Positions 1-64,000 of a DNA stretch of 64,000 nt are shown piece by piece. Positions within the stretch are counted from its first letter, which is position 1. Each line of letters begins with the position of its first letter. The stretch comes from Basidiobolus meristosporus CBS 931.73 (taxonomy: Eukaryota > Fungi > Basidiobolomycota): positions 3,700 through 67,699 of the forward strand of contig MCFE01000486.1 of the NCBI GenBank assembly GCA_002104905.1. The letters are read 5' to 3'. A model generated the notes under the pieces. It saw only the letters and a program-made list of their open reading frames with translations. It searched no databases and was not told where the DNA came from. The position numbers and the translations under genes are program-made.

Positions 1-1990
1 TGTGGTTAAGTCTCAAAACAGTGGGAGAAAGTATTAGACAAGTTAAGCAAAATCAACTCAAGAAGACTATACAGCCAGCCAGAAAAAGTGAAGCAAATGA
101 TTGCAAGCCTAATTGAAGTATTTAACCATAGGCCATTCAGAAGATAATATAGTACTGTATACTTGTTATATATATATTACTTAGTACAGTGGGAGAAAAC
201 TCTTGGTGACATTTGGTTCTCTGTATCAGATCAGAACAATTGTGATTGATCAAGTCATTGCCAAGCTCTGCAACTCAAAAAGCTGCTATATTGAAGTCTG
301 ATACCAAAGTACTGATGAAACTAGCTTTCAAATGCAGCTTATTTGATCAAATTTGGTCAGCTCTATAAAAGTTATGATTGATCTAAGTGGATGCCAATTT
401 TGATTATATCAAGCTCAAATAGTCAGATATTCTGGACCAATGATGTCATGAGGATTTCTATGCTAAAACACACTGTGGTACCACCTGTAAGGAAGTCCAG
501 AACTATCCCACAAAAGGAACTTCCTTTGGATAATCAGCAGAAAAAGAATAAGAAAAAAATGGGAAAATACTACTAACACAAATTAGGGTACTTTCCAAAT
601 GGAGCCAAAGCCTATGTAGGCTATATTTGGACTATCATATATGCTCCATGGAGCCCCTTTCACAAAGTTCTCAAGCCAGAAACCCCAAAGAGCCTGGAAA
701 TTTCAACAAGATCTGTCAGATATTGTGGTATATATTTGAGCAGATTATTTGAAGCAGCAGTCTTGATGTCTGCTGTCTATGGAGCTGAAAGAAAAAGGTG
801 CAAGGATCATCCTAATGGTTTTTGTAGATTCTGAAGACACTGAATAGAGCAGTTAGCCTTGCACACCAAGCTCAAGGCTGAAAAATAATTATTCAGGAGA
901 ATAAGAATAAAGCCCTTGTTAACAAGATTTCACTTCCAGAAAAGCACCAGTATCTACTCTACAAGCGTATTCTGATAAGACAAAAGCAGCTGTATTAATT
1001 CAAATCAGTAGAAGCTACTCTAAAAATAGCTACCAAACAACCTATGGTACTTTCTGATACCAGACTGGGTAAATCAAGAAGCAAATGGACTTTGAGTCTG
1101 CCATAAATGAAGTGATCAATCCAAAGAAGGTTGCTGCTACTTAAGGAAGACAAAGAGGACCACTCTGGATCATTTTTGTGGATCTGAATCACCAAACAGA
1201 TGGGGTTCAAGTGGGAGCAGGCCATCCCAGCTCAGAGTTGAGCAAAAACCTTTTTTTTCATGTTGTATGTGCCACAATGCTAGGAAATGAGGATAATCCA
1301 GATCAGGCATAGATGACAAAACCTTAACTTGGCCCAACATAGGTCATTTCTTTTACCTCATATAGTGTCTATATGATGGAAGTAGCTGTCCCTGAGCTTA
1401 TTATGGACATACAGTGAAGTTGTCTAAATGAATTAGACTTTTGCCTGTAAATAAGGAAATTCCAGATCTGCTGTAAATGACAAGCCTTGACTTGGCCCAG
1501 TATAGATCATTTCTTTTACCTCATATACAGTCTATATGATGGAAGTAGCTGTCCCTGAGCTTATTATGGATATACAGTGAAGTTGTCTAAATGAATCTAG
1601 ACTTTTGCCTGGAAATAAGAAAACTTCAGATCTGCCATAAATGACAAAACCTTTACTTGTTCAAAAGTGGGTCAATCTTGCTCAAATAAGAAGCATCCAA
1701 TAGCCCAGAGGCTATATATCATTATTATAATCTGACAATCAGACTTAGCTCACTATTGAAGCCTGTACAACTGATCAAAGATGATGATAAGTATTTTGAT
1801 CAGATCATTCTGATTTATAGGCATACTATTAAGTAGGTATGCACATTGAATACAAGTTACTTGCTCAATTAAGTTGAACACAAATGCATATACTGTTGGA
1901 TAATATATTAGTCCATTATGCAACACATTTAAATTTTATATGCTTATTACAGATTGCACACTCTCAATATGTATTTATTACTCATGAATA
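1..1990. repeat. CpG-depleted, decayed repeat-like DNA of unidentified family
   Basis: Almost no CG dinucleotides in 2 kb, no credible ORF, adjacent to Copia relics. Family not recognisable by eye. Confidence 0.45.
1313..1670 (+). repeat. Tandem repeat, about 164-bp unit, about 2.2 copies
   Basis: Units start ATGACAA at 1313, 1477 and 1641. The core TCTATATGATGGAAGTAGCTGTCCCTGAGCTTATTATGGA is identical in copies 1 and 2. Confidence 0.9.
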
Positions 1991-1997
1991 TTTTGTT

Positions 1998-2973
1998 GAG
2001 TGGGAGTGTTGTAATTATTAGGTTGTCACCTAAATATTCATCCTAACTTAGTTACATAGATCTTATTCTTTGATTAGCATTCTGTCATGATCAAATTTCT
2101 TGTTGGGACTCAGAACATTTTCACCAAATTATTGGGTACCCAGATTATGATCTTTCTCAAAGTCATCCAAAAGCCCCCAAACTTTGTACACATATTCTTG
2201 GGACCTTCCTTAACAAACTTCACATGTTTGTTTGCTCTACTTTATCAAAAGTATAAATACCATGCTTTTGATCAATAAATCTACAAGTGAATAACATGTA
2301 AATCCTCTAATTCTCCACATCGCTTCCAATACTCCTCAGAATATTGCAACACAAACAGCCACAAACTTTACACATATGCTCTTGGAACCTTCCTAAGCAT
2401 ATTCAATGTGTTTGTCTTACCATGGCCATGTATAAGTATGAATACCACTTTTATGCTCAATAAATTATGGAGTGAAAACCACATAATCAACTTGTTCTCC
2501 CAATCATTTCCAATATCTCCAAAGCTCTTACAACAAAATGTAGCTTTAGGATGTGCCAACAGATCCAGAACAGATATGGCAGATCTGTGACTCATGGTTG
2601 AAAAATACCCACCACTTTTGGGCCAAATCAGTTGCTGGAGCAGTATACACCAAGTATTGTATTTGCACCTAAATACTCCACCAACTTGGTTGATTAGATC
2701 ACAACAAATAAGCCCCCGTGCTTGCTGACCAGATTCCTTTCGGGAACGTACCAAAATTTATACCCCTAAACACCAAGATTCTCACGGCAATCTAAGCCCC
2801 CCTCCCAAAAACAACTTTGCACAAATGCTCTTGGGACCTTGTGTAGCATATGACTATGTTTGTATTACCAAGACCGTAGAAAAGCATCAACATCACTTCT
2901 ACATTTAATAGGCCATCGAGTGAAAATTACTTGATGTCCTTGTCCTTGCAAGATATCCAAGACTCTTATAACA
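1998..2973 (+). mobile_element. Cluster of Copia relics: PPT + LTR (2007-2351), partial LTR (about 2362-2534), integrase fragment (about 2545-2648), degenerate LTR (about 2650-2973)
   Basis: GAGTGGGAG is followed by TGTTGTAA...TGCAACA (345 bp). The pieces align by eye to the LTR and integrase of the intact element at 38673-43359. Confidence 0.8.
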
Positions 2974-3283
2974 ACGTGTGCCTTAGATATGGGAGCTTTA
3001 AAAAAAGTGCACGATGCTTATTTTTTGGGTCACTGCAGTACAAGTATGTTCTATAGACTCTACAATACCATAGCCAAAAAGCAGCTCAAATGAGCGTGAA
3101 GCCAGCCAGTCAACCAATGGGCAACTACGGCGAGCGCTGTGCCACTCGACCAGATCGCCCTTCGAATAACCCCCTCCCCCAGATTGGCACGTGGCCCTTG
3201 ACGCGACTGTGCCACCCAAACCAGGCCTCACCTACGGTGCCACCAAGTATACGATGAAGTGAGCACGATTTAATATTACTGAT

Positions 3284-3375
3284 TGACGATGGAAATGGCA
3301 ATGACAATGGCAATGGAAATGGAAATGATGGAAATAGACATGGACATGGGCATGGACATGGATATGGGGATATAT
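3284..3375 (+). repeat. Imperfect hexamer repeat (ATGGAA/ATGGAC/ATGGCA)n downstream of PET127
   Basis: Direct reading: gatggaaatggcaatgacaatggcaatggaaatggaaatgatggaaatagacatggacatgggcatggacatggatatgg. Confidence 0.85.
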
Positions 3376-3457
3376 GGTCACGGTCGATGCCGGATGAGAC
3401 TCTAAAGGTGGGGACGGCTAATAGTACACAAAGTAACACGAACCGGAAGCTCTAACA

Positions 3458-5603
3458 CTAGCGGATCGGCTTGTACATCACCTGGGCGACCTCCTCCTCC
3501 TCCGCCTGTTTCTTCTGTCTCAGGCTCTCCAGGAGACGGGTGAGCTGCGGGCCCATCTTCTTCTTCTGCTTGTCGTTGACCCCGTCCGCGGTGTAGTAGA
3601 ACTCGGCCTGTCTCTTGCGGACGCTCTCGTACTGACGGATGAGCTCCCGCTGGCCGCTCTTGATCTCCTTGAGGGTGTAGTTGAACTCCCACTCGTCGGA
3701 CCCGTTGGACGCGAGGTCGAAATGGCCGTCCACTCGACGGTTATTCACCCTGGAGTAGCTGTTGATCTGCCATCTGGATACCTGGGCGTTGTCGTCCACC
3801 TTGTAGACGGGCAAGGATTTGACGGTCTCCTCGGCGCTGGGGGAGTAGCCTTGCTCCTCGTTCATTGCCTCGACGTACACATCCATCGTTGGGGAGGTCT
3901 CCTTGGTGTCGACAGTCACCAGCAAGCTCTGAGAGGGGGAGGGAGAAAGAAAGGGTTAGGAGGATGCTGGGCAGTTGGGTGTGGATGCTTACCTGGTTGG
4001 GATATCTCTCGGTGGCGGTGTTGAGGATCCTTCCGAGAAGCTTGATGGACTGGCTGAACACCTGCTCACCCATGACCGGGTTGCCGAACAGACGGGTCTC
4101 CATCTCGTCAAGGGAGATGTACTGGAAACCGAACACCCGGGCGGTGTTGTGGTAGCAGACGAACACTCCGTCCATGTTCCCGATGCGCACCTGGATCGAG
4201 TACTTTAGGAACGCCGAGCGGATCATGTCAAAGTACTCTCTCTCGAACGACTCGAACAGTCCGTACCGCTTCTTAATCTCGTAGATGCTGTTGTTGAGGT
4301 AGTTGTACTTGTCCAGTCGGATGGGCATGGCCGCGCGCGTCTTCAGGTCGAAGGTCTTGCGGGGGAGTCGTGGGTCCTGACAATCCAGCTGTGCGCGGAG
4401 TAGGAAGTCCTCCACCTTCGCGTAGTGGTACGGCTCCGGCGTGTTCCGGAGGTCCTTGATCTTCCAGGAGTTGTCCTTGTGGAAGTTCCGGAACTCTTCG
4501 GGTGGCAAGGTGAGCATCTTCTCCATGGATTTCCCGAGCACCACCAACACACCGTCGGTGACGTCGAAACTCTTGTCCGCATCGATGGCGTACACGCCGT
4601 CTTTCAGTCGAAGGCACACCGAGGCCGGAAGCTTCATGGACCGGGTGTACCCGCGTGGCTGGGGGAAGAAGAAAGGTGAGAAAGGCGGAGTCGCGTACGA
4701 CGCGTCGGTAGGGAAACCAGGTCTACCTCATTCCAGAACGAGGCCGAAAGCACCGAAGCGTTGATGGGCTTGAAGGCGGTGGTGAGGAAGTACATGTGGG
4801 ACAGGAGGTGGGAGGTGGAAGAAGTCGAGCCGACGTATTTCTTCCCGTGCTTGATGGCCAGCTGTCTGAGATTCTACAAAATAGAGGACCGGTGAGTTGC
4901 GTTGGCCCCCGCATTCTCGACCAGCCATGGGCCCATACCTCATCCTTGGAAGAAGTGATGTACGGTTGCAACGCGTCGAAATCGAACTCCGAGGGGGACA
5001 AGATGTTTTTGAGGTACGGGTCGAAGTTGTACACCTTCGAGCGGGGATCCTGAAGAAAATGAACCCCGGGGCTGCGCGGGTGGTTAGATGCGGTGGACTA
5101 TGGTGGCCTGGTATCCAGCTCGCCTCGATACTTACTTGAAAAGCACTCGATCCAGGTCGTGTGCAAGATGGGCGATATCGGTCAAGGGCCCTTGGACAGC
5201 TGGAAAGGAAAGATTTCGGTAAGTGTCGACCCTAGCTCAGAAGGATTGCTCTTCAAAGTGCTCACGTTCGTAGAGGAAGGGGTATGCTTTGGTGGAGGTG
5301 TAGTTAGCGTCGGAAGCGGCCTTGGGAGCCTTCTTCTGGGCTTGCTTCACGGAGTTGCTTACATTCTTCACGGCATTCAGCATCCTCTTGTTCTTCGACT
5401 TCTCTGGAAAGCAAGGCTGATGGTTAGCGAAACAAGGGTCACTTCGCATGCATGGCTTTCTGAGGAGGCGTACTTTTTTTCGAGCTGAAGTCCCGCTGCT
5501 GGGTTTGCAAGTTGCTCAGCATAGACGTGGGTTGGGTCAAAGCCCACCTGCCTGGGGTGGACTTCACCAGGCCAGAAGATCGGTTCCAAAGCTGCTGCAA
5601 CAT
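3458..5603 (-). CDS. PET127: Mitochondrial RNA-processing exonuclease Pet127 (multi-exon)
   Basis: Motifs LAHDLDRVLFN/PGV, VYNFDPYL, KTFDLKTRA, FEREYFDMIRSAFLKYSIQVRIGNMDGVFVCYHNT. N-terminus MLQQLWNRSSGL resembles a mitochondrial presequence. GT-AG introns join the track ORFs; 5' exon borders are inferred. Confidence 0.88.
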
Positions 5604-5959
5604 CGTATACACCGTAGATAGAAGATGGGAATCGCCCACCGGACGTTCACATTATACAAATTTTTGCGAAAAAATCCATAACCAGTCACTCCCAATAGGC
5701 TTGCGGAGCAGAATTTTATTTTCCATTTAAGTAGATTGGTTAAATGGGCATGAATCCTCGGTGCCAATGTAAATTTCCTCCGGCCGGCCACCACAGCTGT
5801 CTCGCTGGATTCGCCTGGTAGCACAAGATGCTTGCGCCCTGAAGGATTTTCATTGGCAGGAGGCGAAGGAAAATGGCCGTCAACGCGGGGGGGGGGGGCA
5901 AAAGACTATGGATTTTGGGATTCTTTACTACAACTCCAATGGATAAACGGGGCTCCAGT

Positions 5960-6467
5960 TTACTGGTTGGCAGAGCCTGCGTTGCCAATCATGGTCAGCA
6001 TCGCCCTGGTGTTTTGTATCAACTGATCGCGTTGCTTGAATAAGCTCTCCACAGAACGAACTTTCTCCTCGGTCAATCCGGCCACGTTTTTCGCCTCCGG
6101 CTCTACACTAGACAAGGTGAGCAAGCCCCCTGCATTGATCCTGGTCTCCAAGTGCTCGATAGACTTCAACAAAGTGCTTGCATCGGCTAGGCAGGTGGTA
6201 ACGAACGAATGATTAGTGGCATACACGTCGCCATCGTTTCTCGTGTGGGGACATACCGTTGGCTTGGTTTGAGGTGTATCCTGTCAGGGGTGAGTGGCTT
6301 CTAGATAAAGGAGACGGGTGTTAAAGAAAGGAAAGGGAAAAGAAGCGAGTTGGAGGGGTAGCGAACATGTTGGTGAAGAGCTCGGCCCCTAAACTGTCTA
6401 TGGCATTCACCTCCTCAAGCAAGGAGTCAATCAGCTTATGTTGGTCTTGCAAAGTCTTGATGGACAT
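5960..6467 (-). CDS. Hypothetical helical protein, about 120 aa, 3 exons
   Basis: MSIKTLQDQHKLIDSLLEEV... splices in frame through gttcgc..ctag and gtatgt..ctag introns to ...NAGSANQ*. No family recognised. Confidence 0.6.
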
Positions 6468-6810
6468 TACTGGAAGCAAGTTTGGCTCGCCGTGCATGAC
6501 ACCACTTTTCAATGGTTCCAGAGTTAATTTCAATTAATCAGTATCTCAGATCTACGGGATACTGATTACGTAGATTAGCCACGTAACTCGGGGTGGCCAA
6601 TGGATGTCACGCAGTATGTTGTATAGTACAGCTGATTTTATTAAGAAATCGGTAACAAATATAAAAACATCGTTAAATTATTTGACAAATTGTCCTCCTT
6701 TTCCCAATCGGTGTGACAGATGACTTCTCACACGACTGATTGGAATGCTGCCAGGATTCAATCGAGTGGTACGTCTCCTCGGATAGGATTGAAGACGTGT
6801 CTCGTGCGAT

Positions 6811-7790
6811 TCAATGGCCAGCCTCAGAGCCGTTATCGGAATAGACAGATGCGGGCTTGTAGGCGCTGTGGATATCGGGCTGATGGTCATCTTCAAAGTC
6901 GGGAGGGATCTCATACACACCGTAGAGCACGGAGGTGGGGACGAATGGAGATGCCTCAATATCAGCCTTGGTGGCGACACCACTGAGCACCAACACCGAG
7001 TCAATCTCGGAGTTCACTCCGGCAAGGACATCAGTATCGATTCTGTCACCAATGATGCAGGTCTCCTCACGAGTACATCCGAGAATACGTTGGGCGTATC
7101 TCATCATCAAACTGCTGGGCTTGCCACAGAAGAAGGCGTTCTTCTTGCTGGCCAGCTCGATGGCGTTGGCGAAGCAACCGCAGGAGGGATGGAGGACACC
7201 GTTGGCATCGGGGCCGTTGACGTCCAGGTTGGTGCCGATCAATTTGGCTCCGCCGGAGCAGAGTCTGACGGCCTTGGCGATCTTCTCGTAGTTGTAGCTA
7301 CTAGACTCGCCCACGACAACGAAGTCGGGGTTGACGTCGTTCATGATGAATCCATGCTCGTAGAGAGCGTAGGTGAGTCCGGGCTCGCCGATGGCATAGC
7401 AAGACCCACCGGCCTTTTGGGTTTGTAAGAACTTGGCGGTACAGATACCGGAGGTGTAGAAATGCTCCTCGCCAACCTCGATACCAAGACGGGCAAGCTT
7501 CTCGGACAGCTCCCTAGGGGTAGGGGCGGAGTTGTTTGTCAAGAAGAGGAACTTCTTGTTCTCGCGCTTCAGCCAGTCAACGAACTCCTTGACACCCTTG
7601 AGCAAGTTGTTGCCCTATCATAACAAAAGCCCGCGGTTAGTAAATGGTTGGGAAAGCCGGCTGCGCGAAGGATACTCACTCTGTAGATAACGCCATCCAT
7701 ATCGCAGATGAAAGCCTTCTTGTTACGAATCTTCTCCAAGGCATCGGCGTGCAACTTGGGATCAAAGTAAGTATGCTCAATATCAAACAT
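6811..7790 (-). CDS. HAD-superfamily subfamily IIA hydrolase (NagD/p-nitrophenyl phosphatase-like), 304 aa, one intron at 7615-7679
   Basis: Motifs DMDGVIY, FLTNNS, GKP, IGDRIDTD. The GTGAGT..CTAAC..TAG intron restores the frame. Confidence 0.93.
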
Positions 7791-8394
7791 GGTAGTGTAT
7801 TAGGGATTATGTAGGTAAAAACGTCTATAACACAAGTGTGTTGAGATGCAGTTGTGTCCACGAGCAGCCGTATTTATAAGTGTGATTCACTCAAACCCAC
7901 AGGACACCAATTACCGAATCGCTCTGGACTACTCGTCTCATGCCGCATTCCCCACCCCCAGATAAGACGATGATATCATGAAGTATCGATGAACGTGGTT
8001 AGCAAATGATGAGCTATCAATTAATCGATAGATGGATCGACCGCACCAAGCAGAAACTAGATTCGAACTGTCCAAAACACACTACGAATTCTAGGCATCT
8101 CTTCGTTCCCGATTACTCTACTGGTGAAGGGCCAGAGCCATTCTAGAAAACCCTGCATGCTTGCTATCCTAAAAGATACGCATTTCGCCCAAGACCGTAA
8201 TGGCCAACCTACATTCAGTCGCTATTCCTGGTAACCGAGCTTCTATCCAGGAATATTATTGTTGGCTAGGATTCAACATGCGTGCTGCTAAATCATAAAT
8301 TAAGGTTAAAACCATCCGTTCATTTGCTCGATTTATTTTGTGAATTACAATAATATAGTTGATGTCTATGGTATATGACAGCCGTGGCTATTGA

Positions 8395-8845
8395 TTAGTC
8401 CCAGGCCTTCTTCCCTATTTGCTTCTTGATGGATTTCTCGGTCTGTTTGTCCATACGTTTCTCCACCTTCTCCACTGCCACGATGGCCTTCTCCAGGAGC
8501 TTTGCTTTACGCTTCTGTGCTTTGGTGGAGACTTGCTTCTTTTTCCCCTTTTTGACTCCACTATATGTTAATTGATCGGTCAGTGCTATATGACGGTGAG
8601 TGGATGATCCGTCGTGAGACATACCCTTGGTTTGAACGTTGTTGGAGTTGAGCTATTTGACGTTCGACGACTTCCTTGTTTGAAGTCCCTGGGTGAATAT
8701 CGTATTAGTACTTTATGAAGACACCATGGTTTTGCTTCGATGTACATACCCTCAACATCGACTTGCATCTTCTCTACATTTTCCAAACGTGTTAATATTA
8801 ACTCACGTGCAGATTCTCTGGGCTTTACGTACTTGGTTTTCCCAT
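8395..8845 (-). CDS. Alb1/Ecm1-like small basic pre-60S ribosome biogenesis factor (4 exons, about 90 aa)
   Basis: C-terminal GVKKGKKKQVSTKAQKRKAKLLEKAIVAVEKVEKRMDK...KKAWD fits the Alb1/Ecm1 pattern. Three in-frame GT-AG introns. Confidence 0.65.
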
Positions 8846-9227
8846 GGTGAAGTAATTGATACGCTGCAGAGGCCGGGTGGAATGCTGGTGTCGGTGATGG
8901 TAGTGGTGATGATTGCAGAAGGTAGTCTCGTGGCTGTGATTTTTTTTTCTTTGTGAAACCCCTTCGACATCACGTGACACCCATTGACAAACAGGTGTGG
9001 GATGCACAGAATCAGGAAGACATAAAAATATCCTTTAATCAGATATTGTTCATGATTGATTAACTCAAAGGCGAATCAATCCTGTAGGGCGATGGGATTA
9101 GTCACACTGGTTTCATACATCGAAATTCCGGAATCGTATTAATAGAGGTTGAGGGGATGAAGGCATATAAGAGTGTTTGTGAGTGCTTCCCTAAGCTAAA
9201 TTACATCGAGGCACCACTGTTGACACC

Positions 9228-10533
9228 ATGGATTTGGAAAGCCTTCCATCGATTGCCTACACAGACAGAAATCAGGGCACTCCGTCGCCCGTTCTAACGA
9301 ACAGCTCCCGCTCCACTTCACCAATAGCCACACCAACTCCCTCCCGTCGCCTAAGTTTCTCTTCCAATCCCACCCAACTTCACACTTCAGGTACGCTGCT
9401 CAGCTCCAGCGCGCTAGCAAGTTCACTGTTCAACTCGCTCACCATTAAATAGAACACAAATATCCGCGCGCTTCACCGAGAACACTTCGACGGTTTGGCT
9501 TCGTGGACCCACCCCAACGCATCCTCAAGCCAGAGCCAGTAAGCATCGAACGTCCAGTGTTCAAACTATCACCACAGCGACCAGCACCAGCTCAATCTGC
9601 CACGAAGCCTAGACCTGAATGGAACAACCATTTCAATTCAGTCTACGGGGACAAACGGCAAGTCAAGTTGATGACCAATCATTCGCCATGCGCCTTCCCT
9701 AATTAGCCCTTACCATTCTAGGACGAGCCCGAAAGGAGCTGGAACGCCAAATGCAAACAGTCTCGATTCCCCAACGGATGCAAAGTAAAGGACACCTAGG
9801 ATAGGCGCTCGATCGCCGAGTTACTGACCTTGCTTTGGTTTTGTAGAGGTTTTTTGAAGCGTCGGAACTCCACTGTCGTCGATGGAGATCCAGCTCTGGT
9901 GGAGGTACGGTTGACGTGTGGCATTAGTTTTGTTGTCAGCCACTAACGGATGAGCCATCATCTTATAGCAATTGCAACGGAAAGTGGCGAAACTTCGAGA
10001 TAGAGTGGACCTCGGTAAGGAATAGGGAGCTGTTGTTGAAGCAACATGGCATGGCTGACATTCGAGGGAATTTTAGAAATCGAGAAACGCGACACCATCG
10101 AGCGCAATCTGATGATCGAGTTGGCATCTCGAAGGCGTTTCGAGGCGGAATGTCGTAGCAAGGATGAGATCATTCGGGAGCTTCGTAAGTTCTTCTCTAT
10201 CACCCCGATATGGCTGTCCACCCACTCAGTCGATTCTCTAGGGATCATGCTTCGACACATATCACAGAATCACGAAAATCTCGTGGTGAACGCCGACCGT
10301 CGGGAGCGTGATTTTGCCAATAGACTACGGGCCGAGCGCGAGATTCGCGTTCACCTGGAGAGTCAGGTCAAGCAGTTGGGGTCAATGTTGGCGCCTGAAG
10401 TTATGCTTAGAATGCTAGAGGAGCAGATCGAGGTATTTTCGTCCCCCCCCCCCACAGCAGCCACAGGGTTAACCGATTCTTCGTGTAGGCAATGGACATG
10501 ATTGAGGAAACCATAAAACCTGAGTCTCTGTAA
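9228..10533 (+). CDS. Hypothetical protein: Ser/Pro-rich N-terminus and coiled-coil C-terminus (multi-exon)
   Basis: Exons join in frame (…GFLKRRNSTVVDGDPALVEQLQRKVAKLRDRVDLEIEKRDTIERNL…) if one intron is GC-AG (9658-9721). Confidence 0.6.
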
Positions 10534-10876
10534 AGATCTACGCCCCTCATTGTGGGACGAAAATACCATTGTGGCCACAATAGCACATTGGAATTGTACT
10601 ATATAACTGTGGATAATCAACCAATAAATCATGAAACAAGAAATTCGGGGCGGGCGCTGGAAGTAACGAGTGATCAGATTATTGTGGGGTATTCTCAACT
10701 ACCAGGATGCATGAAACGTCCAGGTTTCGATTGTGATTTCGAAGAGAACAATGATCATTCACCATTATCGCGATGGAACAATCTCTGACGGGCTTTGCCA
10801 CCTTGGCCTGACCCAAAGATATATAAGAGAACCGCGTTACCTGGTGCAAGGTTTATCCCAACATAGATTAAATAGA

Positions 10877-11283
10877 ATGATCTCCTTTCTGGAACACCCC
10901 TCTGACTCGTGGGATGAAGGATTTGAGTTTGACCAGGAAGAGTTCGTGGTGCCTGATTGCATACAGCAAAGCCAATCGTCTTTTCGTCACCAGCGAGAGT
11001 CCCTGCTCCAGGTTCACCGGCTCTATCAAGGTATGTTGCTGTACCCTCCCACCCACACCGCGCCAACCTTGCTAAGTGTTGTGCTCCCACAGAATTAAAG
11101 CTTATCTACGAGAGGAATTCCAAATCCAACGACAAGATAGACCAGTTGATCCGCGCCAGGCAGCTACTGGACTTCGTCGAGGGAGATGCCCTTGTCCCTG
11201 ACATCACCCAAGAGACTGAGTTCTGCAGCGCCACCATGACCACTCTGATCCGACAGATCCAAGAGCTTATCGCCCACTTCTAA
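10877..11283 (+). CDS. Hypothetical protein, 2 exons (start uncertain)
   Basis: MISFLEHPSDSWDEGFEFDQEEF… spliced through gtatgt..ctaag..cag to ELKLIYERN…ELIAHF*. Confidence 0.5.
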
Positions 11284-11357
11284 CTGTACATCAATATTCC
11301 ATCCCTGTTTATTTAAGTTAATCACCTTCTTAACCATGGAACATGTAAATTTAGACA

Positions 11358-11500
11358 CTGTACATCACACTACATATACTACACTACATACATTACACCA
11401 CCCATCACATTACACATTACACATTACACATCGCACCCAACACCCCGCCCATCACATTACATTACACACCCGCCACTATCACATCACATTTCGCACCCAA
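11358..11500 (+). repeat. Low-complexity (TACAC/ATCAC)-type pentamer tract
   Basis: Direct reading; almost G-free run of CAC/TAC motifs. Confidence 0.75.
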
Positions 11501-11623
11501 ATCTCAAAACATAACATAATTACTTAACCCTATTTGAACGGATTAAACCAATCCCAGTCCCCTAACCGGATTTTTTTCCACCTCACCAACGCTACTCACA
11601 CAGTTCGACTCCTTTCCATACGA

Positions 11624-12385
11624 ATGCCAGATCCCACCACCTTTCAGTACATCACCTCTGGCTGGGAAGACGGGGAGTTTACTAATAAAGAGATGGAGGA
11701 GTTGGACAGATGGACCTTGCAGGCTGCGGACAACATCTCCGTCAAGCTTGGCCAGTTCACGTTGTCCTTCGAGCAGGATCCCCACTCGCCGCACCTGGGC
11801 GGGTACGCGTGGGGCTCCTCCTTCATCCTTAGTTGCTACTTGGAGTGTCTGTTTCGTAGAGGCGGGAAGGGGAGCAACCGGAAAAAGTGTTTGAACGTGG
11901 CGGGGAAGAACTGCCTAGAGTTGGGGGCTGGGATCGGGGTGCCGGGGATAGTGCTGAGCAAGTTGGAGGCCAACGTTATCATGACCGATATCCCGGAGCT
12001 GGTTCCTCGGCTGGAGCGAAACGTCGCCCTGAACCAGGCCAACGTCACCACCATGCCCTTGGTCTGGGGTAGGGGGTACCAGAAGGAGATCGACCGGATC
12101 AAGCAGGAGTTCCCCTTAGATTTCATTTTCGCCGCAGATTGCATCTACTCCGAGGCGAGTGCCACGGACCTGGTTTACACCATGAACGAGCTGTGCGACG
12201 AGCACAAGAAAACCACCATCTACTGCATGTCGGAGGTCAGAAACCAGGCGGCTCAGGACGCGTTCGTCGCCAACGCGAAGGAGCTCTTGAACCTGGAGAT
12301 ATTGCCGACCACTGCCTGGCATCCGTACGTGCCGGAGCAGATGCGGCTGGATTTCGTCCGTTTCTATAGACTCACTAAACATTGA
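11624..12385 (+). CDS. Family-16 (METTL21/Efm-like) SAM-dependent protein methyltransferase, intronless
   Basis: GGYAWGSS, motif I CLELGAGIG, MTD post-I, FAADCIY. First ATG at 11624 (the track ORF opens on TTG). Confidence 0.88.
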   Translation: MPDPTTFQYITSGWEDGEFTNKEMEELDRWTLQAADNISVKLGQFTLSFEQDPHSPHLGGYAWGSSFILSCYLECLFRRGGKGSNRKKCLNVAGKNCLELGAGIGVPGIVLSKLEANVIMTDIPELVPRLERNVALNQANVTTMPLVWGRGYQKEIDRIKQEFPLDFIFAADCIYSEASATDLVYTMNELCDEHKKTTIYCMSEVRNQAAQDAFVANAKELLNLEILPTTAWHPYVPEQMRLDFVRFYRLTKH

Positions 12386-12596
12386 GTGGTCCGGGCTGCG
12401 ACCACAACATAGACCTGTCTGCTGTATATCAACTTCAATAAACTTCAATCCCCCCGCCTCCTCCAAGCCTGTTGTGGAACATCGTTTATGTGTCTGTGTG
12501 GGTGGGTGAATGAGTGGGTGTGCGTGTGGGGTCCGGTGTGATGGTGGTGCTACATCCGCAACATGTATATGCGCTCTGGACAAGGCTAGGCTACCA

Positions 12597-14170
12597 CTAC
12601 AGAAAGTTCACCCATCCGCTGAGATATCCGACCGCCTGCTTCCCCTTCTCGGTCATCGCACTTTTACTCCAATGCTCGATATCTAGCGTCTGACTCGGCG
12701 TGGGCGGTAGCACCACCTCAACCAGATCCCAGGTTTCGTTGGTATCTTCGTCCTCCTCGCTGGATGCTTCCTCAGCGAAGTTGAGCTGTAGCGCTTCATG
12801 CACGCTCAGCGCATTTTCGGGGTTTCGTTTGGACTTGATGATTTGGTACACTTTGCTGACGTTAAATACAGGGACCTTTCGCGGATTGTTGTTAGTCCTA
12901 AGATGCGTGGGTTAGCTCGTCGGGCTGTCTGTTGAAGGAGTGCTCAAGGTGACTTACCGGCCTAGGTTATTGGACTTGCAGCACATGAGCAGGTTGCGCA
13001 AGATGTGGTGTATCTGATTGGGGGGAATCTCTAGCCCTTGGGAATAGCAGAGGCACAAAACGTTGTAACTAAGCATGGCCATCCCTGCTGTGAACAAGTC
13101 GTTATTGTCGTCTGTGTAGTAGAGTGGCATGGTTCCGCTGTACAGAGCCTTGGTCAGTATTGATTTGCAAGGGCCACCTCACTGATCATGATCATACCTT
13201 TCGGATGAGTTCTCCAACGCCACCCGGATATACGGAAGCGAGTCATTAAAAAGCACTTGAAGCGGCAGTTTGACGTTGAGATAGTATGCCATCAGACCGG
13301 CCATGTGAACAATGTGACCTACTCCGGCGTTCAGCTGGTCTCTAGGGCATTCTTTGATTCAAATGGCCGTTAGATTCGTTTGGATGTGAAGAGGTGCGGG
13401 GCTACTTACCAGGCCAGTTCCCGTTGCTTGGCAGGTAGATACCAGCGATAATATATCTGCATCGAAGATTGAATGGGTTCGAGTGCTGGTGATTTGGGTG
13501 GACTGGATCATCACCTAACTGTCGTAGCTCGAATAAAGACAACAACTCCCACACTAAAACCCTCCTCGTATGGGCCAATATCTGCTGCGCGTGCTTCTTC
13601 TTCTCAAACAGTTTCGCCATGTAGGTCTCGTATCGAACCACCTCCTGCTCTCTGGAGGCTTTCAATCGAGCCTTCGCAGAAATCAAATTTTCCCGAAGCA
13701 GCTCGTTTCTAACCCTTAGTTGGTGCACCCGCATTTTCTCTGTACCAACCCCCAAAACACAATCCACGTTTAGTACCGAAGATATTGTGAGGTACGAAAG
13801 GCAAAATAGACGGGGATACCTAGGTCGATCAGTTTCTGTTTCGTCTCCAACTGCTCTTTGTATCGCAATAGGCTTCGCTCCAAGGTTTGTTTCTGGATGT
13901 GCTTCTTTTTCCCTTCCACCTGGGAAGATTTCATTGCGGTCTGGAACTTATCCAACACTTCACGGATACTGTTCGTGTAGCGGTTGGCCACCGCTTGATG
14001 TTTCCGTACTCTATGGTAGGTTTGGTTAGGAAAGAAGATAACTTCATCAGAACACTTTGACACCACAGTACATAAGCCCCGCCCAAAAATAGAAGAAAAA
14101 GAAACCTTTCTTGTATGCAAGAGGCGCAATAGAACCGCCGTTGAATGTTGCAGCATACTTTGCATTCCAT
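12597..14170 (-). CDS. ATG14: Atg14/UVRAG-family PI3-kinase complex subunit (multi-exon)
   Basis: N-terminal CxxC-x7-CxxC (CKVCCNIQRRFYCASC), a long coiled coil, then GHIVHMAGLMAYYLNVKLP and a C-terminal WDLVE..LPPTPS. Confidence 0.78.
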
Positions 14171-14789
14171 CTCTGTTTTGGAACCGTACTCAAGTTGTGT
14201 AGGCTAAGGGTCAGGGTTGATGGGGCTTTGAAAGGTTGCTTTACAGTATCTCGTTGAATAGAAAGTCTCCTCTAGAGCAGGTTTATACACGAGTTCTCTT
14301 TATTACGCAGAGAGATCAATCCTCAGTATCACTGAAAGTCGCAGTGGTGAGCGCCTCACGTGACTAGGGCAGAACCAAATCGGTAGAATTTGTGACGTCC
14401 ATTATCCACTTCAGTGATTCATCCAGAGGCGAAAGCATGCGCCCCGGAAAGAAACGCATGGAAACATGTGCTGTCACATGCATGGGTCATCCATAACACA
14501 TACGAAACACGGTGGGTGGGTGAGAACACATGTATAAGAGCGGAGGTGCAGGTGATGCCTTGTGACAAGCGGCAACGCAAGCGAAAGCCAATCTCAATCC
14601 ACATGAAGGAAAATTGATCCCCAGCGTTCATGATCCATACTAATTCATTTGTGGGGTTCATCCATGGTAAGCGATGGAAATTCATTTCATCAGCCAGCCA
14701 AATGCGATCTCCTAAACGAAAAGTTGAGTAAACCTTGCAAATACACTGGCAGAGTTCGATTTGACCCAGTCGTTCCCCATTTCGTAAAC

Positions 14790-17193
14790 ATGTCAGCGGC
14801 AGTTGTCCATCAGCTACGCTACCTAAGGAAGCTCCCTTTACTACCCAGTAAAGCGAACTGTTTGGTCCCCCTGAAGGAGACTCTGCGTAGACCTGGTGCT
14901 TATTATGCGCTATCTAGGTTCGCCACTTCCGCTGAGAAGCTCCCCCCAAACAACGAAACCGTCCAACAACGACTCTCGAAAACGCTTGGCGATATCAACC
15001 AATTGCAACTAAAACTAGAGGAACAGAGCTCGAGCTGGATCAAAAGAACCGCCACCGCAATTCCAGAGTTAGACGCCATTTTCCGGGTCGCCGGTATGTA
15101 TGTCGCGGAGCAATTGACGCATACCAACCGCTTTCATGACCCGCTCTATCTTTTCACGTTTACTAAAGCGATTTCCACGCTCATCACGAAACCTCAGTGA
15201 TCGGCGAGGCTAGGACTGGCGGAGAATCTTTAATTAACGCCCTCCTGGACAACCCATTTGGGGAGAAGGAGGCATCAGATGCTATCGCACTCCGTACCAC
15301 TGCCCTGAAGACCGGAAAGGTCCATCGTATCTGGTATTTGTGCGCTTTTAGAATTCAACGTGGCATCCCCTATTGACGAGGATTTCCATGGTTTTTAGCT
15401 TCGGACAGACGCCTACAACGGTGGATGTTGGTGATTGTGTCAACGTCAATGTCCCTACCGACTGGCTAAGAGCTCAGCATACAGAGCTGTACGAATTACC
15501 AGGTTAGGGCCGGGGGACATCTCGCATAGCATCGACATCCTTCGGTTACTCAACTTTCTTTTCTTCTCTAGCACTTGGAAGGGTGGATGAATCAGTGGTA
15601 GATGATGTCATCCAGCGAAGTGATCTGGTGCTATTCATGACCGATACAGTCCGCAGATTCGAAGGGGCCGCGGAGCAGCGGTTCTTCAGAAAAGTGTTCA
15701 ACAAAAAGAACGTCCTCTTCCTGATCAACGAGGTGGAGGCTGTCGGCAACGAAGCCAACCGAGCTGAATCCATCATCGAAGAAATCCAAGCCGAGATGAA
15801 GACGGTGGTGTCGGACTCGGCAGAGGATGGGCAGTTGCCCCAAATCTTCTATTTGTCTACCCGCGATGCGCTTGCTGCACAAGAGGCCATGAAGGCCACC
15901 GAGGTGAACGAGTATCAGAAACTGTGGATCCGCTCTGGGATCCAGCAGGTGAAGGACATTGTGTGCAAGACATTGACACCCCAGCAGATCCAGAGTATGA
16001 AATACGAATCCATGGGATTCGTGGGGCTAAAAGCGCTCGAGCGTCTGACCAGGCAACAGAAGCGGATCCTGACAACCCTCGAAAGAACCGGCCTCGAGAT
16101 CGGCAAGCTGTCGGAACGTGTTCAGGCCGGCAGGAAAAACATGGCCGACCACTTCGTGCACAAGGAGATTCTAATTGTCGATCGCAACATCATGGATGTC
16201 AAGAGCCGCATCCAGAATTACTTCAGCAGAGTCAAGTTCTATCAGGCATTCTTCAAATTCGGCTCAGTGGATATCGATCTGAGAAACGCGTATGGAGGCG
16301 GGATTCTTGAGGAGGCGGAACACAGGGTTTGTCACTCATTTCTGGCTTGATGGTGATTGCTACTAAATCCACCACCGTAGATGACTTACGCCACCGGTCG
16401 CTTCAACGAGGCCCTTGAGAGCGTTCGACTTGACCTGACTAGAGGACTTGACCAGCTCGCCACTGAACTGCCACATCAAGAAAACATGATCGGCCGAGAG
16501 CTCAAGGCCGATCTGGAGGGCTTGCAGTCGAAGCTGGAGAATGTTGATTTCATCAAAGAGTCGGACCCGTTCGTGCTCAGCAACATCGTATGGAGGCAGC
16601 GGCACAGCTTCGACATTGAGTCGCAATGTCAAGAGATTCACCAGAAAGCCAGCAATCTGGTTGCTCAATCAGCAGGGCTTCAGGTAGGTGCTGGCCATTC
16701 CCGCGGCCATGCTAAAACACTAACAACTTGACTACAGATCACCGCCCTGGGTATAGGCCTCTCGATGTACAGCCTCCACCTGCCTCTGACATTCACTCTG
16801 CCCAGCTACCTCGTGGCAGCAGCTACCGGTTCGTAGTTTCATCCCATCGATGGCGGTTCAATTTGTTGATGTATTTCGCTCACTCCCATGAATAATCCAG
16901 GCTTTGGTTACATGAATCTCCGTTGGGAGTATTTCGAAAAGAAGCTGCTCAAGACCCTCACGAAATTCGAGGAGAAGTTGAAGTCCGACCTGATCACAGT
17001 CTACGAGAGAGAGCTTGATGAGAAGCTATCCCAGCCCTCACTCAACGCACTTGAGGAAGCGCGCCACGCCATCGATAGAGGCACCCACAGAGTCCAAGAG
17101 AACGAGGATGACATCAGGCAGACTCAAGAAGAACTGGCAGGGATTTTCAGCAGCATCAGTGCGCACCCACAAGACACCCCAACCAATAACTAA
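14790..17193 (+). CDS. Mmc1-like mitochondrial dynamin/mitofusin-related protein (multi-exon)
   Basis: Basic presequence-like N-terminus, degenerate P-loop (IGEARTGGESLINALLD), DLVLFMTD/VLFLINEVE, helical stalk, and two hydrophobic segments near the C-terminus. Confidence 0.5.
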
Positions 17194-17392
17194 GTTGACG
17201 TCTCATTAAAAGCACATTTTGCGTTTGGTTCAACTGATTTTGTCCATATTGCATCCTACATACCCCTTCCCGCCATGAAATAAATAGTGCATCAAGCTAC
17301 TTGCCCCGTCCCACCACGAAATAAATAGTGAACCAAGCTACTTTATTAGAGTACATTTCTATATTGCTGATGGAATTCGATGCTGCATGAGG

Positions 17393-18984
<1,592 letters not shown>

Positions 18985-19308
18985 TCACGTCTGAAGAAGA
19001 ACCTTCGCTCTCCCAAAAGCCCCGGCCGCCACGGTCATAACCGTTTTTTTTCTGGGCGTCTGCTGGTGCTCAGATCATCTGGAAATGGAGAAAATCAAGA
19101 GGGAGGGATGATGAAAAATTCGTACGATCATGTGGACCCAATTAGGCTAGTGGGGCGGCTAGTTGGATGGAAATAATGGCCATCGTTGGCTCGTTCGGTA
19201 AGACTTGGGAAAATCGACCGAAATTAGCTCACCCCTTGTTGAGTGAGGGTGAGAATCCTGCCCATAGTGTTGTCACAAATGAGTAATTGAATGCAATTTA
19301 TAGATCGG

Positions 19309-21017
19309 ATGGAATTTCTTACCAAGAATACTTCTTGTATCATGACGGAGCAAAGCGACGCCGAGCCGGCCAACTCCCCCCTCACCAAAGAGATACTGGT
19401 CTACGTGTTTCAGTGGCTCCAGGACGACTTGGAAAGCCTTGCAAAGTGCTGCCTGATCTCCAAAAAATGGTGTCACGTTGCCAAGCCTCTGCTATGGCGC
19501 TCCCCCGTCTTCTATAAGTGTAAACAGTTTGAGAGATTCCGCAAGATCGTTGCTGGAACCCCGGGAGGTACATGCCACTTGTTCCTGAGCATACTTCTGC
19601 GCACGCGATTTAACCAGTTTATTTTCAAGTGGCAAAGCTGGTCCTGGAGCTGGACTGTGATGGGTACCGTCGAGAGATTATGGCCTATCTTCAAAAGCTC
19701 CTGAAGTTTCTACCCAACCTGGAGCAGGTGGTGTTCCCCTGTTTCGCCTCTCTTTCCCAACACTCCCTTGTACCGGTAGACTCCGGCTCCTTGAGCAAAC
19801 TTCAGAAGATACACTACATAGAGGTGCTCCCTTCCGAGGAGGGGATCCCTTTCCTGACCACGCTGTTTGGCGAGTGCACCAAGCTGAAAGAACTGAGCCT
19901 GAAACTCTACGGCTTCTCCGGGATCTCTTTACCCATCTCTTTCCCCACCTCTCACTCGATCACCTTCATCGAACTCATCGGCGACGAATTCGAGGAAACC
20001 CTGATCAAGTCACTACTACAACGACTACCCAACCTGAACCGGTTCGAGCTGTGCGCAGATGACGTGCCTCGGAACCTGATCTCTTCCCTGGCTTCGCATT
20101 GCCCGAAGATCAACCAGCTCAAATTCGAGTTCACCGGTACTTACATGGACGTCACCGTCCACAACCTACTCAGACAAATGATCAAGAAGTTCGGGGGGAG
20201 GTTGAAGAAGGTGGGAATACTGTTCAGTCGGGAGGCTCGGGTATCCATACCGGAGGACCTGATCAACAAACTGTGGAGGTCCTTGGTGAAGCTGGAGAGC
20301 TTCTCTCTCTCCTACTTCATGATCACCGACATGCTCAACAAGCTGGCCAAGTGCGAGAAGAAGAGTTTGAAAGAGCTGGAGCTGGCCTACGTGTCGAACG
20401 AGGCCGCCTCTTTAAATACCTGGGAGAACTTCTTCAAAGCTTGCGGCGGCAATCTGACCAAGCTGTCCATCTCCTTCAGTAAACTGCCAGTGGACATTGG
20501 GGAGGTGATCGCGAGACATTGCCCGAACTTACGTGAGGTCTCATTGTACTTCACGAACATCTCCGATGCCAGCGTCATCCCCATCGTTCAAAGATGCCAC
20601 AGCCTGCGCAAGCTTGACTTGAATACGACGGACATCACGGCCAAGTCGGTGGAGTCGATCAGCGAGCATTGCACCCAGCTGGAGTTCCTCATGCTCGACA
20701 AAGCAGACAACAACTCGTGCCCGTCAGAGGTGGAGCCGCTGTTCTCATACCTGCGCAAGTACGGTCATCGCATCCAGAGAGTCGGTCTCGCGGGCTGGAC
20801 GATGACGGACGAGCTTCTGCGGCTGATAGCCGAGACTACGCCATACCTGAAGGAGCTGCGAATAACCAATGGGGAATACGTATCTGATGCAGCCCTAGAG
20901 TATCTCATAAACAAATGCGCCCGTCTCAAGCGGTTGCATGTTATCGGGAATTCCGATGGTGTGGGGATCTCCAAGGAGCTGCTCAAAAAGAGTGACCTTA
21001 TCTATTCTTGTAATTAA
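19309..21017 (+). CDS. F-box / leucine-rich-repeat protein (2 exons)
   Basis: F-box LTKEILVYVFQWL…LAKCCLISKKWCHVAKPLLW, followed by cysteine-containing LRRs (CPNLREVSL, CHSLRKLDL, CTQLEFLML). Confidence 0.88.
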
Positions 21018-21675
21018 ATGGCCTCTCCTCAGGCTACCGAATCTCATTAAATTTCCAATTGAGTTTATTTTCCATGTGAGAGGGTGGGATGCGCTCCTTG
21101 CCACTGGACGGCCAAGGAATAGGAAAGAGTGGGAGATGGCACACGACGACAAGGGGGAGTTCACCGAGAATCCAGCAGGATCATCGCGCGCAAAGGAAAG
21201 GTGTTTAGGAAGCGTACCGGGGAGCTTGTTCCAGCAACGGTGGCGATTTCCGGGGCAGACACTACATCCAGCAATGGCTCAGCTATCTTGCAGCATTCTA
21301 CGCGCTGGATCAATCGTGGTGGCTTTGGGAAATCCATCTCGCGCAAGGGAGAGTGAGGATGCAGTTGCAGAGGCCTCAGTGTTTATATAGTCAGTGATCC
21401 ATGTCTCTGACCCTAATCCAATTTAAGCACTGAGGGCCATCCTTTCATTACACTTGCTTCTATGCTCTCCCCTATCTTCAATAGTCAATGTGACACAGTG
21501 AGTAAGAGTCAAGCCAACGGGGTTGCAGGAGATCGCATTGCCATATATGGGCAATTGTCAGTCTCACTCCATGTGCACGTGATCTCCATTGGGATGTTTA
21601 TTGTTGAGGAGGGAAGGTATCTACAGAGGGATGTTCCAATCAATCTAGGAAAATTTGAAGGTCACAGAGGAAGGG

Positions 21676-24600
21676 TTAATTTGCGGGCGGCACTAGCTCC
21701 GACTTCTCTTTGCATTCCCAGTAGCATTTATGGCAGATCTTCGAGGAGTCTGGCGTTTCCTTGGGTAGATTCAAGCCTTCCCTGGATACAGCCCCAACCT
21801 GCCACCACATGGGAGACACGTCAATGTTACATTTGGCACAATGCTGTCGTGGCAAGGAGCTGGTGGATAACCAGTCGATCTTCTTCGGTACCAATACCCG
21901 CTTTCTAGCACTGGCAGCTGCCAGCAACAGCTTTGAGAGTCGCATGGCTCCGGAAGTGGATGTTTCTGATTGTTTAACTTTGGTGTTGTACATATACAAT
22001 GCAGTCTAAACGAAGAAACGTAAGTGGCTAGCTTTCAAGCAAAACCAAGTTGAGGTGCGTACCGATTTGGTTTCGGGATTGAGCGCTGTCATATCAACCA
22101 CTGTGTTGCTGCTAGGGATATGCTCCTGACACCATAGTTTGGGAGCTAACGTTGCGTTGTTTGCAAAGGTGTTTTTGGTAGCAGATTGGTTCGCTTTCTT
22201 ACCGCCCACAGGAAACACCTCGAATCCAAGCCTACAGCCTGCTTTCTGGGCACAATACACATGCATGGTTTTCTTACAGCTACTGCCTGCACAGGAGACA
22301 CATGCGCCATCAGATATCCCACAAATGCTACACGTCTACATGAGCATAAAATAGATCAGCCGCTACATCCCAAAACCAACTATATTCATTTGGGCTCTGT
22401 ACCTGCTTCCATTTCGATGGAGCAATGACTCCTATCCCTTCGATCGGCTCGAGATGCTTGGCGTCGCCAAATGTGATTTCAGGTATCCAGGTAGCACAAA
22501 CCACATGACACCAATTGTTTCCAATGGTTTTTTTGAGAGCCTGATGTGGCTGAATGGTCTCCGGGTTTCTGCATAGCACACAATGGAAACTCTGGAAACC
22601 ATGAATACATTAATTAACTTCATGTCACCATCACGAAATTAACTAGGATCTCGATACTAACCAATGATGCCGAGGGCTTCTTAATGTTGGCGCAAGGATC
22701 ACAAACCCAGTCCTTTAGGCCGTTCTCTTGGATGCCATAACAGTCTTGGAAACTATTAGCGAACCGATATTTTGAGGCGGGGAAGCAAGTAGGATATAGT
22801 GCTTACCGCTGTGAACCGATAGCCCGCATTCCGAGCATGTCAGCAGGATCTCGGATCGATTCTCGAGACGACACACACCGCATGGCGTTGGCTTGAATGT
22901 TTTCTTGGGCGGCTCTCTAGCCTTGACCTAGAAAGAAGCGGGTTACGAAAAAGCCCCAAATTGGAAACATCCAGACTTCATAACGTACATCCAGAGATAG
23001 CTTCTTCCTAGATTTCTCCTGTAACACCTCGTTGCCTCTCTTCTTCTTTCCATTTCCTTTACCTACGTGCATCGTCAGCAAGGGCATTCTGCCTGCAGAG
23101 AAACTAGACATATGTACCATCTCTGTTCCTCTCGTATAGAGGTCTCAGCTCGCCATATTTCAGCCAATAAACGCCACACGCTTTACAAAGCGCCTTCTTT
23201 CCAATTTTAGTCGACATGAGCTGGCCAGGAGATCGATACCATTTCTCGGATTTCACAGCGGAGCAGTTGATGCAACGACGCGAGTTTCCCTCCAGCAACT
23301 CATCATCGTCCACGGCAGGGCTCTTGGCGACTTCAGGCTTAGGTGAGTCCTCCTTTTTCTCCTCGCCATCTGCGCCGTTTCGTTTCTTGAATTTCTTGCT
23401 AATCAGCCAAATCAATAAGGATGCCGTGCAACCAGTAAACACGCGAAATAGAAAATCAATCTACCTTGGCCGGTATTTTTTGGTGAATTGCTCATAGACC
23501 GGTTGGTATCTATCCGATTTCTTCCATAAATAGAAGTAGCGTACAATTTGTCCCATCGTTTTGGTAGAAATCTGATCAAATGATTAATCAGCACATGGGG
23601 GATGGTGGTGACTTTGCAGATATGTTGCATACCTGTTTCTTGAACATTTGCAAGTCATGTCCATATGTGATGATGCCTCGTTCAAACTGCCCAATCTCCT
23701 CCTTGGTCCATTGCGCGGTGTTCAGATCTTCAGGCACTAGGTGGTGCATGTTCCCATACACCTCATCCCAGTTGAAGTTGGTTCTCTGCAGCTCTGACAG
23801 GACTCTATCATAGACATCAGGGGAGTACGGGGAGACTGGCAATTTGATGTCCTGGACTTTTTTGATGAACTCGTCGACTACTCCGTCTGGTTAGCGTAGC
23901 GTGAGGAGACGGGCTACTGGAAATGGGACTTACGTTCTTCCGAGGAAACCTGATCCGGCTTCGAAAAGACCAAGGTGGATGTTTTCCCTATGCCACGTAC
24001 GGGGAGCTTGACGCGCTCTAAAACCATCTTAGCTCCCTGGTTGAGATGTCGGCTTCTCAGGCTTACTTACCATCAGAATACTTCACCCCTCCGGAATACC
24101 GGCTGGATTTACGCTTCTTCGATGAGCTAGAGCGACTCTGGCTGGATTCTACCATGGAGTTGGGCGTGGGTGCGTTGGAATCGGACGCTGAATTGGCGGT
24201 AATAAGGTCAGGGATGTTGGCCTGATACCTTCCCCCAATCCGAGAAGCAGCTCTGGGGTAGATTCGGTCGTCGTAGTCTAAAACAATCCCATCACATCAA
24301 CACCAATTCCTCACCACAATCAGACGACGAAGCTTACCAAAAATGTCGTTCACCTTCGAGTGTATCCCGAAGTACCGAAAAGGCCATAGCTTGTTGGCTT
24401 TCGACATGTTCTCCGGGTCCTGCTCCGCCTTCTCAAGCTCGGCTTGTATGAAATCAATGGGTTAGCCAGGTGCGTGGAGGAGGGGGTTCAATTTTTCTGG
24501 AGGTACCTCGTATCTTAGCCTCTTTCTCCTGTTCCTGGTGCTTCAGCGACTTGGCCGAGGTCTGGTTTGGCTCGAGAGTCCCATCTGCCAATTTCCGAAG

Positions 24601-25489
24601 GCAAGGAGCACACTGCCAAGCATAGCCTTTGGCTAACTTCTTGGTGATTGGTGGAGAGGTACAACTCATATGATAGCTGTTGTAGCAAATCGCACACTTG
24701 ATGGCTTCAGAACTACAACAAAGAGATGAGTCAGTCAGCGCATACATACAATCAACGCACGTCCTGTCGATATGCAGGTTACAGTCACTTACCCAGGGCA
24801 CCACTCGTTGCACTTGGCACATACACGATGGGGGTTTTTGAAATCCAACGCCTTTGCCTCTTCGGCTAGGATGAATTTGTATCTCTGACGCAAGGCGACC
24901 GCAATATCCACTGGGACATTCTTGATGGTTTCACACGGAACAACCTCGTATGTGCGGCAAATGTATCGGTCAAACAGCTGGCTGTAATAGAAGTGGTCCT
25001 CTTTTTCTTTGTACTGCTCCAGGTCGGAAATATAGTGCAGGTGCTTCACCACGCACACGCTTTTGATATTGCACACTGGGTGGATGCTTGAATGCATCGT
25101 TGCGAACAAAACCCGATTATCGTTTTTGCGTCGTCCAGCTGTGACATCTTTGGGCCGGTAAAACCAGGCAACTCGAACCTTCAGGTCATCGTCGGTGCCG
25201 TCATATAGGAACTCCATCACGCGAGCGACAAAGTATGGCTCAGCAATGACATATTCCGAAGCCATGTACACATAGTCTAGAGGAAACGACAAACGTCAGC
25301 ACCAAACCGGGTCCAGAGGCGATCACGCCTCGCAATCAGCCATACCGCAATATCCATATGGTGACAGGCAGTTGATATACAGGCGTGACAGAGCAAGAGA
25401 TATGTGGGATACATACCGTTTAGGTGAACTGGAGTGCCGTCCTCCAGGGTAACATAGGAGGGGGGTTCTTTCTTTTCTTCCGAGGACAT
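21676..25489 (-). CDS. SNT2: Snt2-like chromatin protein / E3 ligase (BAH, PHD, ELM2-SANT, GATA-like zinc finger, PHD/ePHD; multi-exon)
   Basis: BAH (EPYFVARVMEFL…VAWFYRPKD), PHD (CAICYNSYHMSCTSPP…WQCAPC), SANT (WTKEEIGQFERGI..YG), CINCSAVKSEKWY, and WCHVVCATWIPE. Confidence 0.85.
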
Positions 25490-26327
25490 AGCGCTATTTA
25501 TGTATGTATATTGGGGTACTGTGTCCAACAAGAGCCAAAAGAGCGATGTTCAGGCCAATTCTCTATCAGTAGTCACAAAGAAAAGGAAACGAGTATTATC
25601 AAGGGAAGGTCGCAAAAACCACAAAACTTGGGTTATCTTGATGGGATGTTGGTGGAATAAAGAAGGATGGAAGCGGATAAAATAAAAAAGGGATTGTTTA
25701 TCAGCAGCAGGAAATTTCAAAAATGAGATTTGCTAAATGAGATTTGGACGGATGGGAGGGGAATTTGAGATGAGAAGGGAATATATATAAATTTCATACG
25801 GACTGGATGTCCACTGCGATGATAAAAAAGGGTATTTCCACAGGGTCACATTTGCATTGGTGGTCCTTGATGACACACTTGCCGCTCCCTGGCCCCATCT
25901 AACAACAATTCCACACCCCGTAGCGCACTCCGTTCCACGCCTCATAGCACACTTCATCCCACACAACGCATTGGGATTCTCTGCTGCCTTGCCACCAAGC
26001 TAGGTCTCATGAGTATTCCTCGCGTTTATTATAGTGATGATTCAAGTATGACAACAACTCGCGAATATCCTGCCAATTTCTCCCTCACATGATCGAAGTG
26101 AGTGAGGTTGGATTTTTATGGTTGGAGCGATGGTTGAGGCAATGGTTGAGCCCCAAAATAGTGACTGAGTGAAGGGTGATATGGATGTTTAGAACGCGTA
26201 CGCAAAATTTACAACTAAGAATTGAGGGAGGGGCGTATATATTTGGGGGCGATGAAGTAGATGTTCGAGATAATAACGTGTGGAGACTACTTGGGATGTA
26301 GTGCGGGGGTGCGATACAAAGAATGGC

Positions 26328-27460
26328 CTAGAAGCTCATATCTGGTAAACTCTGCACTGGGCCAAGCTCCGCAAGCTGCTTATCGAGAAGCTCAAGTCGG
26401 AGCTCCAGCTTTTCCACAGCAAGGGTTGACACACTGACATCAAACTGCGCTTTACGAATCAGCTCCTCGGTGCGTGCTTCATCTTCTCGCATCCGCTTAC
26501 GCTCCAGGTTGAATTTAGCCATCTGTGTTGTTTCAATGGGGTTGGTGAATGTTGTGCAAAATATAGGCAAGCAATACGAACCTCGCTCTCAAACTCCTTC
26601 ACCAAATTCTCTATAATTGCTTCGTGCGAGAATGGCTCGTATCCCTTGGAGGACCGACGGGGCGTATACGGGCTAGTGTGATTCTGAGGAAATTCTCTAC
26701 GGTAGAATGGCGGAGTTTCTGGTACACGAGGCGACAAATCATGGGGTGGGACAAATTTTGAAGGGCTGGGCTCTGGTGGGGGGATGAATTCTCTACGTGG
26801 TGGGTATGGGCTGGAAAGCTGTGGCGGAGGGGCTGAGTGGGATACAGGTGCGGGGGACGAATTGCGAGCCACAGGCGGAGGAGGTCGACTGTCGTAGGGT
26901 GGTATGGCTTCTGGCGGAGGTGGGGGCGGGGGCAGCTGAGAGTAATGAGGGCGATAGGAATCATATCGAGCGGGAGGAAAGTCAGACTCATATGCCCCTC
27001 TTTGCAGTTCGACGGCTTCTCTGGCGTGTCTAGATAGAGAAGGTGAACGGGAACGACCGTTTTGGTCCCACTCTCTGTGATAACTTTGGCGGGGCAAGTC
27101 TCGATCGTGCTCACTATACCGCCGACGATACTGGCTGCTGCTTCTCTCGCGCTCCCGGCCCCATCTTTCCCGGCTACGGTCTCTACTCCGGCCATCATGG
27201 TCTCTACCAGACTCTCGGCTACTTCTATAGTAATCTCTATCTCGATGATCACGCATCATCTCTCGATCTCTGTCTCGTTCACGCTCGCTGTACCTTCTGT
27301 CTCGCTCACGATAGCGATCCCGATCCCGATCGTACCCATACGGCTCTCCGGCGTAGGAGTACGAGCGTGAACCATAATATCTAGAAAAGCCTGCTGAGGA
27401 ACTGTGGGATGGTGAAGCATATCTTCTGTCTGGATGATAACTATCCCCACCACGATCCAT
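26328..27460 (-). CDS. Hypothetical Arg/Asp/Ser-rich and Pro-rich protein with C-terminal coiled coil (2 exons)
   Basis: 333-aa ORF with RD/RE/RS dipeptides and PPPP tracts. The frame continues after an intron into MAKFNLERKRMREDEARTEELIRKAQFD…. Confidence 0.65.
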
Positions 27461-28504
27461 TTACCTAGATTATAGCAAAAAAGTTCTTAAATAATTCAGA
27501 CAACGCAAAGGTCTTTGTCTTTCGCCCAAGAGATTGCACAAAGTATCGGGCGAAGTAATCGGCGAAGAGAAGGACAAGAGAAAAAGAGCCTGGAAAGATT
27601 GTACGCCTGGAGTGGTGTTATTGAAATCCGTGAATCCTGAGGCATTAAGAGTTTGATATGAGCTCAAAATTAGTCAGAGATTGTTTCACTCCCACATCAA
27701 TACTATGATCAAAATTGAGCCTTGCTAATCATACTATGATCGCGCAAATCCCCCGCAGACCGTTCCCGTTTGCCCCCCAGCCGCTCCCTTGGTAGCTCGC
27801 GTGTAGTTGAACGACCGCGCCAAGGTTCGCCACATTATGGGGTGCTTCTAGCTCGTCGGTGATGGCTAGGGTTAGGTTTTATTGAAGGATCTGTCGTCGA
27901 GAGCTCGCGTTCACCCTTCTCTTCATCCAGTAAAGCATCATTAGAATACAGAACTCGGCAACTCTAAGATTACCATTAGCAGGTGTGGCACAGACACACA
28001 GCGACTACCAAGAAAATACCCGGGTTGTGGTCAGGGTTTTTTGTGCTGTGTCCCTTGTGCTGCGTGCTGTGTGGAAAGCAGAGGAACGAAAAATAAGAAT
28101 TAATTGGAAAGCAAAAGAGAAATTGAAACTGAAATTCATATCGTCTGATTAACTGATCGGCATCCATCATATAAAAGCAGTGATATTGGATCTCGCTCCC
28201 CCCACTCCTTACACCTCAGCCGTGCAATTCTCTTCATGAATTGGCCACCTGATGAAGAGAAGGAAAGAGCAAAGGTAAGCCTAGACATCGCACAATGATG
28301 CTGGCTGTTCCTGCTGGGTTTGGCCGCTCTAAACCTATGTTTTCTTTGAGCTGGTGCTTAGTAACGGGAACCGACAAATGTTGTGAATTCATGGAATGAT
28401 TAGGGTTAGGGCTCATATCCCTAAAAGGGCCCATATCCCTAAAATATTCAATTTATTTTTTGCTGCTATACAAAGAAGCAGGCTTGATTGGGACCTTACC
28501 TTTG

Positions 28505-29388
28505 ATGTCTTCCACTTTCGAGCAAGCGGCCTCTTACAGTGCTAAACGCTTCCAACGGATAGAGGACGCTTACGAAGAAGTTTTTGAACTATACACCGAA
28601 GGTTCACGTAATGGCGATTGGGTGCATAACAAATTTGCTCAGCAAAAACTGGCCCAAGTGGAAGTGGAGTTGGAGTGTATTTTCGCGTCTTATCTTATTG
28701 CGTGATTCTCCCATTTATGTGTTTCTGAATATTTCTAGTTGGGAATAAGGCGAAAACTCTACACTTCCTCCAGAATTCAAGTATCCAAACTGCCAAGGGA
28801 ATCACCGGAGCGGTTGTTTGGGACTCAAGCATATGTCTAGCCCACTTTTTGTGGAAGAACTTCAGTTGGTTGGGAGTGGAAAAAGGAAAGTCTTGCCTAG
28901 AATTAGGCTCGGGCTGCGGTGTGGCAGGCATCACTTGCTATCATTTGGGTAGCAATGTTCACTTCACAGACCAGGAAGTTATGTTGAAACACCTGGAAAA
29001 GAACGTAAAACTGAATGCGGTAAAGCAAGCCAATCCATCTAAAGATAGACGAGAAGAGGTTCATCTGCCCAACGTTGAGCTCTCGGAATTAATGTGGGGC
29101 GAGAAGCTCCCGAAAGACATCAGCGAGCAGGAGATAGACTTTGTACTAGCAAGCGATTGTGTTTACAACGAATTCATTGTCCCAAAATTGATCGACACTC
29201 TCAAAAAGCTCTCTACAGTCAAAACCATGTTTATCATTGCGCAAGAATTACGCTCGGACTCGGTTCATTTATTATTCCTGGAAGAGCTACTGAGGGATTT
29301 CACAGTTTTCCGCGCCGTTCAAGAGGAGAAATTCGCATCTTCCTGTGTAGTGATATATCTGGCGTGGGCAACAGCAGAACGCCCTTGA
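28505..29388 (+). CDS. Family-16 lysine methyltransferase, Rkm5/METTL21-like (2 exons)
   Basis: EEVFELY N-terminal motif, GITGAVVWDSS, CLELGSGCG, FTDQ, VLASDCVY. Confidence 0.82.
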
Positions 29389-29401
29389 TAAAAATAAAGA
29401 A

Positions 29402-31009
29402 TCATTGCAAATCAACTGGGCTAGTGCGGGGAAAGCTCGCTGGCTGGGGAAGTCTGTATTCTGCCACGGAGACCTGGAAGTGCGGGCCGGTGGGATTTGC
29501 GATGCTACCTGGGACGAAAGTAAAATGGCCTTTCATTGAATATACCTTATCAGCAGCGTTCGGGCTGTCGGCGCAGATTGAACAGTACTCGAAGGTTGGT
29601 GTAGACCCTGGCAAACAGTTAGCCACAGGATTCCACTCGCATGATCATATGTGGGTGCTCCTTACTGCTCAGCAACGGATACTCTCCTACAACTAATGAA
29701 TGGCTAAGTGGCTGTTCACATGAGCCGCCTGGTCCAACCTCTACTTGCCTGCTTCCCCCTCCACCTCCTCCACATTGCCGCTCTGGAAGCGGATCAGCCA
29801 GTAGCGGCTAACCAGCTGGCATGATGCATAGCCCAACGTCTCTGCGTTCAATAAATTCATCCGAATACGGTATATAAACTGAGTGTACGGCCGCCGAGAT
29901 TCGCTGGCAAAAATCGCCGACGCTCGGATTTCGATGCCTGGAGTGTGGTGGTTAGATAGATCCCATCCCTGAGCTGCACGTGATCTGTGTACCCTTGGTA
30001 ACCGCCCGGCTGGTTCCTAGCCCTTCGTTCGGGAACATGAGGATTTGTTTCTGTGCGGTCAAGTCAAACACTCCCATCTCGAGGTTGTCGACATACTCCT
30101 CGATGAAATCCATGAAGAGGCCCTTGTCGTGGTATTTGTACGTGATCTCATCAAACTCAATGACATGATGCAACAGATGCGGCTGCAAGGGTTTTGGGCA
30201 ACTAGTCACCAGCGCCAGACTTTTTCCGGTGTATCGGCACCACCCGAAAATACTAAAGATCGTGTAAGCACTTAGCGGGGAAAACCTTGCCTGGGAAACC
30301 TACACTATTTCGAGCGACCAGATTTTGTACGTTCGCAAGTGGCTATCCGAGCCAAACGTTAGCATTCTACGTGAAGGTTAACTAGTGCATTCAGGGCTTA
30401 CGTCGAAGGGATCCACAGTAAACAACAAAAAATCCCTTTGCGAGAAATGTTAGGCCAGCAGCAAAGAATGTTTTCATACTCCACAGATTACCATAGCAAT
30501 GATAGACCCCAAATAGCCCACCAGTGTACCCTCTTTCCCCATCGTGGAAATGATACCACAATTCAAATTCCTTGGGAAAGTGAACTTCCGCACTTATCAG
30601 CGTCGTCTTCCACTTAAGCGGTGGAGCTAATGTTGCAAAAAGTTGAGGTGCCTTTTTTTGCAGCCATTTCTCTAAGCGCTGCATGCATCTCTTCACCTTG
30701 GGAAATGCTTCAGTGTATCCACTGTATGTAAGGCGGAATAATCTGTAGGTTTCTTGGTAGGTCTGTGGGGTTGGCTGGAAAAGTTGAGGTGTGATTTCTG
30801 CTCGCTTACAATGTGGCAACCAGAGGTTATCCCCAGTACTTGCTTGATACAAAGCTCTGCAGGTCTACAATTGGACGGAAGTAAGCCTCTAGCTCCGCAA
30901 AAAGGGCAAACTCCCGACTTACCAGTCCGCAGGCCGCCAATTCCTCCGGTCGGTGTATGTATTTGAATATCGAAGTAAGAATGTCCGCTGGAAGATTTTG
31001 TATATTCAT
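29402..31009 (-). CDS. F-box + SMI1/KNR4 + ApaG(DUF525) protein, FBXO3/SKIP16-like (multi-exon)
   Basis: F-box (LPADILTSIF), SMI1-like LEKWL…FPKEFELWYHFHDGE..GLFG, ApaG-like YRIRM, QLVSRYWLI, FEYCS, SMKGHFTFVPGSI..P.G..F.V. Confidence 0.75.
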
Positions 31010-31924
31010 AGCTGTCTGCAGCTGTCTAGTTGAGAACTCTATTGCGTGACTGGATTCGAAGTTGGGCTGATGTAATTATCGTTCTGTATCACATGATCGG
31101 GTGAGATGCTTAATTTTATTCTTGCGTAGTTACTATTGCTTAGTATTATTGCCATGAATCACTGCGAGTTATCTTCAACATCAATGGGCCAGTCTCTGAA
31201 GTAGCACCAGTTGCAAGTAGCTATCCTAATGCCAAATTATTTCCTGATTATCATTTCTTAAATCTTGCATAAATCTCCAGGTTACTTAAGTGTCCCCATG
31301 TTTTGTGCACTTCATTCCATCACTTTATTCTCATATTGCTGAACTTTTACTCAATTAGCTAACGAATATAAACATACTCATCTATTCCAAGTCCTGTTTC
31401 AATTTCCAACTATGCTAAGCTAATGTACGCATTAGAGTGCAAATCATACTCTATTCTGTGGAGTCACTATCCGACGTTGGAGACGATGCAGCACAACCAG
31501 TCTGGATACCTGCCATATGAATATAATCTACGATTCTTTCGATTAGGAACCATATGTTTGCCTTTCCATAAACTGCAAAGGGAGAGTTGGGTGAGATTCT
31601 TGCTAAGATTCTTGAACCATAGACACAAGATACAAATTACTCATGTATATGTGCATATAATCAATAAATGCAACTGCAATGAGAGGAGCCAGTTATCGAT
31701 CAAAACCTTCATATTCCTGATCTCTACCACTAAAGTCATGTACGTATTCTTTTGCCTGATGTATTTAAATCAGGAGAAACGCTAGCTTTATTGTAGTAAT
31801 CAACCGCAATTGGCTAATTTTTTCATATCCTTCAAGTGTGCAATCACTTTCATCTCGATTGGAGTTACATGGAGCGACTGACTAAACTGGGTTGCTTTCT
31901 AGCAATTTTCTGCACATTGGGTTA

Positions 31925-32392
31925 CTAACAGTTGTCAACACACTGGGTCGTCTCTACAGGTGCTGAGTATTCAACTTCGGGCTGCATATAAACGTAAGGA
32001 TACGCGGTACCATCCTCTGAGTGTTCAGCTCCCTTCTTCTTGGCGTACTCCGAAGCGCCAGCTGAGCCCTCCAATTCAAGGCTAGGGCCTGCTTGATATT
32101 TAACATTTAGGCCCTTTCCTCTCTCGGCATGGGCAACATTTAAGTTGTCATGCTTCCGAGTAACCGTAGTGAATACTTGTCTCAACAACGGGACCTCGGC
32201 CACCGGAGCCGATGGAAGTACGAAGGTTCTTGTATTAGAGTGGCATGGTATCGCATGCTGACCGCATGGCACTCGGCGAAGATAGACCTTTTTGAACGAC
32301 TGGGTGTATGGTGAGCTGTAGCCAGCAGGAACAGCGGTGACTACCTCAAGAGTAACCAAGCCTAGAATAGCAGCCAAGATATAGAAGTGCAT
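31925..32392 (-). CDS. Small secreted protein, 155 aa, intronless, unknown function
   Basis: Signal peptide MHFYILAAILGLVTLEVVTA, 4 Cys, TATATATA about 40 nt upstream. Confidence 0.75.
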   Translation of the reverse strand: MHFYILAAILGLVTLEVVTAVPAGYSSPYTQSFKKVYLRRVPCGQHAIPCHSNTRTFVLPSAPVAEVPLLRQVFTTVTRKHDNLNVAHAERGKGLNVKYQAGPSLELEGSAGASEYAKKKGAEHSEDGTAYPYVYMQPEVEYSAPVETTQCVDNC

Positions 32393-33326
32393 TGCGACAG
32401 ATACAACTTGAGATGGTCTACCTCACTCTATATATATTGTCAAGAAACTATCTAACAGAGTTGGAGCTTATTTAATCATCTTCCAACTACTCAATTCGTG
32501 AATATCATGTGCGTTGAGCTGGTCCGCTTTATTAGACTCCATTTGACGAGACGCGTTGCAGTATGTTGTTGAATGTGAATTGATTCTGAAAGCTGTGGAA
32601 GTAAACTCAGCGTTATCAAGTGCTACTAATAATATAATATTGGGCTGAGTTAAGTGCAACGAACAAGAAACACCCGAAACTGAGCCCTCGCAGGGCAATA
32701 AAAATACATGGAAAAGGGCTCTCATTGGATGCAACATTCATGTTTCAGGACTCAGTTACTGATCATATCAGTTAGCATTCTTACTGTTTCAATTATGATA
32801 TTCAACGGTGGTAATATATATAGAACATAAAAGTACTATAAAAAAAGGGTTGAAACAACTAACAACCAGCATTCGTTCCCAACAAGGTGGAGGGTTTGAT
32901 TTACCGTAATTTCGTCCATTTGATTTATGTTAATAAAAGTAATGTATGAACTCCCGACCCTCACAACATCGTAGGAACAGGATGTCATGAAAGGGTGCTA
33001 AGATGCTCTTTTCGTCTACGCTTATGTTGACGCTCTTCAACTACAAGTAGTAACAAGCCTATGGTGCTAAGAGGCTTATGAGCAACACGGATTATAAGCG
33101 GTGCCGCACGATAGGGTTTCACTATTCGCAGGCTACAAGTTTTATTTTGTTGATCAAGATATGGGAATTCCTCGAATTTATGATCCCATTTCTATTTTTA
33201 TCGGAAATTGCCCGAGCACTTGCTTTGTTATTTTGCCAGTCTATGGTATAGAATCTATCCATTTTTCATCCTCATTACTATGTTTTGTCTTCATTGAATC
33301 ACCCGCCTCATCTTTTGGCAAGTATC

Positions 33327-35397
33327 TATTGTAAGAGTTTTGGAGATATTAGAAGTGATCGGGAGAACAAGTAGATTACGCAGTTTTCACCTAATGATTT
33401 ATTGAATGTAAAGTAGTGTTTATACTTTTACTTGGTCTTGGTAAACAAACATGTAAAATATGCTTAGGAAGATCTCAAGAGCATGTGCGCAAAGTTTGGG
33501 GGTGTTTGGACACCTTTGAGATTTTTTATGTTCTGGGTACCAGATATTTTGGTGAAAATATTCTAATTATATCTCATCAAGGAATTTGATCTAAATTCTC
33601 TAACATCTGTAGGTAATGATGTAAGTGACTAAGGTGAATATGTAGGTGTAATTACGTATTCTACAACACTCCCACTCAACAAAATACTCATATCAACTAG
33701 TCCTAATTGTGACCTAGAACATTCAAGTTTGTCTCTAGCTAATGGTTTGGTCAATATGTCCGCAATCATTTCACTTGTAAGATAGTGAGCTAAGTTAACA
33801 AAGTGATACCCTATGTTGTAAGAGTCTTGGAGATATTGGAAGTGTTTGGGAGAGCAAGTAGATTATGTGGTTTTCATTTAATGATTTATTGAATGTAAAA
33901 GTAGTATTTATACTTTCACATTGTCTTGGCATATCAAACACATAGAATAGGTTAAGGGAGGTCTTAAGAACATGTGTGCAAAGTTTGGGGCTGTTTGGAC
34001 AACTTACCTAATTTTCATGTTCTGGGTAAGTATTCTAAGTAAATCCCAACAGGGAATTTGGTCAGTATTCCCTAGAATTTCAAGGTAATGATCTAAGTGA
34101 CTAAGTTGGATGAATATTTAGGTGGAGTTACAATTTTTACAACACCCTATAGCTTCACCAATGAAGTGATGTGTAAAATCTATGTGCTCAGCACTAGCAT
34201 GCAATGTTGGATTTCTACCTAATTGTATACATTCTTGATACTCTTGAAATAATGTAGTAGACCCTTTCTGATATAATCCCAAGTCTTTTAAAAGCTTTTT
34301 TAACTACATTGCTTTTTTTTAGGCTCACTGGCTACCATATATTATGGCTCTGTGGTTAAAAGTCATATGGCTGGTTGCTTTCTCATATTCCATGAAATTA
34401 CCCCATTACAGTAAAGAAAGGTGCACTCTACAATGGATCTTCTATCTTCTAAATTTTGTTCCCAATCAGCATTGGCATATCCCAAAATATCCTGATCTGA
34501 ATCATTATAGGTATATCTTAAGTAGATACCAGCAGTTCCTCTTGGGTATCTAAAAATTCACTTAAATATTGCATAATGCTCATTCCATAGTTCTGATAAT
34601 GCTGACTAACAACTCCTGTTGAATATGAGATGTCTGAACATATTTTAAACATGATACACATCAGACTGCTAATCATATATTATTAAGGGGATTTGGGGCT
34701 CTTAGATGACACCAAGCTCTATTGAGCTGGTTGAGTTTTGACCAAGTTATGGTTTTTCTCCATTGGGGTGGCTGCTAGTTTACAGTCTTCATTTGGTACT
34801 TCTCAAGTAACTCTTGGATATACTTGGAATGGCTTAGGGCAATAGTGTGGGTACATCCGTCTATGGAGAACTTTATCCCAAAGTGATAGCTGAGCACTTA
34901 TACATTGGACATCCTGAACTCCTTGGATAGGCTTGCTTTACTATCTTGGTATAATTTCTGGTTATTGGTGGCTATAATAAAATCATCCACATGTCAAACT
35001 AATACTACTGGGCTTACTTCATCTAACTTATAGTACATGCCATGGTAAATAGTACTTCTTTACAAACTCTAAGACTATAAATAAGAATCTATCTTTTAAC
35101 TCCAGGCTCTTGGTGATTGTTTGAGACTGCATAGAGATTTTTAAGCTTGCAGACCAAATGGCGGCTATCTTAGTCAGCAAACCCACAAGACTGACTCATG
35201 TACACATCTGCATCAAGTTCCCCAATGAAAGATGCCTTTTTATATGTATTTGATGAGTAAGGAGCTTATTCTTTGCTGCAATAGCAATATTAGTCTGATA
35301 GATTAAACCTGAATACCAATCAAAATTTCAGTCAGGTCCAGTCTCTTTGTTTGAGAACATCCTTTGGCCACAAGTCATGCTTTGTATTGTTCAATTA
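33327..35397 (-). mobile_element. Degenerate Copia copy A (3' LTR 33327-33668, PPT, RNase H and RT remnant; 5' part missing)
   Basis: Collinear with 38673-40430 of the intact element, with many stops and CG->TG/CA changes. Ends where copy B begins. Confidence 0.85.
33814..34144 (-). mobile_element. Solo LTR inserted in the RNase H of copy A
   Basis: TGTTGTAA…TTACAACA with 5-bp TSD CCCTA (33809-33813 and 34145-34149). Confidence 0.9.
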
Positions 35398-37838
35398 TAT
35401 TGTAAAATTTGTAACTTCACCTAAATATTCACCTAACTTAGTCACTTAGATTATTACCTTCATATCCTAGGGAATGCTGACCAAATTCCTTTTTGTGATT
35501 TACTTGGAATATTTTCTCCAATATATCAGGTACTCAGAACATGAAAGTTTTCAAAGTTGTCCAAACACCCCCAAAACTTATACACATGTTCTTGGGGCCT
35601 TTCTAAACCTATTCTACAGGTTTATTATGCCAAGACCATGTAAAAGTATAAATACTACTTTTATATTCAATAAATGATCAAGTGAAGACAACAGTATCTA
35701 CTTGTTCTCCCAATCACTTCCAACAGGTTATGAGCCCCATGCTGCCACTCTCTGCCATGCTGATTACTACTATTACTGAAATTTTTCCCTCTGCTGAAAA
35801 GCTGGGTGGATCTAACTACCAAGTGGGCAAGGTGAAGATGAAGATGCTGCTACAAGAAAGAGGCCTTTGAGATAATGTCATGGGAGGAGAATGACCTCCT
35901 AAAAGCATGGGAGAGGAACTCTTAAAGTACCAGAAGAAAGAACAAGGTGCCTTTAATGCATTTGCCTCAATGTTGAGCATAAATTGCTAATTTAATGCTG
36001 CAGAGCAAAAATGGCAAAAAAAGCCTGGAAGGCATCAGAAGACACCTACCAGTCATGTTCAGCTGCTAAGAAAATACATCTTAGACAAAAGTTGCTTACT
36101 ACAAGGATGCTCCCATGCAAAGGAATGAAAAACCTAATTAACAAAACTATCCTATTAGTGGATGAGACAAAATCTCTGGACGTGCCAACTACTGATGAGG
36201 ATGTAATAATAACCATCCTGAATAGCCTGACAGATTGATCTCCAAGCTAATTTGGAGCACTGTGAAGCGTGTATATATGGGAAACAAGATAGACAGCTGT
36301 TCAAGAGCTCTGGGCTAATCAATACTAAGAAAAAATTAGATCTAATTCACTCAGATCTGTGTGAACCAGGATAAGATATGTAATCATGTTTATTGATAAT
36401 TATACAAGATACATGTGGGTCTACTTTATGCAGAGAAAGGAAGAAGCTCTGTGTAAGCTCAGGGAGTTTAATGCCATAGTGGAGAGAGAAATTGGCAAGA
36501 ATATTAAGAAAATATGCTCTGACAATGGTGGGCAATACACCTCAAAACTCTTCATCCACTTCTGCAAGATTCATGGGATAAATCAAGAGACTATTGAACC
36601 ATACTCCCTATAGCCAAATGGAGTAGCAGAATGTGCAAACAGATCAATAATTGAAATGGAAAGATCTATATACCATAATCAAAAATTATCCTATGATTTC
36701 TGGGTGCAATCAGTTACCACAGCTGTATGCCTTAAAAATAGGAGTTGTAACAGACTACTTTGTGATTCTACACCATTTGAAGCATGGTATGGATACAGAC
36801 CAAGTGAAGAACATCCAAGAATGTTTTGGTGTACAGCATATGCCAAGAAACTGCCTGGAAATCAGTCAATATCTGAGCCAAAAAGTGTAAGTGCATATTT
36901 CTGGCTACTGCAATGAGAGTAAAGCGTACAGGCTCTACTGTACCAAAGCAAGAAGCTGACCAAGTGCAGGAATGTGTTGTTTGATGAATACTCAAGATTT
37001 TCAAGAAAATGGCAATAGATGATGACAAAAGTCTGATCCCAAGTCCACCAATTGTCAGGATTGATCTAAAGCAAAACAATGAAGATTCTTTCACTCCAGA
37101 GAACTCTATAGCCATGTGTCAGCCTGAAGCAGAGCCTAGTTAAATCCCCAAAGTGATCATTGCAGTATCAAATGCCTGGAGAACCAACCAAAGAAGAAAT
37201 AGCCCAAATCACTATATCAATGAGGGTACAAATTTAGCCTATGCCTATTCAGTCCATATTAGTGAGCCTCAGACTGTATAAGAGGCCCTGAACCACCCTC
37301 AGACAAAGTTTTGGAGATCTGCATTGACTGAGGAATATCAGGTGCCAATGGAGAATCAAACTTGAGTCTTAGTCAAATTACATATCAACCAAATTCAATT
37401 GGATGCAGATGGGTCTTTAAGACAAAATACAAGGCTGATGGTACATTTGAAAGATACAGAGCAAGACTTGTAGCCAATGGATATGCTCAAACAAAAGAAC
37501 TTGACTATACTGAGACCTTTTCACAGGTAGCTGGGTTTGATTCCATCAAACCAGCATTGACTATTGCAGCCAAATATGCGTTTTTATACATCAAATAGAT
37601 ATAAAAACTGCATTTTGAATGAAGAACTTAATGTGGACATGTATATGGACCAGCCTGATGTGTTTGCTGACCAAGATGACCCCCATTTGGTAAGCAAGCT
37701 TAAATAGTCTCTGCATGGATCCAAATAACCACCAAGAGCCTGGAACTGCAAAATAGATTTTCATTTGGAATCTTTATGTTTCAAAAGTAGTAATACTGAC
37801 CATAGTATATACTATAAGCCAGACTGTAAACTGGCAAC

Positions 37839-38187
37839 TGTTGTAAAAATTTGTATTTCCACCTAAATATTCACCTAACTTAGTGACTTAGATCATTACC
37901 TTCATATCCTAGAGAATACTGACCAAAATCCTTGTTGGGACTGACTTAGAATATTTTCATCAGAATACCAGGTACCCAGAACATGAAAATTCTCAAAGTT
38001 GTCCAAACAGCCCCAAACTTTGCACACATGTTCTTGGGACCTTCCTTAACCTATTTTATGTATTTGTAATGCCAAGACCAGGTAAAAGTATAAATACTAC
38101 TTTTACATTCAATAAATCATTAAGTGAAAAACACACAATCTACTTGTTCTCCCAATCACTTCCAATATCTCCAAGACTCTTACAACA
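37839..38187 (+). mobile_element. Solo LTR inserted in the RT of copy B
   Basis: 349 bp, TGTTGTAA…TTACAACA, 5-bp TSD GCAAC (37834-37838 and 38188-38192). Confidence 0.92.
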
Positions 38188-38672
38188 GCAACTACCCTAA
38201 TGGATATAAACCTTAACTTGGTCAAAACTCAACCAAATCAAGAGAGCATGGTGTCATCTGAAAGCCCTGACTTTCCTTATGAAACTGTGGTTGACAGTTG
38301 GATATATACCATGCTTGCAGTATGCCCAGATATCTCATGGTCAGAACTATGGATCTGGTCATATTGCGGCAGTTAAGCAGATTTTCAGCTACTTAAGGAA
38401 CTGCTGATATCTGCTTAAGATACACTTATAGGGACTCAGAATAGGAGCTTGTGGGATTCTCTGATGCTTAATGGGGACAAAATTTAGAAGACAGAAGATC
38501 CACCACAGGATCCACCATTCTTTACTATAAAGGAGCAATATCATGTAATTCACAAAAGCAGCCAACCATAGCACTTTCTACCACAGAGGCAGAGCATATG
38601 GCAGCCTGTGAAGCTACAAAAGAAGCTATATGGTCAAGGAAGCTTTTTAAAGATTTAGACCAATGTCAAATA

Positions 38673-39022
38673 TGTTGTAAGAGTCTTGGAGATATTGGAA
38701 GTGATTTGGAGAACAAGTAGATTATGTGGTTTTCACTTAATGATTTATTGAATGTGAAAGTAGTATTTATACTTTTACATGGTCTTGGCATTACAAACAC
38801 GTAGAATAGGTTAAGGAAGGTCCCAAGAACATGTGTGCAAGGTTTGGGGCTGTTTGGACAACTTTGAGAATTTTCATGTTCTGGGTACCTGGTATTTTGG
38901 TGAAAATATTCTAAGTAAATCCCGACAAGGAATTTGGTCAGTATTCTCTAGGATTTGAAGGTGATGATCTAAGTGACTAAGTTAGGTGAATATTTAGGTG
39001 GAAAATACGAATTTTTACAACA
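38673..39022 (-). repeat. 3' LTR of copy C
   Basis: TG…CA ends with 8-bp terminal inverted repeat TGTTGTAA/TTACAACA. Contains TATAAATA and AATAAA on the element strand. Confidence 0.97.
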
Positions 39023-39031
39023 CTCCCACTC
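39023..39031 (-). other. Polypurine tract GAGTGGGAG of copy C
   Basis: Abuts the 3' LTR. The same sequence precedes the 3' LTRs of copies A and B and the 2007 relic. Confidence 0.85.
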
Positions 39032-39033
39032 AG

Positions 39034-42000
39034 CTAAATGTTCATACTGACTAGTCCTAATTTTGACCTAAAATATTCAAACTTGTCTTTAGCTAATGGT
39101 TTGGTAAATATGTCTGCAATCATTTCATCTGTAGGACAGTAAACTAAGCTAACTAAGTTATTCTCTATAGCTTCACGTATGAAATGATGTCTAATATCTA
39201 TGTGCTTGGTTCTAGCATGAAAAGTTGGATTTCTATCTAATTGTATACATCCTTGATTATCTTGAAATAAAGTAATAGGCGTTTTTTGACATAGGCCTAA
39301 ATCTGCAAAGAGCTTTCTTAACCACATTGCTTCTTTTGTAGCTTCACAGGCTGCCATATACTCTGCCTCTGTAGTAGAAAGTGCTACGGTTGGTTGCTTT
39401 CTTGAATTCCATGAAATGGCTCCTTTACAGTAAAGAAAGGTGTATCCTGTGGTGGATCTTCTGTCTTCTAAATTTCGTCCCCAATCAGCATCAGAGTATC
39501 CCACAAGATCCTGTTCTGAATCCTTATAAGTGTATCTTAAGCAGATATCAGCAGTACCTTTTAGGTATCTAAAAATCCGCTTAACTGCTGCAATATGATC
39601 AGATCCATAATTCTGATTATGTTGGCTGACAACTCCCACTGAATATGAGATATCTGGACGTGTTCCAAGCATGATATACATCAGACTGCCGACCATAGAT
39701 TGATAAGGAAAGTCAGGGCTTTCAGATGGCACCAAGCTCTCTTGATTTGGTTGAGTTTTGACCAAGTTAAGGTTTGTCTCCATTGGGGTAGCTGCCGGTT
39801 TACAGTCTTCCATTTTGTACTTCTTTAGTATATCTTGAATATACTTGGATTGGCTTAGGGTAATAGTCTGGGTACTTCTGTCTATGGAGAACTTAATCCC
39901 TAAGTAGTAACTAAGTTCTCCTAGATCGGACATCTTGAACTCCTTAGATAGGCTGGATTTAGTCTCTTCCAATGTTTCTAGGTTATTGGCGGCTATAATA
40001 AGATCATCCACATATAGAGCTAATAGAACTGGATTTGCTCTATCTGGCTTATAGTATATACTATAGTCAGCATTACTCCTTTTGAAACTCAAAGATTCCA
40101 AATAAGAATCTATCTTGCAATTCCAGGCTCTCGGTGATTGTTTGAGACCATATAGTGACTTTTTAAGCTTGCAGACCAAATGGGGGTTATCTTGGTCAAC
40201 AAACCCATCAGGCTGGTCCATATACACGTCCTCATCAAGTTCTCCATTCAAAAATGCAGTTTTTACATCCATTTGATGAATAAAAAACTTATATTTGGCT
40301 GCAATAGCCAATATTAATCTGATGGAATTAAACTTGGCTACCGGTGCAAAGGTCTCAGTATAGTCAAGTCCTTTTGTTTGAGAGTAACCTTTGGCTACAA
40401 GTCTTGCTTTGTATCTTTCAATTGTACCATCAGCCTTGTATTTTGTCTTAAAGACCCATCTGCATCCAATTGATTTTTGGTTGATTGGTAATTTGACTAA
40501 GTCCCAAGTTTGATTTTCCATCAGGGCCTGATATTCCTCAGTCATTGCAGATCTCCAAAACTTTGTCTGAGGGCTATTTAGGGCCTCTTTTACAGTCTGG
40601 GGTTCATCAACATGGACTGAATAGGCATAGGCTAAGTTTGTACCCTCATTGATATAGTAATTTGGGCTATTTCTTGTCCGATTGGATCTCCGGGCATTTG
40701 ATACTGGAATGATCACTTCTGGGATATTCCTGGGCACTGATTCTGGCTGAACCACGGTTGTAGAGTCCTCTGGAGTGAAAAAATTTTCATTGTTTTGCTC
40801 TGATTCAATCCTGACAATTGGTGGACTTGAGATCAAATTTTCGTCATCATCTGATGTCATTTTTTGTGAAAATTTTGAATTTTCATCAAACAACACATCC
40901 CTGGACTTGATCAGCTTCTTTGCTTCGGTATTGTAGAGTCTGTATGCCTTACTCTCATTGCAGTAGCCCAAAAATATGCATTTTACACTTTTTGGCTCAA
41001 ATTTTGACTGATTTCCGGCCAGTTTTTTGGCATATGCTGTACACCCAAATATTCTTAGATGTTCTGCACTTGGTCTGTATCCATACCATGCTTCAAATGG
41101 AGTAGAATCACGAAGTATTCTGTTATAACTCCTATTTTTAAGATATACAGCAGTGGCAACTGATTCCGCCCAAAAATCATAGGATAATTTTTGATCATGG
41201 ATCATAGATCTTGCCATATCAATTATTGATCTGTTAGCTCGTTCTGCTACTCCATTTTGCTGTGGGGAGTATGGTACAGTAGTCTCTTGCTTTATCCCAT
41301 GAATTTTGCAGAAGTGGATGAAGAGTTTTGAGGTATATTCTCCACCATTGTCAGAGCGTATTTTCTTGATTTTTTCACCAGTTTCTCTCTCCACCATGGC
41401 TTTAAACTCCCTGAGCTTAGACAGAGCTTCTTCCTTTCTCTCCATGAAGTAGACCCATGTGTATCTTGTATAATCATCAATAAAAGTGATTAAATACTTC
41501 ATCCCGCCTAAGGATAAATTTTGCATAGGTCCACACAGATCTGAGTGAATTAGATCTAATTTTTTCTTAGTTTTGATTAACCCAGAGCTCTTGAACGGTT
41601 GTCTGGCTTGTTTCCCATATATGCAGGCTTCACAGTGCTCCAAATTAGCTGGGGGATCAATTTTCACTCCAGAAATTAGCTGATCTTTGATCATTTTACG
41701 CAAATAATCAAAATTGATGTGTCCAAATCTCCTGTGCCAAAGCATTGGTGTTTCTTCATTTAAGTTACTTATATTGGCTTCCAGATATGATGGAATATAA
41801 GTCAACTTGTATAGGTTCTGATCTCTGATGCCCGAAGCAATATGAGCACCATTTTGATCAGTGATCCTGCATCCAGAATTGTCAAAACTGAAACTGAGTC
41901 CTTCTGCTGTGGCCTTGCTTACAGAGAGTAGGTTCTTGGCTATTTCTGGTACATAGAGTACTTCTTTAAAGGTCAGTGTATGGCTTCCTTCACTGCTTCT

Positions 42001-42978
42001 AAGGTTTACTTGGATAGTTCCTTCTCCCACTGCATCAAGTGTTCTATCGTCACCCATGAAAACCTTCTTAATTGGAATTTCTTGATATTGGGTAAAAAGT
42101 TCTTTTTGGTGTGTAAAGTGTTGAGAAGCTCCAGAGTCAATATACCACGTCTGAGAATCCTTGTTTGTGGTCATATTTAGTGCAGATATGAATAGTCTAT
42201 CTTCAGTTGTTGCAGCATTTCCATATTCAGGCTTCTTTTGCTGATAATCTCTCTTTTTGAAACACCGGTCTGATGTGTGTCCTTTCCTTTTGCAGTAGTT
42301 GCAAAATAGGTTGCTGTTGCCTTTGTAGGGTCTTGGGTACCTCCTTTGTTGGTTATCATTGCTTATTAAAGCATTTTCTTCTTCCTTCTTATTGGCGCTT
42401 GATTTTCTTAATTCTTCATCCAGGAGCCTTCCATATACGTAATTTAAGGTCAAATCTTCAGTTCTGGACTCTAGGGCTGATACAAGGCCCTGAAACTCGT
42501 CTGTCAGGCTATTCAGGATGGTAACTATCACATCCTCATCAGTAGTTGGTACGCCCACAGATTCCATCTCATCTACCAGCAGGGTAATTCTGTTAATTAG
42601 ATTTTTCATTTCTTCTCCTGGCAGCATCTTTGTAGTAAAGAATTTTCTTCTCAGATACATTTTCTTGGCAGCTGAACATGACTGGTAGGTGTCTTCTAAT
42701 GCCTTCCAGGCATTCTTTGCCGTTTTTGCTCTTGAGCATTGAATTAGCAATTTGTCCTTGACATTAAGGCAAATGCAGTTAAAGGCACTTTGTTCTTTCT
42801 TCTGGTACTTTAAGGCTTCCTCTCCCACGTTTTTAGGAGGGCATTCTTCTCCCATGACAATATCCCAAAGGCCTCTTTCTTGCAGCAGCATCTTCATCTT
42901 CACCTTCCACACTTGGTAGTTAGATCCATCCAACTTTTCAGCAGAGGGAAAAATTCCAGTAATAGCAGTAGTAGACAT
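39034..42978 (-). CDS. Copia Gag-Pol polyprotein, 1,314 aa, single frame
   Basis: KLDGSNYQVW gag, CNYCKRKGHTSDRC zinc knuckle, WYIDSGAS protease, WHRRFGH..CEAC zinc motif, rve (HSDLCGP, DNGGEY, NGVAER), RT (YKARLVAKG, LYVDD), RNase H (YSDADW). Order PR-IN-RT-RH. Start taken at the first ATG downstream of the PBS. Confidence 0.97.
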   Translation of the reverse strand: MSTTAITGIFPSAEKLDGSNYQVWKVKMKMLLQERGLWDIVMGEECPPKNVGEEALKYQKKEQSAFNCICLNVKDKLLIQCSRAKTAKNAWKALEDTYQSCSAAKKMYLRRKFFTTKMLPGEEMKNLINRITLLVDEMESVGVPTTDEDVIVTILNSLTDEFQGLVSALESRTEDLTLNYVYGRLLDEELRKSSANKKEEENALISNDNQQRRYPRPYKGNSNLFCNYCKRKGHTSDRCFKKRDYQQKKPEYGNAATTEDRLFISALNMTTNKDSQTWYIDSGASQHFTHQKELFTQYQEIPIKKVFMGDDRTLDAVGEGTIQVNLRSSEGSHTLTFKEVLYVPEIAKNLLSVSKATAEGLSFSFDNSGCRITDQNGAHIASGIRDQNLYKLTYIPSYLEANISNLNEETPMLWHRRFGHINFDYLRKMIKDQLISGVKIDPPANLEHCEACIYGKQARQPFKSSGLIKTKKKLDLIHSDLCGPMQNLSLGGMKYLITFIDDYTRYTWVYFMERKEEALSKLREFKAMVERETGEKIKKIRSDNGGEYTSKLFIHFCKIHGIKQETTVPYSPQQNGVAERANRSIIDMARSMIHDQKLSYDFWAESVATAVYLKNRSYNRILRDSTPFEAWYGYRPSAEHLRIFGCTAYAKKLAGNQSKFEPKSVKCIFLGYCNESKAYRLYNTEAKKLIKSRDVLFDENSKFSQKMTSDDDENLISSPPIVRIESEQNNENFFTPEDSTTVVQPESVPRNIPEVIIPVSNARRSNRTRNSPNYYINEGTNLAYAYSVHVDEPQTVKEALNSPQTKFWRSAMTEEYQALMENQTWDLVKLPINQKSIGCRWVFKTKYKADGTIERYKARLVAKGYSQTKGLDYTETFAPVAKFNSIRLILAIAAKYKFFIHQMDVKTAFLNGELDEDVYMDQPDGFVDQDNPHLVCKLKKSLYGLKQSPRAWNCKIDSYLESLSFKRSNADYSIYYKPDRANPVLLALYVDDLIIAANNLETLEETKSSLSKEFKMSDLGELSYYLGIKFSIDRSTQTITLSQSKYIQDILKKYKMEDCKPAATPMETNLNLVKTQPNQESLVPSESPDFPYQSMVGSLMYIMLGTRPDISYSVGVVSQHNQNYGSDHIAAVKRIFRYLKGTADICLRYTYKDSEQDLVGYSDADWGRNLEDRRSTTGYTFLYCKGAISWNSRKQPTVALSTTEAEYMAACEATKEAMWLRKLFADLGLCQKTPITLFQDNQGCIQLDRNPTFHARTKHIDIRHHFIREAIENNLVSLVYCPTDEMIADIFTKPLAKDKFEYFRSKLGLVSMNI

Positions 42979-42997
42979 TGCAGAGAGTGACAGCTTG

Positions 42998-43009
42998 GGG
43001 CTCATAACC
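42998..43009 (-). other. Primer-binding site GGTTATGAGCCC (internal tRNA-iMet, half-tRNA type)
   Basis: Directly abuts the 5' LTR (…CAACA|GGTTATGAGCCC), the pattern established for Drosophila copia and yeast Ty5. Confidence 0.85.
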
Positions 43010-43359
43010 TGTTGTAAGAGTCTTGGAGATATTGGAAGTGATTTGGAGAACAAGTAGATTATGTGGTTTTCACTTAATGATTTATTGAATGTAAAAGTAG
43101 TATTTATACTTTTACATGGTCTTGGCATTACAAACACGTAGAATAGGTTAAGGAAGGTCCCAAGAACATGTGTGCAAAGTTTGGGGCTGTTTGGACAACT
43201 TTGAGAATTTTCATGTTCTGGGTACCTGGTATTTTGGTGAAAATATTCTAAGTAAATCCCGACAAGGAATTTGGTCAGTATTCTCTAGGATTTGAAGGTG
43301 ATGATCTAAGTGACTAAGTTAGGTGAATATTTAGGTGGAAAATACGAATTTTTACAACA
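43010..43359 (-). repeat. 5' LTR of copy C
   Basis: 350 bp; differs from the 3' LTR at 2 positions, both G/A transitions. Confidence 0.97.
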
Positions 43360-43770
43360 AAATAATGCCTATTACTTTATTTCCAGATAATCAAGGATGT
43401 ATAGATTTAGGTAGAAGTCCAGCTTTTCATGCTAGAACTAAGCTCATAGATATTAGACACCATTTCATATGTGAAGCTATTAAGAACAACTTAGTCAACT
43501 TGGCCTACTATCCTACAGATGAAATGATTGCTGATATAATCATCAAACCATTAGCTAGAGACAAGTTTGAATATCTCAGGTCAAAATTAGGACTAGTGAA
43601 TATGAGTATTTAGCTGAGTGGGAGTGTTGTACAAATTTGTAATTCTACCTAAATATTGACCCAACTTGTCACTTAGAAAATCACCTCCAAATCCTAGAGA
43701 ATAATGACCAGAATCCTTATTGGGATTCCCTTAGAAAATTTACACCAGTATCTCCAAGACTCTTACAACA

Positions 43771-46700
43771 AATATAAGCCTACTCTTCATCAATACACTC
43801 AACAGCTTCATAGATCTTCAATGTATTTTGACTTTAAGGCTTGGGTATAAACACAACAGTCTATCCCTCCCATGCTATGTTAGATTTTTCTGCAGGCTTT
43901 ATTGTTGGGCACTGTTGTTGTGCTTCAAAGGCCATACCATGTTCCCCTATTGTCACATTGAGAAATGGCTCAACTCGTAACTGTGATATTGAGCTACTTG
44001 AGCTCCTTCTTTGCAGTAAAGATACTGCAGTCTCTGCTTGGGGTACTGATTGCTCTACATGTATTATCCTCTTATCCTGTCACTGGACTATTCCCTGATT
44101 TCTCTGGGCTTTTGCATCTGTCCATCAGTCACTGCAACTAATTGCCTCATTGATGATTTGGCATGAGCTAACAACATAGTTGCCAATACTGGCAGTGGTG
44201 ATGTTACAATGGCTACTGTACCGCTTCTTGCTTGGGCAGACTGCTTTCATTGACCTATCCATTGTCCTCTACCATAATCACTGCCAGATGTGTTACTGCT
44301 ACTTTGCCTGTATGCTGCTTGCAATGTGCTAGGAGTTTCATAGGTAAGTACAGCACTGCTGCATCTGTTTCTGCCTGCTTGTCCTTTAATAGCACTCTTC
44401 TAGCTATCAGACATCTTTCTGCCACTTGATCTCAGCTTTGACAGGGATTGTGACTGATTCATGAGGCAGCTGCTGGCTTTTAGCTATGACAGCCTTGTAC
44501 TTCTGCTTTGAAAGTTTCTGCTGTTCTTGCAATATTTGGTTAGCATATCATTGCTGGCCCAAAATGAGCCCCCTACTGTGAAGAGGTCACATAAGTCCAT
44601 TAGAGCTTACTTATCTAACTAGATGAAAAAAGTATGAATAAAGCTTGCTGAACCTTGTGATTTAGTGTGTGTCTCAACAAAATTAAGATTGTGTCTCAGC
44701 AAAATTAAGATTCAACAATTCTGTTCTAGTTTCCATTCAAGCTTAGCATATCTAGCACTCCCAGGAACACCAAGCCTAAATTGCATAGCAATCCAACTCT
44801 GTTGCCATTATAGCCAAACCATGCCCTATGCGAGACTAACATCCAATCAGAATCTCTCTGCTAATATTTCAGCCACTCTCTGACAATTCTAGGACTCTGC
44901 ACTTAAGGTTTGCACTTCTGGTTAAAATAACAGAGCTGGTGCTCCAATGTCACCCAATGAAGTATATGGATTGTCTTTTTTAGGTCTTTTTTGAAATATG
45001 TCATAGGTTTTACTGCAGTGCCCAGTGCCTAGCTCATGTAAGCACCAGCAATACTAGTGAGTACATCCAGGCAGTAGGTGGGTAGTCTTCAACCTAGATT
45101 CTAATAAGTAGTGACTCTTCTACACATGGCTTTCCCTACTGATTCTAGACGTACCTGGCAATCTTTTCAACTTTGAAAATCCATTATTACCCAGTGATGC
45201 CTTTATATGGGCACTAGACTGTTGTGCTTGCCAAGCATATAGATCCTGCTCTTTGACCATATGTGCTGCTCTTTACCTATATACAGCACTTAATATTGGG
45301 GACTCTGGGCAGTGCAGGCTTGCATATATATCTCACTATGGCCAAAGGTTGCTTTCAGCTAGCAATCAAGAAAGCTTGAGACACAAACTGTGTGGGTTAT
45401 TACTGACTGTACTTGGTGAGTGGGAGAGCTTGTAGGTCAAGTCAGTACCACTTGGTTCAGAATAGCTTCCAATAGGAGGTAGTAAGGTAATAAAGACTTG
45501 TGTTTATTTTGTCCCAAATCTCCTTGTTCTCTTGCTTGGTTCAATTGGGTAGATATATATCACTTGGGGGCTTAGATAATAGACAATGTGTTATAAAATA
45601 GGGGTGTGAACACCTTCCTATTATGGTAAGTGTTCTAACTAGATAAGGGCAGGGATAGGAGGGAGGGCACGTGGGGGAATCATAGGGAGGATACTGGGGG
45701 ACTTTGGGTAGGACTCTGGGGAGAACTCTTGGGTGAAGAGTGGGTACTGCATTTAGTACTCACAAACTGCAGTCATTTATAAATATAACTCATTCATATC
45801 TTTCTTCCTTTGAAAGTATCAGCAAGAGCTGAGGTGAAAAGGGGTTAGTAAAGCAGCTAGTTAGTCAAGTGAAGCTCTGTAAGAAGATAAGATCAGAAAA
45901 GATCAGCACAATACTGTAATACTGTTAGCCAATTGCTAAGTTTTGCAACCCTTAATATATGAGATACTAAGTATTTGACAAATAGGTATTTCTGTCTTCC
46001 AACAGATGAGTGAGCCTGCCAGCATTCATACCAAATATGTTAAACAACTACTCACTACTCCCACCAAAAGTTGCACCTCCAAGTTTAGAGAAAAAACACT
46101 GGGTGAATGCCAGCAAAAACCTGAGAGAATACCATCAAAATACTGGCAAACTATCAGATGGACTTCCTGTTAGAGGTTTTTGATAGGGACTATGTCTATA
46201 ATGCTCAATAATAGAGGTCAAGTGAGCAAAGACTTGAAAACATCTGAAACTGGCAAGTGTGCATGGATGCTCATTAGTAGCTGTCAGGACAAAGCTAGCC
46301 TACCACTAAATTTTTTGTTTTCATATTACACAATGTGGACTCATAACTTTTGTAGCCAGCATACACCATAGAGGCAGTGTCCTGGGGTAAATATTAGTTT
46401 TGGCTAGTTGCAACTATTAGATGTAATTTGCTGTAGCATGATTATCACTGGGCATTTGCATTGATCCTAATCTAGTAATCTGCTTAGCCTATGCACACTA
46501 TATTATGGCTGCTAGCTAGTAAAGTTATTTACAAGTTCTGGAAATAGCATCCTAGCCACCCTTGACATATGTATTGCTGAATATACTTCTATGTCATCAT
46601 GCCACTGCTCTCACTTAAGATTGTATTACTCACCTCCTTACTTTGTTAGCTAGAACTTGCTGCTACTAGAATATTTAATATTAAGGCATGTATACAAGCT

Positions 46701-47130
46701 GCCAGCTGAGGGATGATGATTTGGGGCTGTTGCTGTTTAGGTAGATAAAGGGTCTGCTAATGGCCTGTACTTGAGCAAGCTGATAAAATTTTGATAGTGC
46801 ATTGGCCTTACCAAACAAATGGCCATTGATGATGAGCTTCAAAAATAGGACCATTACAACCGTGATTACTCACTTGTTAGAATTCACTCACACATATCTG
46901 AGAAACCTTACTTCTCAATCAATGGCAGGTCTTCTTTGCTGAAAGCTAACGTCTCCTGATAACAGGCTCCCAACCACTGAGCACATAGCTTGTTGGTATA
47001 AAATATCTGAGATTAAAAATATGGGATTGGTGCAACAAGCAAGAGGAAGGAAAGCTGGGTGACCACGTGGCAACTTCCCTCATGAAATTGACAACCTTCT
47101 GCCACTTTCTCTATGCCACTCAAGCTACTA
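43771..47130. repeat. CpG-depleted decayed DNA of unidentified origin (its last 1.3 kb lie in the palindrome arm)
   Basis: Near absence of CG, no intact ORF, no recognisable motif. Confidence 0.45.
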
Positions 47131-47812
47131 ATTAATTATTAATAATGGAAACAGTACTAGCGCGTATGACACCAACAGCGGTAGCAGCGGTAATAGCAGT
47201 GCTGGGAACGGAGGGACTAGCAATGGTGGTAATGACGGGAATGCAGGAAACAGGGCTGGAGGCTGTGATTCTGAAGGTGGTGGTGCCGGGGATAGAGGTG
47301 CTGGCATGGAAATGATAAATAAGTAATGGCAATAACGATGTCAACAAAAGCGGAGGCCAGTGTAACTAAAATGTAACATAGAATTGTTTGTAACTCAGTA
47401 AAGTATCTACCATTTCAATGGCCCCAGGATTCAGGCCAACATGCACTGGTGTACTCAGTATATACTGCTTTTCATGATTCTATTTGGCTCTCCCAGATTA
47501 TCCAAAATAACAGCATAGATAAACTGCTGCTTACGACACTCTGTAACAGGCTGCACTTGAAACAACAGCATATGTAGCCTCGGAAATGCTTGGCATTCCT
47601 GGTATCGGGTTTTGCAGTCAGAAATACATATAACAATAACCATGCAACTTTTGTTCGTTTATTAGTCAAAACAAGTAAAGCCATATTTCTTTGGGTTATC
47701 CTTGCATAAGTTACTAAAATGTACTTAGGCACTGTGCGTAGTGGTCTTCGTTTCATACAATCAATCTGGACAGAAGCCAGGCACCAGAAATCCATTGGCA
47801 GTGTTTACATGA

Positions 47813-48481
47813 CTAATAGTCATAATTCTCGAAAGGATTCATGGTAAACGGAGCTTTGTAGCCATTTTTTGGCATCATGGGTAACACCACACTACTGCGA
47901 AGTCCATTCTTGATCATATTTTCGGTGGCAGGGATGATTGTGTTATACTGAGATCCAGGACCATGTGGGATCATACAAACACGTTCTCCGACACAGTTGG
48001 GTTCGCTATAAAAGCAATAGATGGCTTCGGTAGGCCAGTAAAGGACAAAGCCTCCGTTATTCTCAACGGGGTCAATGTTTGCGCACTGCCTAAACTCAGG
48101 ATACGTGATGGGGAAGCCATCCACGCCGCTGGCATCACTGGCTAAAGAAATTGTCGCAGTTGCGGCAACAGTTTCGTTGACATCGTTGTCCTCAATGGCT
48201 GCTTGGTTGGCCGGGCTACTCCAGATCAAAAACCTTGCATCCAGCTCTGATGCCACCACCCCGGAGAACCATGCAGGGTTGCAAACAGGAAAGCCTCCAT
48301 ATAGATTCTGCGCCTCTTCGGAGTTGTTACAAGGAGCATCAACAGGGTACTCTTGCTCAATCGGTGTGGAAGTAAGCGCAGGAATCTTCCCCGTGAGGTC
48401 AAGAGTGATCCCGGTAGGCTTAGCTAAGGCAGAAGCAGCAAGCACGGTCCAAACAGCTAGGGCGGTCAAGCGAAGTTGCAT
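47813..48481 (-). CDS. Secreted 6-Cys protein, 222 aa, intronless (left-arm copy)
   Basis: Signal peptide MQLRLTALAVWTVLAASALA, CFYSEPNCVG motif, TATATAA about 50 nt upstream. Protein identical to the right-arm copy. Confidence 0.85.
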   Translation of the reverse strand: MQLRLTALAVWTVLAASALAKPTGITLDLTGKIPALTSTPIEQEYPVDAPCNNSEEAQNLYGGFPVCNPAWFSGVVASELDARFLIWSSPANQAAIEDNDVNETVAATATISLASDASGVDGFPITYPEFRQCANIDPVENNGGFVLYWPTEAIYCFYSEPNCVGERVCMIPHGPGSQYNTIIPATENMIKNGLRSSVVLPMMPKNGYKAPFTMNPFENYDY

Positions 48482-51400
48482 ATTAATCTTTGGGGTTGGG
48501 ATGCTCCACAAATACACGCATAGCATCTATTATATACCGATGATGCCCCTGCTTCCCTCCGTTGTCTGACTGATGCCTTATCGCAGTGGAAAATTCCATC
48601 CGTCTGATTTTTGCTTGCTATCATTTTTCCACCTCATCCTACCAGACACTAGGTGGCAACAGCATCTTGACCACGCCAAGCAGCCGCAGAGGTATTCATG
48701 AAAGTGGAATATTCTATTACGCTACTCAATATAGTAATGCAAGTGGTTGTTTGTCAGTACAACATTCTAGCTGCTTCCTACCGACCAACTTGGTGGAGTG
48801 GTGGTCAACACTGCAACACATGTGAAAAAAGATAGATTTACCAAAAGGGGCTAGTCAAAGAAGTAGATATCAAATGAGAGCACGAGTGAGGTATATCCTT
48901 GTATATATGTCATGTATCTACTTGCTCCTACAAAACTGACCCGATGTGTAAGATGCAAATTTATTGGTCTTACCAGGTCTGTTGTTATTGACCCAAGGAT
49001 GAGGGATAATACAGCCAGTGTGAAATTATTTGGTGTGTCACAAGATCGCACAATATGAATATTGATGCACCATCTGAGTTGTACATTAGCCTTGAACGCT
49101 GCCTTCTAAGCTTCATGTTATGGATAGCCTCAGTGAGGAGAATTGATGGTCTTTTTTTATTCATAGAATCATCATATTCTGCGCCTAGCCAATGGTCTAT
49201 TGTAATTTGGCTTCTATTTTCATTGCTCGTAATACTTGTATGTACTTCCATTTTTGGCGAAATTCGCCGATAAGGAATAAATATGGTTTGAGAATGTAGT
49301 TATCACGAACAATCTTTATTACTAATCCCAAGTAGCTCGATCAATCTGTATGAACTTGTATGGGCAAATGGGGTTCAAGAAATTGGCATTTACATCATCA
49401 TTGCGGTGCTGAGCTCTTCAAACAATGCATAAAGGAATGAGTCAATTTCAGATGGCAATTAGAAGTAAATAAGCTCGATTGTAGCTAATACCGAGCTCAG
49501 AGATGTCAGTGACTTTTGATAAAACAACAGTAGCTCAACATGAATGGATGGGAGCGGTAGCATTTCAACCAGAATTTGATGATCATACTGCCATTGCAGT
49601 GAATCATAAAAAACGCTTTGCCCCAAGTCGAAGTATTTTGCTACAATATGTGAGAAAACTAAACACACCAAGTGCTGCTGATAAGTGTGGTTTCTCAGGG
49701 AGATATGGGATATTGCAATATAATCAGCAAAACCGCTTTTTTATTATCTCTCATTGTTAGTTGGACTGGGGGAAGACACAGCTCAAATGCTGCATAGACA
49801 AGTTGTTTAAGAGGAAACTCTATTCTAGACGGTTATTTAGATACAGTAATCACTCCCACAAGCATGTGAAGTGCTCAGATGACAAGTACTATGCTGCTCC
49901 GTAAATGCATCATTGTGATGAAGTCTTTAGTGAGGGTAGGAGGGTGACAGTCACCATAAAGTGAAATCTTTATTTCAATAACTCATAATAACGAAGCAAA
50001 GTGCGATATGTGTAGCTTTTTAACAAGTGAACAAAGAGAGGTATCTTTTTGCGACAGCTTATATAAATGACTACTAAGCTGAAAAGGAGTCAAGACAGGG
50101 TTAAGTGGCTGTGGGGGTATAACTGAAGGAGGTAATGGGTTATTGAGAGGAGCTAATGATATTTCATATAACAAAGTCATTTTTGGCTACATCGGCGGTG
50201 ACCTACCAAGGTGGATCGCCGCGTGATAAACAGAATCTGTTGATCAACATTTAGATGAATAGCCTCTCATTTGCAGTTGTAAATACCGATACTTTCATCT
50301 TCCAAATCGTTTTCTGGATTGAATTTTATGAAGGATTTACTGTTTTGTCGACTACATTGCCGGATTTTGAGTCATGCCTCAAACGGTACTGAATTTATTT
50401 CTACCACATTAATTCAGTTTTTTATTGAGCAGTTAGTAACAGGAAGCTGTCGTACGCACACGGCAAAGTACTGACGCTGCTAAGTGTATGTTTCATTTGA
50501 TAGCGATGGTGTGCTTACTAACTTGGACCTGGCTTAGTGCTCCATTTCTTTCGATTCCTTTTGACGCGACTCGGTCAGGCGCTATTAATAAGTATATATT
50601 AAAAGAAATAAGTACCTGAACCAGTACCTATTTGAGCTATATATGTACAAATCAACATTCAGTAATGCACTCGAAAGGGCTCGAGAAGTGGCGTTAAATA
50701 AAATCTCTTCCCAATTTTCTTACTGTATATTCGTCCATGGATTAACAAATCGATCACATATACTTGTCATCCGCAAGCAGAAGTAGCCGTAGCAAGAAAC
50801 GAAACCTCCAGGATTTGATTGGATGGCTTGTAAAGCATCATCATTAGCGGCAATTCTATACAGCCATTCACCCACACTGACTTTCGTTTAGAAGACGAAA
50901 TGGACCTTAGACTCAGCTCAGAGGTATATGAAGCCTATATTAGCTCTCATGAAGTCCAAGAATCTATTGTCTGCCACAGTTACCTAGAATATACATTTTC
51001 TTCAATAGATTCACGATTGAACCACTGTACCATGAACGTTTTGATTACGGGAAAGGCTTACAATTGGCCTATAACAACCTTTTGAGCACCAATAAAGATC
51101 CCTGTTGGATGATTTAGTAGAAGCCAAATTTCGTGGTGGCTCTGTTACTTATTTCGGACAGTAATCATGATGAAATATGGGTGATAATCCATCTCAAGCA
51201 ACGAACGGATATCCTGTAAGCTGCCATGACAATTGTTTTACTGACGTAAAGACTGTCCAAATCAATTTTCAAGTGCGATTCTGGAAGCCCAGACCAAAAT
51301 GCATGCTCAAGGTGGGTAAAGATATTGTCTACACTACCTCAATTGTCAAGGAGAGGCATAGTGCCGAGTCTGAGTTAGCGGGCATCAAAGCCACCGCCTA

Positions 51401-52030
51401 TCATTTCCATCAATCGGTAATCGAGATATCCGACGCGCAACATATGGTAACCAGTTACCGAATTGAGTGGTGATACATGGAAACTTGTGATAATATTCAA
51501 GTCAAACTACAAATAGAAGCGTTTCAATGGATACGTTTTATCATCCGAAGGATATACTAACCACATGTGCATGCCATATTTTTCATAAAATTGCCTGCAA
51601 TGCACCCTGAGACCAATCTACTGAAATCCAGCTAGTCGGGAGTGATACACGATATAATCTCAAATACCATCTTAGAGCTAAGTAGTTGATCAAAAACCCG
51701 ATCCGGAAATCGTACACAGATCTACACAGATATTCGGTGGTCATTGGCTGGCTCCAAATTTATTTGGCACACTGCGGAACCCAGAAAGTCAACTGAAATA
51801 ACCATATATGGCAATGATGGAAATAACGACCAGGCCTTCAATTGCCAATATCAGACAGAAAATGTGATCTAACCAGCACAGGCTAAAACGCCGCTCATAA
51901 AAAGTTTGATCGTAATTGTCGGTGCAACACGTGATACCTGAATTTATTGATGGTAGTTCGCAAAAACGGTGTAAACGCATTACACTTGGTGACGAGCAAC
52001 ACGAGAGTGCTGAACATGTAAAGGGCACAA

Positions 52031-53023
52031 TTACTGTGCCTTTGCGGTCTTCTTGACTTCGAACCGGCGGTTGGTCGCAGGGGCATCATATTCCAGTTTA
52101 GTGGAGCCTTTACAGTAAGCATCAGTGGTGCCACAGTAGCCATAGCTGGAGCAGCAGTAGCCAGGTTGGCACTGACGCATCACATCTCCAAACCAGCCAC
52201 AACGTCTATCAGTTTGATTTGCAACAACAATGTCTATTCCCAAATTATTGGGATCGTATGGATACCACTGCCATTGTATGGGTTTGTTGTTATATCCATC
52301 GTAGCCAGCCGGGCCGTTGATAGACATCCAGATAGCCGTTTTATTATCTGCGAAGCCTGCACCCCATGTGCCGTCGGGACCAGGATATGTATAAGATATT
52401 GAGCCACCGAGCGAGGGGTACCAATACTTGGCGCCATTATGTTTGTAGGCTTGTTTACTCCAAACGCCCACGCGCATTCCATTGTCGAGTCCCTGGGGAT
52501 TTTCGAGAAATTGGTCGAAGCGGCCAAGACCATTGCTTAGGTTGTCGTTGATAACCCGCAGTTTACCAAATAGCATCCATTCGTCATCAATACGTAGTTG
52601 GGCTGTGTAGATCAAATAATCACCATCCTCCTCGTAATCAATCTGGAAGCCGTAATCCACTCCATCAAGCCATGGATAAAAGTACTGCATGTGGGACCCA
52701 GTGCCCTCGTGGCCAAAGCGACTAGTCACACACTCCTTGCATGTCTCCACTACGGTTGCTCGTCCTTTGGAGTTGTCCCAGAGAGAGAAGAGGAATACAC
52801 GTTTTTCGGCCCATGTCTGCATTCCCATATATCCGTTGTTCCAGCCGATGGCCTCCCAGTAAGTTTGGTTGGGACTAAATTCAGGAACAGACCTAACGTC
52901 AGTCTGAAAGGAGATAAACTTCTTCCCATCATCGGGGAGACTGGCATGGTTGTGCATTGCCTGCGAGAGCACCTTTGCTGCGAACAGCGAGGTAAGCGAG
53001 AGGAAAAGAGTTGGAAGCTGCAT
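52031..53023 (-). CDS. Secreted DUF3472-like + hevein/CBM18 chitin-binding protein, 330 aa, intronless (left-arm copy)
   Basis: Signal peptide; GYMGMQ…RVFLFSLWD…FGHEGTG…YPW…FLEN pattern recalled for DUF3472; C-terminal CGxxxxxxxxCxxGxCCSSYGYCGxxxxYC hevein motif. Confidence 0.82.
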   Translation of the reverse strand: MQLPTLFLSLTSLFAAKVLSQAMHNHASLPDDGKKFISFQTDVRSVPEFSPNQTYWEAIGWNNGYMGMQTWAEKRVFLFSLWDNSKGRATVVETCKECVTSRFGHEGTGSHMQYFYPWLDGVDYGFQIDYEEDGDYLIYTAQLRIDDEWMLFGKLRVINDNLSNGLGRFDQFLENPQGLDNGMRVGVWSKQAYKHNGAKYWYPSLGGSISYTYPGPDGTWGAGFADNKTAIWMSINGPAGYDGYNNKPIQWQWYPYDPNNLGIDIVVANQTDRRCGWFGDVMRQCQPGYCCSSYGYCGTTDAYCKGSTKLEYDAPATNRRFEVKKTAKAQ

Positions 53024-54640
53024 GATATTCTACCGAAACATGGAACTCGACCATGCTTATAAAGCAGTTCCATTTTGCCAACACAACGATCACGTTTCGT
53101 TACAAATTATGAGAACAAGCAGAGATTTCACCCTGATTTAGTAGTGGATGATTGTGCTCTACTATTGTGGCAACTCGGGTAGTTGAGTACCACTTAGTAT
53201 GAAATGAATGGATCCTCAATGGTGATCCACGGATAAATAACATCGTTGATGATGGTTTCATGCGGCTTATAGAAGATTCCAAAACTAAAGGTATCTTACA
53301 TACTGGTCTTGATAAATGACGGTCCAAGGAAGGATTATCTGAATTCGGATGTAGCTGCTCCTACAGTGCACACATGACGCATTAGTATACAGTCAGTGAA
53401 CCTAGAGTGTTCTATCATAGCGCGAGGAATTCGGAACTACAATAATGGCATAGGCTATAAGCAGTAACTTGTGCACAACCCTCTTTCTTCTCAGCAATTG
53501 TGAAGCTCGGAAGAGGCTATACCAACACCACAGCCATCGAGGGTCAAATCCAACGCTTCAGTTAGGAAATATAGACATTCTTCACCATGCGCCAAGGAGC
53601 ACGAGCATGGCGGATGCAATATCCTGGTGAGACAGTTTGCCAAAGATGAGTTGTAATGTGCACACTACTCCAGAACGTCAACACATTCTAGCATATCTAC
53701 TAATAATGATCAGTGTCTAAAATGCGGTGGCGATAGCCTGTCCACTGCTCATTTCACAAATTACTCACACATTTGGAATATAGTTTAGCCATACCGCACG
53801 TGATATTTCAGCGTTCCTCGCGTATCATACCTTCATAGACACTCTCATAGAACTTCATAGTATCCGGGTGTATAAGGTTAAGGTTCCGATTGCTTGACTT
53901 AATAAATGTTCCGATTAAGGTTAGTTCAATGTGGCCAATAGATTACCTAAAATAATCTTTGTCGAGATTCCGATTTAGAGTTAGCATTATGTTTCAGTAA
54001 GGAGCTGAGCATCATGGAAAATCACACTAAACTCCATTTTTGACCAAGCCGATAAACACATAGATTTCCCTTTTCTGAAAGTATCATTTGATTTGGTTGA
54101 TGCAACCAGGGTCCGATTGGTGGTCGACAAATGTGGGATGGAGGATTGATAGGTGATGCGAGATAGAGGTATCTGCGGGCTGGCCAAGCCTTTTGATCTT
54201 GCCAAAGATTTGCTTATATGGAAAACCCCACTTAAAAATATGGCTTAGGGGCTCGTCGGAACACTTTGAAAGATAAACATTTGCGCAGACCCGACATACT
54301 CCCCATTTCCAGGGCTTCGTGACAGATCTTGCATCAGCTTCCTGTTCCGTCAGAAGTAAATCTGGAAAATACCAAAATTTCCCGGATTGATTGAACTGGA
54401 ACAACATGACTTATGACCAACATTCAGCAAACTCATTGGGCAATTGGGATACTGAAGCCACTGTTTAGTGCTTCGGGGCGTAAGTATGTGGCCAATCATT
54501 ATCAATATTAATAAAGAGAAAAGTTAGGATGCGGGCATTGTGGTAATGGCCAGGTGAGGGAAAGCCACCAGTATAGTGAGATCTTTATCTCACTCAGTAT
54601 GTACAAAACTACTAAAGCTAAGGTAAGGAAGCCAGGAAAG

Positions 54641-55200
54641 TGTTACTCACCATCCCAAGTAAGCAATCTAGAACTTTGTTTCTTGGTTACGTTGCCCTGA
54701 ATTGAATGAAGCCACTTACTCAAATGGCTTGCAGCTATTATTCTTACTTGCTCCAGCTGTGTTACAACCAGTATCTATTTCTAGAGCTTCTGTGTTAAAC
54801 TATGTACTGTTGTCATCCTGTAAAAGCACTAAAATTCTCACCATAAGATGTACATCCCTACCGGCTTAAATTTTTGCCATATTTTTGACTGCAAATATAG
54901 ATCTCACCAACTCTTATTGACTTTTCCTCCTTCCTAGCGCTAAGTAGCGCTCCCACAAGATTTCATGCTGGCATATCTTTGCCGACTTTGTGCCAGTTAC
55001 TGTTCTAGCTGTAAAGTTACTGAGAGCAGAAAAGCCCAAACTGTATTATTTATTCTATAGAAAAATGCCATTTATAATATGTAATTTCCCAACGCACTTT
55101 GATTTTCTCTTCTCCTGAGAGTAACCTCATATAATTCAGTGCAATATCACCCAAGAAACAAAGCTCAAGTTAGACTATTTACTAATGATATTCAATTAAT
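54641..55200. other. Unique 560-bp spacer between the inverted arms
   Basis: Arm homology ends at GGAAAG (54640) and CTTTGC (55201). The spacer has no self-similarity beyond a 6-bp hairpin. Confidence 0.8.
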
Positions 55201-56805
55201 CTTTGCGGCCTTCTTTACTTTAGCCTTGGTAACTTTGTACCTACTTAGTAAGATAAGGATCTCACCATACTGGTGGCTTTCCCTCCCCTGACTGTTACCA
55301 GAATGCCTGCATCTTAACTTTCCCCTCTATTGATGCTAATAATGATTGGCCGCGTACGTGCACCTGAAGCACGGAACAATGACCTCGGTATTCCAGTTGC
55401 CCAATGAGTGATTGTGTGTCGATTGTTGATAATAAGTCATGTCGTTCCAGTTCAATCAATCCGGTAAATTTTGGTATTTTCCAGACTTACTTCGGACGGG
55501 ATAAGAAGCTGATACAAGGTCTGACACAAAGCCCTGGAAATGGGGAGTATGTTGGGCCTGCGCAAATGTTTATCTTTCTAAGTATTCCGACTAGCCCCTA
55601 AGCCATATTTTTAAGTGGGGTTTTCCATATAAGTAAAATTTTGGCACAACCAATAGGCTTGGCCAGCCCGCTGATACCACCATCTTGCATGACCCATTGA
55701 TCCCCCATCACATATTTGTTGTCCATCAATCAGACCCTGGTTGCATCAACCAAATCGAATGATACTTTCAGAAAAGGGAAATCTATGTGTTTATCGGCTT
55801 GGTCAAAAATGGAGTTTAGTGTGATTTTCCATGATGCTCAGCTCCTTACTGAAACATAATGCTAACTCTAAATCGGAATCTCGACAAAGATTATTTTAGG
55901 TAATCTATTGGCCACATTGAACTAACCTTAATCGGAACATTTATTAAGTCAAGCAATCGGAACCTTAACCTTATACACCCGGATACTATGAAGTTCTATG
56001 AGAGTGTCTATGAAGGTATGATACACGAGGAACGCTGAAATATCACCTGAGGTATGGTTAAGCTATATTCCAAATGTGTGAGTAATTTGTGAAATGAGCA
56101 GTGGACAAGCTATCGCCACTGCATTTTAGACACTGATCATTATTAGTGGGTATGCTAGATTGCGTTGACGTTCTGGAGCAGCGCGTACATTGCAACTTAT
56201 TTTTGGCAAACTGTCTCGCCATGCTCGTGCTCCTTGGCGCATGGTGAAGAATGTCTATATTTCCTAACTGAAGCGTTGGATTTGACCCTCGATGGCTGTG
56301 GTGTTGGCATAGCCTCTTCCGAGCTTCACAATTGCTGAGAAGAAAGAGGGTTGTGCACAAGTTACTGCTTATAGCCTATGCCATTATTGTAGTTCCGAAT
56401 TCCTCGCGCTATGATAGAACACTCTAGGTTCACTGACTGTATACTAATGCGTCATGTGTGCACTGTAGGAGCCGCTACATCCGTATTCAGATAATCCTTC
56501 CTTGGACCGCCATTTATCAAGACCAGTATGTAAGATATCCTTAGTTTTGGAATCTTCTATAAGCCGCATGAAACCATCATCAACGATGTTATTTATCCGT
56601 GGATCACCATTGAGGATCCGTTCATTTCATACTAAGTGGTACTCAACTACCCGAGTTGCCACAATAGTAGAGCACAATCATCCACTACTAAATCAGGGTG
56701 AAATCTCTGCTTGTTTTCATAATTTGTAATGAAAAGTGATCTTTGTGTTGGCAAAATGGAACTGCTTTATAAGCATGGTCGAGTTCCATGTTTCGGTGGA
56801 ATATC

Positions 56806-57798
56806 ATGCAGCTTCCAACCCTTTTCCTCTCGCTTACCTGGCTGTTCGCAGCAAAGGTGCTCTCGCAGGCAATGCACAACCATGCCAGTCTCCCCGATGA
56901 TGGGAAGAAGTTTATCTCCTTTCAGACTGACGTTAGGTCTGTTCCTGAATTTAGTCCCAACCAAACTTACTGGGAGGCCATCGGCTGGAACAACGGATAT
57001 ATGGGAATGCAGACATGGGCCGAAAAACGTGTATTCCTCTTCTCTCTCTGGGACAACTCCAAAGGACGAGCAACCGTAGTGGAGACATGCAAGGAGTGTG
57101 TGACTAGTCGCTTTGGTCACGAGGGCACTGGGTCCCACATGCAGTACTTCTATCCATGGCTTGATGGAGTGGATTACGGCTTCCAGATTGATTACGAGGA
57201 GGATGGTGATTATTTGATCTACACAGCCCAACTACGTATTGATGACGAATGGATGCTATTTGGTAAACTGCGGGTTATCAACGACAACCTAAGCAATGGT
57301 CTTGGCCGCTTCGACCAATTTCTCGAAAATCCCCAGGGACTCGACAATGGAATGCGCGTGGGCGTTTGGAGTAAACAAGCCTACAAACATAATGGCAGCA
57401 AGTATTGGTACCCCTCGCTCGGTGGCTCAATATCTTATACATATCCTGGTCCCGACGGCACATGGGGTGCAGGCTTCGCAGATAATAAAACGGCTATCTG
57501 GATGTCTATCAACGGCCCGGCTGGCTACGATGGATATAACAACAAACCCATACAATGGCAGTGGTATCCATACGATCCCAATAATTTGGGAATAGACATT
57601 GTTGTTGCAAATCAAACTGATAGACGTTGTGGCTGGTTTGGAGATGTGATGCGTCAGTGCCAACCTGGCTACTGCTGCTCCAGCTATGGCTACTGTGGCA
57701 CCACTGATGCTTACTGTAAAGGCTCCACTAAACTGGAATATGATGCCCCTGCGACCAACCGCCGGTTCGAAGTCAAGAAGACCGCAAAGGCACAGTAA
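56806..57798 (+). CDS. Secreted DUF3472-like + hevein/CBM18 chitin-binding protein, 330 aa (right-arm copy)
   Basis: As the left copy. About 6 nucleotide and 2 amino-acid differences (S12W in the signal peptide; HNGAK vs HNGSK). Hevein domain at about 57625-57717. Confidence 0.82.
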   Translation: MQLPTLFLSLTWLFAAKVLSQAMHNHASLPDDGKKFISFQTDVRSVPEFSPNQTYWEAIGWNNGYMGMQTWAEKRVFLFSLWDNSKGRATVVETCKECVTSRFGHEGTGSHMQYFYPWLDGVDYGFQIDYEEDGDYLIYTAQLRIDDEWMLFGKLRVINDNLSNGLGRFDQFLENPQGLDNGMRVGVWSKQAYKHNGSKYWYPSLGGSISYTYPGPDGTWGAGFADNKTAIWMSINGPAGYDGYNNKPIQWQWYPYDPNNLGIDIVVANQTDRRCGWFGDVMRQCQPGYCCSSYGYCGTTDAYCKGSTKLEYDAPATNRRFEVKKTAKAQ

Positions 57799-60700
57799 TT
57801 GTGCCCTTTACATGTTCAGCACTCTCGTGTTGCTCGTCACCAAGTGTAATGCGTTTACACCGTTTTTGCGAACTACCATCAATAAATTCAGGTATCACGT
57901 GTTGCACCGACAATTACGATCAAACTTTTTATGAGCGGCGTTTTAGCCTGTGCTGGTTAGATCACATTTTCTGTCTGATATTGGCAATTGAAGGCCTGGT
58001 CGTTATTTCCATCATTGCCATATATGGTTATTTCAGTTGACTTTCTGGGTTCCGCAGTGTGCCAAATAAATTTGGAGCCAGCCAATGACCACCGAATATC
58101 TGTGTAGATCTGTGTACGATTTCCGGATCGGGTTTTTGATCAACTACTTAGCTCTAAGATGGTATTTGAGATTATATCGTGTATCACTCCCGACTAGCTG
58201 GATTTCAGTAGATTGGTCTCAGGGTGCATTGCAGGCAATTTTATGAAAAATATGGCATGCACATGTGGTTAGTATATCCTTCGGATGATAAAACGTATCC
58301 ATTGAAACGCTTCTATTTGTAGTTTGACTTGAATATTATCACAAGTTTCCATGTATCACCACTCAATTCGGTAACTGGTTACCATATGTTGCGCGTCGGA
58401 TATCTCGATTACCGATTGATGGAAATGATAGGCGGTGGCTTTGATGCCCGCTAACTCAGACTCGGCACTATGCCTCTCCTTGACAATTGAGGTAGTGTAG
58501 ACAATATCTTTACCCACCTTGAGCATGCATTTTGGTCTGGGCTTCCAGAATCGCACTTGAAAATTGATTTGGACAGTCTTTACGTCAGTAAAACAATTGT
58601 CATGGCAGCTTACAGGATATCCGTTCGTTGCTTGAGATGGATTATCACCCATATTTCATCATGATTACTGTCCGAAATAAGTAACAGAGCCACCACGAAA
58701 TTTGGCTTCTACTAAATCATCCAACAGGGATCTTTATTGGTGCTCAAAAGGTTGTTATAGGCCAATTGTAAGCCTTTCCCGTAATCAAAACGTTCATGGT
58801 ACAGTGGTTCAATCGTGAATCTATTGAAGAAAATGTATATTCTAGGTAACTGTGGCAGACAATAGATTCTTGGACTTCATGAGAGCTAATATAGGCTTCA
58901 TATACCTCTGAGCTGAGTCTAAGGTCCATTTCGTCTTCTAAACGAAAGTCAGTGTGGGTGAATGGCTGTATAGAATTGCCGCTAATGATGATGCTTTACA
59001 AGCCATCCAATCAAATCCTGGAGGTTTCGTTTCTTGCTACGGCTACTTCTGCTTGCGGATGACAAGTATATGTGATCGATTTGTTAATCCATGGACGAAT
59101 ATACAGTAAGAAAATTGGGAAGAGATTTTATTTAACGCCACTTCTCAGAGCCCTTTCGAGTGCATTACTGAATGTTGATTTGTACATATATAGCTCAAAT
59201 AGGTACTGGTTCAGGTACTTATTTCTTTTAATATATACTTATTAATAGCGCCTGACCGAGTCGCGTCAAAAGGAATCGAAAGAAATGGAGCACTAAGCCA
59301 GGTCCAAGTTAGTAAGCACACCATCGCTATCAAATGAAACATACACTTAGCAGCGTCAGTACTTTGCCGTGTGCGTACGACAGCTTCCTGTTACTAACTG
59401 CTCAATAAAAAACTGAATTAATGTGGTAGAAATAAATTCAGTACCGTTTGAGGCATGACTCAAAATCCGGCAATGTAGTCGACAAAACAGTAAATCCTTC
59501 ATAAAATTCAATCCAGAAAACGATTTGGAAGATGAAAGTATCGGTATTTACAACTGCAAATGAGAGGCTATTCATCTAAATGTTGATCAACAGATTCTGT
59601 TTATCACGCGGCGATCCACCTTGGTAGGTCACCGCCGATGTAGCCAAAAATGACTTTGTTATATGAAATATCATTAGCTCCTCTCAATAACCCATTACCT
59701 CCTTCAGTTATACCCCCACAGCCACTTAACCCTGTCTTGACTCCTTTTCAGCTTAGTAGTCATTTATATAAGCTGTCGCAAAAAGATACCTCTCTTTGTT
59801 CACTTGTTAAAAAGCTACACATATCGCACTTTGCTTCGTTATTATGAGTTATTGAAATAAAGATTTCACTTTATGGTGACTGTCACCCTCCTACCCTCAC
59901 TAAAGACTTCATCACAATGATGCATTTACGGAGCAGCATAGTACTTGTCATCTGAGCACTTCACATGCTTGTGGGAGTGATTACTGTATCTAAATAACCG
60001 TCTAGAATAGAGTTTCCTCTTAAACAACTTGTCTATGCAGCATTTGAGCTGTGTCTTCCCCCAGTCCAACTAACAATGAGAGATAATAAAAAAGCGGTTT
60101 TGCTGATTATATTGCAATATCCCATATCTCCCTGAGAAACCACACTTATCAGCAGCACTTGGTGTGTTTAGTTTTCTCACATATTGTAGCAAAATACTTC
60201 GACTTGGGGCAAAGCGTTTTTTATGATTCACTGCAATGGCAGTATGATCATCAAATTCTGGTTGAAATGCTACCGCTCCCATCCATTCATGTTGAGCTAC
60301 TGTTGTTTTATCAAAAGTCACTGACATCTCTGAGCTCGGTATTAGCTACAATCGAGCTGATTTACTTCTAAATGCCATCTGAAATTGACTCATTCCTTTA
60401 TGCATTGTTTGAAGAGCTCAGCACCGCAATGATGATGTAAATGCCAATTTCTTGAACCCCATTTGCCCATACAAGTTCATACAGATTGATCGAGCTACTT
60501 GGGATTAGTAATAAAGATTGTTCGTGATAACTACATTCTCAAACCATATTTATTCCTTATCGGCGAATTTCGCCAAAAATGGAAGTACATACAAGTATTA
60601 CGAGCAATGAAAATAGAAGCCAAATTACAATAGACCATTGGCTAGGCGCAGAATATGATGATTCTATGAATAAAAAAAGACCATCAATTCTCCTCACTGA

Positions 60701-61293
60701 GGCTATCCATAACATGAAGCTTAGAAGGCAGCGTTCAAGGCTAATGTACAACTCAGATGGTGCATCAATATTCATATTGTGCGATCTTGTGACACACCAA
60801 ATAATTTCACACTGGCTGTATTATCCCTCATCCTTGGGTCAATAACAACAGACCTGGTAAGACCAATAAATTTGCATCTTACACATCGGGTCAGTTTTGT
60901 AGGAGCAAGTAGATACATGACATATATACAAGGATATACCTCACTCGTGCTCTCATTTGATATCTACTTCTTTGACTAGCCCCTTTTGGTAAATCTATCT
61001 TTTTTCACATGTGTTGCAGTGTTGACCACCACTCCACCAAGTTGGTCGGTAGGAAGCAGCTAGAATGTTGTACTGACAAACAACCACTTGCATTACTATA
61101 TTGAGTAGCGTAATAGAATATTCCACTTTCATGAATACCTCTGCGGCTGCTTGGCGTGGTCAAGATGCTGTTGCCACCTAGTGTCTGGTAGGATGAGGTG
61201 GAAAAATGATAGCAAGCAAAAATCAGACGGATGGAATTTTCCACTGCGATAAGGCATCAGTCAGACAACGGAGGGAAGCAGGGGCATCATCGG

Positions 61294-61300
61294 TATATAA
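61294..61300 (+). promoter_or_regulatory. Putative TATA box (TATATAA) of the secreted 6-Cys gene (mirrored at about 48530-48536)
   Basis: Lies 49 nt upstream of the signal-peptide ATG at 61349. Confidence 0.5.
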
Positions 61301-61348
61301 TAGATGCTATGCGTGTATTTGTGGAGCATCCCAACCCCAAAGATTAAT

Positions 61349-62017
61349 ATGCAACTTCGCTTGACCGCCCTAGCTGTTTGGACCGTGCTTGCTGCTTCTG
61401 CCTTAGCTAAGCCTACCGGGATCACTCTTGACCTCACGGGGAAGATTCCTGCGCTTACTTCCACACCGATTGAGCAAGAGTACCCTGTTGATGCTCCTTG
61501 TAACAACTCCGAAGAGGCGCAGAATCTATATGGAGGCTTTCCTGTTTGCAACCCTGCATGGTTCTCCGGGGTGGTGGCATCAGAGCTGGATGCAAGGTTT
61601 TTGATCTGGAGTAGCCCGGCCAACCAAGCAGCCATTGAGGACAACGATGTCAACGAAACTGTTGCCGCAACTGCGACAATTTCTTTAGCCAGTGATGCCA
61701 GCGGCGTGGATGGCTTCCCCATCACGTATCCTGAGTTTAGGCAGTGCGCAAACATTGACCCCGTTGAGAATAACGGAGGCTTTGTCCTTTACTGGCCTAC
61801 CGAAGCCATCTATTGCTTTTATAGCGAACCCAACTGTGTCGGAGAACGTGTTTGTATGATCCCACATGGTCCTGGATCTCAGTATAACACAATCATCCCT
61901 GCCACCGAAAATATGATCAAGAATGGACTTCGCAGTAGTGTGGTGTTACCCATGATGCCAAAAAATGGCTACAAAGCTCCGTTTACCATGAATCCTTTCG
62001 AGAATTATGACTATTAG
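61349..62017 (+). CDS. Secreted 6-Cys protein, 222 aa, intronless (right-arm copy)
   Basis: Identical protein to 47813-48481. Confidence 0.85.
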   Translation: MQLRLTALAVWTVLAASALAKPTGITLDLTGKIPALTSTPIEQEYPVDAPCNNSEEAQNLYGGFPVCNPAWFSGVVASELDARFLIWSSPANQAAIEDNDVNETVAATATISLASDASGVDGFPITYPEFRQCANIDPVENNGGFVLYWPTEAIYCFYSEPNCVGERVCMIPHGPGSQYNTIIPATENMIKNGLRSSVVLPMMPKNGYKAPFTMNPFENYDY

Positions 62018-64000
62018 TCATGTAAACACTGCCAATGGATTTCTGGTGCCTGGCTTCTGTCCAGATTGATTGTATGAAACGAAGACCACTACGCACAGTG
62101 CCTAAGTACATTTTAGTAACTTATGCAAGGATAACCCAAAGAAATATGGCTTTACTTGTTTTGACTAATAAACGAACAAAAGTTGCATGGTTATTGTTAT
62201 ATGTATTTCTGACTGCAAAACCCGATACCAGGAATGCCAAGCATTTCCGAGGCTACATATGCTGTTGTTTCAAGTGCAGCCTGTTACAGAGTGTCATTTT
62301 GGATAATCTGGGAGAGCCAAATAGAATCATGAAAAGCAGTATATACTGAGTACACCAGTGCATGTTGGCCTGAATCCTGGGGCCATTGAAATGGTAGATA
62401 CTTTACTGAGTTACAAACAATTCTATGTTACATTTTAGTTACACTGGCCTCCGCTTTTGTTGACATCGTTATTGCCATTACTTATTTATCATTTCCATGC
62501 CAGCACCTCTATCCCCGGCACCACCACCTTCAGAATCACAGCCTCCAGCCCTGTTTCCTGCATTCCCGTCATTACCACCATTGCTAGTCCCTCCGTTCCC
62601 AGCACTGCTATTACCGCTGCTACCGCTGTTGGTGTCATACGCGCTAGTACTGTTTCCATTATTAATAATTAATTAGTAGCTTGAGTGGCATAGAGAAAGT
62701 GGCAGAAGGTTGTCAATTTCATGAGGGAAGTTGCCACGTGGTCACCCAGCTTTCCTTCCTCTTGCTTGTTGCACCAATCCCATATTTTTAATCTCAGATA
62801 TTTTATACCAACAAGCTATGTGCTCAGTGGTTGGGAGCCTGTTATCAGGAGACGTTAGCTTTCAGCAAAGAAGACCTGCCATTGATTGAGAAGTAAGGTG
62901 TCTCAGATATGTGTGAGTGAATTCTAACAAGTGAGTAATCACGGTTGTAATGGTCCTATTTTTGAAGCTCATCATCAATGGCCATTTGTTTGGTAAGGCC
63001 AATGCACTATTAAAATTTTATCAGCTTGCTCAAGTACAGGCCATTAGCAGACCCTTTATCTACCTAAACAGCAACAGCCCCAAATCATCATCCCTCAGCT
63101 GGCAGCTTGTATACATGCCTTAATATTAAATATTCTAGTAGCAGCAAGTTTTAGCTAACAAAGTAAGGAGGTGAGTAAGACAATCTTAAGTGAGAGCAGT
63201 GGCATGATGACATAGAAGTATATTCAGCAATACATATGTCAAGGGTGGCTAGGATGCTATTTCCAGAACTTGTAAATAACTTTACTAGCTAGCAGCCATA
63301 ATATAGTGTGCATAGGTTAAGCAGATTACTAGATTAGGATCAATGCAAATGCCCAGTGATAATCATGCTACAGCAAATTACATCTAATAGTTGCAACTAG
63401 CCAAAACTAATATTTACCCCAGGACACTGCCTCTATGGTGTATACTGGCTACAAAAGTTATGAGTCCACATTGTGTAATATGAAAACAAAAAATTTAGTG
63501 GTAGGCTAGCTTTGTCCTGACAGCTACTCATGAGCATCCATGCACACTTGCCAGTTTCAGATGTTTCCAAGTCTTTGCTCACTTGACCTCTGTTATTGAG
63601 CATTATAGACATAGTCCCTATCAAAAACCTCTAACAGGAAGTCCATCTGATAGTTTGCCATTATTTTGATGGTATTCTCTCAGGTTTTTGCTGGCATTCA
63701 CCCAGTGTTTTTTCTCTAAACTTGGAGGTGCAACTTTTGGTGGGAGTAGTGAGTAGTTGTTTAACATATTTGGTATGAATGCTGGCAGGCTCACTCATCT
63801 GTTGGAGGACAGAAATACCTATTTGTCAAATACTTAGTATCTCATATATTAAGGGTTGCAAACTTAGCAATTGGCTAACAGTATTACAGTATTGTGCTGA
63901 TCTTTTCTGATCTTATCTTCTTACAGAGCTTCACTTGACTAACTAGCTGCTTTACTAACCCCTTTTCACCTCAGCTCTTGCTGATACTTTCAAAGGAAGA

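Follow-up and report, generated by a model that had tools for sequence, protein, structure and literature searches.

Palindromes that carry genes are maintained by conversion on the primate X and Y chromosomes, where the arms are typically uniform at more than 99.9% identity over tens to hundreds of kilobases and lie in non-recombining regions. Sex-chromosome palindromes of this kind are documented (PMC11168930). The subtelomeres of yeast contain duplication blocks and gene families, and such features are also documented for the chromosome ends of Magnaporthe (PMC1635262). Other inverted structures are products of terminal rearrangement: fold-back inverted duplications with a spacer are known from human inv-dup-del rearrangements (PMC3907307), telomere loss triggers palindromes in yeast (PMC4981268), in which foldback inversions are also known (PMC7467729), and fusion of sister chromatids has been described for the accessory chromosomes of Zymoseptoria (PMC3681731).

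In the present study, we analyzed a stretch of 64,000 nucleotides (the window) of the Basidiobolus meristosporus assembly, which contains a mirror-image repeat spanning about 18 kb. This locus resembles terminal inverted duplications in that two inverted arms flank a short spacer present in single copy and the distal arm has the inverse polarity, and its setting is apparently a chromosome end; furthermore, the distal arm of a sister locus is truncated and joined to telomere repeats. However, the known cases are recent events in patients, mutants and crosses, whereas the Basidiobolus palindrome is old, with arm divergence of up to 15-30%. It is a fixed part of a wild-type genome, occurs at two contig ends and was later partly homogenised, and short inverted seeds are no longer visible in it. 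With the primate palindromes it shares kilobase-scale arms, a unique spacer, intact paired genes and an arm identity far above that expected from the age of the duplication, but its homogenisation is patchy and differs between the two sister loci, and its arms are about 9-10 kb long and apparently subtelomeric. With fungal subtelomeres it shares gene families of secreted or surface type, transposons, interstitial telomere repeats and near-identical blocks across ends, although descriptions of such regions do not usually include a shared block with a palindromic layout. No paper on Basidiobolus palindromes or subtelomeres was among the top results of the literature search. According to an earlier note on this DNA, no such structure is known to have been reported from an early-diverging fungus; as a structure it is modestly new, since chromosome-end palindromes and conversion-maintained palindromes are both well known.

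The window comprises positions 3700-67699, that is, the final 64 kb, of contig MCFE01000486.1 (67,699 bp; contig 486), and its position 64000 coincides with the contig end. In a single BLAST alignment, positions 45803-54631 are the reverse complement of 64000-55210 with 97.9% identity over 8,837 nt (129 mismatches and 10 gaps), and a repeat search of the window resolved the inverted repeat into six collinear blocks. Thus, the giant palindrome claimed in the earlier note was recovered, with its spacer refined from 560 to 578 bp. The arm length of at least 8.8 kb claimed there is determined by the assembly, in which the contig ends at 64000, short of the outer end of the palindrome. The parts of the palindrome, none of which has a strand, are as follows.

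45803 to 54631: left arm, in native polarity with the chromosome interior to the left, as judged from a telomere-element relic and the gene-rich flank on its left; the outer limit given here is set by its partner leaving the contig
46905 to 52430: left-arm share of the near-identical tract, a proposed conversion tract
53024 to 56805: diverged centre between the two B genes, with arm identity falling from 97% through 84% to 67% toward the spacer
54632 to 55209: spacer of 578 bp with weak leftover complementarity at its edges; the sister spacer is 99-100% identical and in the same orientation
55210 to 64000: right arm, an inverted copy truncated at 64000, where the contig stops

The arms are not clonal, as had been claimed: substitutions, 1-bp indels, a 17-bp indel, a 26-bp indel and a diverged centre are all present. 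Eleven substitutions separate the arms over 45997-46904, and just two substitutions and one 1-bp indel do so over the 5.5 kb of 46905-52430. Beyond 52430 the divergence rises, with 84% identity at 54119-54512 and about 67% further in. At the 26-bp indel (47509-47534) and the 17-bp indel (53612-53628), the copy with the bases present is in both cases that of the left arm. No RIP-like mutation bias was found in the diverged centre, in which transitions occur in all four directions and the transition/transversion ratio is about 2.7. A discrete short inverted seed is not recognisable at the spacer boundary, where the identity decays gradually from 84% to 67% to none; the outer edges of the spacer show weak complementarity (z of 3.4-5.3 against shuffles), and its innermost 320 bp or so show none (z of 1.5 against shuffles). 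A fold-back chimera of long reads would leave perfect arms without a spacer or arm-specific variants. This signature was not found, because the locus has a 578-bp spacer and a centre of 67-84% identity that recurs on a second contig, and short-read contigs contain letters specific to one arm. The arm-spacer-arm layout was assembled independently on two contigs.

Each arm contains two intact intronless genes with signal peptides, designated here as A and B.

47813 to 48481, minus strand: gene A, left copy, encoding 222 aa with a signal peptide and six cysteines in the mature part
61349 to 62017, plus strand: gene A, right copy, the same as the left copy (669 of 669 nt)
52031 to 53023, minus strand: gene B, left copy, encoding 330 aa with a signal peptide, DUF3472 (PF11958) and a hevein-type chitin-binding module (PF00187)
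56806 to 57798, plus strand: gene B, right copy, sharing 99.4% identity with its left counterpart

All four copies begin with MQL, after which comes a hydrophobic stretch resembling a signal sequence, are directed outward from the palindrome centre and agree with single-exon models in the deposited annotation; on these genes, which are predicted to be secreted, the open reading frames and the deposited models both bear out the earlier description. The two B genes differ by synonymous changes in three codons and non-synonymous changes in two.

A sister palindrome was found at the end of contig MCFE01000226.1 (contig 226). In the centre, the left arm of the window matches the sister left arm at 99-100% and the right arm matches the sister right arm at 100%, whereas left and right are only 67-97% identical to each other. 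Each side of the centre thus agrees at 99-100% with its counterpart in the sister locus, so that the arms are old. Near the centre, the arms are 67-85% alike, and the outer arms of the sister locus are 76-93% identical to each other. From 55210 to about 57700, the right arm of the window is 100% identical to the sister right arm; outward from about 57700, it instead copies the left arm of the window at 99-100%, and the left and right outer arms of the window are 99-100% identical (99.9-100% in the four-arm comparison). The sister stretches matching 46905-52430 are 76-97% identical between arms, mostly 80-93%, and the sister A-B intergenic region is 88.8% identical. Gene B is 99.4% identical between left and right in both loci, within an island of at least 99% identity, and the arms are 97.5-100% alike across 2 kb around it. 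Upstream of B, the sister arms are also 97% identical to each other over 1.1 kb of non-coding sequence. Judged against the sister copy, the arm identity exceeds what the duplication age allows. Arm-to-arm gene conversion, already suggested in the earlier note, fits this four-arm pattern and appears to be the best reading of it; conversion is favoured over selection because the high identity reaches into non-coding DNA.

Two other relations between contigs 486 and 226 were considered and rejected. Overlapping ends or inversion isomers of one locus do not agree with the identical orientation of the spacers, nor with a sister right outer arm that is only 76-93% like the left arm of the window. 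Simple duplicate haplotigs do not agree with an F-box gene that lies 25 kb from the palindrome on contig 486 only, without a second copy. The near flanks of the two loci share just shuffled copia fragments and one stretch of 75-80% identity.

Within the gene B stretch, the right arm changes from a 100% match to the sister right arm to a 100% match to the left arm, which raises the question of whether the outer 5-6 kb of this arm (from about 57.7 or 59.3 kb to 64.0 kb) is a mis-join on an otherwise real core palindrome. Reads in reverse complement, derived from the left arm or from a second haplotype or another chromosome end with the left-arm sequence, would then have been attached through the near-identical gene B region, and the true right arm would resemble the diverged, telomere-capped arm of the sister. 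The suspect part sits at a contig end, the similarity across the 2 kb around gene B is sufficient for false overlaps of raw PacBio reads, and two 1-bp indels of the right arm have no short-read support and resemble consensus errors. In short-read contigs from the same sample, window-type letters are absent at many sites in 58150-58620, and the window-type depth is only about 1 to 1.5 times that of one sister-arm copy against the twofold expected at equal dosage, a ratio that lacks a unique-flank baseline and is soft, since each depth adds up contig means and is raised by further partial copies (loose ends). At 58232, for example, the word depth is 155-179 for the window type and 316-330 for the sister arm; the window-type word depth is 225-240 over 62.3-64.0 kb and 407-450 where the sister left arm is shared. 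However, at three outer sites the same deep short-read contigs include the left-type as well as the right-type letter, and at eight further sites they include the right-arm letter alone; therefore, the right outer arm is a real, distinct sequence. Moreover, the assembly has no other home for a second copy, the window-type gene A protein being encoded on contig 486 only, in two places. A fold-back mis-join would have no reason to end at 64000; a contig of reads anchored in the unique centre would end about one read length out, as observed. We consider a mis-join of the outer right arm to be rather improbable, although it is the main rival of the explanation preferred below, and the link from the spacer through the inner to the outer right arm is taken as provisional.

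The earlier note placed the palindrome at a heterochromatin border. The flank is indeed rich in repeats and low in GC, but the locus is better described as lying in a chromosome-end (subtelomeric) zone, because the sister right arm joins telomere repeats and elements and paralogues of A and B lie near telomere repeats. The sister right arm stops at the equivalent of window position 62939 and is followed by (TTAGGG)2, a 723-bp element, (TTAGGG)3 and the beginning of another, similar element. The 723-bp element also adjoins the terminal (TTAGGG)33 on contig 116 (97.8% identity), 8 kb from a gene A paralogue. For a paralogue of gene B, the distance is 7.5 kb to (CCCTAA)3 and 12 kb to the end of its contig. 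No telomere repeat was found in the window itself, whose right arm runs off the contig; its own position at a chromosome end is deduced from the sister locus and from the fact that the contig ends at this point. Two further features belong to this setting.

49925 to 50002, plus strand: telomere-element junction relic, a decayed G-rich telomere-like repeat joined to the start of the 723-bp element
38673 to 43359, minus strand: intact LTR retrotransposon of the copia type, a short way outside the left arm, with LTRs 99.4% alike

The junction relic is a weak BLAST match (E of 3e-6 over 58-62 nt) with a mirror copy at about 59828-59905; it is also found in both sister arms, and in the left arms it has right-end polarity. 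The copia element is part of a repeat-rich zone beginning near 33.3 kb.

These observations bear on a reading close to that of the earlier note, namely an internal ampliconic palindrome that would lie where euchromatin meets heterochromatin, have nothing to do with chromosome ends and be maintained by selection, in which conversion would protect a dosage-sensitive pair of secreted-protein genes. This reading is favoured by the gene pair being intact in each arm, by the conversion signature that both loci show around gene B and by the composition of the flank. However, telomere repeats and telomere-associated elements directly cap the sister arm, the gene families recur near telomere repeats, and both loci end their contigs. 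In addition, the sister locus is homogenised only in the gene B region; its gene A is 93% identical between arms with non-synonymous differences in 18 codons, and is annotated within a merged gene model of 391 aa. Such a palindrome is thus unlikely, and the proposal of a stable amplicon that doubles and homogenises an effector-like gene pair goes beyond the evidence.

The presence of two genomic copies with long inverted arms, with retrotransposons nearby, could also suggest a giant foldback-type transposon or a cargo element with long terminal inverted repeats. In agreement with the earlier note, no transposase was found by Pfam in arm open reading frames of at least 80 aa, nor was an integrase or tyrosine-recombinase domain; the only transposase- or recombinase-type domains found are in the copia element outside the arm. 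The termini of the two copies differ, one being cut by telomere repeats and the other running at least 1 kb further, homology between the loci persists at 75-80% outside the well-conserved block, and the divergence of the arms is mosaic rather than uniform. A mobile element is therefore highly improbable.

Our best explanation, held with moderate confidence, is that the palindrome is an old subtelomeric terminal inverted duplication of the fold-back or breakage-fusion-bridge type, which has since been homogenised in patches; the fold-back seeding suggested in the earlier note fits this explanation. A chromosome end bearing genes A and B would have lost its tip, and the exposed strand would have folded back on a short inverted sequence, with the loop becoming the present spacer. 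Copying would then have made the mirror arm, and the resulting chromosome would have broken and been re-capped with telomere repeats. The sequences show that the arms subsequently diverged by about 15-30% and that patches were later made alike, namely an island of about 2-3 kb around gene B in both known loci and, in the window locus, the entire arm from about 52.4 kb outward. The occurrence of the cassette at two contig ends with an almost identical centre is as expected of subtelomeric blocks that exchange sequence. Under this explanation of a terminal inverted duplication, the two secreted-protein genes are passengers held in two copies.

More speculatively, and with rather low probability in our view, Basidiobolus chromosome ends may repeatedly pass through a cycle of tip loss, fold-back palindrome and renewed capping, in which telomerase and retroelements that target telomeres would take part. 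Conversion, both inside one end and from end to end, would keep the palindromes partly identical. They would then be a regular engine that duplicates and diversifies families of secreted proteins specific to the lineage, represented here by gene A and by gene B with its DUF3472 and hevein parts.

The palindrome reveals no new mechanism. If its structure holds, however, it is a natural, long-lived chromosome-end palindrome, whereas such events are mostly known fresh from patients, tumours and yeast mutants; its two sister loci, at different stages of homogenisation, would allow conversion tracts to be read directly from the sequence, and a little-studied fungal lineage would be seen to duplicate its own secreted-protein genes. 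For annotation, it should be kept in mind that two contig ends of this assembly carry near-identical sequence.

As for the proteins, neither that of gene A nor that of gene B matched an NCBIfam entry. Among the sequencing runs listed for gene A there was none of RNA; one run (X3, of unrecorded type) covers the gene A open reading frame only, with paralogue-type letters. The gene A family was found only in Basidiobolus, and the AlphaFold2 model of its protein has a pLDDT of 27.7. A single motif of 23 columns gives a possible resemblance of gene A to beta/gamma-crystallin or I36 repeats, which we mention only as a lead.

The inverted repeat claimed in the earlier note is real in the sequence: a repeat search gave 6 collinear inverted blocks in the window, and BLAST joined 45803-54631 to 64000-55210 in a single alignment of 8,837 nt at 97.9% identity. 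Base-by-base comparison agrees that the arms are non-clonal, with indels of 17 bp and 26 bp and a more diverged centre, as the note had also said.

Features of the window (strand in brackets)
32940-33112 (-): H/ACA snoRNA (Rfam snR35, 53.7 bits, E 7e-9), where the window's gene-rich part ends
38673-43359: intact copia-type LTR retrotransposon (1,367-aa gag-pol ORF with all domains; LTRs 99.4% alike)
45803-54631: left arm of the palindrome
47813-48481 (-) and 61349-62017 (+): gene A, 222 aa
49925-50002 and 59828-59905: relic in which a G-rich, telomere-like repeat, now decayed, runs into the first ~60 nt of a 723-bp telomere-associated element (weak match, E 3e-6)
52031-53023 (-) and 56806-57798 (+): gene B, 330 aa
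54632-55209: spacer
55210-64000: right arm

The outermost arm (45997-46904) has 11 substitutions between the arms; inward of 46904 and up to 52430 there are merely two (49458 and 49471) and one 1-bp indel. Arm identity then drops steadily towards the centre, from ~97% at 52.9-54.1 kb to 84% at 54.1-54.5 kb and ~67% beyond. Weak complementarity is left at the edges of the spacer (z 3.4-5.3), and by the same test none is kept in its innermost ~320 bp. The source genome, GCA_002104905.1, is a PacBio assembly (PMC7466969). Position 64000 is the end of contig MCFE01000486.1 (67,699 bp; the window is 3700-67699), and thus the right arm is cut off by the assembly.

Each arm carries two single-exon genes directed outward from the centre. 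Both proteins begin with MQL and a hydrophobic stretch of the signal-peptide type, as read from the sequence, which matches the two intronless, outward-transcribed genes of the earlier description. Gene B contains DUF3472 (PF11958, E 8e-39) and a hevein-type chitin-binding module (PF00187, E 2e-8), and its closest solved structures are the uncharacterised protein 4qhw and pokeweed lectins. Gene A had no match in Pfam or NCBIfam, and in a search of 1.84 billion representatives its family was seen only in B. meristosporus and B. ranarum; its weak, single-motif resemblance to beta/gamma-crystallin / I36 repeats gives a lead at most. The absence of a transposase reported previously holds for the arms, where no transposase-like domain was found in ORFs of at least 80 aa; such domains are confined to the intact copia element left of the arm. 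That the palindrome is itself a mobile element fits less well and is hardly credible. The copia element was probably active recently; the stretch at 33.3-38.2 kb holds several more LTRs, solo or partial.

The cassette of genes A and B recurs at the start of contig MCFE01000226.1 (122,520 bp), the first 29,948 bp of which were rebuilt in window orientation for comparison. This sister locus consists of a copia-fragment flank, a left arm (A, A, B), a spacer, a right arm (B, A-like, A-like) and the contig end, with a tandem duplication of gene A in each arm. Window 47448-59285 aligns with it collinearly at 98.4%, including the spacer, which has the same orientation. No second copy of the F-box gene flanking the window's palindrome was found in the assembly, and the near flanks have nothing in common apart from copia pieces in shuffled order and a single 75-80% stretch; therefore, contigs 486 and 226 are separate loci. 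The possibility that they are haplotigs, or one locus seen twice, was ruled out on the same grounds.

At the centre (52.1-54.9 kb in window coordinates), the window left arm equals the sister left arm at 99-100% and the window right arm equals the sister right arm at 100%, whereas left and right are 67-97% identical. Since same-side centres match across the loci and opposite sides differ, the inverted duplication is older than the last exchange between the loci, and so is old. Between the sister arms, identity is 76-93% in the outer arm and 88.8% in the A-B intergenic region, versus 99.4% in gene B and 97% in the 1.1 kb of non-coding sequence upstream of it. That identity stays this high past the coding sequence, in a pair that is diverged elsewhere, is a sign of gene conversion between arms, rather than of purifying selection alone. 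The window arms are 99.9-100% identical from 52.4 kb outward and ~99% in the last kilobase. The window's outer right arm is 76-93% identical to the sister right arm versus 98-100% to both left arms; read most simply, left-arm sequence was recently copied over the right arm at the window locus. For gene A, the two sister arms show synonymous differences in 25 codons and non-synonymous ones in 18, so its homogenisation is not a constant of the cassette. The interpretation in the earlier note is supported in part: homogenisation between arms agrees with the four-arm comparison, but an amplicon that steadily homogenises both genes as a pair goes further than these data. An internal amplicon maintained by selection also fits less well, and we consider it improbable.

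The main rival, which we regard as rather unlikely, is an assembly mis-join: through the near-identical gene B region, the wrong sequence would have been attached as the outer 5-6 kb of the window's right arm. Two deep sequencing runs of one sample (X1 and X2), in the form of contigs, were compared with window 58001-64000. Every difference from the window is an other-arm or sister-locus letter, suggesting that the sample is the same strain. The sister locus has diverged too far to match in the outermost 1.7 kb. Here left-type and right-type letters both occur at 63567, 63592 and 63807, and the right-arm letter alone at 8 more sites; hence, the outer right arm truly exists as a sequence different from the left. 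Neither 1-bp indel of the right arm, one of them in a run of A, had support in these contigs. Word depth is 225-240 across 62.3-64.0 kb and 407-450 where words are common with the sister left arm. At 58232, window-type unitigs have depths of 155-179 versus 316-330 for the sister type. Sister-locus letters dominate 58150-58900, where these contigs often lack the window-type letter, as they do at many sites within 58150-58620. Window-type depth is ~1-1.5 times one sister-arm copy, not twice, on a scale set by the sister arm rather than unique flank and with partial copies elsewhere; measured in this way, depth speaks neither for nor against the outer right arm. Loose ends at 58354, 58840, 59565, 61232 and 62747 match neither contig, which shows that the genome holds additional partial arm copies. 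A third run from the same study under another organism label (X3) is confined to 61369-61992 in the ORF of gene A, and its letters are of paralogue type; X3 is either transcriptomic or from a relative that has retained just the coding part. The listing of runs for gene A contained no RNA run.

The sister right arm breaks off at the equivalent of window 62939 (left arm 46866). Beyond the break (L001 17820-18752) lie (TTAGGG)2, the 723-bp element, (TTAGGG)3, the start of a similar element and the contig end, which looks like a stack of telomere-associated elements. Homology goes on past this point in both window arms and the sister left arm, so the sister right arm was truncated and capped. The element (97.8%) also adjoins a terminal (TTAGGG)33 on contig MCFE01000116.1 (L010 1-1103), 8 kb from a gene A paralogue. 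The relic, a weak match (E 3e-6), is present in all four arms of the two loci, with right-end polarity in the left arms, and may mark where a chromosome once ended. No telomere repeat was seen near the palindrome within the window itself, whose subtelomeric position we infer.

We lean, with moderate confidence, towards an old, subtelomeric terminal inverted duplication of fold-back / breakage-fusion-bridge type, which two chromosome ends have in common and which conversion has homogenised in patches. A fold-back origin is suggested by the spacer, the arm polarity and the telomere-capped truncation of the sister locus. Such an origin agrees with mechanisms on record for humans and for yeast (PMC3907307, PMC7467729, PMC4981268), as well as with the fusion of sister chromatids described in a pathogenic fungus (PMC3681731), so no new mechanism is involved. 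With its two sister loci, this early-diverging fungus would offer a readable conversion record for a palindrome at a chromosome end.

Paralogues lie on other contigs. A gene B paralogue (278 aa, 68% identical) on MCFE01000064.1 (L011 10001-10837) lies 12 kb from a contig end and 7.5 kb from an interstitial (CCCTAA)3 (L011 2550-2567). Contig MCFE01000860.1 (L009 611-10669) has a tandem array of at least 4 gene A paralogues, of 222 aa each, with a ~3-kb period, 80-87% DNA identity to the window copy and adjacent copia fragments. In the window, arm divergence steps from 1.2% to 0% at 46904/46905, within ~40 bp of the sister capping point (46866-46905 / 62900-62939); the chance of such closeness was estimated at 1-3%.
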